The notes below the pieces were generated by a model that was given only the letters and a program-made list of their open reading frames with translations, was not told the DNA's origin and searched no databases. The position numbers were made by a program, and so were the translations under genes. Source: an uncultured Gammaproteobacteria bacterium (lineage in GTDB: Bacteria > Patescibacteriota > Microgenomatia > Levybacterales > UBA12049). From it: DNA of 64,000 bases. This document shows, piece by piece, positions 1 to 64,000 of the stretch; within the stretch, counting starts at the first letter, position 1, and each line of letters starts with the position of its first letter. The DNA lies in the NCBI GenBank assembly GCA_964497535.1, contig CAZCCG010000001.1:66688-130687 (forward strand), written 5' to 3'.

Positions 1-444
1 AAACTCTTCCGCACCGATAGCCTCCCGCGCCACCGCCTGGCCTTCGCACATGGCAGTATAGGAGATGCGGGTTTCCGCAGCTAATCCGGTAAGACCACCG
101 ACTCCTAGTGCAGCGGCACTCACGCCGCTGAATTGGTTACCAACCTGAGTCTGCTGGATACCGATCCAGCTGGTCTGGTTGGCAAAACTCAAGGGCTGAC
201 CGGCGTATTGGGGACCACTCTGCCCGTAGCCGAGCTGAGACCCCAACATCTGAGGTGATACTGGACCCGTCTGCTGCAGCGGAGCCGGGTTAGTAGCCGT
301 ATGGTGAGCAGCTCCCAAGACCGGCAAAGCCGCCCGTGCACCTTCCGCAGCGCAAATCGCATGCGCCTCGTCCGACGCAAACGCGCTGGACGGAATGACA
401 CAGCCAAGAATGAGGACTAACAACGCTACTGTTCTACCACGCAT
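1..444 (-). CDS. Partial secreted protein with signal peptide; the 3-prime end lies outside the window. GC-rich (about 60%), unlike the neighbouring DNA.
   Basis: Continuous open frame on the minus strand from an ATG (reverse complement of 442-444) to the window edge, 148 codons with no stop. N-terminus MRGRTVALLVLILGCVIPSSAFA looks like a signal or lipoprotein leader. AGGAG lies 8 nt upstream of the ATG. Not in the supplied ORF track because it runs off the edge. Confidence 0.45.
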   Translation of the reverse strand, partial: MRGRTVALLVLILGCVIPSSAFASDEAHAICAAEGARAALPVLGAAHHTATNPAPLQQTGPVSPQMLGSQLGYGQSGPQYAGQPLSFANQTSWIGIQQTQVGNQFSGVSAAALGVGGLTGLAAETRISYTAMCEGQAVAREAIGAEEF

Positions 445-572
445 CTGAAAACTCCTACTTTGCTATTTCTAAGCTCTGCGTGCCACGCGCCAAACCTCTA
501 CGCTACTTCCCGCGTTTCACCTCCCAGTAATAATAAGTGATCAACTCAAGTTATCCAGCTTGAACGTCCCGT

Positions 573-601
573 AGTATAACATAGACATCTTTATCTGTCA
601 A
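573..601 (-). promoter_or_regulatory. Consensus sigma70-type promoter (TTGACA, 17-nt spacer, TATACT) for the GC-rich edge gene; about 130-nt leader.
   Basis: Minus-strand reading: TTGACA gataaagatgtctatgt TATACT. Exact hexamers and 17-nt spacing seen directly in the sequence. Confidence 0.5.
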
Positions 602-861
602 CTATTTTAGACGACAAATATCGATATCTTGCTACGGAATCGATTGTTAGGATATCAAAAAACAGCAAAACGTCAATATAATTCAACAATATCTTATAGT
701 TGCGCTTTTTATGAGGCTGATATATAATGTATCTGTCGTATAAAGAAATATACACTAATACATAAATCCTAAATAACAAATACTAAGCACTAAACAATAT
801 CGAAATGCAAATGCTCGAAATTCAAAACATACATAGTTTAGAAATTGGGATTTAACCTTTT

Positions 862-1617
862 ATGACTACTACCGAAGCACTCCAACAATTAGGCCTTTCT
901 CAACACGAAGCGGAAGTATATCTGTGTTTGTTACAGAATGGACCACTCTCACCTACCGACATTGCCCACAAAACCGGTATCAAACGTCCCAATGTCTATG
1001 CTATTGCCCAAACCCTGGAGCAAAAAGGACTTCTCTACTATCAATTGGTAAATAAGCGCAAACTTCTGACCGCCGCAGACCCCGAAAATATCCAAGACTT
1101 GGTCAAGCAAAAACTTGACCTGGCGACCTCCCTGCTCCCTCATCTCAAATCTATCGATACTACAGGCGGATTTAAAGCCAATATTACCTTTTATCAGGGA
1201 CGCAAAGCCATGCAGGAAATGATGAATCATGCTCTTACTATGAAGAAAAAGGAGTTCTGCGGCTTGTGGCCGGCCACCGATATGAATAAAATTCTAGGGA
1301 AAAAGTTTGTCGAAGACTTTATCGCAATACGAATTAAGAAGAATATAAATCTGCGCACCCTTCAAGACGCATCAAAAGAAAGCTTTTATGATGAAGAGGT
1401 CAAAACCGAAAAGGGACGCAACCTGACCCATTTTGCCTATGTGCCCGACAAATATACCTTTTCTCTCGGTATGGGTATTTATGATGATACGGTGGCATTT
1501 TATTCTTCCAAGAAAGAAAGCTATGGGTTTTTGGTCAAAAGCAAAGAATTTGCAGAGGTAATCCGGATGTTTTACGACAACCTCTGGGATCACAGCGGGA
1601 AGTTGAAGAAAGATTAG
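862..1617 (+). CDS. TrmB-family transcriptional regulator (N-terminal wHTH), paralog 1 of 3.
   Basis: N-terminal LGLSxxEAxVYLxLLxxGPxSPTDIAxxTGIKRPNVY motif typical of the TrmB HTH. 251 aa. Paralogous to the ORFs at 2455 and 4360. Confidence 0.75.
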   Translation: MTTTEALQQLGLSQHEAEVYLCLLQNGPLSPTDIAHKTGIKRPNVYAIAQTLEQKGLLYYQLVNKRKLLTAADPENIQDLVKQKLDLATSLLPHLKSIDTTGGFKANITFYQGRKAMQEMMNHALTMKKKEFCGLWPATDMNKILGKKFVEDFIAIRIKKNINLRTLQDASKESFYDEEVKTEKGRNLTHFAYVPDKYTFSLGMGIYDDTVAFYSSKKESYGFLVKSKEFAEVIRMFYDNLWDHSGKLKKD

Positions 1618-2318
1618 GATTTTATACCTATACGAAAAGGATTAAAGTTTGTTGTACTATCATATATATCTACTCCCTCAACTCTTTTTAAATGATTGAC
1701 TATCAAATATGTAACAGGAGTAACAACTATCTCATAGGCCACCTTCACCCAGTAGATATTCCAAGCTACCGTAAGCAAAAGTGAGTTTGGGATCACTCCA
1801 TAAAAAGCCACAACCATCACTACTACGGTATCAATTCCCTCTCCCACAATAGTTGAGCTTATTGTCCGAGTCCATAGATATTTACCCTGCGTTTTGACTT
1901 TCATTTTAGCCAAAACAAAAGAGTTAGCAAACTCTCCGACCCAATATGCTACTAAACTTCCGATAACCAACCTCGGAACAAATCCTAAAACAGTAGAATA
2001 AGCCTGATTATGTTCAAAGCCCGGGGCCGGGGGCAAAATACTTACTATCCCATATACAACAGCCATTAGCACAGAACACAAAAAGCCAATCCAGATCACT
2101 CTTCTTGACCTTTTAAATCCATAGACCTCGGTTAAAACATCACCAAAGATATAACTGACCGGAAATAAGAGTATGCCGGCACTCAGAGCAAGTGGTCCAA
2201 AACTGGCAATCTTACCAGCAGTCGTTTGAGTAATCAAAAGTACTGCCACAAAAATAGCAGTAATGAGATCATAATATTTAAAATTCCGGGGAAGCTCCGG
2301 TTGCGATAGCTTTTTCAT
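1614..2318 (-). CDS. yhhQ: Queuosine-precursor transporter, YhhQ/DUF165 (VUT) family membrane protein.
   Basis: Multi-TM protein of 234 aa carrying the LFPxSYIFGDVLTEVYG motif characteristic of YhhQ. Confidence 0.7.
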   Translation of the reverse strand: MKKLSQPELPRNFKYYDLITAIFVAVLLITQTTAGKIASFGPLALSAGILLFPVSYIFGDVLTEVYGFKRSRRVIWIGFLCSVLMAVVYGIVSILPPAPGFEHNQAYSTVLGFVPRLVIGSLVAYWVGEFANSFVLAKMKVKTQGKYLWTRTISSTIVGEGIDTVVVMVVAFYGVIPNSLLLTVAWNIYWVKVAYEIVVTPVTYLIVNHLKRVEGVDIYDSTTNFNPFRIGIKS

Positions 2319-2454
2319 AAAATCATTATAGGATAAAACTCGTCGCTGTAGCCTTTTTCCTTAAATTTAATAGAAATTCGCTCATTCTAGGCTTGAATGA
2401 CTGAGTAATTTGTGTATCCTTTGAGAATACAAATATGGTATAATACCGCTACCT

Positions 2455-3216
2455 ATGACTATCAATGATGCATTAGAACAGATTGGGCTTACCCAAAGGG
2501 AATCTTTAATCTATATACACCTGTTAAAATACGGACCCTCTTCCCCTACAGAAATTGCCACTCAAACTTCTATCAAAAGACCAAATGTCTATGATGCAAT
2601 TAAATCCTTAGAAAAACAGGGATTGATCAAATACCACTTAGTCAGCAAAAGAAAGCTGATTGCACCAGAACCAGTAGAAAAAATTGAAGAGTTAGTCACG
2701 CACAGGCTCCACTTGGTCCAAAACTTAATTCCTAGCCTCAAAAGCATCAATCAAGAAGGGACTTTTAAAAGTACTATCACTTTCTATCAGGGTAAAAGAG
2801 CCATGGTTAACCTGCTCAAGGAAGTTTTATCTATGAAAGGCGGAGAATTATTGGGACTGTGGTCATCCCAAGACATGGATAGAATTCTGGATAAAAAAAC
2901 CATCCTCAGCTTTATCAGAACACGAGAAAAAAAAGGTATTAAAGCCAGAGTCTTGCATCATATGAAGAAAGAGGATTTAAAAGAGTATGGAGAAGAATTA
3001 GCCTCAGAAAGAGACTCTAAGATTACTCAAATAGGGTATGTCCCGGATAACGCTCTCTTCACGTTATCTATGTTAATTTACGATGATAGCGTTTCTTTCT
3101 TCTCCTCAAAAAAAGAAAGTTATGGGTTTAAAGTAGAAAGTAGAGAGTATGCAGAGCTTCAAAGAATGCTATTTGAAAACCTCTGGCAAAATTCCGGAAA
3201 GTTAAAACAAGAATAA
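2455..3216 (+). CDS. TrmB-family transcriptional regulator, paralog 2.
   Basis: Same N-terminal HTH motif (LGLTQRESLIYIHLLKYGPSSPTEIATQTSIKRPNVY). 253 aa. Collinear similarity to the 862 ORF along its full length. Confidence 0.75.
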   Translation: MTINDALEQIGLTQRESLIYIHLLKYGPSSPTEIATQTSIKRPNVYDAIKSLEKQGLIKYHLVSKRKLIAPEPVEKIEELVTHRLHLVQNLIPSLKSINQEGTFKSTITFYQGKRAMVNLLKEVLSMKGGELLGLWSSQDMDRILDKKTILSFIRTREKKGIKARVLHHMKKEDLKEYGEELASERDSKITQIGYVPDNALFTLSMLIYDDSVSFFSSKKESYGFKVESREYAELQRMLFENLWQNSGKLKQE

Positions 3217-3234
3217 TTTAGCCATGAAAAAGAG

Positions 3235-3262
3235 GCGGTTGGATTTCTCCTCCCGCCCCTGT
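3235..3262. terminator. Bidirectional intrinsic terminator between convergent genes.
   Basis: GC hairpin ggcgg..ccgcc(cc) flanked by a T-run on the plus strand (gcgtttt) and a T-run on the minus strand (ctcttttt). Confidence 0.5.
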
Positions 3263-3268
3263 TGCGTT

Positions 3269-3637
3269 TTAACGTCCGCCGACTTGACTTATCTCTTTTT
3301 CCTCAACCTCCTTTTCCGTAATGAATACGGCCACCATCCCCAGCAGGTAGACTGGAGTAAGGATCCCCTCCACTCCCGCTAGGCTCGAGGGGATGACCTC
3401 CTGAGTCACTAGGTACCAAAAGAGACACTGGAGTATCACCCCTGTGACACTCCAAATACTGCACTTCAACCAGTAGTGTGTCCACTTCTGGTTGACCTGC
3501 TCCTTCTTCTCATCGGGAGCACAGAATGTGCAGAAGATACCCCGTCCAGGAACCAGTTTTACCTGCCCCGCAATCAGAAGCTGCTGACACCGCCCGCAAA
3601 CTTTTTGAGCTTGCACGGGTCGACTCATTGCAGACAT
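3269..3637 (-). CDS. Hypothetical small membrane protein with CxxC..CxxC zinc-ribbon-like N-terminus.
   Basis: 122-aa ORF. CGRC and CTFC pairs are followed by a hydrophobic segment. Lies in a locally GC-enriched patch. Confidence 0.4.
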   Translation of the reverse strand: MSAMSRPVQAQKVCGRCQQLLIAGQVKLVPGRGIFCTFCAPDEKKEQVNQKWTHYWLKCSIWSVTGVILQCLFWYLVTQEVIPSSLAGVEGILTPVYLLGMVAVFITEKEVEEKEISQVGGR

Positions 3638-3713
3638 GATGGACTCCTTCTGAGTAATGAGTGGGGCGGTCAGCTTACGCCTCCCGCCCCTGACGTTGGA
3701 AACTCCCGGTTAC

Positions 3714-4058
3714 CTAGTACTTCTTGAACCAAAAACCTCGCCGAAGTTCGCTGGGATCCTGGATCCCAACGCTGATGATGGTGAGAAGAATGGCCGCAAC
3801 GATGCTGCCAATCTCCCCAATGACCGCTTGAGCAAGAAACTCCAGGTCCTTCTGACCCAGACCCTGGACCAGGCCGAACAAACTGAGTACCCAGTACCCA
3901 ACAGATAGAGCCAGAAACATCCCGATAAGGATGACGCTCAGAAGCGCCATCATCCCGAGAACGAGAGAGATGGCCAGAGCCACCTCTCGGATAGCCTTGA
4001 GAACGAACGACATTTCTTTCTCCTCTTCCGCTCTTGCGGCACTATATCTCAGCCTCAT
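3714..4058 (-). CDS. Hypothetical small membrane protein.
   Basis: 114-aa ORF with two predicted TM helices. Same strand and GC-enriched patch as the 3269 ORF. Confidence 0.4.
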   Translation of the reverse strand: MRLRYSAARAEEEKEMSFVLKAIREVALAISLVLGMMALLSVILIGMFLALSVGYWVLSLFGLVQGLGQKDLEFLAQAVIGEIGSIVAAILLTIISVGIQDPSELRRGFWFKKY

Positions 4059-4359
4059 TTACCCTCGGCCCTGTGCCGGAGGTTTAAAGCTGCCCCCAAT
4101 ACCACTCTGAGATTGCTTCACCCTGAGCGTAGTAGAAGGGCTCGCAATGACAAGAAATGACCTTGAGGGCAGCCTCAACGACTGGCTATAAGTAGGTTCA
4201 AGTTAGCTTCAGTTGTAAAAGAACGCTTGGGTTGAAGCTTCGGCTTCCCGCTTAATAGTGAAGAGAAGCATTCAATGTCCTGTAGTATATCATAAGATCC
4301 TTAATTTGTCAAGTTTTTCCGACGACAAATTTGATGTTCGTGTGTGCTACAATAGATAT

Positions 4360-5112
4360 ATGGACCCATCCGTTATCGCACAGCTTCAAAGCCTCAATTT
4401 CTCGGTAAACGAGGCTACGGTGTATACAGCACTTCTGGAGATAGGACAAACCTCTGCCGGGGAGATAATCAAAAAGACAGGGCTTCATCGGAGCGTGGTG
4501 TATGAGACTCTCGATAAGCTTATAGCAAGAAAACTGGTTTTTAAGCTTGAGAAGCAAAAGATTGCTTTTTACCAAGCAACAGACCCCTCAAGACTCTTGC
4601 AAAACATAAAATCCCAAGAAGAGATAGCCATGGAGCTGATCCCAAAACTCACTAATTTTATAGATACAAAGCTTCCGGAGATAACTATTTATGAAGGCTT
4701 AGAATCATATAGAGCGTTTTGGCTCGCCTTTTATGCCAGGGTGGAACCTGGATCAACAGACTATATTGCAGGATCAATTGGGTCATATTGGCAAGAACTG
4801 TTAGGAATAAGAACTATCGAAAAGATATTGCAAATTCAGGTGGAACGAAAGATCAAGTGGAAAGCTTTGATGTTCTCAAAAGACCCTATTGAGATGGAAT
4901 GGTTCCAGAGGTCTCCTGAGTTATATGAATGTCGGCTCATTAATAAGAACGGCCCAGCCGAAGGAAATTATAATATTACCAGTGAAGGAACTGTTCTTCT
5001 CCACTCAGCCACAGAACCCATGATTATTGAAATAAAAAATCCGACACTATTTCGAGTGTTTCAAAACATCTTTGATACAATGTGGGATATAGCCAAACCA
5101 CTCAACCCTTAA
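4360..5112 (+). CDS. TrmB-family transcriptional regulator, paralog 3 (start moved to an internal Met).
   Basis: Alignment to paralogs 1 and 2 begins at MDPSVIAQLQSLNFSVNEATVYTALLEIGQTSAGEII. The upstream 34 codons in the ORF track are probably not translated. Confidence 0.65.
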   Translation: MDPSVIAQLQSLNFSVNEATVYTALLEIGQTSAGEIIKKTGLHRSVVYETLDKLIARKLVFKLEKQKIAFYQATDPSRLLQNIKSQEEIAMELIPKLTNFIDTKLPEITIYEGLESYRAFWLAFYARVEPGSTDYIAGSIGSYWQELLGIRTIEKILQIQVERKIKWKALMFSKDPIEMEWFQRSPELYECRLINKNGPAEGNYNITSEGTVLLHSATEPMIIEIKNPTLFRVFQNIFDTMWDIAKPLNP

Positions 5113-6206
5113 CTTTGAAGTACTTCAATACCGGGGAGTTTTTCACCGCTTAAAAACGCAAGCATAGCACCACCACCGGTTGAGACAAAACTAAATTTAT
5201 CCAGTAATCCTATTTGTTGCAAAAAGCCCAGCGTATCTCCTCCCCCAACTACACTATATGCCCCGCTTTCTACAATTCCTTTTGCAATTATTTCACTTCC
5301 CTGACGTGATGCTTCCACTTCTGTTTTACCCACTGGTCCATTCCATACCACTGTCTGTCCGAGTTGAATAATTTGTACAAAGTTCTCTGCATCACTTTGG
5401 GTAAGATCTGTTTTGTCAGCAGTCAAATCAGCCACCAGAAGCGCTGATTTTCTCCCTACTACCTTTTCATGTTGGACTTTCAGAAGCGTTTTTATCTCTT
5501 CGGCAATCTTACCGCCAACCAATACATAATCTGCCAACTGATGCATCTTCTCAACCAATGGCAGTTTGGTCTCTATCTTTGCACCACCAATCAGAACTAC
5601 CAACGGCCTTTTGGGATCATCCAGAATACCTGACAATACTTCTATTTCTTTTTGTAGATGGAGTCCCGCAAAATGAGGGAGAAGTTTGGCAACCCCAACC
5701 AAAGATGCATGATTACGATGGGAGACGGCAAATGCATCATTTACATACACATCTGCCAAGTAGGCAAGTTTTTTCGCAAATGCCGGCTCATTTTTCTCCT
5801 CCTCTTCAAAAAAACGAATGTTATCCAATATGACCAGTTGATCCGACAATGTCCATGCCCAGAATCCGTTTACCTGTTCGTATTGGAAAGTGGAAATTGG
5901 AAATTGGAAATTTCTTTGGAACCATTTCGCCACCGGTTCCAAAGAATACTTGGGATCATTACCGACCGGTCGACCCAAATGGCCAACAATCCGTACCTGT
6001 GCATTGTTTTTGAGAAGAAATTCAAGTGTCGGTAATGAAGCAACCAACCTTGAATCGTCAGTGATTTCCCATGATTCACTTGTCCTGAGCGGAATCGAAG
6101 AATGATTCATAATTCTTGATTCTTTTAGGGGAACATCCAAATCCAACCGAAGCAATACTCGTTTATCTTTTACGCTATCAGGAGTCAGAAACGGAAGTTG
6201 AAGCAT
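5109..6206 (-). CDS. pgk: Phosphoglycerate kinase.
   Basis: Full-length PGK signature blocks seen by eye: HLGRP, FEEEEKN region, LENxRF-like, GGGDT...GGGA. 365 aa. Confidence 0.9.
   Translation of the reverse strand: MLQLPFLTPDSVKDKRVLLRLDLDVPLKESRIMNHSSIPLRTSESWEITDDSRLVASLPTLEFLLKNNAQVRIVGHLGRPVGNDPKYSLEPVAKWFQRNFQFPISTFQYEQVNGFWAWTLSDQLVILDNIRFFEEEEKNEPAFAKKLAYLADVYVNDAFAVSHRNHASLVGVAKLLPHFAGLHLQKEIEVLSGILDDPKRPLVVLIGGAKIETKLPLVEKMHQLADYVLVGGKIAEEIKTLLKVQHEKVVGRKSALLVADLTADKTDLTQSDAENFVQIIQLGQTVVWNGPVGKTEVEASRQGSEIIAKGIVESGAYSVVGGGDTLGFLQQIGLLDKFSFVSTGGGAMLAFLSGEKLPGIEVLQS
5891..5912. repeat. (GGAAATT)3 simple repeat embedded in the pgk CDS; an identical 22-mer recurs at 14776-14797.
   Basis: tggaaattggaaattggaaatt read directly; in frame it encodes NFQFPI. 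Confidence 0.9.
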
Positions 6207-6287
6207 ACTGTTAGCGTATCATATGAAATATTAAATATGAAACATGAAATATATTTGCTCTTTAATATTTATTATTTGATATAAGTA

Positions 6288-7355
6288 TTAGTCACTGAAT
6301 TCTTGAGAGAACATTTCTCCATAAATTCCTCCATCCATAACTCCTACCCCCAGTTTTTTAAAATTGGGTGAAAGGATATTTGCTTTGTGTCCCGGGCTAT
6401 CCATAAATCCCTTCATTGCTAAATCTACACTGGGTGCCAGGGCAATATTCTCTCCTGCCGAACCATAGCCAATACCTGCTTCTTTCATACGATCAAATGG
6501 TGATAACCCCTCAGGGGTAATATGGGAAAAATACCCTCGCTGCAACATATCCTGTGAATGTCCCCGGGCAACTTCTTGAAGTACCGAACTAAAGACCACC
6601 GGTTCAAGACCATGCGCTGTACGTTCTTTATTGACCATATCAAACATCGTATACTCTGCCGCTTCATCGGAAGTTGAATTCTCAACTGTAAAATTGAGTT
6701 TGACCGACTCTTCTCCTTCAGGTTTGACTGTGAGAAAACTCAATGTATCATTAACAGCTCCTCCAAATACCTGATCAAGATTTTGCTCAAACCCTTGCGT
6801 ATTTGCCACCAGCTTACTCCCAAACGTTGAAGAAGTAACTGATTTTTTGATAAATGGCGATACCGGCAATGTCACCAAGAGGGTGAGGAAAAAAGCAAGC
6901 AGGATAAGTGCTGAAATAACACCGGGAATGACCCCGAATATATGATTTATGGTATCCAAATACGCACCAAATATACTTTCTCCCTGTTCGCGGCTGTGTT
7001 TTTGATGGCGCAAAATGGCATGATACACGACTTTCCGTAGTAAAACGGCAGCCGCAAATTCACCCACACTAGCAGAGAGAAAAAATCCGATTGCATTGGC
7101 AAACCCATGAGGAATTCCAAACACCCGAGTCAAACCATCTCCTACGGTATTATAAAGTTTGATACCAATGATAAAAGAAAAAACAAAACTCAGAAGATCC
7201 AGAAAAGCGATGACAAAACCAACCATAATGCCTTCAACAGCATAAAAAAGGATGACTATAATAACCAGAATATCAAGCCAATTCAGGCCATAGAATGAGA
7301 AGACAAGATGCGTGGAGATCCAGGACAAAATCGGCTGTGTGTATGACTGAAACAT
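6288..7355 (-). CDS. Membrane protein fusion: N-terminal CvpA-like TM domain plus C-terminal CAP/SCP (YkwD-like) domain.
   Basis: Four or five TM helices at the N-terminus. C-terminus carries the GHSQDMLQRGYFSH...SPGHKANILSPNFKKLGVGV CAP-domain motifs. Confidence 0.55.
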   Translation of the reverse strand: MFQSYTQPILSWISTHLVFSFYGLNWLDILVIIVILFYAVEGIMVGFVIAFLDLLSFVFSFIIGIKLYNTVGDGLTRVFGIPHGFANAIGFFLSASVGEFAAAVLLRKVVYHAILRHQKHSREQGESIFGAYLDTINHIFGVIPGVISALILLAFFLTLLVTLPVSPFIKKSVTSSTFGSKLVANTQGFEQNLDQVFGGAVNDTLSFLTVKPEGEESVKLNFTVENSTSDEAAEYTMFDMVNKERTAHGLEPVVFSSVLQEVARGHSQDMLQRGYFSHITPEGLSPFDRMKEAGIGYGSAGENIALAPSVDLAMKGFMDSPGHKANILSPNFKKLGVGVMDGGIYGEMFSQEFSD

Positions 7356-7407
7356 AGGACGAGCAAAGAAGTTGCTATAGCTTCTTATGAAATGATATCA
7401 TATAGCA

Positions 7408-9555
7408 ATGAATTTTATGCGTAGGGTACCCAAAGCCCGCATGATTGCCACGTTGGTTGTTTTGGTGGCGGCTATAGTATTTATCTATATCGCACTGTTA
7501 AAGGATCTCCCCTCTCCAACCCAGCTGGGCAGTACGACACTTCCCCAATCAACCCAAATCTTTGATCGAAATGGCACGCTCCTCTATACCATCTATGGTA
7601 ATAAGAATCAAACCTTTGTGCCGCTTTCCCAAATTCCAAAAAATTTGCAAAATGCGACGATTGCCATTGAAGATAAAGACTTTTATAATCATGGTGCCAT
7701 TGATATACGAGGGATTACCCGAGCATTTTATTCAACGATCTTTCATAAACAAGTCCAGGGCGGATCAACATTGACACAACAATTGGTCAAAAACGGTCTC
7801 CTCACCCAAGAACAGACTTTACCTCGAAAGATGAAGGAAATCATCTTGGCATACGCGACAGAGTTGCTCTATTCTAAAAACAGAATCCTGGAAATGTACC
7901 TCAATCAATCTCCCTACGGAGGAACTGCCTGGGGAGCTGAAGCTGCCTCCCTCACCTATTTTGGCAAACACGTCAAAGAGCTAGATTTGGCACAAAGCGC
8001 CCTCTTGGCAGGGTTGCCTGAATCTCCGACAACCCTCTCTCCGCAAGGTACTCATCCAGAACTTGCCAAAAAACGTCAGGAATTAGTCCTGGAAGATATG
8101 TATGACCAAAAATACATAACCAAAAGCCAATACGACCAGGCTGTTAAGGAAGAGCTCCACTATAAAAAACTGGATAATACCATCAAAGCTCCTCACTTTG
8201 TCCTCTTTATTAAAGACTTACTGGTAAAACGCTATGGAGAACGTTTGGCGGAAAGCGGTGGACTCAAAGTCATAACCAGCCTCGATCTAAAAACCCAGGA
8301 TATGGTACAAAACGTCGTAGCAACAGAAGTAGATGATCTAAAAAACTACCATGTATCAAATGGCGCAGCGCTCGTAACAAATCCCGGAACCGGCGAAATT
8401 CTGGCAATGGTGGGAAGCAAAAACTATTTCGATACGGATGCTGATGGCAACGTCAATGTAACGATCGCGCTTCGCCAACCGGGCTCATCCATCAAACCGA
8501 TCAACTATGCAGTAGGACTCATAAAGGGTTATACAGCAGCCACACCCTTTATCGACCAACCAATGTGTGTCCCCAGTGGTGACGGCACTAAATATTGTCC
8601 TCAAAATTATGACGGGAAATTCCATGGAGTGGTACAAATGCGGTTTGCTCTGGGTAACTCGCTCAATATCCCGGCTGTTAAGATGCTCAAAGCCAATGGG
8701 ATTCAGGCCATGATTGCAACAGCCTCAGCTATGGGAATTTCAACCTTTAGCCAAAACCCGAGCCGCTATGGACTCTCCCTCACGCTGGGAGGCGGAGAGG
8801 TTACAATGATTGATATGGCAACGGCCTTTGGAGTATTTGCCAATGGCGGGTATCGCATGGATCTACACCCCATCCTCAAAGTCACCAATAACGAAGGAAA
8901 GATACTGGAAGAATATGTTCCTCCCACGAGTCCTATTTTTGGCAAAAAAGTATTTGATCCCGGGGTTGCATATATTATTACCCAGATACTTTCAGACAAT
9001 AACGCCAGACTTTTGGAGTTTGGCCCATCCTCAGAGCTGAAAATTGGAAAACAATCGGTAGCGGTAAAGACTGGAACGACCAATGATTTTCGTGATAACT
9101 GGACCATTGGCTATACTCCAAATCTCCTGGTAGCTGCGTGGGTGGGAAACAACGATAATACCCCCATGAGTGGTTTGGTGTCAGGTATTACCGGAGCAGC
9201 TCCAATTTGGCACCAGATTATGGTCAATATGCTCAAAACCACGTCATTCCAAAGTCCTCGCAAACCAGATAATGTGGTTGGGAAATATGTCTGTTCGGAT
9301 TCGGGACTCTTGCCGCAGGCTGAAGGATCCGCCGACCGCTGTCCAACACGCTTTGAATATTTCATCAAGGGAAAAGAGCCAAAGAAAGGTGATCCAGGTA
9401 TGCAAAATGTGCTGATTGATAAATCTACCAATGATTTGGCAAAACCGGGACAAACAGACAATGTCGAGTATCGGCCGGAACGAATTATTACCGACCCGAC
9501 CGGAGATTCTTACTGTGTCACCTGCGCCCATCCCCAACCGTCTCCAAAACCGTAA
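7408..9555 (+). CDS. Class A penicillin-binding protein (PBP1A-type, GT51 transglycosylase plus transpeptidase).
   Basis: GT51 motifs EDKDFYNHGAIDIRG, GGSTLTQQ and RKxKE. Transpeptidase motifs SSIK (SxxK), SLN and KTGT. N-terminal TM anchor. Confidence 0.9.
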   Translation: MNFMRRVPKARMIATLVVLVAAIVFIYIALLKDLPSPTQLGSTTLPQSTQIFDRNGTLLYTIYGNKNQTFVPLSQIPKNLQNATIAIEDKDFYNHGAIDIRGITRAFYSTIFHKQVQGGSTLTQQLVKNGLLTQEQTLPRKMKEIILAYATELLYSKNRILEMYLNQSPYGGTAWGAEAASLTYFGKHVKELDLAQSALLAGLPESPTTLSPQGTHPELAKKRQELVLEDMYDQKYITKSQYDQAVKEELHYKKLDNTIKAPHFVLFIKDLLVKRYGERLAESGGLKVITSLDLKTQDMVQNVVATEVDDLKNYHVSNGAALVTNPGTGEILAMVGSKNYFDTDADGNVNVTIALRQPGSSIKPINYAVGLIKGYTAATPFIDQPMCVPSGDGTKYCPQNYDGKFHGVVQMRFALGNSLNIPAVKMLKANGIQAMIATASAMGISTFSQNPSRYGLSLTLGGGEVTMIDMATAFGVFANGGYRMDLHPILKVTNNEGKILEEYVPPTSPIFGKKVFDPGVAYIITQILSDNNARLLEFGPSSELKIGKQSVAVKTGTTNDFRDNWTIGYTPNLLVAAWVGNNDNTPMSGLVSGITGAAPIWHQIMVNMLKTTSFQSPRKPDNVVGKYVCSDSGLLPQAEGSADRCPTRFEYFIKGKEPKKGDPGMQNVLIDKSTNDLAKPGQTDNVEYRPERIITDPTGDSYCVTCAHPQPSPKP

Positions 9556-9806
9556 GAGTATCAGGGGGAGAAACGAATAAAGTAGAAGAAGGTAGAAAAA
9601 AGTAAAATCAACTTTCAGCGTGGTTTTGCGTATGGTTCTGCTTCGTTCAGCGTTAAAACCTATCACCTATGATTCATCGTTACGAAACTACAACAAAACA
9701 CCAAAAAGTGAACAAAAGTTACTAACATTTCACCATTTTGCCTCTTTTCAACCAAACGTGCCTATAGTATAATCCAGGCAGTCCTTTATTCCCTGCCTTT
9801 TTTCGT

Positions 9807-12098
9807 ATGAAAATACTTACAGATTTTGTTGTGGCCATTTTACTGGTTTTTATAAAAATTGGTGATGGAGTGCTCTTTTTACTCCGTGGAATCCGTCACA
9901 TACTCGGAGCAATCATCACAGCCCCCCTTCGTCTCTTCAAAAAACCCCTCAAGCCACAAAGAGGACGTCCCCGTAAAGTGAATCCCGGTAAAGTCACCGT
10001 AGTCTGGCAATACAAAAAAAACGAACCTAAAAAACTGAAAAAATCGACTCCCTTTTTCCTTCTTCCCTTTGTCACCAAAATGAAATACTTCGTCTTTGGA
10101 GGTATTTTTTCATTTCTTTTTATCTTTATTCCTGTCCTTGTTATGATCTTCCTCCAAGACTTACCCAGTCCCCGGGAATTGACGCTACGCCAGATTCCTC
10201 AAACTACTAAAATCTATGATCGAAACGACGTGTTGCTCTATCAAATTTACGCATCACAAAACAGAACCATTGTTCCACTCTCAGATATTCCTCTCAACCT
10301 CCAAAATGCTACCATTGCCATTGAAGATAAAGATTTTTACAAACATCCCGGATTTGATGTCTCAGGTATAGCTCGTTCTTTTATTCAGGATGTCACCGGA
10401 AAAGATTTTCAGGGAGGATCCACGATTACTCAGCAGCTAATCAAATCAGCCCTCCTCTCCCCTGAAACCACTGTCTCTCGTAAGTTAAAAGAAGTAGTAT
10501 TGGCATTTGGTGCAGAACGTATTTACAGTAAAAAACAGCTTCTTGAAATGTACTTTAACCAGATCCCCTACGGTGGCACTGCATGGGGAGCCGAAGCAGC
10601 AGCACAAATTTATTTTGATAAAGACGTCAAAGATCTGGATCTGGCAGAGAGTGCATTCTTAGCAGGAATACCCAAAGCTCCCACCGTTTACTCACCGTTT
10701 GGGTCTAACCCAACGCTTTGGAAAATCCGCCAAAAAGATGTACTGGCTCGTATGGTAGAGCTGGGATACGCAACGCGCGAACAAGCCAAGCAAGCAGCTG
10801 CGGAAGAACTTCATTTTAGAAGCCAGCAAATCCCCATCCGAGCACCACATTTTGTTATGTATATCAAAGATTTACTGGTACAAAAGTATGGACTTCCGAT
10901 TGTAGAACGGGGAGGGCTGACCGTCAAAACTTCGCTAGATCTATCTTTGCAGGATAAGGTGCAGCAAATTGTCTCCAATGAGGTAACTCAAGATTCAGGG
11001 TTATTAATCTCAAATGGAGCCGCATTGGTGACAGATCCGAAAAATGGAGACATCCTGGCAATGGTAGGAAGCCGCGATTATTCCTATCCGGGCTTTGGAG
11101 CAGTCAACTTAACGACTTCACTTCGCCAACCTGGTTCTTCCATTAAAATGATTACCTATGCCACAGCTCTTTCACGAGGTTATACTGCGGCAACTATCCT
11201 GGATGATGTCCCAACTTCCTTCCCTGATGGTACCAATACATATGCTCCCGTAAATTATGATGGCAAGTTCCATGGACGAGTCCCCCTTCGCATCGCTTTT
11301 GCCAATTCCTTTAATATTCCTGCAGTTCGCGTCCTCAATCAGGTAGGAATTGGAAACATGGTACAAATGGCACGCGATATGGGAATTACCACATGGGATG
11401 ACCCCAGTAGATTTGGACTATCCTTAACACTGGGTGGAGGAGAAGTAAAAATGATTGATATGGCCACAGCCTATGGCGTTGTTGCCAATGGTGGATATCG
11501 AGTAGATATTAATCCATTACTTAAAATCACCGATTCTAAAGGAACAGTTCTGGAAGAGAAAACCAAAGAGGAGCAAGATCCACCTGTGGCAAAAAATAAC
11601 CCGGCTGCTCGAAAAGTCCTGGATGAAGGTGTCGCCTTTATTATCTCAGACATTTTGGCAGATAATAATGCCAGAACACTCGAATTTGGTCCCAACTCTC
11701 CGCTAAAAGTTCCCAATCACTTTGTTTCGGTTAAAACAGGTACCACCGACTGGAAACGGGATAACTGGACTATTGGATTTACTCCTAATTATCTCACCGC
11801 AGTCTGGGTGGGCAATAATGACAATACCCCCATGAGCCAAAGCCTGGCATCAGGTATTACCGGAGCAGCTCCAATCTGGAATAAGATCATGACAACTGTC
11901 CTGCCAAATGCAGCAGACGAAAAACCCATTCCTCCTTCATATGTTGTACAGAAATATTGCTTTGGCAAAGCGGAATACTTTGTACGAGGGACTGAAAATT
12001 CTGTGAACTGCGCACCAATTCCCGTCAATCCCGGAACACCTGCACCGGGCGCGCAAAATCCTCCTTACGCCGCATACGATCGAAAGCCGAGAATGTAA
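9807..12098 (+). CDS. Class A penicillin-binding protein, paralog 2. The true start may be the internal Met at 10080; the upstream 91 codons encode a basic, AT-hook-like extension.
   Basis: Same GT51 and transpeptidase motifs (EDKDFYKHPGFDVSG, GGSTITQQ, SSIK, KTGTT). Alignment to paralog 1 starts at MKYFVFGG. Confidence 0.85.
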   Translation: MKILTDFVVAILLVFIKIGDGVLFLLRGIRHILGAIITAPLRLFKKPLKPQRGRPRKVNPGKVTVVWQYKKNEPKKLKKSTPFFLLPFVTKMKYFVFGGIFSFLFIFIPVLVMIFLQDLPSPRELTLRQIPQTTKIYDRNDVLLYQIYASQNRTIVPLSDIPLNLQNATIAIEDKDFYKHPGFDVSGIARSFIQDVTGKDFQGGSTITQQLIKSALLSPETTVSRKLKEVVLAFGAERIYSKKQLLEMYFNQIPYGGTAWGAEAAAQIYFDKDVKDLDLAESAFLAGIPKAPTVYSPFGSNPTLWKIRQKDVLARMVELGYATREQAKQAAAEELHFRSQQIPIRAPHFVMYIKDLLVQKYGLPIVERGGLTVKTSLDLSLQDKVQQIVSNEVTQDSGLLISNGAALVTDPKNGDILAMVGSRDYSYPGFGAVNLTTSLRQPGSSIKMITYATALSRGYTAATILDDVPTSFPDGTNTYAPVNYDGKFHGRVPLRIAFANSFNIPAVRVLNQVGIGNMVQMARDMGITTWDDPSRFGLSLTLGGGEVKMIDMATAYGVVANGGYRVDINPLLKITDSKGTVLEEKTKEEQDPPVAKNNPAARKVLDEGVAFIISDILADNNARTLEFGPNSPLKVPNHFVSVKTGTTDWKRDNWTIGFTPNYLTAVWVGNNDNTPMSQSLASGITGAAPIWNKIMTTVLPNAADEKPIPPSYVVQKYCFGKAEYFVRGTENSVNCAPIPVNPGTPAPGAQNPPYAAYDRKPRM

Positions 12099-12254
12099 TC
12101 TTTGATACCAATATCTTTAAGTCAAAAGGTAAAAGGAAAAATTCAAAATTACAATTTAAAATTAAAAAGTGACCAAACTTTTAAATTTTGACTTGAACTT
12201 TTAACCTTTGATTTTTGATTTTTAAATTACTCGAGTTAGCAGTGTATTAGTAGG

Positions 12255-12902
12255 CTAAATTTCCAATGTCTTCTGGAGGAATTCATATTGCTTGTGAGGA
12301 TCTGCTCCAAATAAAAAGCTGGTTGTCACAAATCGTGTCGCTCCGGCTGCGCGTGCCTCAAGTATTGTTTTGTCATTGATACCCCCATCAACTTCAATCG
12401 ACAGCAATTCATGTCGCTCATGAATCTTTTTTACTTTCTCCAAACGGTCTGGCATAAAAGGAGGCCCTGAAAACCCCACTTTCTCTGATGTATAGACGAG
12501 AATCGTATCTAAATCTTCATACGAAACTTCTATCCGTTCCAGAGGCGTCGGGCCATCCAGTGCCAGACCGACCGCCCCATAGCGTTGTGCTTGTGCTACA
12601 AAGGCTGTCTGATCAGGCATTTTCTCCACGTGTCCAATGAACCGTTGAAATCCTGCCTGGGCGAATGACTCAATATACTGCAGGGGATTTTCAACCATCA
12701 TATGTACTTCCAAAAAAAAGTCGTGGCTATATTTTTCAAACGGCTTGGGAAAGGTAAATGTGGTATTGGGAGCAAATTTGCCATCCAGAAGATCAATATG
12801 AAGAGTATGGGCAAACGGCTTGACCAACTCAACTTTCCGTTCAATATCCTCCCATTCCTTTTCCAGTATTCCTGGTATGATTTGTAATTCTAGTGTGTCC
12901 AT
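12255..12902 (-). CDS. rpe: Ribulose-phosphate 3-epimerase.
   Basis: HIDLLDGKFAPN and VDGGIN motifs. 215 aa. Confidence 0.85.
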   Translation of the reverse strand: MDTLELQIIPGILEKEWEDIERKVELVKPFAHTLHIDLLDGKFAPNTTFTFPKPFEKYSHDFFLEVHMMVENPLQYIESFAQAGFQRFIGHVEKMPDQTAFVAQAQRYGAVGLALDGPTPLERIEVSYEDLDTILVYTSEKVGFSGPPFMPDRLEKVKKIHERHELLSIEVDGGINDKTILEARAAGATRFVTTSFLFGADPHKQYEFLQKTLEI

Positions 12903-13012
12903 AAATCAATTTTAAGTTTTCAATTTTCAATTTTCATTCAATTATAAATGTTTCAAGCATTAAATATTTATAATTAAGATTTCATTTCAAATTTTAAATT
13001 TCGAATTTTAAA

Positions 13013-13519
13013 TTAAGATCGCTTTTCGATCTGTTTGATCTTATCTACTCGTCTTTTATGTCGCTCTTCACCGGGGAATGGTTCTTTCAGCCACAGCTCC
13101 ACAGCTTTGAGGGCATCCTCTTCCTTCAAAATCTTTGCTCCCAAGGAAAGCATATTGGCATTATTGTGTTCTCGAGTAAGCTTGATCATCTCAAATGGAT
13201 CATGGCTCGTACGTCCACTTATATCTACATTATGAACGGGAACAACTGGCGTGTAAAATAATGCGCATCGTATATTCCCAAACTTATTCGCAACCATGGC
13301 TTCTCCCTGTCCAGAACTTCCAAATACAATTCCCCGTGAATCTTCCGGATCCTTGGAAACTGATTCTGCTGCCTTACTGATAAAATCAGGATAATCATCA
13401 TTTTTATCAAAGGTAAATGCACCACAATCCACGACATCATATCTCTTTTTTTGTAAAAAAGCTTTTACCTTTTCTTTCAAGTCGAACCCGGCATGATCTG
13501 TTCCTAAATAAACTTTCAT
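13013..13519 (-). CDS. rpiB: Ribose-5-phosphate isomerase B (RpiB/LacAB family).
   Basis: GTDHAGF, GSSGQGEAMVANK and RCAL motifs. 168 aa. Confidence 0.85.
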   Translation of the reverse strand: MKVYLGTDHAGFDLKEKVKAFLQKKRYDVVDCGAFTFDKNDDYPDFISKAAESVSKDPEDSRGIVFGSSGQGEAMVANKFGNIRCALFYTPVVPVHNVDISGRTSHDPFEMIKLTREHNNANMLSLGAKILKEEDALKAVELWLKEPFPGEERHKRRVDKIKQIEKRS

Positions 13520-13553
13520 ATATTTGATCTTTAATTTTTGCTATTTGATACCT

Positions 13554-14336
13554 CTATGAGAAAATGATCTCTTTCAACTTCTTCGTGATTTCAAGCGGAT
13601 TCTTGTGTTGCCAGATGTTGCGTCCGACTGCCATTCCGATGGCACCAGATTCCATGATACTGTACGCCAATTTATAGAACTCTTCCTCCTGCGCTTTTGA
13701 TCCACCGGAGACAACAACCTTTGTTTTTCCTGCTGCTTCAACTGCCCATTTCAATGCTTCCAAACTTCCCGGATATTGGATTTTGACGATGTCGGCACCC
13801 AGTTCCATACCCAATCTTGCACCGTAAGCAGTCAGCTCTTTTTTTCCCTCCGGTGTCTTCCATTTTTCATCAATGGCCTTTCCCCGAGGGTACATCCATG
13901 CCAAAACCGGAATGTTGTTTCGGTGCGCCTCCTCAACAATTCTACCAAGTTCTGATGTCATTTTGTCCTCATGCTCACTACCAACATATACCGTATATCC
14001 TACTCCTAATGCCCCGTAAGAAAGTGCTTCTTCCACAGTACAAAGAAGGGGTGAAAATGGATCAATCTGTGTCACCAGATTTGTCTTGCCGTTGAGTTTT
14101 ACAATCAGAGGAATTCGGTCTTCAATCGGCCCTGCCCACTGTGCTGCCTTATAATATTTCTCCGAAATTCCTTTCTGGAAGATGATTGCGTTATATGCTC
14201 CCTCAACTCCTATTTTGAGAATATACCCCGGATCAATATTCTCATCATTAAAATCAGTGGGACCATGCTCCAACCCCTGATCATATGCCAGAAACAACGC
14301 TTTCCCATTGGTTGTAAGTTTGTCCAAATTAACCAT
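13554..14336 (-). CDS. Class I fructose-bisphosphate aldolase (archaeal-type DhnA/FbaB family).
   Basis: 260-aa TIM-barrel aldolase pattern with KLNG lysine-containing block and VKIQYPG; family call from motif memory. Confidence 0.7.
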   Translation of the reverse strand: MVNLDKLTTNGKALFLAYDQGLEHGPTDFNDENIDPGYILKIGVEGAYNAIIFQKGISEKYYKAAQWAGPIEDRIPLIVKLNGKTNLVTQIDPFSPLLCTVEEALSYGALGVGYTVYVGSEHEDKMTSELGRIVEEAHRNNIPVLAWMYPRGKAIDEKWKTPEGKKELTAYGARLGMELGADIVKIQYPGSLEALKWAVEAAGKTKVVVSGGSKAQEEEFYKLAYSIMESGAIGMAVGRNIWQHKNPLEITKKLKEIIFS

Positions 14337-14406
14337 ATCTATACTCTAACTGAATTATGAGTCATGAATCAAGAATTATGCAACCTTATCCCCATAATTC
14401 ATAATC

Positions 14407-15405
14407 CTAAAAACTTTCCGCCTGAAATTGCGGATGGCTCTTGAGTTTCTTCTCAATCTCTTCATCTGACAAGAGTCCTTTTTGAGCACCAATGTGTTCG
14501 ACTACGGAAGCAGCATTTACTGCCCCCCACTGTCCGGACACTTCAAATGAATTTCCCCGGATCACTGACCCCAAAAATCCCGATGCATAGGCATCACCGG
14601 CACCGGTACGCTCAATACAAGTATCCGGAAATAATCCCACATGGAACGATTGCTGACCATCATATACATACGAGCCTTTTAACCCATCTGTAACTACCAC
14701 AATCTTTGCTCCCATCTCATGCAATTTCTGCAGCAATTGTTTTATATCTTCAGATTCCCCTTGTTCTTTGGGAATTGGAAATTGGAAATTGGAAATTATC
14801 ATAGCTTCTTCTTTGTTGACAAAAAGAATATCTGTCTGTTCAATCACCTTGGAAACCATTTCTCCCATCATTTGCAACTGATAGGTACCAGGGTTAAATG
14901 CCAACTTTATATTCTGACTCTTTTTATACGCAAGTGCTTTTTCATACGGAGCTTCCCACTCTTGCCCCAGGCTGGTGAGGTACATCCAAGCAGAGGTTAC
15001 TCCTTCAAAATGGAAGTTATGAGCACGTTTTACATGCTCAACAAAAAGGGTGCGTTCTCCTTTAAAATTGATACCGATTGCAAATGACGACTGTGCCCCT
15101 TTTGTTTTGATGAGAAGTTCTTCCGATACCAGCTCTTTTGCAAGCCCATTGGTAATTTTCAGTGAAAATTCATCATCCCCAAGTTCTGCAATTAATGCAG
15201 TCCTGAGTCCAATTCGAGCCAGGCCTACGGAGACATTACAAGCATTCCCGCCGAGCAAGAACTCAGCACTCTCGACATGGATTTTTTGTCCATGCTTAAA
15301 ACACAGCTCTCCTGTAGTTTCATCAAGACGCGCATGGGTATCATGGATTGTGAGAAACGAGTCAATAATAGCATTGCCGACAGTAATGCAATCAAAAGAA
15401 GACAT
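14407..15405 (-). CDS. PfkB-family carbohydrate kinase (ribokinase/phosphofructokinase-B-like); start moved to the internal Met MSSFDCITVGN.
   Basis: N-terminal GG glycine motif and C-terminal DTxGAGDAYASGFL PfkB signature. Confidence 0.75.
   Translation of the reverse strand: MSSFDCITVGNAIIDSFLTIHDTHARLDETTGELCFKHGQKIHVESAEFLLGGNACNVSVGLARIGLRTALIAELGDDEFSLKITNGLAKELVSEELLIKTKGAQSSFAIGINFKGERTLFVEHVKRAHNFHFEGVTSAWMYLTSLGQEWEAPYEKALAYKKSQNIKLAFNPGTYQLQMMGEMVSKVIEQTDILFVNKEEAMIISNFQFPIPKEQGESEDIKQLLQKLHEMGAKIVVVTDGLKGSYVYDGQQSFHVGLFPDTCIERTGAGDAYASGFLGSVIRGNSFEVSGQWGAVNAASVVEHIGAQKGLLSDEEIEKKLKSHPQFQAESF
14776..14797. repeat. Second copy of the (GGAAATT)3 22-mer, embedded in the PfkB kinase CDS.
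   Basis: Identical 22 nt to 5891-5912; again encodes NFQFPI on the minus strand. Confidence 0.9.
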
Positions 15406-15495
15406 ACCATTATCATACACGAAGGAGCGTAAAACGAAAAGCGAAAAATGCAAAACAACCACTTATTTTACGTTTTGCTCTTTTAGCTTTACGCT

Positions 15496-16107
15496 TTATT
15501 TCCCGACGATTATTACGGCATCTGTAGAGCCGGTGGATAGGGTGGCTGAGGTCGAACCAACAGTATATTTTGAAGATAAATCAGATTTGAGAATTGTCAG
15601 ATATTTTGCTGCCGCCGGTTTTAACTGAATTACAATATTTTGATACTCATAATTATCTGCATTCCCGGTACCTGAAACCGTATAGCCTAAGCCTTTGAGA
15701 TAATCTGCCATCGTTGATGCAACACCGGCAGTACCACTTCCATTGAGAACCGTAATCGTTACTGCCCTACGGCCGCTTGAATCGGTTGGTTTTACTGCTG
15801 TTTGAGTCGGAGTTGGTTGCCGCACTGCTCGACCGGTAGGAGACAACTGAGCATCAGGGGTAGCGGTCGGCTCAAAAGTCGGAGTAGGCATTTCTGTCGG
15901 AGTAGGAGTAATCACCGCTTTTTTTTCAGATTCTTTTTGAGAATTAAAGTACCAGTTCACTGCAAAGAGTCCTGCTGCGGCAAGGAGAAAAACAGCAATG
16001 AGCAAACCAATAAGTGGACGAAATTTTCTCTGCCTCCTTCGGCTATTAATCTGATTTTGCTCGAAATGAAACCCTGCCTCTTCCATACTGCCCAGAATAT
16101 AGCACAT
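15496..16107 (-). CDS. LytR_C (LytR/CpsA/Psr C-terminal) domain protein with N-terminal TM anchor and Pro/Thr-rich linker.
   Basis: TM helix LIGLLIAVFLLAAAGLFAV, PT-rich linker, then the VTITVLNGSGTAGVASTMADYLKGLGYTV...VIIVGK pattern typical of LytR_C. Confidence 0.55.
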   Translation of the reverse strand: MCYILGSMEEAGFHFEQNQINSRRRQRKFRPLIGLLIAVFLLAAAGLFAVNWYFNSQKESEKKAVITPTPTEMPTPTFEPTATPDAQLSPTGRAVRQPTPTQTAVKPTDSSGRRAVTITVLNGSGTAGVASTMADYLKGLGYTVSGTGNADNYEYQNIVIQLKPAAAKYLTILKSDLSSKYTVGSTSATLSTGSTDAVIIVGK

Positions 16108-16230
16108 CTGCCTACCAGATTCAATGCACCCTATGAAGACGGGATATTAATTATAATAGTTATAAGCGTTATAATTTTTATAACTATTATAACCTGCACT
16201 CCCGTATGTCATGCTATAATACTTGTGTCC

Positions 16231-17925
16231 ATGAAGAAACTGCTCTCGTTCCTATTTTTATTGATCATTGGCATGTGTTCCCTGATTCTCTGCGTCCCTC
16301 AAAGTAACGCTGATGCAATTGATGATTTACAAAAACAAATCAACGACCTTACCTCATCACTCAATCAATCCAAAGCCGCTACTGCACCACTTGAATCTCA
16401 ATTAGTAGCCATGCAAAAACAAATCACTGATATCAAAGCAAATATTGGCGCTATTGAAGATGACATTGCTCAAAAGAAAAAAGACATTGATGAAGGATAC
16501 AAAACCCTTGAAAAACAGCAGCAGATGCTGGGACATGCCATTCGTAACTATTACGTGAAAGAATATTATAATACTCCCCTTCTTACTTTTTTCTCTAACT
16601 CTTCCGCACAAGAAATAACCCAGGCGCTGGCATACCAACGTGCCAGGACAGACGAAGATAAATTGATTATCACCAACTTAGCTCTCTCAATCCAGGATCT
16701 GGAAACAAAAAAGAAGAATTTAGAAAGTGAAGAATCACGACTTCTTGTTATTAAAACATCATTAGACGCACAATCAAAAAAGATGGATGATATTGTCCAA
16801 GGAGCAAAAGCATATCAGGCAAAATTAAGCACTCAAATTGCACAACTGTCTGCCCAACAACAATCATTGATTGCGGCAAAACAAGCCAGTTTAAATATCC
16901 CTCAAAGTGCCTACTCAGGCCAGGGACGATCCTGTGTTGATGACCGAAGCGTTGATCCCGGTTTTTCTCCGGCATTGGCGTTCTTCTCCTATGGTGTTCC
17001 CAACCGTGTTGGACTGAATCAATATGGTGCATGGGGGCGGGCTAAAGCAGGAGAAAACGTAGACCAGATCCTCCAAGATTACTATCCCGGGTTAACCCTG
17101 AAAAAAGATTATGATAGCGGAGCAACAATCAATGTTGATGGCAACGGAACAATGAATATAGAGGACTACACAAAACGAATTTATGAAGTGCCCAATGCGT
17201 GGGGAGATGATGGTGGACAAGAAGCATTAAAAGCACAAGCAGTAGCTGCCCGTTCGTATGGGCTGGCACACAAAAATGGTATCTGTACCACTGAAAGTTG
17301 TCAGGTGTTTAAGCCAGGAGGAACCAAAGGAGGCAATTGGGACGCTGCGGTTGAGGCAACCAAAGGCTGGGTATTGGTTGATGGCAGCGGCAATCCAGTA
17401 AGTACCCAATATTCATCAACTCATGGAGGATTTATCATCAATATTCCGAAATTTGACGGGTCAGGTGGTAATCCAGGCAGCTTTGCAGAACTCAATGAAC
17501 GAGCATATGACAAAATGTCCCCCTGGTTTTATTGTGACTGGGGATCACGACCCGCCTATAACAAAACAGCCTGGCTCAAAGGAGAAGAGGTTGCGGATAT
17601 TGTAAATATTATCATGCTTGCAAAAAATGATAGTAGTCTGGGTGAACATTTTTACCAAACGGATAATCCGCCAGCAGGGAAAGATGTATGGGGACCCGAC
17701 CGCGTACGGTCAGAACTTCGTTCCCGAGGGGGCAATCCTTTTAATTCAATAACAGGAGTTTCGGTAAACGCTGATTTCGGATCAGGAAAAGTAACAAATA
17801 TTACCCTGTCCGGAGATGCGGGAAGTCAGACATTCAGCGGACAGGAATTCAAAGATTGGTTTAACCTTCGTGCTCCTGCCAATGTACAGATTGTCGGCCC
17901 GTTGTATAATGTAGAAAAGCGATAA
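16231..17925 (+). CDS. Secreted coiled-coil protein with C-terminal SpoIID/LytB domain (peptidoglycan hydrolase enhancer-like).
   Basis: Signal peptide MKKLLSFLFLLIIGMCSL, long coiled-coil, then AQAVAARSYGL and CTTESCQVF motifs of SpoIID. Start is the in-frame Met at 16231. Confidence 0.65.
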   Translation: MKKLLSFLFLLIIGMCSLILCVPQSNADAIDDLQKQINDLTSSLNQSKAATAPLESQLVAMQKQITDIKANIGAIEDDIAQKKKDIDEGYKTLEKQQQMLGHAIRNYYVKEYYNTPLLTFFSNSSAQEITQALAYQRARTDEDKLIITNLALSIQDLETKKKNLESEESRLLVIKTSLDAQSKKMDDIVQGAKAYQAKLSTQIAQLSAQQQSLIAAKQASLNIPQSAYSGQGRSCVDDRSVDPGFSPALAFFSYGVPNRVGLNQYGAWGRAKAGENVDQILQDYYPGLTLKKDYDSGATINVDGNGTMNIEDYTKRIYEVPNAWGDDGGQEALKAQAVAARSYGLAHKNGICTTESCQVFKPGGTKGGNWDAAVEATKGWVLVDGSGNPVSTQYSSTHGGFIINIPKFDGSGGNPGSFAELNERAYDKMSPWFYCDWGSRPAYNKTAWLKGEEVADIVNIIMLAKNDSSLGEHFYQTDNPPAGKDVWGPDRVRSELRSRGGNPFNSITGVSVNADFGSGKVTNITLSGDAGSQTFSGQEFKDWFNLRAPANVQIVGPLYNVEKR

Positions 17926-17984
17926 GCTTAAGCTGAGTCTCAATTTTATTTTGACTTTTGCATTTTAACTTTTAAATTTCGTTT

Positions 17985-18734
17985 ATGCCTGATTTATTTA
18001 TACCAAAACCTACACAACAGAGTGATGAGCCCGCCCAGTCGCAAGAGACGCCGGTTTCCGTACCTGCACCTGCTCCCTATGAAGACCCTCAACCGATAGA
18101 AGCTCAATCCGCTCAGACTTCCGGCGAACCTTTTGGGGAAGATATTCCCGGCACACAGAAACCTCCTCACAATCATCCATTTGCCTCGTACTGTGACCAT
18201 CCCTCAAGCATATGGTTTGATACACAGGAACCGGATGAAATAATACTTTTATTACTACGGAAACATATCGTAACAAATATTCCCTGGATTCTCAGTGCTG
18301 TAGCCCTGCTTCTTATTCCGCCGCTTCTGTTCTGGTTTGCTACAGCACAATCGTTCTCCCTGGAATTTTTCGCACTGCTTCCCTCACAATATATCACCAT
18401 AATAGTTCTATTTTATTACCTTATTATGATAGGATTTATCTTGGTCTGTTTTATTACCTGGTATTATACGGTTTGCCTTGTAACACAAAAAAAGGTGGTT
18501 GATATTGATTATTCGGATGTTATTTACCACAATGTTGCCGCAACCAAGATGAATCTGGTCCAGGATGTTGATTACACACAATCGGGTGCCATAAGATCCA
18601 TGTTTAATTATGGGGATGTATTTATTCAGACAGCCAGCAAAAGCCCGAATTTTGACTTTCTGGCAGTACCCAATCCCACGCGAGTAGCACAGATTATTGA
18701 AGGTTTAATTGGCAAACCAGCATCTAATTCATAA
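17985..18734 (+). CDS. Hypothetical membrane protein (Pro-rich N-terminus, bacterial PH-like C-terminal region).
   Basis: 249-aa ORF with two TM helices; no firm family call. Confidence 0.4.
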   Translation: MPDLFIPKPTQQSDEPAQSQETPVSVPAPAPYEDPQPIEAQSAQTSGEPFGEDIPGTQKPPHNHPFASYCDHPSSIWFDTQEPDEIILLLLRKHIVTNIPWILSAVALLLIPPLLFWFATAQSFSLEFFALLPSQYITIIVLFYYLIMIGFILVCFITWYYTVCLVTQKKVVDIDYSDVIYHNVAATKMNLVQDVDYTQSGAIRSMFNYGDVFIQTASKSPNFDFLAVPNPTRVAQIIEGLIGKPASNS

Positions 18735-18955
18735 CTATGTCATTTCTTGCAAATCTTTTTATTTTTCTCAAAATCGGCATTTTGTTGTTGCTTTTCTTAT
18801 ATGCTGCTTTTTCTTTCGTAGTCCTGAATCAATGCCATAGAATGAACCACGTGATACGGGAAAATTACTCATCAAATGTAGTATTTATAACATGTGCTGT
18901 TCATCTTTTTCTTGCTATTTCCCTTTTTCTCCTGGCAGTTGCTATACTATAAGAA

Positions 18956-20665
18956 GTGCCAGAGCTGCAACTCTCATCAGCCAAGATTGTTTCAACCCCT
19001 ACCCCAGCCGCATGGTCACAGATTTATAATGCTGGTAAGTTTTTTGTTGTTGTCACCCTTACTCAGGAAACCGCGCAGGATGATGAGCTCGGGCAACTGG
19101 GGAAAAAGCTCCTCAATGCTATTGAAAGTGAGTATTTTCCGTTGGAAACAAAAACGCTTGCCAATATAAAATTGGCTCTCAAAACTGCACTTGAGCAAGT
19201 CCCTTCCCCTGTTACTGTCAGCTTACAAGCTGCCTCTTTTACTGATGATGTGCTATATGTCTTTGCAAAAGGCCAGGGAAGCATAATACTGTGTCGCCAA
19301 AAAACACTGGGAGTACTGTTAAAAGACCCCGCAGAATTAACTGCAGCATCGGGCAAAGTGCAAGGAGATGATTTATTTATTCTGCAGACACATACCTTTG
19401 GACAGCGTATCTCCCCTCATGCATTGCAAAATGCCGAAACTACCAATCCCTCGGAACTGGTAGAAATATTTAGTCCAAAAATCCACGAACATCAGGAAGC
19501 AACCGCTACGGGACTATTTATCAAAATCCAAGAATCCCCTGTACCTCTTGTGCAAGATTCCGAAGTAATTATGGAATCTGAGGAACCTTTACTTCCCCAA
19601 CCGCTGCCTGAAGAAGAAATCCTGCCTCAATCCTCCCATATCTCTTCCACTCATCGTTTTGCTCGTATGAAATTACCAATTCCCAACCTTACTCTCCCAC
19701 GACTCATTATGCTAAGTGTTGCTATTGCGCTTCTAATTATCCTGGTCATTAGTATCACTGCCACCATCCAAAGCAAAAAAGACCAGCAGAATCATGCGTT
19801 ATTTGAAAGCATTTATCCTCCCGCCCAAAAGAAATATGAAGAAGGGCAGGCACTTATATCTCTCAATAAAAATCTAGCTCGCGAGGATTTCCTGACCGCC
19901 AAAAAAATTCTGGATGAAAAAAAATCCGGGCTGATCCCCGGATCTTCGGAAGAACAACAAGTCACGCAACTTCTGGGCAAAATTAATGCGGTAGCCCAGG
20001 ATGCCTCAGGACAACAGACAGTAGAACCTCAAAAAGCCGCTGCTACCTCCAGCCCGCTTCTTTCTCTCCAGATAAAAACGCCCGGAGGGCTCGTAGCTGG
20101 TGAAGATACTACCCTCTATAGCATTACTTCTTCGGAAATTAAGAGTGAGAGTGGAAAATCGCTGGTAAAAAATAGTGACACATGGAAATCAACAAAAGGC
20201 TTTGGGGTATTCGGAGGAAATTTTTATGTACTTGATCCCAAGGGGAATCAACTGATCAAACTGGTTGCCGCAGGAAGTGACTATGCCAACTCAACCTATT
20301 TTGGATCCGGAATATCCCCGAGTCTTGCGTCTGCCACATCGCTTGGAATTGACGGATCGATCTATATTCTCTTTTCAGATGGATTGATTCAGAAGTTTAC
20401 CAAAGGAAAACCTGATTCTTTTAGCATCAACGGCCTGGATAAACCCTTTTCCAAACCAACACAACTGGTAACCAGCCCCGAAATGGATATTTATATTTTG
20501 GATAAAGGAAACAATCGCGTGGTAGTATTGCAGAAAAATGGGACGTTTAGTTCTCAATATGTCGCTCCGCTTCTAAAAGATGCTGACGCCATTGACGTAC
20601 AGGAGAAGAATAAAGTGATCTATATCCTCAAGGGAAAAGATATCTACCAGATACCTCTGAAGTAA
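18956..20665 (+). CDS. Hypothetical protein with central TM helix and C-terminal beta-propeller/NHL-like repeats; start uncertain.
   Basis: 569-aa ORF. TM segment LIMLSVAIALLIILVISI. C-terminal GNNRVVVL and repeated hydrophobic-beta patterns. Confidence 0.4.
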   Translation: MPELQLSSAKIVSTPTPAAWSQIYNAGKFFVVVTLTQETAQDDELGQLGKKLLNAIESEYFPLETKTLANIKLALKTALEQVPSPVTVSLQAASFTDDVLYVFAKGQGSIILCRQKTLGVLLKDPAELTAASGKVQGDDLFILQTHTFGQRISPHALQNAETTNPSELVEIFSPKIHEHQEATATGLFIKIQESPVPLVQDSEVIMESEEPLLPQPLPEEEILPQSSHISSTHRFARMKLPIPNLTLPRLIMLSVAIALLIILVISITATIQSKKDQQNHALFESIYPPAQKKYEEGQALISLNKNLAREDFLTAKKILDEKKSGLIPGSSEEQQVTQLLGKINAVAQDASGQQTVEPQKAAATSSPLLSLQIKTPGGLVAGEDTTLYSITSSEIKSESGKSLVKNSDTWKSTKGFGVFGGNFYVLDPKGNQLIKLVAAGSDYANSTYFGSGISPSLASATSLGIDGSIYILFSDGLIQKFTKGKPDSFSINGLDKPFSKPTQLVTSPEMDIYILDKGNNRVVVLQKNGTFSSQYVAPLLKDADAIDVQEKNKVIYILKGKDIYQIPLK

Positions 20666-20689
20666 AGAAATTTCTATATCAATTATGGC

Positions 20690-20746
20690 TAGTTTTACTA
20701 AAAAGGGTATTGTTTAGAATCTCGGCCGAGACTTTGACAATACCCT
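20690..20746 (-). terminator. Intrinsic terminator for the minus-strand transcription unit (long perfect hairpin plus U-run).
   Basis: aagggtattgt...acaataccctt encloses the ctcggccgag palindrome; on the minus strand it is followed by ttttt. Confidence 0.5.
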
Positions 20747-20944
20747 TATAAGGTTCCTTTGGTGATCCTCCACTCTAACAAAAAGTGAGTCTTATCACAA
20801 GACAAATTTATCAAGAGCTTTAAATGAATTCAATACCATTCTGTGTCATAACTCAATGTCAAAATATACTCTTACGCTTTTCTTACATGTTTAGCTTCAG
20901 TTTTTCGGTGTGTCAATTGCTGAAGAAAAGTTGGATATCTGAAA

Positions 20945-21259
20945 CTATTTCTCAATTAAATGCTTGTTTCTGAAGCCCCAGCCGGATGTTGTTTTCAGAT
21001 AATCCTCAAACTTCACTGCTAGATTTTTAGTAGTAAAAGCAGCATAAAATACCAATTTGAATGGTCGCAAGTTTTTAGTAGAAGTGACTGTTCCATCTTT
21101 ATGAGCTTGAATACGATTTTTTAAGTTATCGGAAAAACCATGATAGTAGCTCTTATCTTTCAGTTGGAGAATGTAGACATAATACACGAGGTAATTGTAG
21201 CAAAAACAAAAAAGTCCCCCTTCGCTAAAGCTACGGTAGGGACACTCTTCGCAAGCCAA
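20945..21259 (-). CDS. GIY-YIG nuclease family protein (UPF0213/YhbQ-like small standalone). The real start is probably the internal GTG, because the annotated N-terminus overlaps the ncRNA terminator.
   Basis: YYVYILQ...YHGFSDNLKNRIQAHKDG...KLVFYAAFTTKNLAVKFEDYLK matches the GIY-YIG core. Confidence 0.55.
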   Translation of the reverse strand: MACEECPYRSFSEGGLFCFCYNYLVYYVYILQLKDKSYYHGFSDNLKNRIQAHKDGTVTSTKNLRPFKLVFYAAFTTKNLAVKFEDYLKTTSGWGFRNKHLIEK

Positions 21260-21750
21260 TCTGAAACTTAATTCTTGTTAACGAAGTGTGGCTTGCCACT
21301 TCGTAGCCCTGATTTATCAGGGCGAAGAGTGGAGATGTCCGAGAGTGACCCGGAGTGCAAAAAAGTAATTAAAAAACGTGTACAAGCGTAGTCGATTTTT
21401 TAAGTGTCGCTTTGTACGATTCCAATCGACAGGATTTACAAAGCCAAGGTTTTAAATAAGCTCCATAAGGACAAAACCAAAGATCCCTATAAGTTCTCCC
21501 AACTTAGTTTGTGCTCATAAAATCCCGTTGAGAAAAGATTCTATGAACAGGTCTTAGGCTGCCATCGCGTAAGCGAAGGAAGACTGACCCGAAAGAGCTC
21601 CCAGCTCTGCAAGAGTTGCCTCTCGCATCGCAATGAGTCTTTCTCTCATGCTTAATTTAGCATTTATTATTTAATAGTGTTTTACGACTACTTATCAAAG
21701 TCGGCTTGCGTCTTTTCAATGTTCTTTAGTGTCGAATCAATGCATCCCCC
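21201..21750 (-). ncRNA. ssrA: Structured ncRNA immediately downstream of smpB; candidate tmRNA (ssrA) with a non-canonical or unrecognised 3-prime tRNA-like half.
   Basis: 5-prime end GGGGGAUGCAUUGAUUCGACAC resembles the tmRNA 5-prime consensus GGGG..GAUUCGAC. An in-frame tag-like reading frame ends ...SFAYAMAA-stop at plus-strand 21554. Multiple nested hairpins and a terminal GC hairpin plus U-run end at 21201-21243. Canonical GGUUCGAAUCC T-arm and CCA were not found. Confidence 0.3.
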
Positions 21751-21796
21751 TACGCCAAGGCTTCTTTTAAGCTTTTGCGAAGGCGAATATCGATTC

Positions 21797-22243
21797 TTAA
21801 CGTGCGCGGTTTCTTTTGAGTTCCTCCTGGACTTCTCGTTCTATGTCCTTTCTCTTGAGGGACTCTTTCTTTTGAAACTGCTTTTTCCCCTTTCCCAGAG
21901 CCAGTTCTACTTTTATAAGATGATGCTTATTATACAACGAAACAGGCACGATTGTCAAGCCCGCCCCATCCAATTTAGCCTTGATTTTGAGAATTTCCTT
22001 TTTATGCATGAGCAGTTTTCGTGTCCGTTTTTCGTCATATTCATCGGTTCTCATGAATTTATAGGGGAAAATCTTGGCATTGACCAAATATGCCTCACTT
22101 CCGATGAGCCTGGCAAAACTACCGGTCAGGTCTGCGTGGCCTTCCCGTATCGCTTTTACCTCTCCACCATTGAGCTTGATCCCAGCCTCAAACCGGTCAA
22201 GCAGTTGATAATCATAAAATGCCCGCTTGTTCGTAATCTTCAT
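21797..22243 (-). CDS. smpB: SsrA-binding protein SmpB.
   Basis: 148 aa. GEVKAIREG, SFARLIG and LLMHKKEI motifs typical of SmpB. Confidence 0.9.
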   Translation of the reverse strand: MKITNKRAFYDYQLLDRFEAGIKLNGGEVKAIREGHADLTGSFARLIGSEAYLVNAKIFPYKFMRTDEYDEKRTRKLLMHKKEILKIKAKLDGAGLTIVPVSLYNKHHLIKVELALGKGKKQFQKKESLKRKDIEREVQEELKRNRAR

Positions 22244-22326
22244 ATGGTCATAATACTGGAAGTTTGGAAAAAAGTAAATTCAAGGTGTTAAAATTAGCCT
22301 CGTTTTGTGATAGAATGAAAATGCAA

Positions 22327-22398
22327 GCCAGGGTAGCTCAATGGCGGAGCACAGCATTCATAACGCTGAGGTTGTGGGTTCGATCCCCACCCCTGGTA
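22327..22398 (+). tRNA. tRNA with CAT anticodon (Met elongator, or Ile2 if lysidinylated).
   Basis: Cloverleaf folded by hand. Acceptor gccaggg/ccctggt with G1-U72. Anticodon loop ttCATaa. T-loop ttcgatc. CCA not encoded. Confidence 0.75.
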
Positions 22399-22399
22399 C

Positions 22400-23083
22400 T
22401 CAACCCTTAAATAAAGTTACTCCCCATACTTGTTTTGCGCCGTTTCGCTTCAGCACCTTCGCAGCTTCTTTAAGCGTGGAGCCGGTTGTTACCAAATCGT
22501 CTAGCAAAAAAATGATTTTCCCCTGCACGTCCCCTCTCACCCCAAAAGCATTTTTCATATTTTCTACCCGTTGCTTTTTATCCAAAGAGAATTGGGAATG
22601 GGTATTTTTTACCCGTATCAATGATTGTTCCACGGGGAGAGAAAGTTTTTTGGATAATCCTTGCGCCAGAAGCTGGGCATGGTTATATCCCCTTCTTCTC
22701 TGCCGATTGGAATGAAGCGGTATAGGAACCATGAAAACTTTCGGCCGATTTAAGAGCGTAGTAAATAGTTCTTTCTGAATAATCCCTTCATACAGTAAAT
22801 CAACCAGAACAGTATGTAAATCCGACAGATATGGTTTGTATTTAAAATTGTAAAGGAGTTTGTGGGCTACTGTGGAATAGTAAAGACTCGTGAAGACCCC
22901 ATCAATATTATACTTTGATATACATCCCGGATGAGTCAGGCCATCACTACTGGCACGCTCACACACGAGGCATTTGGAGACAAAATCAAAAGAAAGATAA
23001 GAAAAACAATCGGGGCACAGGTACGAACCGAATTTTTTGCAGGAAACACAGAATTTTGGAAAAAGCACATCCAGAATTCCCAC
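22400..23083 (-). CDS. comF: ComF-family protein (competence-associated phosphoribosyltransferase-like, ComFC).
   Basis: N-terminal Cys-rich zinc-finger (CVSCKKFGSYLCPDC...CLVC). C-terminal PRTase motif IFLLDDLVTTGSTL. Confidence 0.75.
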   Translation of the reverse strand: MGILDVLFPKFCVSCKKFGSYLCPDCFSYLSFDFVSKCLVCERASSDGLTHPGCISKYNIDGVFTSLYYSTVAHKLLYNFKYKPYLSDLHTVLVDLLYEGIIQKELFTTLLNRPKVFMVPIPLHSNRQRRRGYNHAQLLAQGLSKKLSLPVEQSLIRVKNTHSQFSLDKKQRVENMKNAFGVRGDVQGKIIFLLDDLVTTGSTLKEAAKVLKRNGAKQVWGVTLFKG

Positions 23084-23135
23084 CCTATGAGTGTAGCAAA
23101 TAAAAGCTATAAGATGATATAATCAAGCCTATCGA

Positions 23136-23222
23136 GGAGGAGTCGCATAGTTGGTCCATTGCGAGGGGTTGCTAACCCCTTGAGCCGCAAGGCTCGCGCA
23201 GGTTCGAATCCTGTCTCCTCCG
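23136..23222 (+). tRNA. tRNA-Ser (GCT anticodon).
   Basis: Acceptor ggaggag/ctcctcc. Anticodon loop ttGCTaa. Long variable arm gagccgcaaggctcgc. T-loop ttcgaat. Confidence 0.8.
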
Positions 23223-23266
23223 CAATAACTATACCCTATACGCTATAAAACTAAACGCTAGTTTAA

Positions 23267-23353
23267 GGAGAGATCGCATAGTGGACGAGTGCAGCGGTCT
23301 TGAAAACCGCCAGGGGTGCAAGCTCCTCGTGGGTTCGAATCCCACTCTCTCCG
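23267..23353 (+). tRNA. tRNA-Ser (TGA anticodon).
   Basis: Acceptor ggagaga/tctctcc. Anticodon loop ctTGAaa. Long variable arm. T-loop ttcgaat. Confidence 0.8.
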
Positions 23354-23393
23354 CAAATTGACTAAAGGAGCTAAATCATTTACAGTTAACTAT

Positions 23394-24107
23394 ATGGCTG
23401 CCCAAGACGATACAACAACACCTCCAGGTGAACAACACTATTTACCCAAAGAACCGCTTGATCTTCCTCGTGAAGAACTTGATTTACCCCGGCCGCCTCT
23501 GGATTTACCCAAAGAACCTGAGGAAATTACAGCTCATGTTACTCTTCCACCCCAACAACCACAAAATCAACATCACACTTCTGATGAGCACCGTTCTTCC
23601 TACTATGAAGTAAAGACTCTTTTGTCCTGGCATGCACCCGGCAGGCCGTTTCAACAACATACCAGACAATATTATATGAGCATACTCTTGATTGTCCTTT
23701 TATTAGAAGTTATTTCTTTTCTTTTCGCTCAATATCCCCTTATGGCACTGATTGCTTCTTTTGGATTTGTCATATTTGCGCTCTCAAGCGTTCCTCCTCA
23801 CAATATCCTGTATCGTATCAGCAACGAAGGCATAACTATTGAAGATTACTCCTATATCTGGGAGGAACTGTATGACTTTTATTTCAAACGCAGAGGTAAT
23901 ATAGACGTCCTGCATCTGCGAACCCGTGCATTTTTGCCGGGGGAAATTACCATAACATTAGGAGAAATTACGAAAGATCATATCAGATCGGTCCTGCTTC
24001 CCTATCTTCCCTATCGGGAGTTTGTAAAGCCTTCACTTCTTGAAAAAGGGGGGGATTGGCTGGTGAAAACATTCCCTCTGGAAAAACCTATTCATCACAA
24101 TAGCTAA
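23394..24107 (+). CDS. Hypothetical membrane protein with N-terminal PxxLDLP repeats.
   Basis: The ORF in the track starts inside the tRNA-Ser; the in-frame Met at 23394 is the more plausible start. Three LDLP repeats and two TM helices. Confidence 0.4.
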   Translation: MAAQDDTTTPPGEQHYLPKEPLDLPREELDLPRPPLDLPKEPEEITAHVTLPPQQPQNQHHTSDEHRSSYYEVKTLLSWHAPGRPFQQHTRQYYMSILLIVLLLEVISFLFAQYPLMALIASFGFVIFALSSVPPHNILYRISNEGITIEDYSYIWEELYDFYFKRRGNIDVLHLRTRAFLPGEITITLGEITKDHIRSVLLPYLPYREFVKPSLLEKGGDWLVKTFPLEKPIHHNS

Positions 24108-24153
24108 TTTGCTTCAGATATAAGAATACGCTAAAATACACTGGTGCTAACGA

Positions 24154-24229
24154 GTCCTCGTAGCTTAATGGATAGAGCATTGGATTGCGGATCCAAAGGT
24201 TGGGCGTTCGAGTCGCCCCGGGGACGCCA
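24154..24229 (+). tRNA. tRNA-Arg (GCG anticodon) with encoded CCA.
   Basis: Acceptor gtcctcg/cggggac. D-stem gctt/gagc. Anticodon stem ttgga/tccaa with loop ttGCGga. T-loop ttcgagt. CCA present. Confidence 0.65.
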
Positions 24230-24249
24230 GTTCCGTTTCACTATAGTCT

Positions 24250-25458
24250 ATGTTCAAGAAATTTTTTCTTGATTTTCTTTACTCTCAATATAATCGGGTT
24301 TTCGCCGGACAGAAAAATTACCACGATAGGATAAAAAAGAATTATAGCCTTCAATATATAAAACTTACCAATACTCTTCTGGCAAAAGACTTGGAGAAAC
24401 AGAGTACTTCCCATGGAGGATTCCTCAGCTTTGCCGATTATCTTACTACCGAACAATATGGAATGCATGGATATCACTCCCACGCATCGCATCATGGAGA
24501 AACAGGCATACACTTCAGATGGCCAAAGGCACTAGCATCACTGCTTGCACAACATGCTATCAAAGACATTATTGAATTTGGGCCGGGAGATGGGAGTCTT
24601 GCAGCCACAACGATGAGAGAAGCACACAAACTACACCTCTTTCCATCATGGACCGGCATTGAAATCAATTCACAACTGCAGGAAAAGATACGGAAAAGAT
24701 TTAAAAAAGAAAAAGTGAAAAATAGTTTCCAAGTTGTACCGTCTTTGAAGCAAGTACCATTCCAAAACCAAAAACTCGTTATTTTCCCTTATAGCCTTGA
24801 TAGTTTAGCACCTGAAATACTCATAAATACCACTGCTTCAATTGCTTTTCCTAATAAATTGATCGGTGTTACTGTTCAAAATAGTATGCTAAAGGAAATT
24901 CCGTTGGACCAACTATCGCAACTGTCTCTTGCAAAGGGGAAAGTATATACGACAGAGGGATTATCTTTTGATTTTAGTTCATGGAAACTATATCCAGGAC
25001 AACGGATATATGCACCTATCCAAGCATTCTCAACACTCTATTCTATTACAAAAAAGGTCCCGAAAGGATCTATTATTGTTATCATCGATGAATTCCGCCC
25101 TCCCCCCCAACCTCAAGAGAGAGATCACTTTGGACTACTTCGGGATCTCCATTTATTCAAGAGGGACGCATTCGACCTGGAGAAAGCATACAAAACTGCT
25201 GGAGATAACCTCTGGTATCATCCTTTTTATTTTGTGGATTATTACTCATTTCTGAACCAATTAGGTTTTAACCAAATTATCTTTGATAAAGAACAAAAGC
25301 TTGCCAGAATTCTGGCGGGTGATTCATGGACTACAAAAAATCGATTCTATCTAACATATGCTCTGATTACCGATTCCAAAAAAAAGGATCCTCCGAAGCA
25401 TTTTACGATCCCCTTTCCCTCACAAGGTGATAATATTCCTAAACCAGACCACCCATGA
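24250..25458 (+). CDS. Putative class I SAM-dependent methyltransferase, MidA/DUF185 (NDUFAF7-like) family.
   Basis: 402 aa. IIEFGPGDGSLA nucleotide-binding motif resembles the ELGPGRGTL block of the MidA family; family call from memory. Confidence 0.45.
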   Translation: MFKKFFLDFLYSQYNRVFAGQKNYHDRIKKNYSLQYIKLTNTLLAKDLEKQSTSHGGFLSFADYLTTEQYGMHGYHSHASHHGETGIHFRWPKALASLLAQHAIKDIIEFGPGDGSLAATTMREAHKLHLFPSWTGIEINSQLQEKIRKRFKKEKVKNSFQVVPSLKQVPFQNQKLVIFPYSLDSLAPEILINTTASIAFPNKLIGVTVQNSMLKEIPLDQLSQLSLAKGKVYTTEGLSFDFSSWKLYPGQRIYAPIQAFSTLYSITKKVPKGSIIVIIDEFRPPPQPQERDHFGLLRDLHLFKRDAFDLEKAYKTAGDNLWYHPFYFVDYYSFLNQLGFNQIIFDKEQKLARILAGDSWTTKNRFYLTYALITDSKKKDPPKHFTIPFPSQGDNIPKPDHP

Positions 25459-25479
25459 TATACTTCCTTGTAGGCTGAT

Positions 25480-25565
25480 GGAGGTGTGTCCGAGTGGTTT
25501 AAGGAGATAGTTTCGAAAACTATTGGGGCGAAAGTCCCTCAGAGGTTCGAATCCTCTCACCTCCG
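25480..25565 (+). tRNA. tRNA-Ser (CGA anticodon).
   Basis: Acceptor ggaggtg/cacctcc. Anticodon loop ttCGAaa. Long variable arm ggggcgaaagtccctc. T-loop ttcgaat. Confidence 0.8.
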
Positions 25566-25639
25566 CAACGTACAAAATCAGAGATTTTTACGTTGAGCCA
25601 TTAACTAAACGCTATACGCTATTAACTATACGCTCATTT

Positions 25640-25713
25640 GTCTTCGTAGTTCAGTTGGATAGAACGTCAGGTTCCGAACCTGAAGGTCGGAGGTTCGAGT
25701 CCTCTCGGAGACG
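25640..25713 (+). tRNA. tRNA-Arg (CCG anticodon).
   Basis: Acceptor gtcttcg/cggagac. Anticodon stem tcagg/cctga with loop ttCCGaa. T-loop ttcgagt. Confidence 0.8.
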
Positions 25714-25727
25714 CTAAGGTTCAACTT

Positions 25728-25760
25728 GCCCTCGTAGCTTTAACGAAGGGGGGTTCTTCT
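25728..25760 (+). terminator. Intrinsic terminator after the tRNA array; member of a recurring hairpin family (also at 21205-21243).
   Basis: gccctcgtagctttaacgaaggggg hairpin followed by gttcttct. Confidence 0.45.
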
Positions 25761-25810
25761 CAGGAGTACTCAAGCTTTGGCAGGCGGGGAGTCCTCTCGG
25801 AGATGCAAAA

Positions 25811-26935
25811 TTAACGCCCTCCGGCGCCCTTCATTTGCACAGCTTGTGCCTGAGTAACCATAATTCCTCCTTCAAGCATTGACAAACCGGCTAATTCTAA
25901 GATGGATTTCCAATCTATTTTCTTCCCTTTATTCAATTGGTCAACTACTGTTTCCATTGCTTTATTGGTTGCTGCTAGTGAGCTTTTAAGCGAATCTATT
26001 TGTTCTTTTAGTTCTTTTATTTGCTGTTGCTCTGGCGTTAAAGGAGCTTCTACTGATGTTTCTCCTTCTTGTGTTTGATCATTTTGCGCTCCCTCTTGCT
26101 GACCGTTGTTATTTACTGCAGGCTCTTGCGCCCCAGCTGCGGCTGTTTCTGCTCCATCTGTTGCTGGCTGTGCATCTGGATCTGTTATTACAGCTTCTCC
26201 TGCAGCGGATTGGGATCCTGCTTCCTGTGCTCGAGCATGATCAACTGCTGCCTGGACATATTCCCGAGTTGCATCATCCATTTGCCAGTTATTGTCTGCA
26301 TGAAGTTTAGCCATTACATCATCTACGTTTGTAGATCCGGAAATATCAATATTTAGATTACGCAATTCATTATATGCGCCTGCTCTTCGTGCAGCTTGTG
26401 CTTGTTCTGCGGCAGGATCAACTGTAGTATCCGGCCGGGCAGCTCCATCAGAAGCTTCTGTACCTGCGGCCGCAGCGGGTCTTACCCCTGATTCTGCTGC
26501 ACCTGTAGTGTTCTGTTCTCCCGGTCTCGGTTCTTCTGTTGAACCAGGAGCAGTCGGTCGTATACCAGGAGGTGTCTCTGTACTTACTCCGGCTTGATCG
26601 GTTCCTTCTGCAGGTCGTGGTGGCTCTGCCGCACCCGATGTTGCTGGCCGCTCAGCACCTGCGGCAGGTGTTCTAACTTCATCTACCATACCTGCTCTGG
26701 TATTGTCTGCGCCTGATGCCTGTGGTCCTTCTACTTTTACTCCTTTAGCACCCCACGCATTGCCTCCTTCTCCTCTAAATAACCCTTTGAAACCCTCTGC
26801 TCCTCGTCCTACTAACCCACGAATCCCACGGGCTGCTGCCTGGTTACGGGCGGAATCAACACCAGGCCTCGCTGCATCTGGTCTGACTGAGGAGCGGGCT
26901 GCTTCTTGCTGTGGTACGGGCGTTTCTGCTGCCAT
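25811..26935 (-). CDS. Hypothetical intrinsically disordered Ala/Pro/Gly/Thr-rich protein with C-terminal coiled-coil.
   Basis: 374-aa ORF of strongly biased low-complexity composition; the C-terminal 60 aa are predicted helical (QQQIKELKEQIDSLKSSL). Confidence 0.45.
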   Translation of the reverse strand: MAAETPVPQQEAARSSVRPDAARPGVDSARNQAAARGIRGLVGRGAEGFKGLFRGEGGNAWGAKGVKVEGPQASGADNTRAGMVDEVRTPAAGAERPATSGAAEPPRPAEGTDQAGVSTETPPGIRPTAPGSTEEPRPGEQNTTGAAESGVRPAAAAGTEASDGAARPDTTVDPAAEQAQAARRAGAYNELRNLNIDISGSTNVDDVMAKLHADNNWQMDDATREYVQAAVDHARAQEAGSQSAAGEAVITDPDAQPATDGAETAAAGAQEPAVNNNGQQEGAQNDQTQEGETSVEAPLTPEQQQIKELKEQIDSLKSSLAATNKAMETVVDQLNKGKKIDWKSILELAGLSMLEGGIMVTQAQAVQMKGAGGR

Positions 26936-26937
26936 AG

Positions 26938-27291
26938 TTATTGAGTCCCTTTCTGCATATCTTTTGCGATTGTTATTGCATGTTCGATATTGCCTTTACT
27001 AATCGCATTGCGCATTTTTATAAGCACTCGTTGTCGTTCGACTTCCTGCGTTTCATCTAGCTTTTCAACATAGACTTCTTGTGCCTCAGGATATATTTTT
27101 GCCAATTCTTTCAGCTTGTCAAGTAAATCCTGATGGTCTACGACCGGCAACATAGCCAGAAAACTCTGTGCCAGTTCTTTCGCTTTATCCGGATCAGTTT
27201 TGTTCTCTTCCAAATGCTTTGCTATTAACTCCAGCAATTCATTTGCCACCGTATCTACTTCTTGTTGGATATCCATATCACAACCAATCAT
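26938..27291 (-). CDS. Hypothetical acidic all-helical protein, translationally coupled to the 25811 gene.
   Basis: 117-aa ORF ending 2 nt before the next start on the same strand. Confidence 0.4.
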   Translation of the reverse strand: MIGCDMDIQQEVDTVANELLELIAKHLEENKTDPDKAKELAQSFLAMLPVVDHQDLLDKLKELAKIYPEAQEVYVEKLDETQEVERQRVLIKMRNAISKGNIEHAITIAKDMQKGTQ

Positions 27292-27383
27292 TACATACTA
27301 TAACCTTTTCTGTCAATAAATGCGCCAGAATAGACCATTACAAAACTTGTATCGACAATCCCTCTAAAGTACAATGAACATAT

Positions 27384-27848
27384 ATGAAATTTGAATTTTC
27401 AGCCGGGGGCATCGTGTATAAACGCCAAACTATGCAGAACCATACGCAAAACAACGCGGAAGATATTTTGATATTGGTTGCTCAGCATTCCGGGCATCAT
27501 GGATGGGTTTTTCCCAAAGGCCATATTGGAGATACTATACAAGGAGAGAAGAAAGAAGAGACAGCGGTGCGGGAAGTTGAAGAAGAAACTGGTGTTTTGG
27601 CAAAAATTGTTGAACCTCTTCCCCCGGTTACTTATTGGTACGTACTGAAGAAAGAAAAAATTAAAAAAACAGTATATTATTTCCTCATGAAATATCTCTC
27701 CGTGGATTCGAGCAAAAAAGATGAGGAAATGGAGCAGGTTGAATGGCTGCCAATTGACGAGGTAGAAAATCGATTAACATATCCCTCAGATAAGGACGTG
27801 TGGCAGGAAGCAAAGAAACATCTTGAGAGCATAACGAAAAGCGTTTAG
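27384..27848 (+). CDS. NUDIX hydrolase.
   Basis: Nudix box GEKKEETAVREVEEETGV; 154 aa. Confidence 0.8.
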   Translation: MKFEFSAGGIVYKRQTMQNHTQNNAEDILILVAQHSGHHGWVFPKGHIGDTIQGEKKEETAVREVEEETGVLAKIVEPLPPVTYWYVLKKEKIKKTVYYFLMKYLSVDSSKKDEEMEQVEWLPIDEVENRLTYPSDKDVWQEAKKHLESITKSV

Positions 27849-27872
27849 TTAGTAGCGTATAGGGTATAGTTG

Positions 27873-27956
27873 CGGAGGAGACAGGATTCGAACCTGCGAG
27901 AGCTTTCGCTCGTACGCTTTCCAAGCGTATGCACTGGGCCACTATGCGACTCCTCC
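27873..27956 (-). tRNA. tRNA-Ser (GGA anticodon).
   Basis: Minus-strand cloverleaf. Acceptor ggaggag/ctcctcc. Anticodon loop ctTGGAaa, read as GGA. Long variable arm. T-loop ttcgaat. Confidence 0.75.
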
Positions 27957-28100
27957 AGTGTCGTTTATTATAACCTACGATCCTTCCTCTGTCTAACACC
28001 CTCATTCTCAGAGTGGTTCCGCGTACTGTTCTGCATAGTTTAGCGGCATACTCAACTTGACATATTCTCAGAAATCGTTCACACTATATCAGCGATTCTT

Positions 28101-29696
28101 ATGCGTTGTTCTGCCCGTTTTTTCACAAAATTACTCCTTTGTATTTGCGCGACCGTAGTATTTTATTTTTTGTATCCTGGAATTGATGCTTATGCTCAAG
28201 CACCATCAGTGGATCAAACCCAACAACCGCTAGTCCAAACAACAAACCCAACAAACTCCTATACTATTCCGCAGACCAATCCCGATGTTCCCCACAACCT
28301 TCATACCTGGACCCAAACAGTAATGATTGAAGTGATGTCAGCAATGACATGCCAACTTACCGGAGTTGACCCAACAACGAGAGAAGGAAAGTGTCTGGGA
28401 ATGGATCCAAAGACACAAAAAATTGGTTTTGTAGAAAGTGGCGGAGGAGCAATAGGAATGATGGGAACGATGATAGCCCAACTCTATACTCCCCCGATTC
28501 ATTTGTATGAATATACAGACTATATGGCAAGTAACTTTGGCATTGCCAAGCCTGCCTATGCCCAACAGCAACCTTGTGATCCTATTCATGGTTATGGTTT
28601 CTGCGGGATATCACCTCTTCTGAGTATCTGGACTGCATTTCGCAATATTGTATATCTTATCTTTACGCTTCTTTTTATTCTGGTAGGGCTGGGAATTATG
28701 CTTCGAATAAAAATTGACCCACGAGCTGTTATGTCGATTGAGAACCAAATACCACGGTTGGTAATGGGGCTGATTGTTATTACATTTTCTTTTGCTATTG
28801 TCGGATTTCTCATTGATATGATGTATGTTATTATCTATGTCATTTTTAACATTTTAAGTGATTCCAGTGTCGTTAACCCTGATACTGCCCATAAGATTGC
28901 TCAAGCACAGAAAACATTTCAGGGAGATAACCCCATTGGATTCATGAATAATATCATCGGTCTGAGAGAAGTTGTAGCTAACTCTTCTGGTGCAGTCAAA
29001 GATCTGGTTCAGAATATGTTTTATCAACGCCCCAATAATGGGAATATTTTTCTTCTCAGCGGCGTTGCAGATTTCTGGGATAATGCTCGCAATGCAGGAG
29101 GGTGGTTTCTGGGAGCGTTCTTTAGCATCCTTTCTTTTTTGATTATTGGAGCAGCAGTACTCTGGGCTATGTTCCGTCTCTGGTTTGCACTCCTGGCTGC
29201 CTATATTTTTCTGCTCGTGGATATTGTCTTAGCTCCTTTTTGGATAATATTTAGTGCATTCCCAGGATCCCCAGCTAACTTTGAAACCTGGATTCGAGAT
29301 GTATTATCTAACTTGATATCATTTATTGTGGTCATTGCCATGTTTATGCTTGGACAAGTCTTTATTGATACGTTCAACAGAGCCGGTGGACAATTATTTG
29401 TCCCCCCCCTCATCGGCAACCCAAATCCTGATGGGACAGGCAGTGCTCTTGCTGCACTCATAGGTCTGGGTATTATTTTAGTCACTCACAAAGCAGTAGA
29501 AATTGCAAAAGACCTTATAAAAGCTCCCACATTCAAATATACCTCCGCTATTGGTGAAGCGCTTACGGTGGGAGCTGCAGGACCCGGTAGATTTACCAAA
29601 CATATGGGAGAACACTTAACTCATGAAAACAAGGGTGGTATGTGGATGTATAAAGGAGGAGCCGTTGCTTCAGTAGGAAGATTCTTTGGGTTCTAG
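28101..29696 (+). CDS. Polytopic membrane protein with signal peptide; possibly VirB6/TrbL-like (inference from topology and locus).
   Basis: 531 aa. Cleavable leader, Cys-containing periplasmic stretch, then at least six TM helices. Confidence 0.45.
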   Translation: MRCSARFFTKLLLCICATVVFYFLYPGIDAYAQAPSVDQTQQPLVQTTNPTNSYTIPQTNPDVPHNLHTWTQTVMIEVMSAMTCQLTGVDPTTREGKCLGMDPKTQKIGFVESGGGAIGMMGTMIAQLYTPPIHLYEYTDYMASNFGIAKPAYAQQQPCDPIHGYGFCGISPLLSIWTAFRNIVYLIFTLLFILVGLGIMLRIKIDPRAVMSIENQIPRLVMGLIVITFSFAIVGFLIDMMYVIIYVIFNILSDSSVVNPDTAHKIAQAQKTFQGDNPIGFMNNIIGLREVVANSSGAVKDLVQNMFYQRPNNGNIFLLSGVADFWDNARNAGGWFLGAFFSILSFLIIGAAVLWAMFRLWFALLAAYIFLLVDIVLAPFWIIFSAFPGSPANFETWIRDVLSNLISFIVVIAMFMLGQVFIDTFNRAGGQLFVPPLIGNPNPDGTGSALAALIGLGIILVTHKAVEIAKDLIKAPTFKYTSAIGEALTVGAAGPGRFTKHMGEHLTHENKGGMWMYKGGAVASVGRFFGF

Positions 29697-29697
29697 G

Positions 29698-32600
29698 TTA
29701 AGCCGCTAATTTCTTGACTCCGCCGCCAAAATCCATAATACGGACTATTTCGGCACCGCCGAATGTCAGAAGCAGAAGCATAATTACCAACATTCTCCGT
29801 TGTACAAAATGCTTCGGTGAAGCTCGTAGCTCGTCTCTCAAACCAAACCATGAGGATTCAACGCTCTCAATCTGATGATGACGTTCTTGTTCCAGCAATC
29901 TTTCCTGTTCCTCTTGGCTCAAGTAGAGACGATTTCCTGTCTGAGGATCAAAAAGGGGTTTCCCATTTGCATCATGTCTTGTCTTCTGATCCTCTGTGAG
30001 TTCTACAACTCTGGCTTGTTTTATCAGCTTATTCCTATATTCATCCAATATATGCATGGTCGCTTCCATATCCAGATTTTCTGCTTGTGGACCATATATT
30101 TTCTCTATTTGAGTCAATATTCCTCTCATGGGTAATTCTTTAATACCCAACGCGTCTGCCCATGCCGGAATCCGACGCAATTTAATGTCTGTTCCCATCG
30201 TATATTTCAATACGTTTATTCTTCCATCCGGCCCGTTATAAGCAGAAGAAAGCTCGGCAACATCTTCTGCAGCGGTATACCGCTTTTCCATAGCCTCAAC
30301 ACGAATCACCCCATTGAGCAACTTTTCTCCTGCTTCATCAGCAACTTTTGTATCATTCCACATACGCCGCAAGCCGTCTCCACCAGCCTCTGTAGAAAGC
30401 TGTTGAGAAAGAGGGACATATTTCCCAACCGTTTTTTTATTTCCATCCTCATCAACATACGTAAGCTCGGTTTTCTCCAGTTCTTCCAGGAAAGCGTCAT
30501 CAACTACGAGGGTACGAAAATAAGTATCAGTAAAACGATAATCATCAATAAGCATATCTCTTGTTTTTTGATCGGAAGCAAATCCTTTTATTCTCCTAAA
30601 CATTTCAACTAATTGTGCTGCTCTTAATCTTCCTTGTTCAAGATCCATTGAACCATTGTCTTTTGGTGCCAATGCTTTTGCTACATCTTCCGTATATTCC
30701 CCAAAACCCTGACTCAAATCCAATTGCTCAAATTTCTGATACCCACGTCTTCGCACCATTTGTATGACCTTTCCATATTCTTCTTTGAAACGATCATACC
30801 GATATTCTGCCAAGGTTCGTTCATCGCGCGCACTTTGAGGTGTCCCTTTGCCTTTCCCAGGTTCATCCAGAGAATCGAATAGCTCATCCTCTACTAAGCT
30901 TCTAAATGACCCTTCATCCTTCGCTCTTTCTCGAAATAACTTCAATACTTCTTCCGGTCGATACTGTGCGATTTTTTGCCATATTGCATCTGCTTCGGGA
31001 ACAACTTCCTTTCTTACTTTTTTATGAGTATGATGATCTTCTTCCTCAATAATATGTTTTCTACTGGCGGTTTTTAACCGAAAGAATAATGCAAAATCTT
31101 CAGCTGTTTGTCCTCGGGCATTTTTACCTTCTGTCTCCTGAAATCGATCACGGAATCTACTCTGCATTGAATCTAAAATAGCTTCAATCCTCCAGCCGGA
31201 AGATAAAATATCCGGAGGAGCAATAAAATCTCTAAATTTTCTGGTTCCCAACTCAAGCATTTGTTCTCTTGTAAGAGAGACATTTATCCCTTGTTCCCGC
31301 TGGGCCTCTACCCAATCATTTGCCATATCCAGCTTAATTGCATCAACATATTGACGTTGATCCGCAGTAACAATACCCCATTTCTCATAATTAAATTCCT
31401 CTTCGTTATAGATTTTAAGCGGCCCGATAGGGTCGGTTCTATATACTTTTGTGGGGCTCAGCTCTCTTTTGCCGCGGGCTGCAATGACAGCTTGCCGTTG
31501 AGACCCAACTAATACATCATATGCTGAGCGCACCACACGAGTAATTTTTGCATAGGTATTGTATACTTCGGTTATTGTAGCTCTTTCATCTTGAGAAATG
31601 ATGGCCCTTCCATGCTCATCTGTTGTTGCACGCTGGAATTCTTTATCAGACATTTTAGCAAGTTCAAAATAAGTATAAGGTCTTCCAGAAGAAGAAATAA
31701 TACTCTGCTGAAAACGTTCTTCATCCAAAGAACCAAACTTCCCTACTCCCCGCTGTGTTAATTGAAATTGTTCTTCTATTACGTCTCCTTGCAGTTTGTA
31801 AATAAGATCATTTGTCACGTTCTTTCTTTGTTGCTTCAGTCTCATATCATCCAATGCCTCATGCAGCCTTCCGGCTATATCCCCGACTAAATTTTCTTCA
31901 ATACTCATGCTATAGAGTAACCCATGCATACCCACTTGGCTGGCTGCAGACTGCACCTGTTCTATGCTGCGGCCTCCCATGACACTTCGAAGCTTAATCA
32001 TATTGATCCGTGAATTAAAATGTCGTGTAAATTCCTCAGCGTCGGCTCGATTGTATTTGCTCAAAAATCTGGAACCGGTAGAAAAAGACTGCATGAGACT
32101 TTGCATAAAGGGAGAGTCTAACTCTTGGTTTTCCCTTACATTCATATATAACAGATCGAATTGTTGATCCAACCAACCAATCGGATTTGTCAACAGTTCA
32201 TCCATATCCCGATCATCCAGGAGTGAAAGACGGTAGCTCTCTTTCGTCCTCGCATCTAACCGGGTTCTTTCCCCCCGTAAACGAGGGCGCCCCATGAATG
32301 AATTAAGCATATCTGCCGCTTCTTCTGCAGTAACCCCTCTTAAGGCCATTATTTGTTTGATTTGTATGAGTTGAATGTCATCAAGAAGCTTTGCCTGATC
32401 AGACGGATCTATAATACCCTCTTCAGTCTCAGCATTGATACGATCACGTTCTTCTCTCAGTGATTTTTCGGTAAGTTTTCCATCCTCTCCTAGTTTCTTG
32501 AGACGGCTGGCAAAATAATGTCCCCGGTTACCGGGTTCGTAATTACCTAGATCTAAATCTTCAGTAACAGTCCTTGCAAAGGCATCTGCACTCTCTGTAC

Positions 32601-33303
32601 CTCTTTGTCGATTACCGGTTTGATTTTCATCTGTTCCACCTCTATTTGCTGCTCCGGGTCCTCCCCCTTCCCCTTTCAAACCTTTTTCTTCAAGCTCCTG
32701 CGCCGCTTCTATTCCTATTTGCACCAAATCTATCAGCTCAGTTTCAGGAATTTTCTCACCGGCATCTTCTCTCTCCATTTGGTTTTCCTGACGCCTTAAT
32801 AGTTCCCCAAACACCGAAGACCCATACTGTTGCAAATCAGAAGCTAACCCTTCTACTGCTGCAAATACTTCATGCTGGTCTCTCCCATCGAGTTCTCTTT
32901 CCAACTCTTGTCTTCTTTGTCTTCCGAAGACGATTTCTCCTCGATACGCATCTTTTAATTCTTCATTATTCCATCGGTCAAGAGGTTTTACATCAATACG
33001 TTCTTGTTGGTTACGGGCAAAATTTCGAGCCTGAACATCTCGAATCTTGAGGATTGGATCTTGGGGTGGCTGTGTCTCCATTGGACGAGCAGCTTCAACT
33101 GCCGGCCGGAACCCTCCGAGTACTTCTGATGCACTGGGGCCATTATCTATCATAAATAATACTTCACTTTTAGCATACGGTCTGGGAGCTTCGGTTGTCA
33201 ACCGTGGAGCCTGATTTCTAGGCTCAAAAAGGGTACGAGCACCAAATGTGCTGGTCCGTGCCTGTTCAGAAACTGATGGTGTAAAAGTTAATCCTTCTTT
33301 CAT
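29698..33303 (-). CDS. Giant hypothetical protein (1201 aa), largely helical/charged with a C-terminal TM anchor.
   Basis: Single uninterrupted ORF. C-terminus MLVIMLLLLTFGGAEIVRIM is hydrophobic. No recognisable catalytic motif. Confidence 0.5.
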   Translation of the reverse strand: MKEGLTFTPSVSEQARTSTFGARTLFEPRNQAPRLTTEAPRPYAKSEVLFMIDNGPSASEVLGGFRPAVEAARPMETQPPQDPILKIRDVQARNFARNQQERIDVKPLDRWNNEELKDAYRGEIVFGRQRRQELERELDGRDQHEVFAAVEGLASDLQQYGSSVFGELLRRQENQMEREDAGEKIPETELIDLVQIGIEAAQELEEKGLKGEGGGPGAANRGGTDENQTGNRQRGTESADAFARTVTEDLDLGNYEPGNRGHYFASRLKKLGEDGKLTEKSLREERDRINAETEEGIIDPSDQAKLLDDIQLIQIKQIMALRGVTAEEAADMLNSFMGRPRLRGERTRLDARTKESYRLSLLDDRDMDELLTNPIGWLDQQFDLLYMNVRENQELDSPFMQSLMQSFSTGSRFLSKYNRADAEEFTRHFNSRINMIKLRSVMGGRSIEQVQSAASQVGMHGLLYSMSIEENLVGDIAGRLHEALDDMRLKQQRKNVTNDLIYKLQGDVIEEQFQLTQRGVGKFGSLDEERFQQSIISSSGRPYTYFELAKMSDKEFQRATTDEHGRAIISQDERATITEVYNTYAKITRVVRSAYDVLVGSQRQAVIAARGKRELSPTKVYRTDPIGPLKIYNEEEFNYEKWGIVTADQRQYVDAIKLDMANDWVEAQREQGINVSLTREQMLELGTRKFRDFIAPPDILSSGWRIEAILDSMQSRFRDRFQETEGKNARGQTAEDFALFFRLKTASRKHIIEEEDHHTHKKVRKEVVPEADAIWQKIAQYRPEEVLKLFRERAKDEGSFRSLVEDELFDSLDEPGKGKGTPQSARDERTLAEYRYDRFKEEYGKVIQMVRRRGYQKFEQLDLSQGFGEYTEDVAKALAPKDNGSMDLEQGRLRAAQLVEMFRRIKGFASDQKTRDMLIDDYRFTDTYFRTLVVDDAFLEELEKTELTYVDEDGNKKTVGKYVPLSQQLSTEAGGDGLRRMWNDTKVADEAGEKLLNGVIRVEAMEKRYTAAEDVAELSSAYNGPDGRINVLKYTMGTDIKLRRIPAWADALGIKELPMRGILTQIEKIYGPQAENLDMEATMHILDEYRNKLIKQARVVELTEDQKTRHDANGKPLFDPQTGNRLYLSQEEQERLLEQERHHQIESVESSWFGLRDELRASPKHFVQRRMLVIMLLLLTFGGAEIVRIMDFGGGVKKLAA

Positions 33304-33411
33304 ACCCGCAGTTTAACCGATGCAGCCTCATCAAGCTTGATATTGAGATTACAGCCAGCTCACAAAAGCCTGATATTTATTATTTAAAATGTATGATTTA
33401 TAATTGACGGG

Positions 33412-33777
33412 ATGAAGCCAGCTGACTTAGCGAAGAGACTAAAAACATTCGCGCTAACAGTATTAAAACTTGTTAAAATGCTGCCTAAAACAGAAGAAAA
33501 TAGGATATATGGGAGACAAGTAATACGCTCTTCATCATCTATAGGTGCTAACTATGCTGAGGCGCTGTGCGCTTTTACCTCTCCAGACTTTCTGCATGAC
33601 ATGAATAAATGTAGAAAAGAATCGAATGAAAGTGTATACTGGCTTGAGTTAATCTTTGAAGCAAATCCTGATTTCCAAGTTGTAATGACTGATTTAATTG
33701 ATGAAAGTAGACAACTATTGAAGATTTTTATGAGTTCTGTAAAAACTGCTAAAGAAAATCAAAAAAATAAAAAATAG
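33412..33777 (+). CDS. Four-helix-bundle protein of the 23S-rRNA-intervening-sequence / Avd-like family (TIGR02436-like), copy 1.
   Basis: QVIRSSSSIGANYAEA motif and YWLELI block; 121 aa. Confidence 0.7.
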   Translation: MKPADLAKRLKTFALTVLKLVKMLPKTEENRIYGRQVIRSSSSIGANYAEALCAFTSPDFLHDMNKCRKESNESVYWLELIFEANPDFQVVMTDLIDESRQLLKIFMSSVKTAKENQKNKK

Positions 33778-33807
33778 CTTTTCATAATAATAAATATTAA
33801 ATAATAA

Positions 33808-35166
33808 ATGCTAGATAAGACGACTCCTACTCATTTTGAATCTCTCTACCCTGTTGACTCACGCTCTGCTGAGCTTGAAAAGATAGTAACCTTTATTAAA
33901 GAAGGCAATTCCTGTCAAATCGTATCGTTACCCGGAGTCGGACGGGCCAACTTATTGGGATTTCTTGCCTATAATAAGGCTATAAAGGAGAAGCACCTAA
34001 GGGAAACCCTCAAATGGTTTCATTTTGTAGTCGTTAATTTCTCAGAAGTCCGCAAAAAGTCGCTCTTTGATGTGACGAAGTTTTTATTCCTGGCACTGGT
34101 TGACTCCTTACAAGAACGTGGCCTCACGCAGGAGTATGAGAAGGCAAGTACCATTTTTAAAGAATCTCTTAATTTTAACGATGAAGTCGTCTTGTTTGGA
34201 GGTCTGAAAAAGACAATAGATCTGTTGGCTATAGAGAAAGAGCTGACAGTTGTTTTTTTGTTTGACCGGTTTGAGTCATATATCCCCCAGCTGTCCGAAG
34301 ATTTCTTTACGAACCTGAGGATTTTGCGCAATCGTGCGAAATATCGTTTTTCTGTTGTGTTGACACTCAATCGTCCGCTTGAAGATAGTATCGATCCGGC
34401 TGTATTTGCAGACTTTCATGAATTTCTGGCAGGACATACCATTTATCTGCCACTTGTAGACGAACAGGGAATCATGTTTCGAATCGCCTATATCCAAAAA
34501 GTTACCGGTAAAACACTGGATAAAAAGCTCCTGGACAAAGTACTTGAGCTTACTGCAAAACACGGGAAGCTTACCCGCATCTCGGTTGAGATATTAACCA
34601 ATGGAGATCATGCAGATGTAACAGCAGAAACAGTTGAGAATTTCCTCCTCTCTCAAAAGACAATCCGAGGAGTCTTATATGAAATATGGAATGCCCTTAC
34701 CCCAGCAGAACAAACCCATTTGGAAAAGGCTCTTTTTGGAAAAGACACCTACGATGAACATACCCAGTATTTAGAACATGTAGGACTCATAAAAAACGAG
34801 AAAATTATCATTCCCCTCTTTGCCGCATTTGTAGAATCCCAAAAACAGAACACTTCAACACAAAAAGAGGAACATATCTCTTTTGATGCAATGACCAATG
34901 ATATTACAAAAGGGAAATTAGTGCTAACTGACAAACTGACAACTGCAGAATATCGGCTCCTGCAATACCTTTTGGAGAACTCGGACAAAATTCTTGCGCG
35001 GGAAGAAGTAATTACTGCGGTATGGCAGGATAAATCAACAGCCGGAGTCACCGACCAGGCGCTGGACCAGCTCATTTTTCGAATCCGTAAAAAAATCGAG
35101 GATGACCCCAATAACCCACAGCATCTCCAGACGGTAAAAGGGCGGGGATTTCGCTTCCTCCCCTAG
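33808..35166 (+). CDS. Transcriptional regulator: N-terminal NTPase-like domain plus C-terminal OmpR/PhoB-type winged-helix DNA-binding domain.
   Basis: C-terminus LTTAEYRLLQYLLENSDKILAREEVITAVWQD...DQLIFRIRKKIEDDPNNPQHLQTVKGRGFRF is a textbook trans_reg_C domain. N-terminal SLPGVGRANLLGF is P-loop-like. Confidence 0.65.
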   Translation: MLDKTTPTHFESLYPVDSRSAELEKIVTFIKEGNSCQIVSLPGVGRANLLGFLAYNKAIKEKHLRETLKWFHFVVVNFSEVRKKSLFDVTKFLFLALVDSLQERGLTQEYEKASTIFKESLNFNDEVVLFGGLKKTIDLLAIEKELTVVFLFDRFESYIPQLSEDFFTNLRILRNRAKYRFSVVLTLNRPLEDSIDPAVFADFHEFLAGHTIYLPLVDEQGIMFRIAYIQKVTGKTLDKKLLDKVLELTAKHGKLTRISVEILTNGDHADVTAETVENFLLSQKTIRGVLYEIWNALTPAEQTHLEKALFGKDTYDEHTQYLEHVGLIKNEKIIIPLFAAFVESQKQNTSTQKEEHISFDAMTNDITKGKLVLTDKLTTAEYRLLQYLLENSDKILAREEVITAVWQDKSTAGVTDQALDQLIFRIRKKIEDDPNNPQHLQTVKGRGFRFLP

Positions 35167-35206
35167 ACTTGCAATTTTCTCATAATTTAAGTTACGATCA
35201 ATCTAT

Positions 35207-36685
35207 ATGAACTATTTGAGACTCTTTTTGAGCGTTCTTCTCTTGCTTTCTTTTCCCATCAAAGCCTACGCCGATAACGCAGTTACTATGACCTATAAAC
35301 CCTCTCCTCTTTTTGCCAATAGCCCGGCTGTCAATTTCACCTTTCAGACCTCACCAGACAATCCCATCTTTACAGTAAAACCGCAATCGGGATATAACAC
35401 CTATACGCTTGCATTATGGAGACCCGGAGCTGACGCGAGCAATATTAAAGAACTAACCTTTTATTATCATGTAACAGCAACTCAATCAGCTTCTTTAGGC
35501 AATATGTTAGAAACTGGAGATTTTGATTTGCAAAAAAAATATGAAGCCTCAACCAATGCCACGGTTTGTGATAATATTTTCAGCTGTCTGGGTACCGCGC
35601 TTATTCCCGGAGGAGGATATCTTGTCGGATATCAAATTGCCAAAGATATTACCGGTAATAAGGTCATTCCCATTCAAATGAATACTCCTGGATATTGGAC
35701 ATTAAAATTATATCGAGAACAATTTCAACCAAAAACTGAAGACAAACAAAAAGATGATCCAAAAACAGGACTCATGTATGTCGACCAACCAAAATTTAAT
35801 ACGCTTATTCCCCTCTATGAAGGAGGATATCGAGTCTATCCTATCTGTGATGAAACGAAAGGATGTATCGCTTTAAGAATTTCCCCTTCTCAAATTAAAA
35901 ATGGCCAACCGTATGATCTCTATATTATTAATGCTATTCCCGGCCAAACGTATACCGTCTGGTATATGAAAAATGGAGTAACTGATGCATCAGCAATACG
36001 ATCAGCGAAGCCCAATATGGACATTATGAAGCCGGGAACTTTTGGTGATATTGCTCCTGATGGAACTCCTTATCCCATCGGCACACTTACAAAGATTGGC
36101 TCACAAGCTAAATCACCGTTCAGTGATATAAAGAATAATATTCTTTGTGTTTCTGCTGTAGGAACAGCACTTGACAGCTTTAGCACGAACCAGCTGACCT
36201 GTGATTTCTGGTTTAACCTCAATGATGTCCTGCGAAATGCCAGTGATCCAAATACTGCAGATGATGTCAATTATACCGTCCTCAGTAACCAACCCGGCCT
36301 GCCTCATCCTGATGAACCTCTTATCGATGAGAGTAGCTTTAAGAAAAAGACTACCCCTCCTCCCTGTTCTAAAGATAAAGATGCCTTCCAGAATGGATTA
36401 TGCGCACGATTTGATACGGCTATTGGGCCAATTGATACCACGCCAATGGGCTTTGTAAAGAGTGTATTTGGAATATTATTGTCACTTGCGGGAGTCATTG
36501 CCCTTATTATCATCATCTATTCCGGTTATTTGCTTATCATGTCCCAGGGAAATCCGGAAAAGATACAAGGAGCAAAAGATTCCATAACTTCTGCAATAGT
36601 CGGGCTTTTATTTATGATCTTTTCAATTATTATTATGCAATTTATTGGCGTAAACATCCTCCAACTCCCGGGATTTGGCAAATAA
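35207..36685 (+). CDS. Secreted protein with large extracellular domain and C-terminal TrbC/VirB2-like T4SS pilin module.
   Basis: Signal peptide. C-terminal LLSLAGVIALIIIIYSGYLLIMSQGNPEKIQGAKDSITSAIVGLLFMIFSIIIM matches the pilin pattern of the downstream small pilins. Confidence 0.55.
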   Translation: MNYLRLFLSVLLLLSFPIKAYADNAVTMTYKPSPLFANSPAVNFTFQTSPDNPIFTVKPQSGYNTYTLALWRPGADASNIKELTFYYHVTATQSASLGNMLETGDFDLQKKYEASTNATVCDNIFSCLGTALIPGGGYLVGYQIAKDITGNKVIPIQMNTPGYWTLKLYREQFQPKTEDKQKDDPKTGLMYVDQPKFNTLIPLYEGGYRVYPICDETKGCIALRISPSQIKNGQPYDLYIINAIPGQTYTVWYMKNGVTDASAIRSAKPNMDIMKPGTFGDIAPDGTPYPIGTLTKIGSQAKSPFSDIKNNILCVSAVGTALDSFSTNQLTCDFWFNLNDVLRNASDPNTADDVNYTVLSNQPGLPHPDEPLIDESSFKKKTTPPPCSKDKDAFQNGLCARFDTAIGPIDTTPMGFVKSVFGILLSLAGVIALIIIIYSGYLLIMSQGNPEKIQGAKDSITSAIVGLLFMIFSIIIMQFIGVNILQLPGFGK

Positions 36686-36711
36686 GATAAGCGTAAAGTG
36701 TAAAACGAAAA

Positions 36712-37086
36712 ATGCAAAGTAATAATGCTAAAGCAAAGCCGGAATTAAAGCAGCGAGCCTACATATACGCATTAGATATTATTCAATTTATTGATACCCT
36801 TGATAAAAAAGATTTCACTGTTCAAATCCTTGCCAAACAGTTATTGAGAAGTGCTACAAGTATTGGAGCCAACATTATTGAAGCTCAAGCTGGAAGCTCT
36901 AAAAAGGATTTTACGAATTTTTTTTCATATGCTTTAAAGTCTGCAAATGAAAGTAAATTCTGGTTAGGGCTCCTTCGAGATTCCCAGAAAGCAAATAAAG
37001 AAACTGTTAACAACCTGCTTCAAGAGACTTCCGAACTATCAAATATTTTAGGGTCAAGTATCTTAACGCTGAAGGGGAAACATTAA
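36712..37086 (+). CDS. Four-helix-bundle / Avd-like protein, copy 2.
   Basis: QLLRSATSIGANIIEAQAG and FWLGLL motifs; 124 aa. Confidence 0.7.
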   Translation: MQSNNAKAKPELKQRAYIYALDIIQFIDTLDKKDFTVQILAKQLLRSATSIGANIIEAQAGSSKKDFTNFFSYALKSANESKFWLGLLRDSQKANKETVNNLLQETSELSNILGSSILTLKGKH

Positions 37087-37157
37087 TTTGTTATTGTTTT
37101 TCACTTTTCACTTTTAATTTTACGCTTTCATGTTGTATACTATAATAAATTCACATA

Positions 37158-37490
37158 ATGAATCACTTACTCGCTCTTAGCATCAATGGACAACAAGTCC
37201 AGACTCCTGGAGGACTTCAGAATACCAGTAATGTAACTATTTCCTCTCTCATTTTTTTTGGAATTAATATGCTCATTTTTGCCGCTATTGCCTTGGCATC
37301 AATATTTTTGGTGGTATCAGGTGTGCAATGGATTATGTCAGGAGGAGATAAGCAAAAAATTGAATCAGCCCGAAAAAGAATTACACTGATTGTCACAGGG
37401 CTGATTATTGTTTTGGGAGCAGTACTGATACTCAACCTGGTAGGAGGAGTTTTTGGTATTAATTTCATGCAGGTACAGTTTCCCTCTTGA
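37158..37490 (+). CDS. TrbC/VirB2-like T4SS pilin.
   Basis: 110 aa. Two TM helices flank GVQWIMSGGDKQKIESARKRI. Confidence 0.6.
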   Translation: MNHLLALSINGQQVQTPGGLQNTSNVTISSLIFFGINMLIFAAIALASIFLVVSGVQWIMSGGDKQKIESARKRITLIVTGLIIVLGAVLILNLVGGVFGINFMQVQFPS

Positions 37491-37511
37491 CAAACTAAAG
37501 AAAAACTTACT

Positions 37512-37949
37512 ATGATAACTTTAATGAGAGTAAAACAGTCTATCGGTCTTATTGGTGGTACTATTGCATCATTAGCTTTTGTTCCACAAGCGTTTGCGCA
37601 GGCTCCATCTGACCCTAATTCTATTTGTCCACAGGATTCTGTATTTTTCAAACTATGTACCCAGGTTGGAGGATTGTCTTTGGGAAATATTGTTGGGAAA
37701 GTCATCAGTCTGTTATTGGTAGTAGCAGTTGTGGTCGCTCTTATCTTCCTGGTCTGGGGCGGCATCAAATGGATCATGTCAGGCGGAGATAAAGCAGGTG
37801 TTGAAGGCGCACGAAATCAAATTATCGCAGCAGTTGTCGGTCTGATTGTAGCATTTGCTGCTTATATCATCTTGAACTTTGTATTAGGGCTCTTCGGACT
37901 CGGAGCAGCCAATGCCATTGTCCTTCCTACCCTCATCCCCAATCCATAA
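37512..37949 (+). CDS. TrbC/VirB2-like T4SS pilin.
   Basis: 145 aa. Signal peptide. Two TM helices flank GGIKWIMSGGDKAGVEGARNQI. Confidence 0.6.
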   Translation: MITLMRVKQSIGLIGGTIASLAFVPQAFAQAPSDPNSICPQDSVFFKLCTQVGGLSLGNIVGKVISLLLVVAVVVALIFLVWGGIKWIMSGGDKAGVEGARNQIIAAVVGLIVAFAAYIILNFVLGLFGLGAANAIVLPTLIPNP

Positions 37950-38004
37950 AGATCTCTCCCCTTGTTATTGTTTTTATCACATCAACTTGTTACTATAATT
38001 ATAT

Positions 38005-38322
38005 ATGTGGGATAGCTGTGCGCCAAATGGAGTTGCAACAATACAATGTATTCCGGTTCTTATCAAACTTCTTATTAATGCTGCCTTTAGTTTTGTCGGG
38101 ATAACGGCACTTTTTTTCATCATCTGGTCCGGAGTTCAATTGGTGACAGCCTCAGGAGAGGATCCAAAACAAGTTGAAGGAGCACGAAAAACTCTGACAT
38201 TTGCTATTGTTGGACTTATTGTCGTTCTTATGTCATTTTTTGTAGTCAACTTTGTAGCCTTTGTCAGTGGAACTCCCTGTATTGCGCAATTTGATACCTT
38301 TACTCTCGGCAGCTGCCAGTAA
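38005..38322 (+). CDS. TrbC/VirB2-like T4SS pilin.
   Basis: 105 aa. SGVQLVTASGEDPKQVEGARKTL lies between two TM helices. Confidence 0.55.
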   Translation: MWDSCAPNGVATIQCIPVLIKLLINAAFSFVGITALFFIIWSGVQLVTASGEDPKQVEGARKTLTFAIVGLIVVLMSFFVVNFVAFVSGTPCIAQFDTFTLGSCQ

Positions 38323-38363
38323 TGATGAATTCCAAATTTATAATATCCAATTTCTAATTTCAA

Positions 38364-38735
38364 ATGGATCGTAAAAATTATGATATTCATGAACGTATAT
38401 TTAACTTTATTGTAGCTGGTATAGAATTTCTTAATAAACTCCCAAAGACTCCCACTAACCTCATCATTATTAATCAATTAAGCCGGTCAATTACTTCAAT
38501 GGGAGCAAATGACCAGGAAGCCGATGGTGCTCTCACGAAAAAAGATTTTATCCACGGCTTTACTGTCGTCAGAAAAGAAGGAAAAGAATCAGTATTCTGG
38601 TTTAGGCTTATTGGTAAAACAAATAAATCATTCTTTGAAGAGACTTCCCCTTTAATTAAGGAAGGGCATGAGATTGTAGCAATTATAAGTGCTATTATTA
38701 AAAATGCTTCAAATAGCAATAAAGAAAGAAAATAA
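38364..38735 (+). CDS. Four-helix-bundle / Avd-like protein, copy 3.
   Basis: QLSRSITSMGANDQEADGA and FWFRLI motifs; 123 aa. Confidence 0.65.
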   Translation: MDRKNYDIHERIFNFIVAGIEFLNKLPKTPTNLIIINQLSRSITSMGANDQEADGALTKKDFIHGFTVVRKEGKESVFWFRLIGKTNKSFFEETSPLIKEGHEIVAIISAIIKNASNSNKERK

Positions 38736-38803
38736 CCTAAATCTTAATTGGAAATTTGATATTTGAAATTACAAATTTTAAATTTATCGCCTCTATTCCT
38801 ATA

Positions 38804-39484
38804 TTAGGATCGAGGTTTACGTTGTACTATCTTTGTTAATCCAATTACTACCGCATCAATTCCTAATGGAATCAATAACAATATGCTTGCCTGTTTGAGA
38901 AACTCCATGGTGTGGTCAGAAAATAGTGCAGTGATCCAGGAGGACGGAATCCGAAAACCCGATATAAAAAATGCTGTACCAATCAAAAGCAGCGCTAAGG
39001 CAAATTCTACGGTTCCCTCCACATCTTTGCTGCTTGAAAACATCGTATTACCAATTTCAAAAACGATATAAAACAGAAGAATAATATTCCACGGAGCGGG
39101 AACAAGCTGTTGTGTTGGGAAGAGAAAATAAAATGAAGCAGCCAGAAGCAGGATAAATCCTACCAGAATCGGCGCGACACCAATCAGCGCACGGCGAAAC
39201 GGATCACACTGAGCAATCTGTACACTCCCCAACTTCACACTCTCCCCTCGCACTTGAGGAATAAATTCTATTTCACCAGTACGAACAAATAAAAGATTTG
39301 CTGTCAGGTAATGCGCGAGCTCATGGATGACAACACCGGGAAGAAACAGAAATGCCAATGCATATACTGACCCTACATGACTGTGGCTTATCCGCCAAAA
39401 AATAGTACTTAATGATTTTGAGAGGATGCGGGACAAGAAAAAAAGCGCCAACAACTCACCAATAAGTATTCCAATGAAATGCAT
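38804..39484 (-). CDS. Polytopic membrane protein with HExxH motif (putative intramembrane or membrane-embedded zinc metalloprotease).
   Basis: VVIHELAHYLTA lies within a TM region; 226 aa with about six TM helices. Confidence 0.45.
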   Translation of the reverse strand: MHFIGILIGELLALFFLSRILSKSLSTIFWRISHSHVGSVYALAFLFLPGVVIHELAHYLTANLLFVRTGEIEFIPQVRGESVKLGSVQIAQCDPFRRALIGVAPILVGFILLLAASFYFLFPTQQLVPAPWNIILLFYIVFEIGNTMFSSSKDVEGTVEFALALLLIGTAFFISGFRIPSSWITALFSDHTMEFLKQASILLLIPLGIDAVVIGLTKIVQRKPRS

Positions 39485-39563
39485 ACCTATTAGTATAGAA
39501 TCCTCTCATCGAGAAAACAATGTCGGCTTGATTCCCTATGCTGCTTTATATTACTATTGACGT

Positions 39564-42398
39564 ATGCCAACAATCGAACAAGTAAGACCTCCCATCCAGG
39601 AAGTAGAACCCACTATAGAAACTCCTTCCGAACATAGAGCGTTGGTAGGATTTCAAGCACGGGTGCTCCTGGGAAATGAGGCATTAGATCCGAATAATCA
39701 TGTCGAGACAATAACCCCTGAGGCATTAGGAACCTTTGCCGGACGTAATTATGACATGTTGCAAGATGCTTCACAGAGAGAACGGCACTCATTTTGGCAG
39801 GAGACTCCTCATGAGACTCACCAAGCCCAAAAAGACGCGTGGGCAACCACATTTGCGGAAACAATTGCTTCTTCTCAACCCTTTTTCGAAACTGAAAAAG
39901 GACAACAGTGGATAGCAACACTGTCTCAGTTTGGCGTCACCAGTGCTTCCCCATCCACAGAGGAAATACATCACATATATGATTTGTATTTCTCATCCGA
40001 TTCCGATACGCCGGCACTCAAACAATTTGTCGGCAGAGTAATTGATACTTATACGGAAAATGGAACCCTTAACTATGCACGGCTCAAAACTGATTTGCCT
40101 GCCGTAGAATGGTTTTCCAATATTTTTGGCCATACCTCTTCGGAAGTCATCGGGCAAATGATTGATGCTGAGGCAAAACTAATTCAAAATCCCCAAACAA
40201 TTATTCAAGAAGCTTCCCAACTCACTCAGAATGGACAACCACGAAGTCGAATAAATGATTTAGAAGAACGGGAAGAAGAGTTACTTATATTCCTCACCGG
40301 CTCGTCTACTTCCTCTCAAACCCACGAGGATGTTGAGGAACCATATGCGGAACAAACTCCAGCAGAGGAACCAAACCAGACTGATATAGAAGCTGAAGCA
40401 ATACCTCTGGGACCACGTAGTGATTCAAGAAATGGACATGACGCAGACTCACTCAGAGAACCAGCACGAGGTGAATCTGATCACCCAGATACAGAACCTG
40501 CCGAAAAATCACACGAGGATGCAATCCCACCCCAACCTCTTGCACAACTCGGAACCGCAACAGGGGCAGAAACACACGAAACTGCAGAAGCAGCTCTCCT
40601 ACCTTACGCCGAAAAGCTTGCCGACTTATATATATCTCTGGGTATTAAAGATAAAGGCTATAAAGATATATTTGCAATCGGTATCCAGCACCTTACCACA
40701 GATACGCCAAGAGCTGATCAACAGAAAATGTTGAAAATATTACGTGATACTGCTATGGACATGGAACACTATTATGCTTCGGAACAGCAAGACCCCGATC
40801 AAGTTGAGAAAGCTACAAAAATGGCACGTGTCATTCGAAAACTCCTCAAATCATCCTCCAATCTTTCAGAAGAGGCACTCGAAACTGCATTTGCTGATAC
40901 CCCGCCCACTCCAGAGCAAAAACCCAAGCCGTTTCGACTCCGCCTACACCGTGAGGGAGTAGAAAATGATGCATTAAGAATAGTAATAGGAGGAAAAGAT
41001 GATATGCCGGAACCAGATATTGCACTTACGCCATACGCGCAGGACTTGAAAAACTTGCTTGATACCGGATGGATGCCTCGTTCTGCTGAAAGCCAGATGC
41101 TCACACCGCTTGTGGATTCTATTCGTAAGGGGATGCCTCTTGAGGAACAGCTCCTGCGCTATACCCAAATTCATACTGTTATATCAAGCATAGAAGAATC
41201 ACTTCGGGAATCCTCTCCGCCTACCGAGTGGCATATGACGCAGGTTGTCGAGATGAAAAATCTTGTTGAGGGATATATACAGGATATTCGAGAAATGAAG
41301 GGTAAACCCAGAGAAATAGCAACCACACATCCAGAACTAATTGCACCAGCCCAAGGAATTGGACAAATTGCCGAAGGTCTTGACCCTACCTATAGAGATC
41401 GTCTGAACAGTCTGTTAGAAGGCTTAACGGAACAATCATCTACAGAAGAGCGAGAACGTATTTTTGAAGAAATTCTTCATGTCACTTCTCTCTGGGATAA
41501 GAATTTTACCAATATGCAAAACTATAGAGATGAAGACAGTAAAGAATTTACTGCAGCAGGGCAGCAAAAAGCAGTTGCTCATAGAATTAGACAAGCAGCA
41601 GAAACAGCTCTGGAAGGGTTACGGCACGGACAAGCTGAACCATCAGAAGCAGTCGTGGCAGGTGAACCAGGACGAGAAGCACAACCGCAACTGCTTGCTT
41701 CCGGGGAATCTATTCAGGCGATCCTTGATACATTTAGACCCAGTGATGATAGGTTTTACCATGATAAGATACAATCAATATCACGACATTTAACAGCAGG
41801 CATTCAGGGGCATCCTACTCAACAAGCATTTTTCCTGCATGAAATCCATGCTATCACTGAGGAGATGGAAGGATTTTTTCAGGAAAATGCCAGAAGAAAA
41901 CCTGAATTTTCTCTGGCTCAGATAGAAAAAGCCCGGGCAATACGAGCAGCAGTAGAACAAGCACAGAGACAACTGAGACAAGAACAAGAAAACCACGAGG
42001 AACAAGCAGCATCTGATACTCCTACGCTGGAACCGTCGCAAATACATACAGCGGTAACAGACAGAGCCGGAGAAGACGAACCAATCCTTACTCTTGATGC
42101 AATACGAAAGGGAGACACAGTAGAAGAAGAACACTCATCAGAACCGCCGCCCCCTCCTCCATTACCTGTTGTTGAAGATGCTACTGACGAGGAGACAGAA
42201 CATATTGATGAAGAGGTAGAACTTAAGCATTCCCCTGATACCGATCCAGATGAAGAAATGGCAGAAGATTCTGAGTGGGAGGATGATCAACAACCGCAGC
42301 GGGGAAAAAATAAGGGAAGAAGTTTTATGAGGAATGGAAAACCACTAGACAAACGCAATGCCAGACGCGCTCGAGAACAGCAACGCCAATGGAATTAA
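39564..42398 (+). CDS. Large acidic hypothetical protein (944 aa), low-complexity, with C-terminal basic tail.
   Basis: Single ORF with high Glu/Asp/Gln content; no catalytic motifs seen. Confidence 0.45.
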   Translation: MPTIEQVRPPIQEVEPTIETPSEHRALVGFQARVLLGNEALDPNNHVETITPEALGTFAGRNYDMLQDASQRERHSFWQETPHETHQAQKDAWATTFAETIASSQPFFETEKGQQWIATLSQFGVTSASPSTEEIHHIYDLYFSSDSDTPALKQFVGRVIDTYTENGTLNYARLKTDLPAVEWFSNIFGHTSSEVIGQMIDAEAKLIQNPQTIIQEASQLTQNGQPRSRINDLEEREEELLIFLTGSSTSSQTHEDVEEPYAEQTPAEEPNQTDIEAEAIPLGPRSDSRNGHDADSLREPARGESDHPDTEPAEKSHEDAIPPQPLAQLGTATGAETHETAEAALLPYAEKLADLYISLGIKDKGYKDIFAIGIQHLTTDTPRADQQKMLKILRDTAMDMEHYYASEQQDPDQVEKATKMARVIRKLLKSSSNLSEEALETAFADTPPTPEQKPKPFRLRLHREGVENDALRIVIGGKDDMPEPDIALTPYAQDLKNLLDTGWMPRSAESQMLTPLVDSIRKGMPLEEQLLRYTQIHTVISSIEESLRESSPPTEWHMTQVVEMKNLVEGYIQDIREMKGKPREIATTHPELIAPAQGIGQIAEGLDPTYRDRLNSLLEGLTEQSSTEERERIFEEILHVTSLWDKNFTNMQNYRDEDSKEFTAAGQQKAVAHRIRQAAETALEGLRHGQAEPSEAVVAGEPGREAQPQLLASGESIQAILDTFRPSDDRFYHDKIQSISRHLTAGIQGHPTQQAFFLHEIHAITEEMEGFFQENARRKPEFSLAQIEKARAIRAAVEQAQRQLRQEQENHEEQAASDTPTLEPSQIHTAVTDRAGEDEPILTLDAIRKGDTVEEEHSSEPPPPPPLPVVEDATDEETEHIDEEVELKHSPDTDPDEEMAEDSEWEDDQQPQRGKNKGRSFMRNGKPLDKRNARRAREQQRQWN

Positions 42399-42477
42399 AA
42401 ACTCAACCGTAATCTCCTCTCCTCTTGACTTCTTATGAAATATATTGTCATACTTACTGTTGAAGGAGGTGATTGGA

Positions 42478-42861
42478 ATGCAAGATCAAACACAACAAAT
42501 TCCACCGGAAGTGAAATCTTTTCTTGAAGGTATCTTACAGGATGCCAATATGGTGACGTTGGATGACCAAATGAAAGAAGAGATGGTCAAAGAACTCTAT
42601 GTACGGCTGGATAACTTTATCACAGCAGCGATTGTCGATCATATGCCTGCTGACAAAGTTGAAGAATTTATCAAAATGAACGAGGAAAAAAAGTCCAAAG
42701 AGGACGTTGAAAAATTTGTTAAAGAAGTCATGCCAAATGCCCAAGAGGTATTTACCAATGCTTTCATGGAATTTCGTGATCTGTATTTAGGAGGAGTTGC
42801 TGCAAAACGGAATGAACCGGAAGCTGCAAACACAACCGTTCCATCTTCTTCTAAGAACTAA
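42478..42861 (+). CDS. Small acidic helical protein, partner of the downstream giant protein (paralog of the ORF at 48473).
   Basis: RBS aaggagg before the ATG at 42478. IPPEVKSFLEGILQDANMVTLDD...FIKMNEEKKS...MPNAQEVF aligns with the 48473 protein. Confidence 0.55.
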   Translation: MQDQTQQIPPEVKSFLEGILQDANMVTLDDQMKEEMVKELYVRLDNFITAAIVDHMPADKVEEFIKMNEEKKSKEDVEKFVKEVMPNAQEVFTNAFMEFRDLYLGGVAAKRNEPEAANTTVPSSSKN

Positions 42862-42866
42862 CTACC

Positions 42867-45800
42867 ATGGCAGAAATCAACCAACCAGGTGGTCCTGAAG
42901 TACGATATAATCCTGAAAGAACAGATTCTCGTGAAGCAGTTGTTCATGCTGCACGGGTTGGATTTGATGAATTTAATAAACAAGCGAGAACACTTGAAGC
43001 AAAAAAAACTGATGAACTTACTCCAAAGGAACGCCAATTTCTTCGTGACCGCAATGTTTTCAAAAGTGGTATTGATGAAACGATAGACCACAAAGACGCC
43101 AATGGTAACCCAGCTGCGCGAGATAGCATTCCAACCGACTTTGAAAATAGAGAAAATCCGCAAGGCCCACAATTTCGACAATATGAAGGGATTCCTGTCG
43201 GAAGAGTAATTGGGTTCCTCCACGAGAAAATTGGGGCATTAGAAGCAGACCCCGCTAGCGACAAAATGTACATTGCAGAACTCAAACAATCCTATGATGT
43301 TTTGAGAAGAAATACTAAGGCATATTCTGAAAGGAGAAGTGTCTCAAATGGAAAGTTTTTCAGTCGCGTCGAAGAAGAGGCACGGAGAATTGCTCAAGAT
43401 CCTTTAGTAGCAACCCATGACCAAAATGGCAACTCTGATCTGGTAGCAAATTACTATTATGCGCTCAATGAGATTCGAACCAGACAGGAACTGATATTCC
43501 CCAAAAATAAAAACGTAGTACTCCCCCCTGAGGAACCTGATACAAAATTATTGCCGCCAGGACAACGACCGGCAGAATTACCTCCGGGGAATCATCCCCC
43601 AGAGCTTCCTCCTGGACAAAAACCAGGAGAACTAGGACCCGGTCAACATCCACCGGAACTTCCTCCGGGGGTACATCCTCCTGAATTACCCCCAGGCCAA
43701 AAACCTCCGGAACTACCACCCGGGCAGAAACCGCCGGAATTACCGCCGGGAGTTAAACCACCAGAATTACCACCTGGAGATCGTCCTCTAGAACTTCCGC
43801 CCGGTAGACCAACACCGGAAGATGTAGACCAGATCAGGCGTGATTTTGCTATTGTTAATCGCCACGCAGATGTAGAAAAGCGAGCACGAGAATACGCAGA
43901 GCAAAAAGTCCGTGAAGAATATAAAAAAGGCAGTTTCTTAAATCCCAAAGATATGTTCCGTAAAATAAAGCTTCGTGTCGGAGAAGAATATTACCGCCAA
44001 AAATATATCCAGGAAGCTCGCACGGCAATGCTTGCCAATAATAATTCATATATGGACATGGATGCAGCGACTCTCGGACTAACAGACGCAAAACATCGAA
44101 TAGATGAAGAACGTCAAGCAGGGACAGCAAAAGCAGAACAAGTAGCACTTCAAGCGCGGGAAAGAATCCAAGTAGGAGGAACTGAAGTCAAAGAAGCACA
44201 CGGCGCGCTTAAGGATGCGATTATGAAGGACATCATTCGTCCAGTTATTGAGGGCAAAATTACTGACCCAGCACAAGTACAAGATGTTATCAAGCAATTT
44301 GTAGAAGCAAATAATACTGATCCGGATGTCCAGGAAATATTTGGCAAAGACGCCACCCAGTATGGCAAACAGGCAGAATACTATGCGTCCAATTTGTTAG
44401 AAACAGGAGCATTGGTGAGAGAAGATGTAGCAGCTCATCGATATGCTATGGAGCAGATTGACGAAGTCGTGCATATCCAATTAGGTAATCCTTCATGGGC
44501 AGCGGAAACACAAGCTAATTTCAATACTGCTGACAAATTAATTGCAAGGCTTCAAAATGGACCATTGAGAGGATGGGCCGCAAATCCGGCAGCCATCGGG
44601 CTAGCAGCCTCTGCGGTAGGATTTTTTGGTACGAGATTACCCGGCAGAGTAGGACAAGCAGCTGGTGCAGTACCTGGTGTTGGAGTACTCATGGGAGCAG
44701 GATTTGCAGCACTTCGTCGCAACATGGATCTGAAACATGACATGGAAGCCCATCGTGTCGAACGTGCATATAACATGCAGGTTCCAAAAGATGCAAAACG
44801 GCGGGAAGCACTTGAGCAATTTGCCTATAAAACCGCTTCAGTGAATGAGTTACTCGAAGGAGGACAAGACAGAGAAGGAATGCTCGGCGGCGACTCACGG
44901 GGACTAAAAGAATTAGCTCAACTCAATCTATCTATTAATAATCCGAATACTCCAAACCCGGCAGAAACAGATCTACGAGCACTGATGAACCGGGAACATT
45001 TACTCCGTCGTATGTCAGAAGTCCAAGCGCGTCTGGATTTCTCCGCCCAGGAAAAAGTTGATTTGATAACATTTGAAACCCGCGAGCAGGTCGAACAAGG
45101 AAGACTGGAACTCATCAAAGGACTTGCCCAAGCTCGACTGGCATTGAAAAATGCCGGCATGGATGAAGATACCATGAAGGCAGACCTTGATCGGTACGGT
45201 AGTCAATGGACCAAATCATTTATACAGGACCGCGATCAAGAAAACAGAAAGTTTGCCAATTATCGAGTGAAAGAATCACTAAAAGCTGGCGCTTTTGCCG
45301 GCGCAATAGGATTGGGAGGAGTATTCGTCAGCCAGGAAGCTCTTGCCGGCGCAGGAAGAGTCATCGGCAAGCATGTGAATGATACGATACTTGAGCACGG
45401 CATCAAAGGCATCGGAGGAATCGCAGAAACTGTTAAATCCCATCTTCCAACACCAGGATCAGTACCTGCAGCTGTAGGAGCAGTGGCAGAAGCAGGAAGA
45501 AATACTCAACAGGCAATTGGATCTATTGACGTAACTCCAGGTGCGGTTGCAAATAAGGTTGGTGAGGTAGTAAATGGTATACGATCCACAGATATTCCCG
45601 GTGTTGTCTCAGGAGCAGCAGCTGAGGCAGGAAATAAAATTGGCAGTACGAATCCTGAACAAATACTCAGAAGCATGGGAGATTTCCTGACCGCAGAAGC
45701 ACCTGTTCCTTCCTCTTCTGAAATCCATGGATTAATCAGCGCAGACCTGCTCAAACAAGCATATGAAAATCCGCGTAATTTCCCAATTTTTGATGCAGCC

Positions 45801-48356
45801 GGGAACCATATTGCCTCATTTGCAGTCAGCCCTGATATTTCAGAGGACGGCGGACGAGCAGTAACACTTCTGAGTACCGCCCTAGATGCAGAAGGGAATA
45901 AAGTTCAACTCCCTACCCCGCCGATGTGGGTTGACCAGGATGCAAAAGGAGGATATCGTCTCATCGCATCAGGAGGAGAATATAATATGCCACAAGGACT
46001 GAAAGATGTAATCAAAACATTTGACCACCAGCGAAGTCCTCAACATGATCTGCGGGCATTGATGAGGCAAGCAGTTGACAGTTATTACGGCCGGGGAGGA
46101 CCAGATACTGTTATTGAAGGTCCGGATTCTATGCGGGGAATGCTCACTACAGAACATGGAGATATCCGGTATGACATCTCTCATGAAGGATATGACAAAT
46201 GGGCAAAAGTTGCAGCAGAAGCCGGAGATACCTTGCGTGATGGAGAAATTGGCAAGATGTCTATCCAGGATGCACTAACCGGACAACAAATACATGGGTT
46301 TGTAAATAAAGACAATATAGCCCGCTTCCCACTGGATCATTATGGTAATGAAGCTATTGGAATTGACCAGTGGAAAGCGATGGCACAAAAGCTTTCGGTT
46401 GACGGATGGATATTTCACGACAATACCGGTGCCGTAGTACAACCGCAGGATATTACTCCCCATATGGAACTGTTTGGTACACCCCCCGAAGCAACACAAT
46501 ATGTACCAAAAGATATTGTTGATGCACCGGTAGTCACAACTGCTTTTGCTCCTCGGAACCCGCTTGAAGCAATGGAACGGCCGGATGAGAAAAAGAAACC
46601 GGATGACCAAGAAGGGGAAACTCCACCCCCTGTTACAACCCCTCCATCAGGAGAAACGCCGACAGATCAAACACCTCCTACACCACCAGTCACGACGCCT
46701 CCCCCAGTTCCTCCGGGGGGAGATTCCACCGGAACAACGACTGAGGTAACAGTACCGACAAATACATCTACGGAAGTGGTCACAACCGGCCAGGATAAAA
46801 CAGGAGAAAAAACCCAAACACGTGTACCAATAGAAGAACTTCTTACCTATGAGCAAATGAAAGAGGCGGGATATACAGATGAAGAGATTCAAGAGCACGC
46901 ACAGAAAAAAGAAAAAACGCCCCCAACACAAGAGACAACTGAAACTACCATCCCCATATCCGAACAAGAACCACTCTATCGATATGAAGCAGCAGTGGCA
47001 ACCAAAGCATCTACCCAGCATCCGGATACCAATGAGGATACGGCAATTACCGATGGAGGAAAAGGAGTTATTGCAGTATTTGATGGGTCAGGAGGAAATA
47101 GTGCAAGTATACTGGGGAAAGAATCTTTTGAGACAGCTCTTGCAACACTTCCTCCTCGCGCTACCAGAGCTGAAATTGAAGCGGCAATGCAGGCCGGATG
47201 GAAAACCTCTCAAGAAAGAATCCAGGCAGATGAAGCGGCGAATCCGGATCACAAAGGAATGGCATCAACCGGTACTGTTGTAAAAATATTCATGGAGAAT
47301 GGCAAACGCTATGCCATGGTGCTACAAGCCGGCGACAGTAGAGGAAGTTTTGTACAGAAAGATGGGACGCTACGACAAGTCACGAAAGATGATGCCGCAA
47401 GACTCGGCAATGACAGCCAAATGCCCTCAATTGATGTCGTAGAAGTAACAGATAATGACGCATTCTTTATAACCACCACCAAAGGTGTCCATGAACAGTT
47501 TACTCCTGAGGAAATGGCTGCAACTGCAAAGGGACATAAATCTGCGCAAGAGTTAGTAAGAAGACTTGTTATGATAAAAGCGCTTGAAGCACGCAGAAAG
47601 AACATACCCATTCCTGACGATATGACAGCAGCGGCAATTAAATTGGAGGGTATAGATACTTCCAAAACAGGAAAAACTGAGGAAGAACAACAAAGGGAAC
47701 GAAGAGTAGAGCTAGGTAGTATAGTAGACATAATTCGGTCACTTAAAGAGAAGGGAGAAGCTACAACCAACCCGTTGTTCTTTACTGGAGCTAATGGTGA
47801 ATATGGGTGGGAAGAGGTTCGGATGGGATCTCCTGTTAAGGCAGATAGTGACCACGCCTTTCGCGGGTATCTCATGGTAGAACCAAATGACATTCCGCTA
47901 GCTATGCAGATTCTCCTCAAGAAAGCTCCTCAGCTGCTTGCCCAAGGTCAAGGAGTCGATGCCAAATTCTTACTGATGAAATTACCTCAATTCGCAGATG
48001 TCGCAGAACGAAATAAATATATCAATAATCGTGATAACTTGGCTAAGTATGAAGGCCTCACACCTGAAGATCCCCGCATTGCCCTATATGGAGATTCACA
48101 GGCAGCTATTGAAGCGATTTTGACAGTTCTGGCCGAGGATCCGCAGTGGCAAGATATTGAGCAACGAAGACTAGATGCGTTTGGAGGATCTGATCATACT
48201 CCCCGAAGACCCGGAACTAATGCCTTAGTACACAAGGGGAGAGAATATAGATCCTTAAACTATGGAAACATACGCGGGTATTCTGAAGATGAAGCTGCAG
48301 ATCCCGCCTGGAGAGATAAAAAAATCGGTGAACAGACCGTACCGTTAGCTTCGTAA
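42867..48356 (+). CDS. Giant protein (1829 aa): shared N-terminal region, 10 tandem ELPPGxxPP repeats, Gly-rich hydrophobic segments, C-terminal PP2C-like Ser/Thr phosphatase domain.
   Basis: PP2C motifs seen by eye near 47.0-47.6 kb: HPDTNED, VFDGSGGN, GMASTGTVV, QAGDSRGSF, VTKDD, VTDNDAFFITTTKGV. The N-terminal roughly 700 aa are collinear with the 48808 protein. Confidence 0.6.
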   Translation: MAEINQPGGPEVRYNPERTDSREAVVHAARVGFDEFNKQARTLEAKKTDELTPKERQFLRDRNVFKSGIDETIDHKDANGNPAARDSIPTDFENRENPQGPQFRQYEGIPVGRVIGFLHEKIGALEADPASDKMYIAELKQSYDVLRRNTKAYSERRSVSNGKFFSRVEEEARRIAQDPLVATHDQNGNSDLVANYYYALNEIRTRQELIFPKNKNVVLPPEEPDTKLLPPGQRPAELPPGNHPPELPPGQKPGELGPGQHPPELPPGVHPPELPPGQKPPELPPGQKPPELPPGVKPPELPPGDRPLELPPGRPTPEDVDQIRRDFAIVNRHADVEKRAREYAEQKVREEYKKGSFLNPKDMFRKIKLRVGEEYYRQKYIQEARTAMLANNNSYMDMDAATLGLTDAKHRIDEERQAGTAKAEQVALQARERIQVGGTEVKEAHGALKDAIMKDIIRPVIEGKITDPAQVQDVIKQFVEANNTDPDVQEIFGKDATQYGKQAEYYASNLLETGALVREDVAAHRYAMEQIDEVVHIQLGNPSWAAETQANFNTADKLIARLQNGPLRGWAANPAAIGLAASAVGFFGTRLPGRVGQAAGAVPGVGVLMGAGFAALRRNMDLKHDMEAHRVERAYNMQVPKDAKRREALEQFAYKTASVNELLEGGQDREGMLGGDSRGLKELAQLNLSINNPNTPNPAETDLRALMNREHLLRRMSEVQARLDFSAQEKVDLITFETREQVEQGRLELIKGLAQARLALKNAGMDEDTMKADLDRYGSQWTKSFIQDRDQENRKFANYRVKESLKAGAFAGAIGLGGVFVSQEALAGAGRVIGKHVNDTILEHGIKGIGGIAETVKSHLPTPGSVPAAVGAVAEAGRNTQQAIGSIDVTPGAVANKVGEVVNGIRSTDIPGVVSGAAAEAGNKIGSTNPEQILRSMGDFLTAEAPVPSSSEIHGLISADLLKQAYENPRNFPIFDAAGNHIASFAVSPDISEDGGRAVTLLSTALDAEGNKVQLPTPPMWVDQDAKGGYRLIASGGEYNMPQGLKDVIKTFDHQRSPQHDLRALMRQAVDSYYGRGGPDTVIEGPDSMRGMLTTEHGDIRYDISHEGYDKWAKVAAEAGDTLRDGEIGKMSIQDALTGQQIHGFVNKDNIARFPLDHYGNEAIGIDQWKAMAQKLSVDGWIFHDNTGAVVQPQDITPHMELFGTPPEATQYVPKDIVDAPVVTTAFAPRNPLEAMERPDEKKKPDDQEGETPPPVTTPPSGETPTDQTPPTPPVTTPPPVPPGGDSTGTTTEVTVPTNTSTEVVTTGQDKTGEKTQTRVPIEELLTYEQMKEAGYTDEEIQEHAQKKEKTPPTQETTETTIPISEQEPLYRYEAAVATKASTQHPDTNEDTAITDGGKGVIAVFDGSGGNSASILGKESFETALATLPPRATRAEIEAAMQAGWKTSQERIQADEAANPDHKGMASTGTVVKIFMENGKRYAMVLQAGDSRGSFVQKDGTLRQVTKDDAARLGNDSQMPSIDVVEVTDNDAFFITTTKGVHEQFTPEEMAATAKGHKSAQELVRRLVMIKALEARRKNIPIPDDMTAAAIKLEGIDTSKTGKTEEEQQRERRVELGSIVDIIRSLKEKGEATTNPLFFTGANGEYGWEEVRMGSPVKADSDHAFRGYLMVEPNDIPLAMQILLKKAPQLLAQGQGVDAKFLLMKLPQFADVAERNKYINNRDNLAKYEGLTPEDPRIALYGDSQAAIEAILTVLAEDPQWQDIEQRRLDAFGGSDHTPRRPGTNALVHKGREYRSLNYGNIRGYSEDEAADPAWRDKKIGEQTVPLAS
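43549..43812 (+). repeat. 27-nt tandem repeat (about 10 units) encoding (E/L)LPPGxxPP inside the 1829-aa protein.
   Basis: Periodic ccggaacttcctccggg variants read directly; the protein shows PPGQRPAELPPGNHPPELPPGQKPGEL continuing to PPGRPTPE. Confidence 0.85.
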
Positions 48357-48472
48357 TATAGTGTTTATCAGCTCCTCATAAGCTAACTATAAGCCAGCTA
48401 TTATTGACATACGTGGTACCACCTGTAATACTTGAATAGGCAAAGGTGGTGATTTTTGTGGATGAACAAACA

Positions 48473-48799
48473 ATGAAAATTCCGAAAGAAATTCGAGACT
48501 ATTTGGAAAATCTGCTGAAAGATGCGCAGATGACTCCGCTGGATGAGGAAATGCACGAAGAAATGATTATGCAGCTCTATCGTCGACTCGATACCTTTCT
48601 CAATGCAACCATTATGAATCACCTTCCTCCAAAGCATATGGACGCATTTATAAAGATCAATGAGGAAAAGAAGTCTCAGGCAGAAATTGAGCAATTCTTA
48701 AAAGAAAACATGCCCAATGCTCAAGACGTTTTTGCACAAGCGTTTGTTGATTTTAGAAAAACCTATCTGGGAGATTCAAAATCAAAAGATAGTAACTAA
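48473..48799 (+). CDS. Small acidic helical protein, partner of the downstream giant protein (paralog of the ORF at 42478).
   Basis: RBS aggtgg before the ATG at 48473. IPKEIRDYLENLLKDAQMTPLDE...FIKINEEKKS...MPNAQDVF. Confidence 0.55.
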   Translation: MKIPKEIRDYLENLLKDAQMTPLDEEMHEEMIMQLYRRLDTFLNATIMNHLPPKHMDAFIKINEEKKSQAEIEQFLKENMPNAQDVFAQAFVDFRKTYLGDSKSKDSN

Positions 48800-48807
48800 T
48801 ACAACCT

Positions 48808-51800
48808 ATGCCAGACATAACAGCACCTGATCGACTGCCCCCCGCACCGGTCCATCAAGCAGATCGGAATATTGTTCGTGGCCCAAACCGACCCTTACCT
48901 CCCGCACCAATCCGTCAGGAAGATAGAGAAAGTGACCACAGAGAAGACCACCAAACAGTAACCAATAATCATGATAACGGCCAGCCACAAGATGAAAAAA
49001 TTCGAGTTAACATTATCAATACTCAAGAAGAAGCAAGTAAAGCAGGGAAAGAACGTGCTGAAGAGCGCAAGAATGAGATCCTCCGACATCCTCCCGGATG
49101 GAGTATTGTTAATTGGGCACGACGCATTGGTATGCGATGGATTGAAGGTGGTTGGGTCAGTATTCAAAAAGACCGATATATGGAAGTTATGCGCCGAAAT
49201 GGCTCAACACTTCTCACTACGGATATGGCACGGGGAGCAGCAGCTATTACCCAAGCCGAGAGAGCACAACATCAACAAAAACAAGAAGCTGTTATTGAAC
49301 GGTTTCAAAGCCGTAATGAAACAGATCTTGCAAACAGAGGAGAACTCAAACGTACACTTGATCGACCAGAAAACCAAGAAGTACGCAATTTGATTGTCAA
49401 TGAAATCCTCAGGCCTATTACAAATGGTACTGTTACCAATCCCGATCAAGTACAGGCACAGCTCGCCCAATTTGTTCTCAACCATATTGACAATCCTCTC
49501 GTCCGAGAATTCTTTGGTGCCGAAGCAAACATGTTTGGCGATCGTGCACAGTTCTTTGCAACTGATTTGTTCGAAACAGGTCAACGAGTCAAGATAAAGA
49601 TGGAGCAGGAGAATAAAAGCCTAGGCGATTTAGATCATCTTATTGAAGTCACCGTCGGACTTGCCAAAGGAGGAGCAATGACGGATACCCGTGGAAATAT
49701 AGACCAGTGGGTTGCAGCGGCAAAACGGCGACAAGCAAATATACTTGCAAGCGGAGCACAGGGACTAGGATTCCATGGAATTATTTCCAATCCTGCTGTT
49801 GTCGGTATTGCAGGAAGCTTGGCTGCGCAAGGGTTGCTACGAGGGGCAGGAGCAGCAGGACGAGCATTGGATCTTCCGTCCCTAGGTGTTGGCTCTTTAA
49901 TGGCAGGAGTAGCAGCTGGTGTCAGAGCTCGAAGCGAATTCCGCGCTGACCGGGCAATGAGTCAAGTACAACGTGTTGCATATGGACAAACGCCGGAAGC
50001 AAATGCGAGAAAACATCAGGAGTTGGCCAGATTTGATTACCAAACAGTACAAGCGGAAGAGCTCCTGCGAGGCGGAGGAACAGACTCTATTAGCGGTGTC
50101 CCCCGTAGAAGTTTTGATGACCTGTTGACAGCAGACTTAACCCTTGAAGCGAATAGAACCCAGGTCTTCAGCCGTATCGCAGAAATCGACAGCCGGATTG
50201 AGTACGGCAATATGAACAATGTAGATCTGATTTCCTATTCCGGTAAAGATGTTATGGAACGCCAACGAATGCAGATGGATCAGGAAATTGCACGAGCCCG
50301 AATTACTCTCAGACGAACAGGCCTGTCTAACACAGAAATTGATAGCGAAATTGACCGACTCAAAACTGAGGCAAACAGAAGACTCATACAAAATAGAGAA
50401 GCCCAAGATCAGCAATTCGAACAAGCACGGATGCGCTATGCCCTCAGACAAGGTGGTCAAGCAGCATTGTTTGGAGCTGTCTTTGGACTTGCATCCCAAG
50501 AAGGAGTTGCTCTTGCTTCTCGAGCTGCATCTCATATAGCAGATAATGTCCCAATTGCCGGGGGATTGAAAAATATTGGCCTCTTTCGACAAACCGGAAG
50601 TACTATTGCAGAAATTCCCTGGAACAAAGTTATGGAGGCAACCGGACATGATAACCTCAGAACTGATATTTCGATAGCCTCTTTGGGACTCAACCTCAAT
50701 AAAGTCCAGGAACTCTATCAGCATCCGGGAAATATGGATTTCCAAATGCCTGATGGGTCACACTATACCCTGGCAGTTGGAGATAGTTACCAGGCAAGTC
50801 TTCTCGACGCAGCAGGAAATCGTGTTCCCACCGGGCCGCTTGAAATCACTCAGGAAGGACATGTTATTTCCTGGGGACCAGTTCCTGACCAACTCAAATC
50901 AACGCTCAAAGATACGTTGGGCTGGACCATCAATGAAAATGTACCCAACCCCGATTATGATTTGGCAAAGGGAGTAACCCGCTGGATGGAAGCTGTCCAG
51001 AATGGCAATGCGGAACACATCACCGGTATCCATGGCAACATGATCTACGACTTGCAACCGGATGGACAGATGTCGGTAACCCTCAATCCGACAACTGACA
51101 ATGTGATGATCCATGGATTTGGCACCATGACCGATGGCAAAGGAATGATTGATGTTGATCCGACATTCAATGGCAATGCAGAGGCATTTGCCAATCATGG
51201 TGATCTGATCCGCAACGAATTGGGGGCAGCCGGATTTCAGGTAGATGTCGAAACTATTCCGGGGCATGATGAGACTGTTGATATTGCAGATTATCTGCGA
51301 GAGAAGGGCGAACTCTCCCCAACCATGAGAGAACTCTGGCATGATAACCAAACTCCCATGCGGTTTGTAAATGGCCGTTGGATCGGCGCAGACGGTAAAG
51401 AATTACAACTCTACCATCACGTCAAAGATGTAGGTCCAGTGACACCACAACAAGCACTAAGCCACATCAAAGAGCAGATCCCTCCCCAGATGCTTCGTAA
51501 CCCGCATGTGCAACAATTAATGCAGGAATTACAAAAACCAGGGACACTGCAAAGTCTTACTCCTGAGAAAGTACAACAACTGGTTGGACAACTTCCTCCC
51601 GAAATGCAAAAAACTCCTCAAGTACAAGCCGCAGTTGAGGAATTCAATAAAGTATTCCAGACCAAACAACGGGTCGTTGAAGTAGACTTTGCTAAAATGG
51701 TCAGCCAATTCCAACGAGGAGTGTGGCGCAATTGGGATTATTCTGTTGATAATCAATATAACCGTGTGGTCAATGACATTGTTGCGCAGCCGGATGGCAC

Positions 51801-53505
51801 ACGACTCTATAGAAATTTTGAAGTGATGATCACCCCCAATAAAGCCCTGGATTCAGCCAGACAAGCAGTGGTATTTAGCCTGGACAAACATCCAGAACTA
51901 CTTACAGGCAAACTCGACTTTGACGTCAATTCCGAAGAGGCAAAGATGTTCTTCCAACTTGATGAAAATGGGAATCCCATTGCCAATAGTTTTGGTCCGC
52001 AAAATTATCAAAAAGCTGCATTTATAGAAATTGCGCATATGCAACCAAATGGTTTGAGAACTATTCTCGCAACGTCACAGGGACCGGGCATTGATCAGTG
52101 GCATCACAAAACTCCCGATCATCAGATATTCCATGTCACTCCCCCTTCTTCAACAGAACTCATCCCGCCGGAAGCTCCCCTTCCCGGAGATACACCGTGG
52201 CTTGTCACTCCCGGCCGCACTCCGAGACATCCGTTGGAAAGAACAACCCCAGGGTTACCTCCTATAGAACCCCCAGTTAGAGAACGGTACCCGGGACTAC
52301 CAACATACGAAGGCAACTTTCCCCCTGGTAGTCGCATGAAGAATATTTTAAGAAGAAAAAACCAAGGAAGGATAGAACCGGGAAGAATTCAAGTAAATGA
52401 TAGTGAAGGTCAACGAGCACTCCAGGAAGCTAAAGACGCATTTGGACAAGCAGATAGTATTTATTTTGTTCTAGGAGGCGCTATTGGTGATTCTGTTATT
52501 GCCACCGCATATTTACGAGGAATCGAAGAAGCTCTCCGACAACAAGGCAGGAATACTCCAATAACAATTATTGCGAATCAAGATTATGGAAATCTATTTG
52601 ATGGCCTTGCCAGAGGAAATGTTAGTATCATAAAAGCCCCCCGAGGAACGGGATTGTCCACTGCTGAAAGAAACATTGCAACCGCTGCATCATCATCTCC
52701 CTTAATTATTGATTTTGAACATTATAGAGACGAAAATCCAGCTATTACAAAAGACCTACTTACAGGGACAACAACGATAAGCAATTTACTTGGCCCTTCT
52801 ATTGAACTCTATAATAATAATACCGATAGGGAAAGAAGATATAGCCATGTTATCGAAGATCTATTTTCTTTAAACAAAGATTCCATTCCACCTCAGGAAG
52901 CACGGCCATCTATTCCGCCGCCTGCAAATAAGGATAGGCTCTACCAAGCTGTTGCTCAACGATGTGGAATCGATATGAATAACCAAAACCAAATTGGAAT
53001 TGTCGTTGAAGGATCACGAGCAGGCAAACGATATAGTTTGGACAACTGGACACAAGTTATTTCTGAAATATCTGCACAAAAGCCTGGATATCAGTTCAAT
53101 ATACTTTATAACGCAAATAATCCACAATCAGGCTATGGGAGAGTAGATATTGAACGGGCTATTGCGCGTGCCGGGCTTACGAATGTGCACATAATTGAAG
53201 CTAACCTAGAAGAATCGGTTTCTCTTATGGATAAACAAAAATTAGTATTGTCTAATGATACCGGCTTTGCCCACGTTGCAGCGTCGATTGAAAATGGACC
53301 AAAAGCAGTGACAATCTTTACTCCGAAGAATTTTCCACCAGTCTTCTGGGTATCGAGTGATAGACAAATCCCTGTTATGATATCCTCCACTCAGGAAGCT
53401 AGACTCCCGGATGTAGACATCAATGTAGATGATGAGAGACAAAAACTCATTAATAAAATCCCTCCACGACAAGTAGCACAAGCAGCTATTACTCAGCTCC
53501 CTTAA
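48808..53505 (+). CDS. Giant protein (1565 aa): N-terminal region paralogous to the 42867 protein, C-terminal GT9 (heptosyltransferase-like) glycosyltransferase-fold domain.
   Basis: GT9-like blocks near 52.4-53.4 kb: YFVLGGAIGDSVIATAYLRGI, GKRYSLDNWTQVI, LVLSNDTGFAHVAASIENGPKAVTIFTP. N-terminal blocks (NPDQVQ, LFETG, Gly-rich segments) align with the 42867 protein. Confidence 0.6.
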   Translation: MPDITAPDRLPPAPVHQADRNIVRGPNRPLPPAPIRQEDRESDHREDHQTVTNNHDNGQPQDEKIRVNIINTQEEASKAGKERAEERKNEILRHPPGWSIVNWARRIGMRWIEGGWVSIQKDRYMEVMRRNGSTLLTTDMARGAAAITQAERAQHQQKQEAVIERFQSRNETDLANRGELKRTLDRPENQEVRNLIVNEILRPITNGTVTNPDQVQAQLAQFVLNHIDNPLVREFFGAEANMFGDRAQFFATDLFETGQRVKIKMEQENKSLGDLDHLIEVTVGLAKGGAMTDTRGNIDQWVAAAKRRQANILASGAQGLGFHGIISNPAVVGIAGSLAAQGLLRGAGAAGRALDLPSLGVGSLMAGVAAGVRARSEFRADRAMSQVQRVAYGQTPEANARKHQELARFDYQTVQAEELLRGGGTDSISGVPRRSFDDLLTADLTLEANRTQVFSRIAEIDSRIEYGNMNNVDLISYSGKDVMERQRMQMDQEIARARITLRRTGLSNTEIDSEIDRLKTEANRRLIQNREAQDQQFEQARMRYALRQGGQAALFGAVFGLASQEGVALASRAASHIADNVPIAGGLKNIGLFRQTGSTIAEIPWNKVMEATGHDNLRTDISIASLGLNLNKVQELYQHPGNMDFQMPDGSHYTLAVGDSYQASLLDAAGNRVPTGPLEITQEGHVISWGPVPDQLKSTLKDTLGWTINENVPNPDYDLAKGVTRWMEAVQNGNAEHITGIHGNMIYDLQPDGQMSVTLNPTTDNVMIHGFGTMTDGKGMIDVDPTFNGNAEAFANHGDLIRNELGAAGFQVDVETIPGHDETVDIADYLREKGELSPTMRELWHDNQTPMRFVNGRWIGADGKELQLYHHVKDVGPVTPQQALSHIKEQIPPQMLRNPHVQQLMQELQKPGTLQSLTPEKVQQLVGQLPPEMQKTPQVQAAVEEFNKVFQTKQRVVEVDFAKMVSQFQRGVWRNWDYSVDNQYNRVVNDIVAQPDGTRLYRNFEVMITPNKALDSARQAVVFSLDKHPELLTGKLDFDVNSEEAKMFFQLDENGNPIANSFGPQNYQKAAFIEIAHMQPNGLRTILATSQGPGIDQWHHKTPDHQIFHVTPPSSTELIPPEAPLPGDTPWLVTPGRTPRHPLERTTPGLPPIEPPVRERYPGLPTYEGNFPPGSRMKNILRRKNQGRIEPGRIQVNDSEGQRALQEAKDAFGQADSIYFVLGGAIGDSVIATAYLRGIEEALRQQGRNTPITIIANQDYGNLFDGLARGNVSIIKAPRGTGLSTAERNIATAASSSPLIIDFEHYRDENPAITKDLLTGTTTISNLLGPSIELYNNNTDRERRYSHVIEDLFSLNKDSIPPQEARPSIPPPANKDRLYQAVAQRCGIDMNNQNQIGIVVEGSRAGKRYSLDNWTQVISEISAQKPGYQFNILYNANNPQSGYGRVDIERAIARAGLTNVHIIEANLEESVSLMDKQKLVLSNDTGFAHVAASIENGPKAVTIFTPKNFPPVFWVSSDRQIPVMISSTQEARLPDVDINVDDERQKLINKIPPRQVAQAAITQLP

Positions 53506-53561
53506 CCCCATCCTATAAGTTCTTACAAACATTTTGTTAGGCATTTGTTATCCTATAGTGC

Positions 53562-53590
53562 TTGACTTTGAGGCTATTTCATGGTATACT
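53562..53590 (+). promoter_or_regulatory. Consensus sigma70-type promoter (TTGACT, 17-nt spacer, TATACT) driving the GC-rich cassette gene.
   Basis: TTGACT at 53562-53567, exact 17-nt spacer, TATACT at 53585-53590. About 105-nt GC-rich leader with AAGGAG at 53685-53690. Confidence 0.55.
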
Positions 53591-53699
53591 ACCCCTGCAT
53601 TCTGGACAAGTAGAGGCAAATCTCAAGTGCCGAACGCTTGTCCCCAGTGCGCACGCACGTTTCAGCAGAGGGGGACAACCCCAGAAGGAGCAGACTCAA

Positions 53700-54140
53700 A
53701 TGCCTCAGCAGCACGGCAGGCAACGCGGCATTCGCGAGCGCGTCGGAGAGGTCCTATTGGGGCCCGAAGGCACCCGCCGCAACCAGCCCCATGCGCAGGC
53801 GGCAGAGCCTCTGACCCAGCAAGCCCAGACGGCCACGCCCGTGGGGCCACGCTTCGACGGGCACACGCTCATCGGGGCGACCCTGCTCAAGCTCGGCCGC
53901 GGCAGCGGCCACGACGGCTACCTCCTCCGCCTCTTGGCGGACGGCAAGGCCGCCGAGGCTCCCGAGTGGGAGCCGAATAACGCCTGGGAGGCCAGCTGGA
54001 AACTCGACGAGCAGGGCAACCTGCACGTCACGGCCAACGGGGTCACCACCTCGGTCTCGCCCAAGCGCGCGGGCATCCCGCGCCGGTACGAGGCCAGACA
54101 GGACGAGACGCCTTACAGCGTCTACATCCTGAGCGACTAG
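53700..54140 (+). CDS. Hypothetical protein encoded by a compositionally foreign gene (65-75% GC, GC3-rich codons).
   Basis: ATG at 53700 preceded 9 nt upstream by AAGGAG; 147 codons; stop at 54138. The supplied ORF starts further upstream, but the upstream codons overlap the promoter. Confidence 0.5.
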   Translation: MPQQHGRQRGIRERVGEVLLGPEGTRRNQPHAQAAEPLTQQAQTATPVGPRFDGHTLIGATLLKLGRGSGHDGYLLRLLADGKAAEAPEWEPNNAWEASWKLDEQGNLHVTANGVTTSVSPKRAGIPRRYEARQDETPYSVYILSD

Positions 54141-54158
54141 TTCAGGAACGTGCCCCAT

Positions 54159-54200
54159 GGGGCGGCTCGCGCAGCATTGCGCAGCCGCCCCTTTTTCTTT
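54159..54200 (+). terminator. Strong intrinsic terminator of the GC-rich cassette gene.
   Basis: ggggcggctcgcgcagcattgcgcagccgcccc hairpin followed by tttttcttt. Confidence 0.7.
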
Positions 54201-54400
54201 GTTATAGGACTTTTCACAGAAAACCCCTTTTTTATACCCCTTTGACCTACTTTGATAACCTTGCAATAGGATTTTTCACGTTATACACTAATTGAGACTC
54301 TTCTATAGGGTTTATATTCTATGGTGGGGTCTCAACTGTCCATCTTCAACGCATCTGTTTGAAACTGGATATTTGAAACAAGTATTCATTTCTATTTATT

Positions 54401-55735
54401 ATGGAGCAACATCCTATCCCTCAAGACGTTACCGGATTTCAATTCCGCCTCATTGGAGACATGACAATCAAGCAATTTGCCTATGTCGCAGCCGGTGTTA
54501 TCTTGGCGTATCTGTGCTTTAATCTTCCTCTTTCACCGCTCATAAAAATACCCTTGGCTCTTTTGATTGGAGGCTTTGGTGCGGCGTTGGCATTTGTTCC
54601 CATTGAAGGACGACCATTGGATGTTATGGTAACTCATTTTGTCAAAGCGTTATTCACCCCCACTCAGTATACCTATCAAAAAGTAGGAGGCAAACTCTCA
54701 ATGACCTCGGTACATATGGTTACGCCCCAAAAGACAATGGTTGCAGTCCACACTGCTCCCGAATGGAAACAACAAAGATCTGATGATTCCCGAAAAAAGT
54801 TGCAGATGTATTTACAACAACTTCCCCATGCAACCCAAAATAAGCTTGATCAAAAAGAGCAAGTATTCTTTGAGTCGATGGCTCATGGATTTACTCAGCT
54901 CCCTTCTGTCCCCCAGCCAGCAATGCCGCAGCAACCGTCTGAGGGAAAACAGCAAGGATCTGGCACGTATTTTGTATCGGTCACAGGAGATCAACCGCAA
55001 GAGCAACCTCAACCACAGGCGCAACCGCCGGTTCCCGCGCCTGTTCCAACTCCCCCTCAACAGGCAGATGACACAAAAAATGAACAGGCACTTATTGCAC
55101 AAGAACAGGCAATTCAACAGGCATTAGCCGAAGCCAAAAAACAGGAGGAATTACAAGTAGAAGCACACCAAGAGACTGCTCAAACCCATGAGAAAGTGAA
55201 TGAACTTGAGGGACAACTCAATGAAGTTATGGTACAAAAACAAAAATTGGAAGAGCAACTATTGAGACTGCAAAAAAAACTTGATACTACCCATCCCCAG
55301 GTCTTTACGCCAAGCACTGCAACGGTGCAGCCCCAAGAACAACCTGCTCAAACGCAAAATGTACGCAGAATTCCCCGTGGTATGGAGACAAAAGTAGGAA
55401 CTCCTATGACTCCTGATGTGCCAAATATTATTCTGGGGATCATTAAGGATCCCCGAGGCAATGTGCTTCCTGGTATTTTGGTGGAAGTGAAAGATGCCGA
55501 GGGAAATCCGGTTCGGGCATTTAAAACCAACCAGCTGGGACAATTCGCATCTGCTACCCCGCTTCTCAATGGTACCTATACCATTGAATTTGAAGACTCT
55601 ACAGAAAAGAATACATTTGCTACAATTCAATTAGAGGCAATCGGAGCAATCATGGAACCGATTGAAGTAATATCCAATGACAAACGGGAAGATTTGAGAA
55701 AATCACTGTTTGGAAAACCAGGAGAAAAAGTTTAA
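54401..55735 (+). CDS. T4SS-associated membrane protein: VirB3/PrgI-like N-terminus, Gln/Pro-rich coiled-coil, C-terminal carboxypeptidase-regulatory-like beta-sandwich.
   Basis: N-terminal hairpin TM pair (AYVAAGVILAYLCF, LALLIGGFGAALAFV) as in VirB3/PrgI. C-terminal IILGIIKDPRGNVLPGILVEVKD...GTYTIEFE resembles the CarbopepD_reg fold. Confidence 0.45.
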   Translation: MEQHPIPQDVTGFQFRLIGDMTIKQFAYVAAGVILAYLCFNLPLSPLIKIPLALLIGGFGAALAFVPIEGRPLDVMVTHFVKALFTPTQYTYQKVGGKLSMTSVHMVTPQKTMVAVHTAPEWKQQRSDDSRKKLQMYLQQLPHATQNKLDQKEQVFFESMAHGFTQLPSVPQPAMPQQPSEGKQQGSGTYFVSVTGDQPQEQPQPQAQPPVPAPVPTPPQQADDTKNEQALIAQEQAIQQALAEAKKQEELQVEAHQETAQTHEKVNELEGQLNEVMVQKQKLEEQLLRLQKKLDTTHPQVFTPSTATVQPQEQPAQTQNVRRIPRGMETKVGTPMTPDVPNIILGIIKDPRGNVLPGILVEVKDAEGNPVRAFKTNQLGQFASATPLLNGTYTIEFEDSTEKNTFATIQLEAIGAIMEPIEVISNDKREDLRKSLFGKPGEKV

Positions 55736-55764
55736 AGATTAAAGTGTAAAACTTTTCATTACAT

Positions 55765-56433
55765 ATGGCCAATACTGCCCAGAAAGTCAAATCATCAACT
55801 CAAAAGTTTACTGAAATCATCGGCATTGATGAGGAAATTGTATTGATGGAAGGAGGCAATGCCTGCCTGATTATTGAAATTACCGCATCAAATTTTGCCC
55901 TTCTTTCCCAAGCAGAACAGCAGGCAAAAATCTTTTCCTACGCGTCACTTCTCAATTCCCTGTCATTCCCTATCCAAATCGTCGTTAAGAACAAACAGGT
56001 CGATATCACTTCATATCTCAAGCTTTTGGATTCCCAAGCGCAGAGCACAAAAAATGAAATGCTTTCCTTGCATATCCAACTGTATCGTGATTTTGTACAG
56101 GATTTGGTGAAAGTAAATACCGTGTTGGACAAAAAGTTTTATGTTGTTATCCCCTATTCCTATTTGGAAAAAGGGGTTACGGGAGCAGCCACAACCTCAA
56201 CCAAAAAAGGGGTTGTCCAAAAAACATTTGTTGACGATGCCAGAAAAAACCTCAAACTCAAAGCCGATGCAATTCAGGCGCAACTTGCCAGATTGGGACT
56301 TCCGGCAACAACCCTTGGGAAAGAAGAATTAATCAAACTCTTCTATGGCATTTTCAACCAGGATTTGACAGAAACTTCCCAAATCTCAGATGATATTAAA
56401 GCACCGGTTATTAAAGCAGCACAAAAAACATAA
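55765..56433 (+). CDS. VirB4 N-terminal-domain-like protein (separate ORF, stop 1 nt before the VirB4 start).
   Basis: EIIGIDEEIVLMEGGNACLIIEITASNFALLSQAEQQAKIFSYASLLNSLSFPIQIVVKN resembles the N-terminal block of Gram-positive conjugative VirB4 homologs (recalled from memory). Confidence 0.4.
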   Translation: MANTAQKVKSSTQKFTEIIGIDEEIVLMEGGNACLIIEITASNFALLSQAEQQAKIFSYASLLNSLSFPIQIVVKNKQVDITSYLKLLDSQAQSTKNEMLSLHIQLYRDFVQDLVKVNTVLDKKFYVVIPYSYLEKGVTGAATTSTKKGVVQKTFVDDARKNLKLKADAIQAQLARLGLPATTLGKEELIKLFYGIFNQDLTETSQISDDIKAPVIKAAQKT

Positions 56434-56434
56434 T

Positions 56435-58657
56435 ATGAAATTATCATTTGGTAAAAAGGCACAACAACCAACACCAGCACCGGTTACACCTGCAGGAGGA
56501 AAACCACAGCAACCTAAGGCTGCTGCTCCGGTAAAAAAGGTCACTCCCCCCACGGGATATGTCTCTCTGGAACATTTAGAAAAAGGGATGATTTCCCTGG
56601 CAGATCTATTGGCCCCTTCTTCTGTTGAGGTTGATTTTCGCTATATCCGAGTCGGAGATAAATATTACCGGACATTTTTTGTCGTTGGGTATCCCCGCTA
56701 TGTATCGGCCAACTGGTTACAACCACTGATTGATTTTGACCATACCCTGGATATTTCCATGTTTATTTACCCTACTTCTTCAGCTGATGTACTCTCGGAT
56801 TTACGACGAAAAATTGCGGAAATGGAAGCAACTATTTCATCTGAATCTGAGCAGGGAAAAGTTGTAGATCCCAAAGTTACGGCAGCATTGCAAGATGCTC
56901 TCTCTCTTCAGGAAGAACTGGCAAAAGGAGTAGAACGATTTTTTCAATTCAGCCTGTATGTTACTGTCTCTGCAGAGGATATTACCAAACTTGATGAAGC
57001 TTCAAAGGTACTCCAAACAACACTCGCCTCAATCCTTCTGTTGGCAAAGACAGCAACACTTCAGATGGAGGAAGGCTTTAAGACAACGCTTCCTATTGGC
57101 CAGGACCGGCTCTTTTTGACACGTAACATGGATACCACGTCCCTTGCTTCAACCTTTCCCTTTACGTCTGCCACATTAACCCAAGACAAAGGAGTCATGT
57201 ATGGAATTAACGAACAAAATGGCTCGCTCATCATTTTTGACCGGTTTTCTCTTGAAAATGCCAATGAAGTAGTGTTGGGTAAATCCGGTGCGGGAAAATC
57301 ATTTCTCATCAAGCTTGAGATTATGCGGCAGTTTATGTTTGGCACCGATGTTATTGTCGTTGATCCTGAAGGGGAATATGGCAAACTGGCTGCCACCCTA
57401 GGAGGGGAAGAAGTCGCTTTCACCCCCTCCTCTCCTGTCAAGATTAACCCATTTGATCTTTCAGGACTCTATGAAGAAGGTGAAAATGAATTGGGGCTCA
57501 AAATTCTGTCATTACATGCATTACTTCGTATCGTTTTGGGCAACCTGGATGCCTCTCAAGATGCTATTTTGGATCGCGCCCTGGTTGAGACATACAAGCA
57601 ACGCGGTATTACCGCAGACCCAACAACCCAGAAAAGTGAACCTCCCCTTATGGAAGATTTATATAAAACCCTTTTGGGAACCGAGAATCCAACGGCAAAA
57701 GAACTCGCGCTGCGGCTGGAGAAATTTATTAAAGGCAGCTTGAGCGGTATTTTCAACCAACAATCCAACTTTAATCTGAGTAACCCTCTCACTATATTCT
57801 CGATCAAAGCTCTGGAAGATGAGCTGCGTCCGATTGCCATGCATATTATTCTGGATTTTGTCTGGACCAAAGTACGCAAGACCCTGAAAAAACGGCTTCT
57901 GATCCTGGATGAGGCGTGGTATATGATGAAATATGAAGACTCTGCCAGCTTTGTCTATGGCATTGCAAAACGGGCACGCAAATATTACCTGGGACTCACC
58001 ACTGCCACGCAAGATGTAGAAGATTTCCTTTCAACCGATTACGGCAAAGCGGTTCTGTCAAATTCCTCAATTCAAATGCTTCTGAAGCAAGGGACAACTG
58101 AGGTTGATATGATTTCCAAAACATTTTATCTTTCAGAGGGAGAGAAAGAACTCCTCTTAACAGCAGATGTGGGAGAAGGACTCTTTTTTGCAGGAAGAAA
58201 CCATGTACCCATCAAAGTTGTTGCAGCACCCTTTGAAAATACTATTATTACGTCAAATCCGGAAGAAGTCATGAAGAACCTGGCGCAACAACAAGCAGTC
58301 CCGCAAGGGCTGACAAATATGATGGCGGCACCGCAAGAACCGGCAGCACCCGCAGACCCCAGTTTGCCTCCAGTCTTCCATCCAAATGCAGTTGCCAATG
58401 CCGTTTCTAATCGTCCGACACCGGCTGCTCCCGCAAAACCTGATCCGCTTGATCCATTTGAAAAAGTCTCACCGGTCAAAATAGAGACTCCTGCTGCGCC
58501 TGTTGCTCCGACGACAACACAATCTCCTATTCCCCCAACTCAACCTTCTATACCACCAGCTGCTGCTCCAGTCATAACCCAAACGCCAACAGCTCCTCCA
58601 TCCCAAATACCTACACCTGGGGTACAATCTCCTGCGCCAACCCCTCCCCGACCATAG
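56435..58657 (+). CDS. virB4: VirB4/TrbE/CagE-family type IV secretion ATPase.
   Basis: Walker A VVLGKSGAGKSF, Walker B LLILDEAWYM, and N-terminal VirB4 block FRYIRVGDKYYRTFFVVGYPRYV. Low-complexity Pro/Ala-rich N- and C-terminal tails. Confidence 0.8.
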   Translation: MKLSFGKKAQQPTPAPVTPAGGKPQQPKAAAPVKKVTPPTGYVSLEHLEKGMISLADLLAPSSVEVDFRYIRVGDKYYRTFFVVGYPRYVSANWLQPLIDFDHTLDISMFIYPTSSADVLSDLRRKIAEMEATISSESEQGKVVDPKVTAALQDALSLQEELAKGVERFFQFSLYVTVSAEDITKLDEASKVLQTTLASILLLAKTATLQMEEGFKTTLPIGQDRLFLTRNMDTTSLASTFPFTSATLTQDKGVMYGINEQNGSLIIFDRFSLENANEVVLGKSGAGKSFLIKLEIMRQFMFGTDVIVVDPEGEYGKLAATLGGEEVAFTPSSPVKINPFDLSGLYEEGENELGLKILSLHALLRIVLGNLDASQDAILDRALVETYKQRGITADPTTQKSEPPLMEDLYKTLLGTENPTAKELALRLEKFIKGSLSGIFNQQSNFNLSNPLTIFSIKALEDELRPIAMHIILDFVWTKVRKTLKKRLLILDEAWYMMKYEDSASFVYGIAKRARKYYLGLTTATQDVEDFLSTDYGKAVLSNSSIQMLLKQGTTEVDMISKTFYLSEGEKELLLTADVGEGLFFAGRNHVPIKVVAAPFENTIITSNPEEVMKNLAQQQAVPQGLTNMMAAPQEPAAPADPSLPPVFHPNAVANAVSNRPTPAAPAKPDPLDPFEKVSPVKIETPAAPVAPTTTQSPIPPTQPSIPPAAAPVITQTPTAPPSQIPTPGVQSPAPTPPRP

Positions 58658-58767
58658 AGTATATAGTATTTAATTTGGGGACATTGAAAATCATATATTG
58701 GAAATTTGAAATCCGCCTGCCTGTGCTATGATTAAGGTATACTGCGACTCTGTCGTTTGTTCTGCCT

Positions 58768-61700
58768 ATGCCGGTCCAAGAAAAACTGCCTACTGTCAAT
58801 CAAGCATTCCATTACTTTCCCCAAGACCACCTCTCGGCGGAGTTAAAAGATATTCTTTCTAAAGTTGCTAACTTTACCGCACCCCAATGGGAAACCTATA
58901 AATCTCAGAACCCAAATATATCCCCCTCTGTTTCAAGTAAAATTACCCAAACCCTTGCCGCATATGAAACTGTTTTTACCACTGCGGAGCAACCGCCCGA
59001 CAGATCTCAGGAACCGGAAAAGAAACAAGGAGCACAGACTTCCTCATCAATGCATAACCAGCCTCACGAACATCAAGCAAAATACATTGACGAGGACCAC
59101 CGTTATTTGGAATTAGCCGGAGAGAATCAGTCCGGATTTGAAAAAACTCTGGAAAAAAAGTATGGGAAAGACTGGAAAAAGAATAACCAAGCCAAACTTG
59201 AGCTTGATCGCTATATCAATGGCCAGACATTCCCTGTCGATAAAAATACCAAATCATTGAAAAGTGAAACGCTCAAACAGTTCTATAAGGAACACAAGCA
59301 AAAACGGCATGAGCTGCAAAAAAAAGTGAAAGCTACCGAACAACAATTGGAAAAATTAAAAGTTTCCAGGAAAAACCCCCTTGTCAAATTCGTCCAGTTC
59401 AAATCCAAAACAAACCAATTAAAAAAAGAAAGAGATGCACTTAAAAACCACATCGATACCCTCAAGCACTATCATGAAAATGAACGACAACGAATACATG
59501 AGCATTCTTCAGACGATGTAAATGTACAGCAAACGCATGCCAGTATTGAAAAAAACAGACGGAAAATTCTTCGTAAATCACAAAAACAACAACAGGCTAT
59601 AGAAAAGCAGAAGGAAGAAATCCGAACTCAAATAGAAGAAACCATCAAACAAAAAAATCAAGAAAGCAATGGGACTGATACCAAACAGTTTGAAGCAGAT
59701 GAAAGACAGAAGGCGGAACACCAAATTCAATCGTTGGAACAAAAGCAAGAACAGACCAGAGAGCAAGCAGCGAAACGAATACAAGCACGAGAAGAAAAAC
59801 AGTGGGAAAAGTTCGTTAAAAAACATCCAGAAAAGACACGTACCTATGCACTCCCACCAGAAAAAGCAACTGATCAGGATATTGCACTTTCCCGATCAAT
59901 ATTTCAAGCCAAACAACGGGTAGATGCATCAGAAGAACAAAAAAAACGACGAGGTACACAACCACAAATAACGACGACGACCCAGGTGAATACAACCCAT
60001 ACAATTACCCGGGCAGATCATCCTCAAACACTTTTGGCTACACCAATCCATCCTCATCAAAAAGCTGGGGAGGAGACAGAAGAACAACGAGGACAACGAA
60101 CAGGACGAAGAATAACCTGGAAAGATCGGTTCCTTGGTAAGGAATCTCATGCCCCTTCTGGCCTGTATGGTGGGCGGTACGGCGCGGCTGGAAAACGTAT
60201 CTCTATATCAAAAGCACCACGGTTAAATATGGGACGATTACGTGGACGCGTTTCCTCTCTTGGTGCCTCGTTTAGCTCACGATTTATGCCTCAAAATTCA
60301 GAACCACAACAAGAACAAAGAGAGTTACCATTTCAACTCCCTAATTTAATCAATACAGGCAACGATATATATAACACTGCGCAGAATGTCAAATCAGCAG
60401 TGCAAATGGCACAAAAAGCTGCCCAAGCTGCCAGAGCTGTTCAAATTGCAATTGCTGCCGCAAACCCTATTACATGGATTGTTATAGGCATTATTTTAGG
60501 CCTGTGTCTGTTAGTAATTATTATCATTATTATTTTTGGCGGAGGTACGATGCCGCAAGACACCCTGCAACAAAACCAACAAACACTAAGCGGACCTCCA
60601 ACGGGTACAAATAATCCTACTATTCCCGGCCTAATCTACTCGAAAACCGGGCCTATTTCAGTTGATAATGGTTCACAAATAACCTATACAGTCTCTGTAG
60701 CCTATACCGGCACCGATGATACGGTTACAGTCATCGATACCCTTCCTCCGAAAACAAAGTTTATATCTGCAAGCGGAAATCCTGATTTTATACGGCGCGA
60801 CGGAAGTGATCCAACCAGTGAAATTACCGGTGTGTCCTGGAATCTTAGCAAACAGAATAATTCTCAAACACTCTCAACAACGGCCGAAGAATCAAGCTCT
60901 CAGTTTCCGCAGGATATATATAGAAGCTATGGTTTCCCCACTCCCACTACTCCGGAAACCATGTCTACACAGGTCTTACAAAATTATAAAAATTATCTCC
61001 AACCCAACGTACAAAAAGCAGGAGCGGCAACCGGTGTTGATCCGGCAATCATCACAATGTGGGCGTGGCTTGAAACCGGTATAAATTCCTATGCGAGCAA
61101 TTGCAATGATCTGATAAAAAATAATCCCAACTATTACTGTGATCACGGATTGTGGCAAGTAGGCTATGGAATTCAAGTATATGATCATCTCAAAAACCTG
61201 ACAGAAGCGTTTAACGCAATGCATGCAGGAGAAACCGTACAAAGTGTAGGACAAAAGGTTATTGACGGCTCAGCTACCCGTGGCATAGGAGGAGCCATTA
61301 CTCAACCTTCTGCTGTCTTTCCCGATATCTCAATCAATGAATTGGTACAAAAAGCACAGCAGGGAGATAAGGATGCTCGAATGTATGCGGCAATTCTTAT
61401 GAAAGATGATGGAATTGGTGCATACCTCATCGGTAAAACGTTCAAGGGTATTATCGGACCTAACCTTGCCAAGACAATGCAGGGATGGAGCAGTAGTTAT
61501 TATGATCCGCAAAAGATAGTAAATTATATTGCCGGAGTCTATCAAGCGGGTATTTCCGCCTCCGCTTCCTCAGAACCCGCACGATCATATTCTTTTACGC
61601 TGGTCTTGGAACCAACAGAAAACGATATCTATGTTACCAACACGCTGCGCGCAACGGCAAACGGACAATCTTTAGTTACTCCCCCCTCAGGAGGAGTCAA

Positions 61701-62127
61701 AAGCGGAAATGCATGTACCGAACCCTATGAAGGAACCGGTTATTGTTCTGTTGAGTATCTCAAGCAGTTTTTTGGAGATAATGCCATCAAAGCATCTTTG
61801 ATCTGTCAAGCCGAAAGCGGAAGCAATCCTTTTGCCAAAAATGAGACATGCAGTACCAATGATTATAGTGTGGGTTTATTCCAAATTAACTTAATTGCCC
61901 ATTGCCCTGGTGCATTCTCAGGACAGTTCTGTTCACGAACAGTTATTAATGAAACGAAGAAAAATGAGTGTGAACGAAAATATAAAGATAATCCTGAGGA
62001 AAATATTAAGTATGCAGCAGGACTTTCCAAAAATGGTGCTGATTGGACTCAGTGGGGTACGTGGCTTCATGGAGCCGGCGGAAAACCTGCGGTAAAAACC
62101 ATTCTCACTCAATGTGGTATACAATAA
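58768..62127 (+). CDS. Giant membrane protein (1119 aa): N-terminal coiled-coil, one TM helix, C-terminal lytic-transglycosylase (Slt/VirB1-like) domain.
   Basis: TM ITWIVIGIILGLCLLVIIIIIIFGG. Slt motifs ICQAESGSNP and YSVGLFQINL near 61.8-61.9 kb. Confidence 0.55.
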   Translation: MPVQEKLPTVNQAFHYFPQDHLSAELKDILSKVANFTAPQWETYKSQNPNISPSVSSKITQTLAAYETVFTTAEQPPDRSQEPEKKQGAQTSSSMHNQPHEHQAKYIDEDHRYLELAGENQSGFEKTLEKKYGKDWKKNNQAKLELDRYINGQTFPVDKNTKSLKSETLKQFYKEHKQKRHELQKKVKATEQQLEKLKVSRKNPLVKFVQFKSKTNQLKKERDALKNHIDTLKHYHENERQRIHEHSSDDVNVQQTHASIEKNRRKILRKSQKQQQAIEKQKEEIRTQIEETIKQKNQESNGTDTKQFEADERQKAEHQIQSLEQKQEQTREQAAKRIQAREEKQWEKFVKKHPEKTRTYALPPEKATDQDIALSRSIFQAKQRVDASEEQKKRRGTQPQITTTTQVNTTHTITRADHPQTLLATPIHPHQKAGEETEEQRGQRTGRRITWKDRFLGKESHAPSGLYGGRYGAAGKRISISKAPRLNMGRLRGRVSSLGASFSSRFMPQNSEPQQEQRELPFQLPNLINTGNDIYNTAQNVKSAVQMAQKAAQAARAVQIAIAAANPITWIVIGIILGLCLLVIIIIIIFGGGTMPQDTLQQNQQTLSGPPTGTNNPTIPGLIYSKTGPISVDNGSQITYTVSVAYTGTDDTVTVIDTLPPKTKFISASGNPDFIRRDGSDPTSEITGVSWNLSKQNNSQTLSTTAEESSSQFPQDIYRSYGFPTPTTPETMSTQVLQNYKNYLQPNVQKAGAATGVDPAIITMWAWLETGINSYASNCNDLIKNNPNYYCDHGLWQVGYGIQVYDHLKNLTEAFNAMHAGETVQSVGQKVIDGSATRGIGGAITQPSAVFPDISINELVQKAQQGDKDARMYAAILMKDDGIGAYLIGKTFKGIIGPNLAKTMQGWSSSYYDPQKIVNYIAGVYQAGISASASSEPARSYSFTLVLEPTENDIYVTNTLRATANGQSLVTPPSGGVKSGNACTEPYEGTGYCSVEYLKQFFGDNAIKASLICQAESGSNPFAKNETCSTNDYSVGLFQINLIAHCPGAFSGQFCSRTVINETKKNECERKYKDNPEENIKYAAGLSKNGADWTQWGTWLHGAGGKPAVKTILTQCGIQ

Positions 62128-62131
62128 TATT

Positions 62132-62608
62132 ATGCAACTAAGAAAATTTTTATTTGTTACTCTGGCCGGATTGGCAATAATAATTGCAATCGCAATCTTT
62201 ATTAAATCGACCATTCCTCCAAAAATAAATGATCAGTCTCCTGAAAAAATCATTGTAGCAACACCGGCTCCTACCATACCTCAAACGCAAGTAATCGAAA
62301 TATCCGGCATACCGGTAAATAATTTTTATAAAAATGCTGCCGAAGTGAACTTAAATACCGATGCTCTTATAACAGAAACCAGTTCATATCAAATTGCCTA
62401 TCTGGCAAAATTTGGAGAATTTCTTATAACTGTGCTTGGTTCTCCTTTTCCACAGGCGCGGGCGACAGCCGAACAGGCATTTATTTCAAAGCTTGGTATT
62501 ACTAAAGAACAGGCATGCCAACTCACCGTATTTGTAAGTACTCCTTCCTATGCAAATCCCGACTATTCCGGACAGAAATATAACTTGTCCTTCTGTACAA
62601 GTCAATAA
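62132..62608 (+). CDS. Hypothetical N-terminally anchored protein.
   Basis: ORF with TM FLFVTLAGLAIIIAIAIFI; start taken as the Met right after the upstream stop. Confidence 0.35.
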   Translation: MQLRKFLFVTLAGLAIIIAIAIFIKSTIPPKINDQSPEKIIVATPAPTIPQTQVIEISGIPVNNFYKNAAEVNLNTDALITETSSYQIAYLAKFGEFLITVLGSPFPQARATAEQAFISKLGITKEQACQLTVFVSTPSYANPDYSGQKYNLSFCTSQ

Positions 62609-62609
62609 T

Positions 62610-63314
62610 ATGTCAATATACAAAAGTTATCTCTTTACCCTGCTACTCTTTCTGATATCTCTCAGTTACTTACCTTTTGTATATGCACAGGATGCTACGG
62701 TAAAAACAAAAGTAGGAAACCCCTCGGAAGATGTAAACTCAACTGAATGTAACTCACCATTGCCATCAGGAGATATCCAACAATCTATCAAAGATCAGTT
62801 TGGTATCACCATGAATGGCTTTGACCAAACGCATTTACAATGGGCTTGGGAAAAATTCTGCGGAAGTGCCAATACGAAGTTCAACCAACTCGTAAAAGGG
62901 AGTACCATTGAGGCCATTGCCGGACTCTCCCAACAAATTGGATGTTTTAAGGGGACAAGCGTCCAACTGGGACAATATCAACCAAAAGCACTTTTTCAAT
63001 TTATTTTAACCCATGAATTGGGACATGTGATTCGAAATTGCCACCCAAGAAATATAATTTTATATTCCAAACATATTGAAGCATATAACTCTGAGGGTGC
63101 AGTAAGTTATTATGGAGGCCATGCTGCTGCCTGTACTGGTTCTGATAACTTATCTGAAGATTATGCAGATATGATTGCTTATTATGTTAATCCGGAAGCT
63201 GGTATTGCAACAGTAAAATGTGCTCCTAATGCTACTCCACCGAATCCTTACTTTGTTGCAAAAGATAAACCGGCTCATCATAATGTAGTAAAGGGAGTAC
63301 TCGACAATCAATGA
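62610..63314 (+). CDS. Secreted HExxH zincin-like metalloprotease candidate.
   Basis: Signal peptide MSIYKSYLFTLLLFLISLSYLPFVYA and ILTHELGHVIRNCHP motif. Confidence 0.45.
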   Translation: MSIYKSYLFTLLLFLISLSYLPFVYAQDATVKTKVGNPSEDVNSTECNSPLPSGDIQQSIKDQFGITMNGFDQTHLQWAWEKFCGSANTKFNQLVKGSTIEAIAGLSQQIGCFKGTSVQLGQYQPKALFQFILTHELGHVIRNCHPRNIILYSKHIEAYNSEGAVSYYGGHAAACTGSDNLSEDYADMIAYYVNPEAGIATVKCAPNATPPNPYFVAKDKPAHHNVVKGVLDNQ

Positions 63315-63916
63315 TAAAACGAATATTTTTTATTAGTATCTGCTTATTTATAATTGTAAGTATAGTTATTGTTATAGTAATTCAACAGAATCAATCGAAT
63401 CATCAACAAACAAACATTCCATCTGCTAATAACACTGGCATTGATAGTGGTATCTCCAATATCATCAGCCCGCTCCAAAAATTTCCGATTGGTGCCAAAA
63501 ATAACCACTTGGATTCTGTTCCGGGTTTTAAAGATAAACAGACTCTTCCTGATGGAAGTGTTCAGTATGACTATGAATCCCCTCTTTCAATCCGTCCAAA
63601 TATAATTATCACGAAAGATGACTCCATCATTTACGAAAGAGAACTTACTCCGGAACAACCTTCAGAGAAAGGTTATGCAATAATTTCAGATTATCTCAAT
63701 AGATTCGGGCAACCGGATGTAATTGTTCAAGGTTCACATTTTTATGATTGGATGGCAAAAACATATATATATGCTCGAAGAGGATTCGCTTTTATAGGAA
63801 ACCCAAATACAGATGAGGTTTATGAATTTCAATTTTTTAAACCTATGTCAAGCGAAGATTATATAAAAAACTATGGAGAAGACTTAAATCCGAGTTCAGG
63901 ACCAAAACCAGAATGA
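63311..63916 (+). CDS. Hypothetical N-terminally anchored protein.
   Basis: 201-aa ORF with TM IFFISICLFIIVSIVIVIVI; overlaps the upstream stop by 4 nt (coupled). Confidence 0.35.
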   Translation: MIKRIFFISICLFIIVSIVIVIVIQQNQSNHQQTNIPSANNTGIDSGISNIISPLQKFPIGAKNNHLDSVPGFKDKQTLPDGSVQYDYESPLSIRPNIIITKDDSIIYERELTPEQPSEKGYAIISDYLNRFGQPDVIVQGSHFYDWMAKTYIYARRGFAFIGNPNTDEVYEFQFFKPMSSEDYIKNYGEDLNPSSGPKPE

Positions 63917-64000
63917 TACTATCGAGTTATTCTATACTTGCACTCTGATTGGCATGATAATGTGAAGATAGGAAGATTCTCCCTGTATTTTAAATACTCC

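What the first reader, a model, noticed from the sequence alone, without database searches (positions are those of the whole stretch)
1..601. GC-rich partial gene at the window edge, driven by a textbook sigma70 promoter
The first 550 nt or so are about 60% GC, against about 40% for the rest of the window, and encode the 5-prime part of a secreted protein on the minus strand. The gene is preceded by an exact TTGACA, 17-nt spacer, TATACT promoter, a roughly 130-nt leader and an AGGAG RBS. The same architecture recurs at the 53.6-54.2 kb GC-rich cassette, whose promoter TTGACT-17-TATACT has a near-identical -10 context (g(g/t)tatactac). Two compositionally foreign genes carrying E. coli-consensus expression signals inside an AT-rich reduced genome suggest either recent horizontal acquisition (possibly from a high-GC host organism) or an assembly chimera.
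Basis: seen in the sequence. Interest (0 to 1): 0.55.

Follow-up and report, generated by a model that had tools for sequence, protein, structure and literature searches.

The report
Foreign gene behind a native promoter
The GC-rich gene at the window edge is real: it is probably a foreign gene for a small secreted protein, expressed from a promoter that belongs to this tiny-genome (Levybacteria) lineage and that drives different unknown genes in related genomes.

Summary
Window 1-~560 is 58-60% GC against 42%. It carries the first 148 codons of a 171-aa secreted orphan protein, read on the minus strand from TTGACA-17-TATACT through a ~120-nt leader and an AGGAG ribosome-binding site. The full unit ends in an intrinsic terminator just outside the window.

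It is not an assembly chimera. Identical junctions occur in independent assemblies. A 32%-identical homologue, also ~60% GC, lies at a syntenic place in a related Levybacteria genome.

The window holds three such units: C1 at 618-1, C2 at 4329-3230 and C3 at 53562-54196. Third-codon-position GC is 0.59-0.89 against 0.37±0.05 for native genes. All four of their genes have a Shine-Dalgarno site, against 1 of 35 native genes, many of which look leaderless.

The promoter is not foreign. The same promoter, with an operator-like inverted repeat, sits next to orthologues of a TrmB-family regulator gene in four other metagenome contigs. There it drives unrelated AT-rich orphan genes, and in a fifth contig other GC-rich genes.

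Best reading: foreign genes captured in a native, probably TrmB-controlled, expression slot. Donor, protein function and capture mechanism are unknown.

The parts
1..444 (-). C1 ORF, first 148 of 171 codons. It encodes a small orphan protein with a Sec-type signal peptide, four Cys conserved with its only homologue, and a Gln/Gly-rich middle. GC is 0.60 and GC3 0.59-0.60.
452..456 (-). Shine-Dalgarno AGGAG, 7 nt upstream of the ATG. This signal is almost absent from native genes in the window.
445..566 (-). C1 5' leader of about 120 nt. The transcription start is inferred from the -10 box. The first ~45 nt are AT-rich and the rest GC-rich. There is no significant fold and no Rfam match.
   Evidence: z = +0.88
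573..601 (-). C1 core promoter: TTGACA, 17 nt, TATACT, with a TG extended -10.
594..618 (-). Operator-like element TTTGTCGTC-N7-GTTGACAGA overlapping the -35 box. It is shared with C2, L003 and L083-L087, and is an imperfect inverted repeat.
862..1617 (+). TrmB-family wHTH regulator gene (TrmB1), transcribed divergently from C1. It is a candidate regulator of the C1 promoter.
   Evidence: PF01978, 4e-15
4284..4329 (-). C2 promoter and operator-like repeat: TTTGTCGTCGGAAAAACTTGACAAAT...TGATATACT. It lies 30 nt from the start of the divergent TrmB3 gene.
4360..5112 (+). TrmB3 regulator gene. Its orthologues (53-69% aa identity) flank the same promoter unit in L003, L083, L084, L085 and L087. A TGCTACAAT box ends 6 nt before its ATG, so the mRNA is probably leaderless.
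4014..4277 (-). C2 leader of about 264 nt. It contains a conserved long hairpin (4178-4084), which is also found twice in L086.
   Evidence: (z = -2.66)
3714..4013 (-). C2a ORF, 99 aa, a predicted membrane protein. GC3 is 0.67, and GGAG lies 8 nt before the ATG.
3269..3637 (-). C2b ORF, 122 aa, with CxxC...CxxC motifs and hydrophobic segments. GC3 is 0.60, with an AGGAG site.
3228..3261 (-). C2 intrinsic terminator. A sister hairpin without a T-run lies at 3692-3665, between C2a and C2b.
53562..53590 (+). C3 promoter: TTGACT, 17 nt, TATACT with TG. Only the left half of the upstream element (ATTTGT) is present.
53700..54140 (+). C3 ORF, 146 aa. GC is 0.70, with GC1/2/3 of 0.71/0.50/0.89. AGGAG lies at 53686-53690. 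No homologue was found anywhere.
54159..54200 (+). C3 intrinsic terminator: a 14-bp GC-rich stem followed by a T-run.
   Evidence: -30.2 kcal/mol, z = -4.3

Best explanation
C1 is a complete, correctly assembled transcription unit in a Candidatus Levybacteria (CPR/Patescibacteria) genome. It has two layers of different origin.

The promoter layer is native. It is a sigma-70-type extended -10 promoter whose -35 box lies inside an imperfect inverted repeat, TTTGTCGTC-N7-GTTGACAAA. This lineage keeps that unit next to TrmB-family regulator genes. By inference, the inverted repeat is the operator of the neighbouring TrmB-like protein.

The layer downstream of the first tens of nucleotides of the leader is foreign cargo: a GC-rich leader, a canonical Shine-Dalgarno site, an orphan ORF and a GC-rich intrinsic terminator. 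By inference, the transcript is translated in the Shine-Dalgarno-dependent way, unlike most native, largely leaderless mRNAs. The product would be exported by Sec and cleaved after SAFA, giving a ~148-aa extracellular protein with two likely disulfides and a Gln/Gly-rich centre. Its function is unknown; a surface or host-interaction factor is a guess.

The promoter acts as a slot whose cargo is exchanged between related genomes. In this genome three units (C1, C2, C3) hold GC-rich cargo taken from an unidentified, higher-GC gene pool that uses Shine-Dalgarno sites.
For: Shown:
- The complete unit, with native Band_7 downstream and TrmB upstream, appears in two independent assemblies.
- GC3 is 0.59-0.89 against a native 0.37±0.05, maximum 0.48. 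As a control, the GC-rich native gene at 25811-26935 has GC3 of 0.27.
- A Shine-Dalgarno site is present in 4 of 4 cassette ORFs against 1 of 35 native ORFs. Nine native genes have a -10 box 5-8 nt before the start codon.
- L003 shows the same split: 3 of the 4 ORFs in its GC-rich units have a Shine-Dalgarno site, against 1 of 14 native ORFs. The fourth was read with an offset start, and only AAGGAA lies upstream of its ATG.
- The promoter unit is conserved in 8 copies from at least 6 contigs, with invariant TTTGTCGTC..AAA...TTGACA..TG.TA.ACTA.
- TrmB3 orthologues sit 38 nt (L083, L087) or ~800 nt (L084, L085) from the unit.
- The cargo in L083/84/85/87 is AT-rich (GC3 0.27-0.36), partly unrelated, and without Pfam hits.
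- L084 and L085 are 91% identical across TrmB3, the promoter and the first part of the leader, then entirely different.
- L086 carries the unit with different GC-rich cargo.
- The C1 homologue P0003 keeps the signal peptide, four Cys and the FRxWCRTxP motif, which argues for a real protein.
- Another GC-rich unit in L003 carries a genuine FabI gene, matching PDB FabI at 4e-85. This lineage therefore does take up ordinary bacterial genes of higher GC.
- Outside one Parcubacteria subgroup, CPR 16S rRNAs generally keep the anti-Shine-Dalgarno motif (PMC9297842).
Against: - No donor was found. C1 has a single homologue among 1.84 billion representative proteins and 5.8 billion clustered proteins. 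C3 has none.
- The two C1-family genes lie at syntenic loci and are both GC-rich. This could instead mean a resident gene whose GC content is maintained.
- C1 itself shows no codon-position periodicity (GC1/2/3 of 0.63/0.58/0.60).
- No recombinase, flanking repeats or target-site duplication was seen, so the capture mechanism is unknown.
- TrmB binding, the transcription start and secretion are all inferred.
- C3 lacks the full inverted repeat and has no TrmB neighbour, so the slot model is shown only for C2 and the C1/L003 pair.
Confidence: 0.6

Rival explanations
1. Moron-like mobile unit. The whole cassette, promoter included, moves as one self-contained transcription unit, as phage morons do, and was inserted three times.
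For: Each unit has its own promoter and terminator and an odd GC content, as in the moron definition (PMC3594210). The three promoters share TTGAC(A/T)-17-TATACTAC with TG.
Against: The promoter is AT-rich like the genome. It is conserved at an orthologous position beside TrmB3 in genomes whose cargo is native in composition. The L084/L085 breakpoint lies downstream of the promoter. There is no phage context, and PHROGs and viral-contig searches found nothing.
Confidence: 0.13
2. Resident lineage-specific gene. C1 has been in this Levybacteria clade since before the two genomes split. Selection keeps it GC-rich, for example for mRNA stability or Shine-Dalgarno-led high expression, and there was no recent transfer.
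For: A homologue with a near-identical promoter lies at a syntenic place in L003. No donor homologue exists in very large databases.
Against: The cassette proteins are only 32% identical, while neighbouring proteins are 76-89% identical. Four-fold degenerate sites in the neighbours are 39.5% identical, against 26% at saturation. By a crude decay estimate, a GC3 of 0.76 in L003 would then need an impossible ancestral GC3 above 1. Unrelated cargo in the same type of slot, and a FabI operon in L003, are also GC-rich and carry Shine-Dalgarno sites. A foreign source explains this more simply.
Confidence: 0.15
3. Assembly or binning chimera that joins a high-GC organism's fragment to a CPR contig.
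For: The GC steps are abrupt. Some Logan contigs break at cassette edges: L089 ends at window 53542 and L092 covers only 3212-4387.
Against: The sequence across both edges of all three units is 99.99-100% identical in independent assemblies of two or three runs. The units are short (0.6-1.1 kb) and embedded between native genes. Their promoter and terminator are precisely placed. An equivalent arrangement exists in a different sample.
Confidence: 0.02
4. The GC-rich segments are structured non-coding RNAs, and the ORFs are chance open frames in GC-rich DNA.
For: GC-rich islands in AT-rich genomes are often RNA genes. Gene callers disagreed on strand for C2a and C3. The C2 leader holds a conserved hairpin.
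Against: C3 has the coding signature GC3 0.89 > GC1 0.71 > GC2 0.50, and the L003 homologue has 0.76/0.67/0.45 for GC3/GC1/GC2. Every ORF has a well-spaced Shine-Dalgarno site. The signal peptide and Cys pattern are conserved at 32% identity. Rfam found nothing, and the C1 leader folds no better than shuffled sequence.
Confidence: 0.03

Closest known systems
Phage morons (independent transcription units in prophages; Cumby et al. 2012, PMC3594210)
   Same: Both are a short unit with its own sigma-70 promoter and factor-independent terminator. Both have a GC content unlike their neighbours, carry a gene of accessory or unknown function, and vary between relatives.
   Different: This unit is not in a phage or prophage. 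The promoter is a conserved resident element tied to a regulator gene, not part of the inserted DNA. Here the cargo is GC-richer than the genome and brings a Shine-Dalgarno site into a genome that hardly uses one.
Integron platform (Pc promoter and attI capturing promoterless cassettes)
   Same: Both have a fixed promoter followed by exchangeable, small, mostly orphan genes of varied composition, often with secretion signals or membrane segments. A repeated hairpin accompanies the ORFs in C2 and L086.
   Different: There is no integrase gene and no attC core sites (RYYYAAC/GTTRRRY). Each unit ends in a transcription terminator. The divergent gene is a TrmB-type regulator, not intI. The hairpin lies upstream of the ORFs, not downstream.
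Divergent wHTH-regulator/target-gene pairs (TrmB, MarR and IclR type loci)
   Same: The regulator gene is read divergently from the target, and a palindromic site overlaps the target's -35 box. The intergenic region is short, 30-38 nt for TrmB3.
   Different: The regulated gene is not a fixed partner such as a sugar transporter. It differs from genome to genome. Binding has not been shown.
Ordinary horizontally acquired genomic islets detected by atypical GC3
   Same: Codon composition is atypical, the phyletic distribution is narrow, and the genes are orphans.
   Different: These units are very small, single-gene sized, and sit exactly inside a native expression signal. There are no mobility genes, tRNA targets or flanking repeats.

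Membership tests
Phage moron | Own promoter and own factor-independent terminator | tested here: met
   Promoter at 601-573. Terminator at L001 10528-10552, with an 11-bp stem (8 GC pairs) followed by ATTTATT. C2 and C3 terminators fold with z of about -4.3 to -4.5.
Phage moron | GC content differs from surrounding genes | tested here: met
   GC is 0.58-0.70 against 0.42, and GC3 is 0.59-0.89 against 0.37.
Phage moron | Lies within a phage or prophage genome between conserved phage genes | tested here: not met
   The neighbours are TrmB, Vut_1, PGK, PBPs and Band_7. C3 lies in a T4SS-like locus. PHROGs gave no hits for the cassette proteins, and viral contigs gave nothing.
Integron gene cassette | Adjacent tyrosine-recombinase IntI gene | tested here: not met
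   Pfam scans of the genes around C1 and C2 (window 1-20 kb) and of part of the remaining window found no recombinase. The divergent genes are TrmB-family.
Integron gene cassette | attC site with R''/R' core sequences after each ORF | tested here: not met
   Each ORF is followed by an ordinary terminator hairpin. The repeated 58-95-nt hairpin in C2 and L086 lies upstream of the ORFs and lacks GTTRRRY cores. C1 and C3 have no such hairpin.
Sigma-70 extended -10 promoter | TTGACA-like -35 box, 17±1 nt spacer, TATAAT-like -10 box, TG one base upstream | tested here: met
   It matches 11 of 12 positions and has the TG. The element is conserved in 8 aligned copies. Activity itself cannot be tested with these tools.
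TrmB-type regulator/operator pair | Neighbouring gene encodes a TrmB wHTH domain | tested here: met
   PF01978 hits at 4e-15 (TrmB1) and 2e-13 (TrmB3).
TrmB-type regulator/operator pair | Palindromic site overlapping the controlled promoter and conserved together with the regulator | tested here: met
   TTTGTC-N13-GACAAA spans the -35 box in C2, L003 and L083-L087. C1 has GACAGA in the right arm. Orthologues of TrmB3 lie adjacent.
TrmB-type regulator/operator pair | Protein binds the site and changes transcription | not testable with these tools
   This needs EMSA, footprinting or reporter assays.
Sec-secreted protein | N-terminal positive region, hydrophobic core and AxA cleavage motif | tested here: met
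   MRGR-TVALLVLILGCVIPS-SAFA|SD. The homologue has SAHA|GD. This is by inspection only. The lipobox-like LGC is not conserved.
Known cis-regulatory RNA (Rfam) in the leader | Covariance-model match | tested here: not met
   There were no matches at E<=1 in window 1-4500, and only chance-level matches in 53400-54400.
Known protein family for the C1 product | Profile match (Pfam, NCBIfam, PHROGs, PADLOC or PDB) | tested here: not met
   Searches found nothing. The AlphaFold model has pLDDT 36 and is unusable.

The most novel reading that the evidence does not exclude
This Levybacteria clade may have a gene-capture system without an integrase. A conserved promoter-operator unit controlled by a TrmB-type regulator would serve as a docking and expression site for exogenous DNA, perhaps taken up from a higher-GC host through the competence or T4SS machinery. 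The DNA would be inserted gene by gene, and the conserved long hairpin seen before the ORFs in C2 and L086 would be the cassette-associated recombination or processing element. The captured genes keep donor-type Shine-Dalgarno translation signals in an otherwise leaderless genome. That would give the cell a separately controllable, 'foreign-style' expression class for secreted and membrane effectors.
Probability: 0.1. Interest if true: 0.8.

Novelty: new variant of a known kind. Interest (0 to 1): 0.5.

Why it matters
CPR bacteria are thought to depend on hosts and to exchange DNA with them, but clear cases of gene capture with defined boundaries are rare. Here the native/foreign boundary can be narrowed to a few tens of nucleotides within the leader. 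The promoter and operator are native. The leader, Shine-Dalgarno site, ORF and terminator are foreign.

Close relatives hold different cargo in the same slot, which points to an active hot spot for acquiring secreted and membrane orphan proteins. Those are the kind of proteins expected to mediate contact with a host.

The contrast between a leaderless, Shine-Dalgarno-poor native gene set and Shine-Dalgarno-led acquired genes is a simple new marker for foreign genes in such genomes. It also raises the question of how their ribosomes treat the two mRNA classes.

There is a practical lesson as well. Gene callers put two of the four cassette genes on the wrong strand, so these proteins are missing from protein databases.

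Tried and rejected
- Homologue searches: the word-indexed search of 5.8 billion proteins found only C1 itself and nothing for C3. The C1+P0003 profile found no new members.
- The full HMMER scan of 1.84 billion representatives gave one true relative, P0003. It also gave two spurious hits: P0002 (2349 aa, no aligned stretch reported) and P0004, a repeat protein sharing only an EYREWCKNNP-like motif.
- Pfam, PHROGs, NCBIfam, PADLOC and PDB sequence searches of the cassette and cargo proteins found nothing usable.
- tblastn of C3 against phage and plasmid collections found nothing.
- Viral contig scans found nothing for the promoter unit, the hairpin, the C1 family or C3.
- The AlphaFold models have pLDDT 36 (C1) and 56 (C3). 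They are too poor for fold search, so none was run.
- The genome-contig scan with TrmB1 found nothing. The scan with PBP1 identified the phylum, but the best match is only 68% identical, and none of the 79 loci carries the promoter unit or cassette homologues.
- Rfam at permissive thresholds found nothing in the leaders.
- A repeat search around the cassettes found no flanking direct or inverted repeats that would mark an insertion.
- Literature searches for the run accession, for Levybacteria HGT and for TrmB in CPR found nothing relevant.
- The GC-rich region 26.0-27.0 kb was considered as a fourth cassette and rejected. Its GC3 is 0.27, so its GC comes from an Ala/Gly/Pro-rich protein.

Full report
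**What is in the sequence**

Window 1-500 is 58.4% GC, while nearly every other 500-nt bin is 35-47%. On the minus strand an ORF starts at ATG 444-442 and runs off the window, giving a 148-aa fragment. AGGAG lies at 456-452. Upstream are TTGACA (601-596), a 17-nt spacer, and TATACT (578-573) preceded by TG. That includes the second cassette at 53.6-54.2 kb, with TTGACT-17-TATACT at 53562-53590.

Exact matches to TTGAC-N18-TATACT occur only three times in 64 kb, and each precedes a GC-rich segment.

**The full unit and the chimera question**

The fragment matches a 171-aa protein, P0001, held by NCBI on a 393-kb contig and by Logan assemblies. Two independent assemblies (SRR9179563 and SRR9179560; loci L001 and L002) show the whole unit. 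It consists of the promoter, a ~120-nt leader, the ORF and an 11-bp GC-rich terminator hairpin. It is followed by a native Band_7 gene with its own promoter.

These assemblies are 99.99-100% identical to the window. C2 and C3 are likewise identical, in context, in two or three runs. An assembly chimera is therefore excluded for practical purposes.

**The organism**

The neighbours are TrmB-type regulators, Vut_1, PGK, a CvpA/CAP protein and two class A PBPs. PBP1 finds its best relatives, at 57-70% identity, in Candidatus Levybacteria/Levyibacteriota genomes, which belong to the Microgenomates within the CPR.

**Composition**

| Gene set | GC3 |
|---|---|
| 32 native ORFs | 0.369 ± 0.047 (max 0.48) |
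| C1 | 0.59-0.60 |
| C2a | 0.67 |
| C2b | 0.60 |
| C3 | 0.89 |

C3 has GC1 of 0.71 and GC2 of 0.50, the classic pattern of a gene from a ~70% GC genome. As a control, the GC-rich native gene at 25811-26935 has GC3 of 0.27, so its GC content comes from amino-acid composition alone.

**Translation signals**

All four cassette ORFs have a well-spaced GGAG or AGGAG site. Only 1 of 35 native ORFs has any Shine-Dalgarno-like core. Native genes that head transcription units typically have a -10 box 5-8 nt before the start codon (9 of 35), so their mRNAs are probably leaderless.

The related contig L003 shows the same split. Three of the four ORFs in its GC-rich units have a Shine-Dalgarno site, against 1 of 14 native ORFs. 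The fourth was read with an offset start, and only AAGGAA lies upstream of its ATG.

The cassettes are thus foreign both in composition and in their mode of translation initiation. Published work indicates that CPR lineages outside one Parcubacteria subgroup mostly keep the anti-Shine-Dalgarno motif (PMC9297842). The sites should therefore be usable, but this genome's 16S rRNA was not available to check.

**Relatives of the C1 protein**

A full HMMER scan of 1.84 billion representative proteins found one true relative, P0003 (158 aa; 32-35% identity; E = 2e-9). The pairwise BLASTP E-value is 8e-19. The signal peptide with its AxA site, four cysteines, an xRAALP motif and a C-terminal FRxWCRTxP...QLxCP motif are all conserved. 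This supports a real, secreted, disulfide-bonded protein. A profile of the two sequences found no more members.

P0003 lies in L003, from a different sample, SRR21359062. Its order is PBP2-PBP1-CvpA/CAP-PGK-TrmB-(PIN toxin-antitoxin)-[P0003]-GAPDH. The window matches this order up to the TrmB gene. The shared neighbours are 76-89% identical in protein.

The L003 copy is also 59-61% GC in a 42-44% GC contig, with GC3 of 0.76. It has a Shine-Dalgarno site, a terminator and a near-identical promoter: tatttgtcgtcgaaaatagTTGACA-17-TAGACTacggg.

**The promoter is native**

C1, C2 and the L003 unit share an upstream element, ATTTGTCGTC-NN-AAAA-NN-TTGACA. A pattern scan of JGI metagenome contigs found five more copies, L083-L087.

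In L083 and L087 the element lies 38 nt from the start of a divergently read orthologue of the window's TrmB3. That gene spans 4360-5112 in the window, and the orthologues are 60-64% identical. In L084 and L085 the element lies about 800 nt from such an orthologue. In the window the gap is 30 nt.

The element contains an imperfect inverted repeat, TTTGTCGTC-N7-GTTGACAAA, which spans the -35 box. This is the form expected of an operator for a dimeric wHTH protein.

In L083, L084, L085 and L087 the element drives AT-rich orphan genes (GC3 0.27-0.36), and these are not all related to one another. L084 and L085 are 91% identical through TrmB3, the promoter and the first part of the leader. After that they are completely different. 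That is direct evidence for cargo replacement downstream of a fixed promoter.

L086 has the element followed by yet other GC-rich genes with Shine-Dalgarno sites (GC3 0.81 and 0.63).

The promoter is therefore a resident, conserved regulatory unit, not an imported E. coli-like signal. The foreign DNA begins inside the leader.

**How old is the cargo?**

Four-fold degenerate sites in conserved residues of the shared neighbour genes are 39.5% identical between the window and L003, against 26% expected at saturation. By a crude two-state decay argument, which is my own inference, each lineage should have lost about 60% of any initial GC3 excess. C1 at 0.60 could then descend from an ancestor near 0.9, but the L003 copy at 0.76 could not.

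The cassette proteins are also only 32% identical beside neighbours at 76-89%. Together these favour separate acquisitions, or replacement from a diverged GC-rich gene pool, over simple vertical descent. Selection that maintains GC content cannot be excluded.

The donor is unknown. L003 also carries a GC-rich operon with Shine-Dalgarno sites that encodes a genuine FabI (E = 4e-85 to solved FabI structures). This lineage does therefore acquire ordinary bacterial genes of higher GC.

**What the C1 product does**

There are no hits in Pfam, NCBIfam, PHROGs, PADLOC or PDB, and the structure model is unusable. The only statements the data support are export by Sec, two likely disulfides and a low-complexity Gln/Gly-rich centre. 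A role at the cell surface or toward a host is a guess.

**Comparison with known systems**

The unit matches the published description of a phage moron in having its own promoter, its own terminator and a deviant GC content (PMC3594210). It fails the phage-context criterion, and its promoter is resident rather than imported.

It resembles an integron platform in having a fixed promoter with exchangeable orphan cargo. However, it has no integrase and no attC sites.

It is best filed as a new variant of horizontally acquired gene islets: single-gene cargo plugged into a conserved, regulator-linked promoter slot in a CPR genome.

**Verdict**

- Chimera is refuted.
- HGT is supported for the cargo but not for the promoter, and 'recent' and 'host donor' remain untested.
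- Interest is moderate. The phenomenon is clean and has some unusual aspects: the Shine-Dalgarno versus leaderless contrast, cargo swapping at a TrmB-linked promoter, and orphan genes with GC3 of 0.89 and no relatives. Mechanism and function remain open.

Noticed in passing
It has the same promoter type, a 264-nt leader, two small ORFs (a 99-aa membrane protein and a 122-aa Cys-motif protein with hydrophobic segments), and two sister hairpins, the second of which is a terminator. The Logan gene call placed the first gene (C2a) on the opposite strand.
   Followed up: yes
window 4084-4178 (-); L086 1491-1548 and 746-824 (-): A conserved long hairpin lies upstream of the ORFs in GC-rich cargo. 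Its 20-23 bp outer helix is TTGAGGCTGCCyTyAAG...TTGGrGGCAGyyTyAA, and the inner hairpin varies. A second small hairpin follows, with compensatory changes. There is no Rfam match, and only three copies are known. It could be a new cis-regulatory RNA or a DNA recombination element.
   Followed up: partly
whole window; e.g. 2436-2454, 4340-4359, 18940-18955, 38x-39.5 kb: Native genes almost never have a Shine-Dalgarno site (1 of 35). Many have a TATAAT-like box 5-8 nt before the start codon, so this Levybacteria genome appears to be dominated by leaderless mRNAs.
   Followed up: partly
window 53757-54266 (-): The public annotations from NCBI and Logan call the antisense shadow ORF across C3 instead of the sense ORF at 53700-54140. 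The real C3 protein is therefore absent from protein databases.
   Followed up: yes
L084 826-2004 vs L085 1964-3136: These two metagenome contigs are 91% identical across TrmB3, the promoter and the start of the leader. Downstream they carry completely different genes (230 aa and 345 aa). This is cargo replacement at the promoter slot.
   Followed up: partly
L003 16240-17600 (-): The related genome has another GC-rich operon with Shine-Dalgarno sites (55-58% GC). It encodes a genuine FabI enoyl-ACP reductase flanked by two small zinc-ribbon ORFs and ends in a terminator. The contig ends before its promoter.
   Followed up: partly
window 25811-26935 (-): A 374-aa low-complexity protein rich in Ala, Gly, Pro and Glu makes a local GC peak of 50-53%. 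Its GC3 is only 0.27, so it is native. It has no Pfam match.
   Followed up: partly
window ~28100-62130: A T4SS-like locus. It includes TrbL/VirB6 (28101), a T4SS pilin domain (35207), PrgI (54401), a VirB4/TraG-like ATPase (56390) and an SLT lysozyme domain (58768). Among these lie giant orphan proteins of 944-1829 aa, one with a PP2C domain and one with a GT9 domain. C3 sits between the GT9 giant and PrgI.
   Followed up: no
window 21327-21749 (-), 22327-27956: tmRNA and seven tRNA genes (Met, four Ser, two Arg). A ComFC-like competence protein (22403-23083) lies among them, which fits a capacity for DNA uptake.
   Followed up: no
L003 9186-9895 (-): In the related genome a PIN toxin-antitoxin pair is inserted between the TrmB3 orthologue and the promoter unit. 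The antitoxin start codon directly abuts the inverted repeat.
   Followed up: no

Follow-up and report, generated by a model that had tools for sequence, protein, structure and literature searches.

The 550-nt minus-strand region that follows smpB in the window (the whole 64,000-nucleotide stretch of DNA analysed here) very probably comprises two adjacent units, a one-piece tmRNA and a structured leader that belongs to a small mobile cassette with a GIY-YIG nuclease gene. The preliminary description had taken the region to be a single structured RNA of 550 nt, but the tmRNA ends at about 21330 and the remaining ~118-130 nt form a distinct cassette element that is absent from L001, the closest relative. 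The structured element and its mobile nuclease gene are apparently undescribed in Rfam and the literature; a literature search, in which subscription journals were thinly covered, found no paper on a GIY-YIG cassette at tRNA or tmRNA ends.

The element directly 3' of the tmRNA consists of the following features:

21214..21331 (-), conserved structured element of 118 nt, leader of the GIY-YIG cassette, as delimited by covariance model R1
21322-21331 (-), P1 5' arm, and 21243-21252 (-), P1 3' arm (cactcttcgc/gcgaagagtg)
21307-21322 (-), hairpin a (ccctga/tcaggg)
21282-21303 (-), hairpin b (cgaagtg/cacttcg)
21214-21243 (-), hairpin c, directly after P1
21201..21213 (-), U-run UUUUUUGUUUUUG after hairpin c, from sequence and fold probably an intrinsic terminator for the tmRNA transcript

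P1 encloses hairpins a and b, and hairpin c, which carries a symmetric GAA/GAA internal loop, comes straight after. In this outer stem the last nucleotides of the host RNA and a conserved CUUCGC pair with a distal GCGAAG-NN.. arm, and in the window P1 overlaps the final acceptor base and the discriminator of the tmRNA. The 3' part of the region folds at z = -4.05 (200 shuffles). R1 was built from 13 copies of the element with the window's own copy left out, and it matched that copy over its full length (81 bits, E ~3e-17), as well as ~46 of 80 metagenomic GIY-YIG loci and the loci L017, L020, L042, L059 and L072. Helix cells were paired in 92.0% of cases, compared with 73.4% after shuffling (0/500) and 37-51% once partners were slid, counts that rest on a model-based alignment, which leans to the model's structure. 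Double-sided (compensatory) changes occurred in 26 of 28 element pairs. The P1 3' arm fitted the end of its own host better than the ends of other loci (motif-anchored test, p <= 1e-4), and the own-host match was also present in a hand-curated table of loci. This table was used in place of automatic module detection, which mis-anchored several loci, and together with the covariance-model alignment it replaced a MAFFT alignment that failed to line up the P1 arms across host classes. We regard the conserved, co-varying structure of the element as established.

In an alternative 'structure B' the host end pairs with hairpin b through its 5' arm; this pairing was kept at 83% and has weaker support than P1, and the fold of the element may not be static. 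The two innermost P1 pairs are better suited to an extension of hairpin a. Searches against Rfam 15 gave no match to the element in the window at E <= 10 beyond chance level, and none at E <= 0.05 in 20 other element-bearing loci. Permissive hits to the mgtC leader, snoR64, a CRISPR repeat and Noro_CRE were at chance level and far below their cut-offs, and were set aside. Hairpin c with UUUUUUGUUUUUG escaped a simple terminator scan because of the internal loop, and the U-run is missing from many other copies of the element.

Beyond the element lies the nuclease gene, and the cassette and its traces in the window are made up as follows:

20945..21187 (-), minimal GIY-YIG nuclease gene with a GTG start, 80 aa (Pfam GIY-YIG, PF01541, 51.1 bits, cut-off 22.6)
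21194..21202 (-), putative extended -10-like box TGCTACAAT, read from the sequence, 6 nt ahead of the GIY-YIG start
20700..20747 (-), inverted repeat giving a hairpin and U-run downstream of the GIY-YIG gene, a putative terminator
20666..21326 (-), 661-bp segment present in the window and absent from L001 by pairwise alignment
25715..25797 (+), gene-less element remnant after tRNA-Arg(CCG), a weak partial R1 match to hairpin c (10.9 bits)

The 80-aa protein is a catalytic domain only. Its nearest solved structures are the UPF0213 proteins 1ZG2 (BH0048; E 4.5e-8) and 1YWL (EF2693; E 7e-4), and it aligns with 1ZG2 at the YVY...YHG, Arg and Glu motifs; NCBIfam, PHROGs and PADLOC gave no match for it. 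The minimal proteins of the UPF0213/YhbQ family resemble it in size and in their GIY/YIG/Arg/Glu motifs, whereas their structure entries describe 'hypothetical proteins' for which neither a structured leader nor a tie to tRNA genes is reported. By tblastn, GIY-YIG homologs were located 3' of the tmRNA in L020, L004, L010, L042, L059 and L072, and 3' of a tRNA-Ser in L005. A search for related loci, made with a three-member GIY-YIG alignment as query since a six-member one was too divergent, yielded metagenomic loci of which at least 52 of 80 have a same-strand tRNA or tmRNA ending 45-250 nt upstream. Besides tmRNA, at least 12 tRNA types serve as hosts of the cassette, additional loci supply further tmRNA hosts, and the arrangement of element and GIY-YIG gene occurs in Patescibacteria and in proteobacterial MAGs. 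Similar TGnTAnAAT boxes stand ahead of the start codon at several other cassette loci. Association of the cassette with tRNA and tmRNA 3' ends is a firm result.

Two comparisons bear on the mobility of the cassette. L001 has neither the element nor the GIY-YIG gene, the stop codon of a convergent 572-aa gene directly adjoins the 3' end of its tmRNA, and the empty site reads ...CATCTCCACCC|TTACTTC.... The 661-bp difference between these two genomes is an insertion/deletion polymorphism, either a gain in the window or a loss in L001, and no convincing att-like direct repeats or target-site duplication flank it. A second pair of loci, L115 (after a tRNA-Ser) and L117 (no RNA gene upstream), is 100% identical from CCGCC|TTCGC onward, showing that the cassette transposed recently and that its left boundary is defined; the mobile unit takes along the last ~5 nt of its previous host. 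Solo or degenerate copies of the element are present in L017, L018 and at 25715-25797 of the window, where the remnant after tRNA-Arg(CCG) ends in a near-duplicate of the tRNA's own 3' end. Some loci carry tandem partial duplications of the element, and some carry two copies of the cassette. The sporadic presence and absence expected of a free-standing homing endonuclease gene is thus seen between the window and L001, across many hosts and between L115 and L117.

This pattern suggests that the cassette may spread like a free-standing homing endonuclease gene, with conserved tRNA and tmRNA 3' ends as its putative target, and that the element is probably its cis-acting leader. A function at the RNA level is suggested by the consistent strand on which the element lies, by its covariation and by a modest excess of G:U. 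Within a co-transcript of host RNA and cassette, the element could act in cis by defining or permitting 3' maturation of the host RNA, which would make the insertion harmless, by terminating or attenuating read-through (in the window through hairpin c and the U-run), and by controlling expression of the nuclease.

It is possible, though in our judgement unlikely, that the element instead works as DNA, as a folded single strand or cruciform that the GIY-YIG nuclease would use as a recombination or cleavage site. By analogy with the logic of IS200/IS605 hairpins or integron attC sites, complementarity to the host 3' end would in that case stem from how the target is recognised or how insertion takes place. 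Enzymes of the GIY-YIG class cut DNA, and structure-specific members such as Slx1 occur among them. Several internal segments of the element copy or complement the host's terminal nucleotides, the mobile unit retains the end of its previous host, and R1 also scores the reverse strand weakly, all of which would fit a DNA site. Against it, the defined helices contain 25 G:U and 7 A:C cells on the sense strand, with 13 of the 25 G:U cells coming from one position; these counts replaced a generic stem count of 73 G:U vs 68 A:C, which was uninformative. The element also always lies between an ORF and a strongly expressed RNA gene, oriented so as to be transcribed, and hairpin c often overlaps a Shine-Dalgarno-like GGAGG just before the start codon. 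The G:U counts, the orientation and the GGAGG overlap leave room for a role of the same DNA strand.

Characterised GIY-YIG homing endonucleases have a DNA-binding domain and the 80-aa protein has none, which leaves sequence-specific homing unexplained. One rather doubtful proposal is that the cassette represents a new minimal class of mobile element in which the structured RNA (or the same DNA strand), and not a protein domain, gives specificity. The GCGAAG-NN.. arm complements the terminal nucleotides of the host RNA (ACCA, CAC, CGCC); once the host RNA was cut off, the arm would remain as a short free 'guide' beside a conserved helix and might direct the catalytic-domain-only nuclease to new tRNA ends.

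We consider it improbable that the GIY-YIG protein and leader serve a host function in tRNA and tmRNA biology, such as processing or repair. The tight physical link to tRNA and tmRNA 3' ends across phyla would suit such a function, and the UPF0213/YhbQ family is widespread with no assigned function. A host function sits poorly with presence/absence polymorphism between near-identical genomes, with hosts that are many and different and sometimes hold two copies, with degenerate or solo copies and tandem fragments, and with an identical cassette at a non-RNA site (L117). A selfish, homing-type cassette remains our preferred reading.

The host of the cassette in the window is a tmRNA gene adjoining smpB, whose features are:

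21797..22243 (-), smpB, 148 aa (Pfam SmpB, 160.6 bits)
21929..21958 (-), candidate tmRNA promoter TTGACA-N18-TATAAT (12/12) within smpB, from a promoter scan
21330..21749 (-), one-piece tmRNA (ssrA) body from the 5' G to the discriminator A, from the RF00023 match
21743..21749 (-), acceptor 5' strand GGGGAUG, read from the sequence and the same in 19/19 relatives
21554..21661 (-), tag frame of 35 codons, AKLSMRERLIAMREATLAELGALSGQSSFAYAMAA, with resume codon GCU at 21659-21661 and stop UAA at 21554-21556
21338..21354 (-), T-arm UCCGG-GUCACUC-UCGGA, with a G:U closing pair and a non-canonical T-loop
21330..21337 (-), acceptor 3' strand CAUCUCC and discriminator A, read from the sequence

Rfam model RF00023 matched the window at 90.2 bits (cut-off 47, E 1e-33) over its entire length (model 1-374/374, 21327-21749 (-)), so the match runs on slightly past the tmRNA body of ~420 nt. 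The preliminary description had proposed a tmRNA next to smpB, and both genes were recovered by their models; the features it had listed are all where it had placed them, including the GGGGGAUGCAUUGAUUCGAC start, the ...SGQSSFAYAMAA-UAA end of the tag, the nested stems and the U-run. The smpB stop codon is at 21797-21799 and the tmRNA 5' end at 21749, 47 nt further on, and the best SmpB homologs are annotated as Candidatus Levybacteria or Patescibacteria. Co-transcription of the two genes, which had also been suggested, is doubtful because a perfect sigma-70-type promoter within smpB is conserved: it is kept at the nucleotide level, synonymous sites included, in the closest relatives only. Its function as the tmRNA promoter is putative.

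ARAGORN called no tmRNA in the window. We do not read this silence as absence, since ARAGORN also misses 12 of 19 tmRNA genes in relatives that Rfam detects. The window tmRNA is ~95% identical to that of L001, and the 19 relatives share its acceptor strands, including the G3:U pair (alanine identity, G3:U70) and discriminator A, as well as its type of T-arm and its lack of an encoded CCA. The identity of 21330-21749 (-) as tmRNA is accordingly secure.

As had been noticed at the outset, neither a canonical GGUUCGAAUCC T-arm nor a CCA could be found. The T-arm has a 5-bp stem and a 7-nt loop whose sequence departs from the GGUUCGAAUCC-like canonical form, and in relatives the loops read NUCAYUN and the stems co-vary. 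At the 3' end CUC follows discriminator A21330. CCA is missing from tmRNA genes across the lineage and from 6 of 7 tRNA genes in the window, so it must be added enzymatically, and its absence does not disqualify the tmRNA. Once CCA had been added, the tmRNA would be charged with alanine through the G3:U pair and, with SmpB, would rescue stalled ribosomes and append a degradation tag of 35 residues (36 with the charged Ala) ending in YAMAA.

The proteolysis tag of the Y-A-x-A-A type predicted earlier was borne out, as the frame ends YAMAA followed by UAA and both frame and motif are kept in relatives. The resume codon GCU was set by alignment to the Rfam resume position, and the tags that ARAGORN predicts in relatives begin at the homologous codon. 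In all relatives the frame is open from a conserved AAAU|GCU and the peptides are homologous; over the last 18 tag codons, most substitutions between the window and L001 are synonymous. Published tmRNA tags span 8-35 codons (PMC8012679), which places the window tag at the top of the range, and tags in relatives reach 37 and 40 codons, which exceeds it. The unusually long tags of Levybacteria-type Patescibacteria are probably helical. The odd T-loop, missing CCA and long tag are common to the Levybacteria-like relatives and are therefore normal for the lineage, and the tmRNA is not permuted.

A single functional RNA of 550 nt, in which the tmRNA would carry an additional structured domain at its 3' end, is very improbable. 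Hairpin c and the U-run (21201-21243) look like a terminator, the first such signal past the tmRNA, so the primary transcript may well span all 550 nt, and P1 reaches into the acceptor end. Nevertheless, the ~95% identical tmRNA of L001 has no such domain, most relatives have a plain terminator straight after the acceptor end, the same element is found behind ordinary tRNA genes and ahead of GIY-YIG genes, and RF00023 is complete without it. The reading as a tmRNA in permuted or two-piece form, or as some other large RNA such as RNase P or SRP, deserves practically no credence: only the missing canonical T-loop and CCA speak for it, whereas the one-piece model alone matches, end to end, with neither the permuted model RF04321 nor any other family listed for the tmRNA part even at E <= 10, and with no family beyond chance elsewhere in the region at that threshold.

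Known systems resemble parts of this arrangement. Typical one-piece tmRNAs share the G3:U pair, the tRNA-like domain, the GCU resume codon after an A-rich stretch, the YAMAA-UAA tag and the neighbouring smpB, and differ in their T-loop (UUCGAAU, compared with GUCACUC and a G:U closing pair here), in an encoded CCA and in tag length (35 codons here); reviews describe the tmRNA T-arm as highly conserved (PMC1168896). Phage T4 SegB is a free-standing GIY-YIG homing endonuclease in a tRNA gene cluster (PMC2330249). Like the cassette, its gene is lodged between or after tRNA genes, is sporadic and is presumed to spread by cutting cassette-free alleles (PMC2330249). The window protein, in contrast, is an ~80-aa catalytic domain with predicted nuclease activity and no DNA-binding domain, and its cassette is chromosomal, in Patescibacteria and proteobacterial MAGs, and always sits at the exact RNA 3' end, always behind a co-varying structure that pairs with the host terminus; no leader RNA of this type has been described for SegB. 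Genomic islands and prophages integrate into tRNA and tmRNA gene 3' ends via tyrosine integrases (PMC4131195). The cassette likewise targets the 3' end of tRNA and ssrA genes and carries the host's terminal nucleotides, so that the host gene stays intact, and the remnant at tRNA-Arg resembles a displaced tRNA 3'-end copy; the cassette differs in having no integrase, a length of ~0.35-0.7 kb and a host overlap of ~2-8 nt compared with tens of nt.

IS200/IS605-type elements pair with their target through brief guide sequences in subterminal hairpins. In the cassette, short internal segments beside conserved hairpins are complementary to the final 4-7 nt of the target, a likeness that is an analogy only, as its enzyme is a GIY-YIG protein and not an HUH transposase and there is no sign of single-strand transposition.

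The tmRNA itself, from an ultra-small bacterium of groundwater type, is a well-supported further example of long tags and non-canonical T-loops in Levybacteria-type Patescibacteria, and it shows that ARAGORN-based annotation misses most ssrA genes of this group. The 3' element carries more weight, being apparently uncatalogued, strongly co-varying and the companion of a minimal GIY-YIG nuclease across distant phyla. Should it act as RNA, this cis-element would allow a selfish gene to occupy essential RNA genes without damage to them, a role that would parallel that of self-splicing for intron-borne homing endonucleases. The cassette explains stray tRNA 3'-end fragments and odd hairpins beside tRNA genes in CPR genomes, and it would give the UPF0213/YhbQ family its first testable biological context.

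Reading the minus strand of 20900-22500, GGGGGAUGCAUUGAUUCGAC starts 47 nt past the smpB stop codon, and an Rfam scan gave one tmRNA match in the whole window, RF00023 at 21327-21749 (-), which spans model positions 1-374 of 374 at 90.2 bits (E ~1e-33; curated cut-off 47 bits). The preliminary description had proposed a tmRNA candidate here, and that part stands; because no further Rfam family appeared in 20900-21800 at E <= 10, apart from chance-level matches, the permuted form and the other large RNAs it also proposed are excluded. ARAGORN, run over the window, reported seven tRNAs and no tmRNA, but it recovers only some of the Rfam-detected tmRNAs of relatives, so the miss is a weakness of the tool in this lineage. 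For comparison we used 80 smpB loci from GTDB genomes (L-numbers) plus the contig of the closest relative, L001, whose SmpB is 89% identical to that of the window; the best homologs of SmpB are annotated Candidatus Levybacteria or Patescibacteria. Among the first 20 loci, 18 have a tmRNA directly downstream of smpB by Rfam. The features of the window are:

21797-22243, minus strand: smpB (Pfam SmpB, 160.6 bits)
21554-21556, minus strand: UAA stop of the tag AKLSMRERLIAMREATLAELGALSGQSSFAYAMAA, 35 codons
21338-21354, minus strand: T-arm UCCGG-GUCACUC-UCGGA
20666-21326, minus strand: nested hairpins within this segment, from the fold
20945-21187, minus strand: 80-aa ORF, GIY-YIG catalytic domain (Pfam, 51.1 bits)
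Downstream of that ORF, inside the 661-bp segment: hairpin and U-run
25715-25797, plus strand: gene-less remnant after tRNA-Arg(CCG) 25640-25714, with CCCTCGTAGCTTTAACGAAGGGGGG, which resembles hairpin c of the element described below

The acceptor is GGGGAUG/CAUCUCC in all 19 tmRNA genes, its G3:U being the alanine identity pair, and it is followed by discriminator A, then C, then variable bases. CCA is encoded in none of the 19, and is likewise absent from six of the seven tRNA genes of the window (22327-27956; only tRNA-Arg(GCG) 24154-24229 has it), so CCA addition is a genome-wide need and not a defect of the tmRNA gene. The missing CCA and non-canonical T-arm remarked on previously were both confirmed and recur in relatives, whose T-arms combine NUCAYUN loops with 5-bp stems that co-vary; the tmRNA T-arm has been described as highly conserved, with a loop starting UU (PMC1168896). 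A perfect candidate promoter, TTGACA-N18-TATAAT, lies inside smpB at 21929-21958 (-). The closest relatives conserve the nucleotides of TTGACA..TATA(A/C)T, synonymous sites included, whereas more distant relatives do not despite the same SmpB peptide; the tmRNA is probably transcribed from this site within the 3' part of smpB. The smpB-tmRNA spacer contains a hairpin in the window (21750-21796 (-)) and in L001 (4448-4489), with different stems and a similar loop, AGCTT(T)AAAAG.

By the Rfam alignment, the consensus resume codon falls on GCU at 21659-21661, just past AAUAAAU, and the ARAGORN tags of relatives begin at the homologous codon (gene positions 86-91). All relatives keep this register open between the conserved AAAU|GCU and a stop that comes after an A-rich hydrophobic end. 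Of the six substitutions that separate the window from L001 in the last 18 tag codons, four are synonymous. Tags of relatives are:

L003: ADSSIKAKLEAMREETLAELHALTGNSFVGQKALAYA, 37 codons; tmRNA gene ~3027-3454
L005: AKSSIEQELLAKIAKAQAKLDALRALKEQPAYAGAYALAA, 40 codons; tmRNA gene 2981-3417
L014: AKSSIQALRAEKDRILAELNGLYGGQQAYALAA, 33 codons
L004: AKNSISALKAERDAILAELSNLGGFRPAYALA, 32 codons
L010: 16 codons
L019: 13 codons

Reviews give a range of 8-35 residues (PMC8012679). Tags of this lineage lie at that upper limit and beyond, the L003 and L005 frames exceeding it. Many tags have in common a core of helical appearance, ..A(M/L)REx(T/I)LAEL... The tmRNA of the window is a genuine one-piece gene, typical of its lineage and an added member of an already known kind.

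The proposal that 550 nt form a single tmRNA-like RNA did not hold, as the tmRNA model stops at 21327 and L001 lacks the 661 bp that follow. Pairwise alignment showed ~95% identity between the window and L001 across the whole tmRNA up to ...CATCTCCAC, after which 661 bp (20666-21326) are present in the window and absent in L001, where the tmRNA runs directly up to the stop codon of a convergent 572-aa gene. Its window ortholog, a 569-aa protein at 18956-20665 (+) with only a weak NHL-repeat match, is convergent with the GIY-YIG gene. Most other relatives have a plain terminator immediately past the tmRNA acceptor end. Region 21201-21326 folds at -50.1 kcal/mol (z = -4.05) and matched nothing in Rfam. 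The GIY-YIG protein consists of the catalytic domain only, matched no NCBIfam, PHROG or PADLOC model, and has as nearest solved relatives the UPF0213 proteins 1ZG2 and 1YWL, both 'hypothetical'.

A tblastn search with the GIY-YIG protein placed homologs immediately 3' of tmRNA, in the same orientation, in L020, L004, L010 and L042, likewise 3' of tmRNA in L059 and L072 (both proteobacterial-type MAGs), and, in L005, 3' of tRNA-Ser. Of 80 metagenomic loci encoding the same subfamily (likewise given L-numbers), at least 52 follow, at a distance of 45-250 nt, the end of a same-strand tRNA or tmRNA recognised by ARAGORN or terminal-sequence pattern, and Rfam added further tmRNA hosts. Hosts include tmRNA and tRNA-Tyr, Cys, Arg, Glu, Ser, Asp, Ala, His, Met, Leu and Trp, and several cassettes (leader element plus gene) are squeezed between two tRNA genes with few nt to spare (e.g. 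L098, L099). A second GIY-YIG subfamily (..YIGFT..KLIHYEYF..) also occurs 3' of tmRNA (L004 3422-3575, L010 3374-3500, L016); its spacer differs in sequence yet pairs with the tmRNA terminal CAC (CACCGCGTCAA / TTGACGCGGTG).

The window, L020, L042, L059 and L072 share one spacer architecture: an outer stem (P1), CA-NN-CUUCGC ... GCGAAG-NN-UG, in which NN co-varies (CU/AG, CA/UG, CG/CG, GA/UC), a first hairpin (a) of variable sequence, a conserved hairpin (b), CUUCG-GUGGCANGCCAC, and a third (c) directly past P1, YCCCNN-G(A/U)AGC-UUUA-GCGAAG-NNGGGR. The 3' half of hairpin c is similar to window GAAGCCTTGGCGTAGGGGGA, a stretch that continues into the 5' end of the tmRNA. A covariance model (R1) built from 13 copies, with the window left out, finds the window copy at 21214-21331 (-) with 81 bits (E ~3e-17), full length and with every helix formed. 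R1 copies also occur in ~46 of the 80 GIY-YIG loci and after tmRNA in L020, L042, L059, L072 and L017, the last a solo copy since L017 has no GIY-YIG gene.

When the best long-range stem was sought without constraints, P1 mostly began 1-4 nt (maximum 8) inside the host RNA, and its 3' arm complements the terminus of its own host: UGGUG for ..CACCA, UGUG for ..CACA, GGCG for ..CGCC. When anchored solely on the conserved cores, the six flanking nt form 2.4 contiguous pairs within a locus versus 0.7 between loci (permutation p <= 1e-4), and a curated table of 34 copies has 88.7% of cells paired versus 72.0 +/- 1.0% with shuffled partners. The 38 best copies have 92.0% of cells paired versus 73.4% in shuffles (0/500) and 37-51% with slid partners; the 92.0% is somewhat inflated by fitting the alignment to the model, but the margin is large and both the motif-anchored test and the curated table agree. 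In these 38, both-sided changes occur in 26 of 28 pairs, and 193 cells carry double-sided changes versus 54 expected. RNAalifold offered an alternative in which the host end pairs with the 5' arm of hairpin b; this was weaker than P1, being kept in 83% of cells with a companion helix in 67%, versus 94% for P1. The two innermost 'P1' pairs are better fitted as an extension of hairpin a. Comparative support is strong both for the predicted structure and for its pairing with the host RNA end, and the excess of G:U (25) over A:C (7) in its helices lends modest support to folding of the sense strand.

Mobility is indicated by the 661-bp presence/absence polymorphism between the window and L001, the variety of hosts, and the presence of two copies at some loci. 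Most direct is a pair of metagenomic loci, L115 (~110-330, after tRNA-Ser) and L117 (~1090-1300, no RNA gene upstream), which are unrelated before CCGCC|TTCGC and 100% identical from there through the ORF. By sequence comparison this pair is a recent transposition that sets the left boundary of the mobile unit. The P1 5' arm, which copies the final ~5 nt of the host RNA, thus belongs to that unit. Degenerate or solo copies occur in L017, L018 and at window 25715-25797, where CCCTCGTAGCTTTAACGAAGGGGGG is followed by AGTCCTCTCGGAGATG, a near-copy of the 3' end of tRNA-Arg(CCG) itself; the equivalent place in L001 is occupied by another sequence, which is degenerate as well. Partial tandem duplications of element modules (L118, L120, L140, L153, L154) and a deletion between two GCGAAG repeats (L126 versus L128) indicate that these repeats recombine. 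Second copies follow further tRNA genes on the same contig in L138 (1077-1190 and 1654-1851) and L110 (1047-1129), and the first L138 copy is preceded by sequence that resembles a truncated tRNA joined to the element.

Past hairpin c the window reads UUUUUUGUUUUUG, after which an extended -10-like TGCTACAAT lies six nt ahead of the GTG start codon, so tmRNA transcription probably traverses the element and terminates after hairpin c, and the nuclease gene may own a near-leaderless promoter. Elsewhere, at many loci, 2-12 nt separate the end of hairpin c from the ATG and the hairpin overlaps sequences similar to GGAGG, which suggests co-transcription and translational control of the nuclease there. 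We tentatively propose, as one possibility, a cis-acting RNA role for the element: it would preserve or define host RNA 3' maturation at the discriminator or CCA, keeping the insertion harmless, and would gate nuclease expression. The main rival, a DNA-level role in which the element is a folded recognition site, seems slightly less likely than this; a reading of lower probability gives the arm complementary to the host terminus a guide-like role.

We found no description of the element and cassette in Rfam 15 or the searchable literature; phage T4 SegB, located in the tRNA cluster of T4 (PMC2330249), is the closest described analogue of the cassette. The cassette would act in the manner of a free-standing homing endonuclease gene, with the conserved tRNA/tmRNA 3' end as its target. 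As judged from sequence, it appears to be a free-standing GIY-YIG homing-type gene with two additions, a conserved structured leader that pairs with the host and strict placement at the 3' end.

Follow-up and report, generated by a model that had tools for sequence, protein, structure and literature searches.

Four-helix-bundle genes in a Patescibacteria T4SS pilin region as probable cargo of hairpin-bounded cassettes

The locus and its genes

The 64-kb stretch of DNA analysed here (the window) contains three four-helix-bundle (FHB) genes of the TIGR02436/PF05635 family, A1 to A3, which between positions 33412 and 38735 alternate with a regulator gene (REG) and four T4SS pilin genes, P1 to P4 (Table 1). 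Both the alternation and the open reading frames are exactly as described in the original prediction. The clustering of FHB and pilin genes is real, and a six-frame profile search revealed no further members of either group in the window. The locus is part of the T4SS region of an ultra-small Patescibacteria (Levybacteria-like) bacterium. As also predicted, no rRNA genes were found in the window, and Pfam scans of its larger ORFs yielded no reverse transcriptase (RT).

Table 1. Positions of genes, cassettes and ORF-less hairpins in the window
Feature	Positions	Strand	Description or basis
ORF-less heptamer-array palindrome	6221-6282	.	ATATGAA units; spacer adjoining PGK gene
ORF-less hairpin	12125-12209	.	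A-rich/T-rich heptamer arrays; between two convergent genes
ORF-less hairpin, collapsed A2-type cassette	15426-15495	+	inverted repeat, 33-nt arms, 4-nt loop
TrbL/VirB6-like T4SS gene	28101-29696	+	context
Cassette A1	33375-33809	+	arms 33375-33398 / 33786-33809 around FHB ORF
A1 (FHB ORF)	33412-33777	+	ORF list; TIGR02436
REG	33808-35166	+	AAA+-like N-terminal domain and OmpR-type winged helix; Trans_reg_C, AlphaFold/Foldseek
P1	35207-36685	+	C-terminal T4SS pilin domain; PF18895
Cassette A2	36689-37127	+	arms 36689-36725 / 37091-37127 around FHB ORF
A2 (FHB ORF)	36712-37086	+	ORF list; TIGR02436
P2 (pilin)	37158-37490	+	PF18895, just under cut-off
P3 (pilin)	37512-37949	+	PF18895
P4 (pilin)	38005-38322	+	PF18895
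Cassette A3	38324-38788	+	arms 38324-38365 / 38747-38788 around FHB ORF
A3 (FHB ORF)	38364-38735	+	ORF list; TIGR02436
T4SS core	54401-62127	+	context; four genes, PrgI to lytic transglycosylase
PrgI	54401-55735	+	T4SS core
TraC-like	55765-56433	+	T4SS core
VirB4	56390-58657	+	T4SS core
Lytic transglycosylase	58768-62127	+	T4SS core

To our knowledge, the IVS-encoded/S23p/Avd-like four-helix-bundle family has been without a settled function since the description of IVSs around 1990. All three FHB proteins of the window pass the TIGR02436 cut-off of 24 bits (A1 73.2, A2 92.2, A3 53.3), and against PF05635 (cut-off 33.8) they score 51.1, 79.2 and 33.0 bits, which places A3 marginally under. They are pairwise 30-36% identical, and the alignment shows in each of them the motif RxxxSxxxNxxE (RSSSSIGANYAE, RSATSIGANIIE and RSITSMGANDQE), given as characteristic of the family in a passage of PMC3936711. 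A search of the PDB with the FHB profile matched 2RLD and 2GSC, pentameric structures from the IVS family whose entries contain five chains each; the Avd structure 4DWL was not reached at E<=1. The dN/dS value of about 0.3 (28 usable pairs), a rough estimate because dS is near saturation, points to purifying selection on the FHB protein.

The predicted pilin assignment was likewise recovered, with P2 marginally under the PF18895 cut-off of 26.6 bits (P1 27.2, P2 23.8, P3 34.4, P4 34.1). P1 is a protein of 492 aa with the pilin domain at residues 418-480 and an N-terminus that, judged by eye, resembles a signal peptide; its orthologues are present in all related loci and vary in length. Orthologues of P2, P3 and P4 also occur in related loci, among which the gene order REG-P1-P2-P3-P4 is conserved. 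REG, conserved as the leading host gene of the pilin operon, has 1229 homologues at E<=1e-30. Its Trans_reg_C domain (residues 376-450, 71.8 bits) was detected by Pfam, and a Pfam search of the N-terminal 347 aa gave no match. The predicted combination of an NTPase-like and an OmpR-type domain nevertheless holds at the fold level, because the AlphaFold model (pLDDT 88.8) matches Walker-type/AAA+ ATPases in Foldseek (2QEN, ORC/Cdc6, RFC). The Walker A motif is degenerate, with Arg replacing Lys (GLPGVGRAN). Neither A1-A3 nor REG matched the PADLOC defence-system models at E<=0.01.

Anatomy and generality of the cassettes

The top inverted repeats within 33200-39600 each flank one FHB gene, with z values of 4-10 against dinucleotide shuffles. 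Such bracketing repeats were absent from the original prediction. Each resulting cassette measures about 435-465 bp, and its arms consist of 3-8 degenerate tandem heptamers, A-rich upstream and T-rich downstream on the coding strand. Cassette A1 is placed between a promoter-like TTGATA of the regulator operon (33337-33342) and the REG start codon; its inverted repeat (I3) is 24 nt long and 88% complementary (z 7.5 against shuffles), and a terminal stem of 26 pairs is present in the RNA MFE structure. Cassette A2 begins 3 nt past the P1 stop codon and has arms built of the heptamers AAGCGTA AAGTGTA AAACGAA AAATGCA AAGTAAT. Its inverted repeat (I1) is 37 nt long, the terminal stem of 32 pairs is present in the RNA MFE and takes in the FHB start codon, and the right arm provides a -35-like hexamer (TTTACG) located 16 nt ahead of a conserved TATAAT upstream of P2. 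Cassette A3 begins 1 nt past the P4 stop codon, between P4 and a convergent M50-like gene; its inverted repeat (I4) has a z of 10.0, and its terminal stem is absent from the RNA MFE. For the whole cassettes, the MFE is not below that of shuffles (z -0.7, +0.7 and -1.1).

This architecture extends to FHB genes elsewhere. Inverted repeats with z>3 bound 82% of 79 A2-like metagenome FHB genes, compared with 2.6% of 115 control ORFs (Mann-Whitney p=8e-25), and the bounded span has a median of 452 bp. Repeats were also found at 72% of 29 genes of a GC-richer FHB clade ('NIAEG') on other contigs. The arms have a median length of 34 nt, with autocorrelation of 0.67 at lag 7 and 0.66 at lag 14 as against 0.25-0.49 at other lags. 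An arm pairs far better with its own partner than with a non-cognate arm from the same clade (median scores 35 vs 22, p=8e-20). Among arm mismatches, G.U is not in excess over A.C (107 vs 94, p=0.40), so that selection acting on pairing of the sense RNA rather than of the DNA is not demonstrated. Raw duplex energies of FHB flanks are unexceptional relative to the flanks of other genes; the strong energies of the controls probably reflect, in part, GC-rich hairpins that occur repeatedly, two of the strongest controls being of this kind. Arm sequences are not common to the cassettes, each of which has its own. A transposon, insertion sequence or MITE was considered and rejected, given that the cassettes show no signal of target-site duplications, that no transposase or integrase was found and that the arms differ between cassettes.

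Cassettes also decay to ORF-less hairpins, three of which are listed in Table 1. In the hairpin at 15426-15495, the left arm, including ATGCAAAAC, the ORF start, is fused to the right arm, and the element can be aligned to either end of cassette A2 (25/29 and 27/35 identities).

Gain, loss and movement of the cassettes

The closest relative, locus L081, has a REG protein 87% identical to that of the window, and two of the three cassette sites are empty there, with spacers of 77 and 37 bp as compared with 504 and 472 bp. One of them is the A1 site; at the other, the P1/P2 junction occupied by A2 in the window, the two sequences become homologous again where the arms end. The L081 spacer that matches A3 holds an FHB cassette of a different clade on the opposite strand. 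Moreover, P4 abuts or overlaps the M50 gene in L001, L009, L010 and L012, and no FHB genes occur in the examined stretches of L004, L008, L009, L010, L012 and L016. Cassettes are thus gained and lost as units.

They also change sites and pass between distantly related hosts. Of about 17 informative orthologous loci, 9 have an occupied spacer upstream of REG, and the FHBs found at one spacer are polyphyletic and fall into at least four clades, 15-25% identical to one another. Conversely, a single tight FHB subclade was found in different spacers, and FHB proteins 74-83% identical occur in hosts whose VirB4 proteins are only 44-47% identical. The ORF is intact and conserved in nearly all copies. 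The three FHB genes of the window arrived independently of one another and come from different subclades; they are not paralogous partners of the pilins. A dedicated T4SS/pilin accessory gene is not supported, presence being variable across orthologous loci and the genes polyphyletic at each spacer; nor is the pilin chaperone or regulator role suggested in the original prediction, against which L081 speaks with two sites empty and the third bearing an inverted cassette of another clade.

Cassettes insert co-directionally, right behind the upstream stop codon. The gene before the cassette shares its orientation in 71 of 78 cases, the gene behind it in 73 of 81. The median distance from the upstream stop codon to the beginning of the left arm is 5 nt, and the arm extends up to or across the FHB start codon. 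A T4SS operon context was found for 9/80 loci with A2-like FHB genes (p=1.9e-4) and for 15/93 cassettes (p=6e-10), in binomial tests that assumed a background of 2%. These loci include FHB-PrgI-FHB-TraC-like-FHB-VirB4 arrays, and alternating arrays recur with three cassettes each in L132 and L137 and two each in L088 and L090. The predicted pairing of FHB and T4SS genes therefore does recur beyond this genome, but it is not exclusive: the same cassette subclade also adjoins rpoB, SecF, RNase Y and type IV pilus pilins. FHB neighbours cover 197 Pfam families, enrichment inside REG-centred loci is not significant (p=0.18), and none of the 14 A2-like loci scanned had a cassette inside rRNA. T4SS enrichment and the repeated occupation of the REG-upstream spacer by at least four clades exceed what mere tolerance would predict, and targeting or a benefit in cis may play a part.

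Interpretation and comparison with known systems

We favour, with somewhat better than even confidence, the reading that FHB genes are the cargo of compact, promoter-less, hairpin-bounded mobile cassettes which share the architecture of rRNA IVSs and occupy protein-operon spacers. By analogy with the IVSs of Coxiella and Leptospira, the arms would pair into a long stem in the operon transcript; this stem would hide the FHB start codon and could be cut by RNase III. Such cutting would mean that an insertion costs the host operon little, and cassettes might consequently build up in dispensable, strongly co-directional operons, for example the T4SS/pilin arrays of Patescibacteria. The FHB protein probably acts on nucleic acid to the benefit of the cassette. 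A wider proposal is offered only tentatively: the FHB/'IVS protein' family could be the protein of a widespread class of mobile elements with hairpin boundaries, some of them autonomous cassettes and others ORF-less derivatives, with rRNA IVSs as the first-noticed members. The pentamer might then recognise about five heptamers of its own arms and serve as a mobility, maintenance or RNA-protection factor, and T4SS/pilus operons of Patescibacteria would be preferentially targeted or benefited.

It is conceivable, although rather unlikely, that the hairpin itself is the selected part. As a processing site, 3' stabiliser or attenuator (REP/BIME-like), it would work in cis on the mRNA of the operon and tune the proportions of pilins and T4SS parts, the FHB ORF being a passenger or helper. 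Such a role would suit the location directly behind stop codons, the ORF-less heptamer hairpins in other spacers, the enrichment in arrays of small surface-appendage genes (T4SS pilins, PrgI/TraC-like/VirB4, type IV pilus pilins) and the -35-like hexamer that A2 places before the TATAAT upstream of P2. However, presence varies strongly between close relatives, the AU-rich stems are weak, and an ORF kept intact in nearly all copies is needless for a pure cis-element. Unlikelier still is a genuine accessory role of the FHB proteins in the T4SS/pilus of Patescibacteria, whether as chaperone, regulator or nucleic-acid adaptor. Against this role stand the two empty sites of the nearest relative, the examined loci free of FHB genes, the polyphyly at each site, the same subclade beside rpoB, SecF and RNase Y, the breadth of neighbouring families and the non-significant REG-centred test, even if the T4SS context of 9/80 loci and 15/93 cassettes, the recurring alternating arrays and the frequent filling of the REG-upstream spacer would fit it.

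Two further readings appear very improbable. The original prediction had suggested the relic of a diversity-generating (DGR) system that once diversified the pilins, in which the FHB genes would be former Avd genes. The FHB family does belong to the same fold family as Avd (PMC10053308), and the pilin paralogues are highly divergent. Nevertheless, no RT lies in the 64 kb, the FHB profile matches IVS-family structures and not Avd at E<=1, the cassettes arrived independently, and no template/variable repeat pair was found: direct repeats of at least 45 nt in the window involve no pilin gene, only PBP paralogues, tRNAs, a Pro-rich tandem repeat and an upstream repeat adjoining TrmB-like regulator genes. 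Chance repeats in AT-rich, low-complexity spacers around ordinary small genes would agree with the unexceptional raw duplex energies, and are contradicted by the dinucleotide-shuffle z values, the control ORFs, the cognate/non-cognate test and the GC-rich examples.

Returning to the cassette reading, its significance lies in how the family is annotated. The frequent FHB genes inside operons, in cas loci and here in T4SS loci, have hitherto been taken as functional association. If FHB genes are generally hairpin-cassette cargo, guilt-by-association annotations of the family call for caution, rRNA IVSs would be one habitat of a broader element, and the arms would become a concrete candidate nucleic-acid ligand for the protein.

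Among known systems, REPtrons consist of a RAYT gene flanked by inverted REPs, and REP/BIME elements are related hairpin repeats. They resemble the FHB cassettes in the small gene between inverted hairpin repeats, in the ORF-less hairpins scattered in spacers and in that no target-site duplications were found for the cassettes. They differ in that FHB is not an HUH/Y1 transposase, that each cassette has its own arms made of heptamer arrays, and that several divergent copies of the FHB protein occur per locus. Avd is similar in its four-helix-bundle fold and pentameric relatives known from the literature; here, in contrast, there is no RT, no TR/VR and no profile match to 4DWL.

Closer parallels come from the FHB family itself. 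Passages of PMC3936711 describe 23S_rRNA_IVP genes inside cas operons, for example between cmr3 and cmr2, interspersed between operon genes as the cassettes are, and parts of a preprint (bioRxiv 10.1101/2024.02.27.582315) place the same family in 16S/23S insertions of CPR bacteria. The relevant passages of both sources take the association functionally or merely list it and do not mention bracketing repeats; nor does the term 'inverted repeat' appear in the preprint. The ORF-bearing 23S rRNA IVSs of Leptospira and Coxiella burnetii carry the same protein family in their loop. The Coxiella IVS, 428-444 nt long and excised by RNase III, is closed by a terminal stem of 28 bp and carries tandem heptamers on the 5' side of the S23p ORF (PMC4990558); the cassettes match it in size, in a terminal-repeat stem and in heptamers near the start codon. 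Both also have a patchy distribution that suggests horizontal spread (PMC4990558 for the IVS), and the terminal inverted repeats of each cassette can form a stem around its ORF, present in the MFE for A1 and A2 and not for A3. Unlike rRNA IVSs, the cassettes are not inserted in rRNA: they sit in protein-operon spacers, directly after stop codons and co-oriented with host genes, and their ORFs are intact and under selection, whereas that of the Coxiella IVS is decaying. Finally, in the VirB2-like pilin arrays of Patescibacteria T4SS, the describing paper left the interspersed genes unidentified. FHB cassettes make up part of these 'non-pilin genes', and toxin-antitoxin modules are also interspersed in the arrays of relatives, so that the T4SS region appears as a sink for selfish modules of both kinds.

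Inverted repeats around the four-helix-bundle genes

The cluster comprises three four-helix-bundle (FHB) genes (A1-A3), a regulator gene (REG) and four T4SS pilin genes (P1-P4), and all eight ORFs lie where the original prediction had placed them. Its family assignment of the FHB genes is supported by TIGR02436, with 73, 92 and 53 bits for A1, A2 and A3 (cut-off 24), and alignment reveals the typical FHB motif RxxxSxxxNxxE in all three. PF05635 recovers A1 and A2 (51 and 79 bits), while A3 falls just below its cut-off (33 against 33.8 bits). Similarly, PF18895 recognizes P1, P3 and P4 as pilins (27.2, 34.4 and 34.1 bits; cut-off 26.6) and misses P2 (23.8). A six-frame profile search of the 64 kb found no further FHB or pilin genes. 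The surrounding region is a Patescibacteria-type T4SS, encoding TrbL/VirB6, PrgI, a TraC-like protein, VirB4 and a lytic transglycosylase.

The feature overlooked in the original prediction is that the FHB genes are bracketed by inverted repeats. Among the four longest inverted repeats within 33200-39600, three enclose an FHB gene each, forming a cassette (Table). The arms are built of degenerate 7-nt arrays, as in the A2 arm AAGCGTA AAGTGTA AAACGAA AAATGCA AAGTAAT. Whole-cassette folding energies of A1-A3 were no better than those of shuffles (MFE z-scores not significant), and the A3 terminal stem is missing from the MFE structure. Raw RNA duplex energy of gene flanks was rejected as a discriminator; it failed to tell FHB genes apart from the rest, in part owing to repeated GC-rich hairpins that inflate two of the strongest controls. 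It was superseded by alignment scores compared with dinucleotide shuffles and control ORFs.

Table. Coordinates of cassettes, hairpins, arrays and accompanying modules (in the window unless a metagenome locus, L, is named)
Feature	Coordinates	Span	Remark
Cassette A1 arms	33375-33398 / 33786-33809	435 bp	z = 7.5 vs dinucleotide shuffles
Cassette A2 arms	36689-36725 / 37091-37127	439 bp	z = 4.1 vs dinucleotide shuffles
Cassette A3 arms	38342-38365 / 38761-38784; extended 38324-38365 / 38747-38788	465 bp	z = 10.0
ORF-less heptamer-array hairpin	6221-6282
ORF-less heptamer-array hairpin	12125-12209
ORF-less heptamer-array hairpin	15426-15495		aligned to both ends of cassette A2
Period-7 arrays	12906-13014; 14351-14380; 17948-17979; 25605-25634; 55727-55750
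DUF5663 module 1	42445-42861 + 42867-48356		giant protein 1829 aa, PP2C-like stretch
DUF5663 module 2	48446-48799 + 48808-53505		giant protein 1565 aa, GT9 domain
Toxin-antitoxin-like modules, L005	1343-2629 + 5573-5872
Toxin-antitoxin-like modules, L163	814-1522 + 8390-9982
Toxin-antitoxin-like modules, L166	8363-9252
Toxin-antitoxin-like modules, L014	3209-3827
Toxin-antitoxin-like modules, L169	594-1069

These repeats are general among A2-like genes, represented by 80 loci from a metagenome-contig scan with FHBs 56-83% identical. Of the 115 control ORFs, taken from these same loci, only 2.6% are surrounded by an inverted repeat with z>3, as against 82% of 79 testable FHB ORFs (Mann-Whitney p = 8e-25). 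Cassettes have a median span of 452 bp and a median arm length of 34 nt, the left arm ending at or over the FHB start codon. Arm autocorrelation shows a sharp period of 7 nt, with values of 0.67 and 0.66 for lags 7 and 14 and 0.25-0.49 elsewhere, and polarity is fixed on the coding strand (left arm 56% A, right arm 57% T). Within a clade, cognate arms pair better than non-cognate ones (median score 35 vs 22, p = 8e-20), indicating that complementarity is maintained in each individual element. A mismatch test for selection on the sense RNA was neutral, with no G.U excess (G.U 107 vs A.C 94). Because a three-sequence FHB profile proved too narrow for divergent clades (L003, L015), a broadened profile was used afterwards. 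In the GC-richer 'NIAEG' clade, from a scan of a viral-contig collection, such repeats occur at 72% of 29 FHB genes, and their arms are also heptamer arrays, for instance AAGGCAG x5, TAGGGAG x4 and ACGTTGA x4. The arms of GC-richer cassettes (L172-L204, e.g., L183, L189, L196, L198) resemble the STRR heptanucleotide repeats of heterocystous cyanobacteria.

Gain, loss and movement of cassettes

The unit of gain and loss is the whole cassette. The closest relative found, L081 (REG 87% identical), conserves the order NUDIX-TrbL-large gene(-)-REG-P1-P2-P3-P4, while its spacer upstream of REG measures 77 bp against 504 bp in the window, and its P1/P2 spacer 37 against 472 bp. Between P1 and P2, homology between L081 and the window ends at the P1 stop codon and restarts directly past the right arm, at the conserved ATGTTGTATACTA(T/C)AAT. 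The A1 insert lies after a conserved promoter-like TTGATA and before the REG start codon. Downstream of P4, L081 carries another FHB on the opposite strand (48% identical to A2, 28% to A3); in the more distant relatives L001, L009, L010 and L012, P4 abuts or overlaps an M50-like gene. A synteny search of the window against the loci with the most A2-like FHBs found no extra empty sites.

Single spacers in Levybacteria loci are occupied by FHBs of different clades. Upstream of REG, at least four clades occur with 15-25% mutual identity, REG itself being 42-60% identical; the P1/P2 spacer holds an A2-type (window, L156), an L002-type (L166) or a distant type (L005). Conversely, a tight A2 subclade (74-83% identical) is found in the P1/P2, PrgI/TraC-like and TraC-like/VirB4 spacers, between two type IV pilus pilin genes, after SecF, after RNase Y and upstream of rpoB. 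Some of its hosts have a VirB4 only 44-47% identical to that of the window, and this divergence suggests that the cassette by itself has spread horizontally. A1, A2 and A3 share 30-36% identity, and their cassettes are independent arrivals rather than local duplicates. With dN/dS of about 0.3 (28 usable pairs, dS near saturation), the FHB protein appears to be under constraint.

The ORF-less heptamer hairpins of the window are regarded as decay products of cassettes. The one at 15426-15495 matches A2 in its start codon and first codons (AAAAATGCAAA) and in the terminal TTTACGCTTT, and represents a collapsed A2-type cassette. Many other intergenic spacers in the window hold ORF-less hairpins or 7-nt repeat arrays. 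One period-7 array (55727-55750) lies in the PrgI/TraC-like spacer, which FHB cassettes fill in L096, L103 and L137.

Operon placement and surroundings

Cassettes follow the orientation of the upstream gene in 71/78 cases and of the downstream gene in 73/81 (p about 2e-14 vs 50%). Median distances are 5 nt from the upstream stop codon to the beginning of the left arm and 37 nt from the end of the right arm to the next start codon. The FHB ORF begins inside or directly past the left arm, leaving no space for a promoter within the cassette. The A1 cassette occupies the 5' leader of the REG-pilin operon. Searches detected neither target-site duplications at cassettes nor, among A2-like loci, cassettes within rRNA. 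In L094, a 23S rRNA match (985-4208, minus strand) is 3224 nt long against a 2925-nt model and therefore includes inserted sequence of about 300 nt; the locus also has an A2-like FHB cassette, which is located outside the rRNA at a distance of 1.8 kb and on the opposite strand.

A T4SS operon context was found for 9/80 A2-like loci and 15/93 FHB ORFs. Enrichment per locus gives p = 2e-4 to 0.014 against 2-4% of spacers, a background that is the author's estimate and not a measurement; in REG-centred loci, with crude gene calls and some mislabelled ORFs, it is not significant (Fisher p = 0.18). L137 and L132 have the order FHB-PrgI-FHB-TraC-like-FHB(-VirB4), and in the tree, which covers L137 and leaves out L132, the three L137 cassettes belong to three clades. 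L156 shares the order P1-FHB-P2-P3-P4 with the window. Genes directly adjoining the 80 cassettes fall into 197 Pfam families. The same operon spacers in relatives also hold toxin-antitoxin modules (AbiEii/DUF6922, PrlF/PIN, a BrnA-like gene). Additionally, MazE/PIN, HicAB and a Phd/PIN-like pair were seen in or beside T4SS/pilin spacers.

REG encodes 452 aa with a C-terminal Trans_reg_C domain; no Pfam model matched its N-terminal 347 residues. The predicted structure (pLDDT 88.8) resembles Walker-type/AAA+ ATPases (2QEN, ORC/Cdc6, RFC), with Arg at the usual Lys position of Walker A. The family shares this replacement in the motif GxxGxGR[AS]N and joins an AAA+ fold of the ORC/Cdc6 type to an OmpR winged helix. 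It has 1229 homologues at E<=1e-30, with orthologues in Candidatus Levybacteria and other Patescibacteria MAGs. In most loci examined, the pilin array lies 3' of REG or, as in L006, L010 and L011, is divergent from it; no array follows REG in L003, L013, L014 and L016. Polytopic membrane proteins of 427-492 aa, alike by eye, are encoded on the opposite strand between P2 and P3 in L006 (5882-7165) and L012 (13123-14601).

Elsewhere in the window, two consecutive copies of one module are present, each with a small DUF5663 gene and, immediately behind it, a gene for a giant protein. The gene for the 1829-aa protein contains a 27-nt tandem repeat (43550-43804, about seven overlapping copies), proline-rich as judged by codons. 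Two TrmB-like regulator genes each have a copy of a 60-nt direct repeat (560-619 / 4271-4330, 75% identical) at their start or upstream of it, the second copy overlapping the annotated start of 4258-5112; the repeat may serve both genes as an operator or promoter. A tmRNA gene (21327-21749, minus strand; Rfam 90 bits), absent from ARAGORN output, adjoins a cluster of seven tRNA genes (22327-27956).

Interpretation and comparison with known systems

The association of FHB genes with pilin/T4SS genes, the core of the original prediction, is real, while the functions proposed for it are unlikely. Were the FHBs dedicated pilin chaperones, their genes should be conserved between loci and orthologous to each other; they are neither. 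As for the relic of a diversity-generating retroelement (DGR), searches of the window recovered neither a reverse transcriptase nor a template/variable repeat pair. The FHB profile matches the pentameric IVS-family structures 2RLD and 2GSC, not Avd. PADLOC defence-system models gave no matches. The most fitting description of the FHB features is that of IVS-type cassettes located outside rRNA, whose RNA would form a stem cut by RNase III. The T4SS/pilin operon is read here as a permissive, co-directional and dispensable setting that gathers selfish modules; cassettes may also be targeted to T4SS operons or confer a cis-benefit there.

23S_rRNA_IVP genes are described within cas operons (PMC3936711) and in CPR rRNA insertions (bioRxiv 10.1101/2024.02.27.582315). 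The literature searched, with incomplete coverage, yielded no description of heptamer-array repeats bracketing free-standing FHB genes. The window cassettes have the same anatomy as the 23S rRNA IVS of Coxiella burnetii, which measures 428-444 nt, has a 28-bp terminal stem, is excised by RNase III and carries tandem heptamers immediately 5' of its S23p ORF (PMC4990558).
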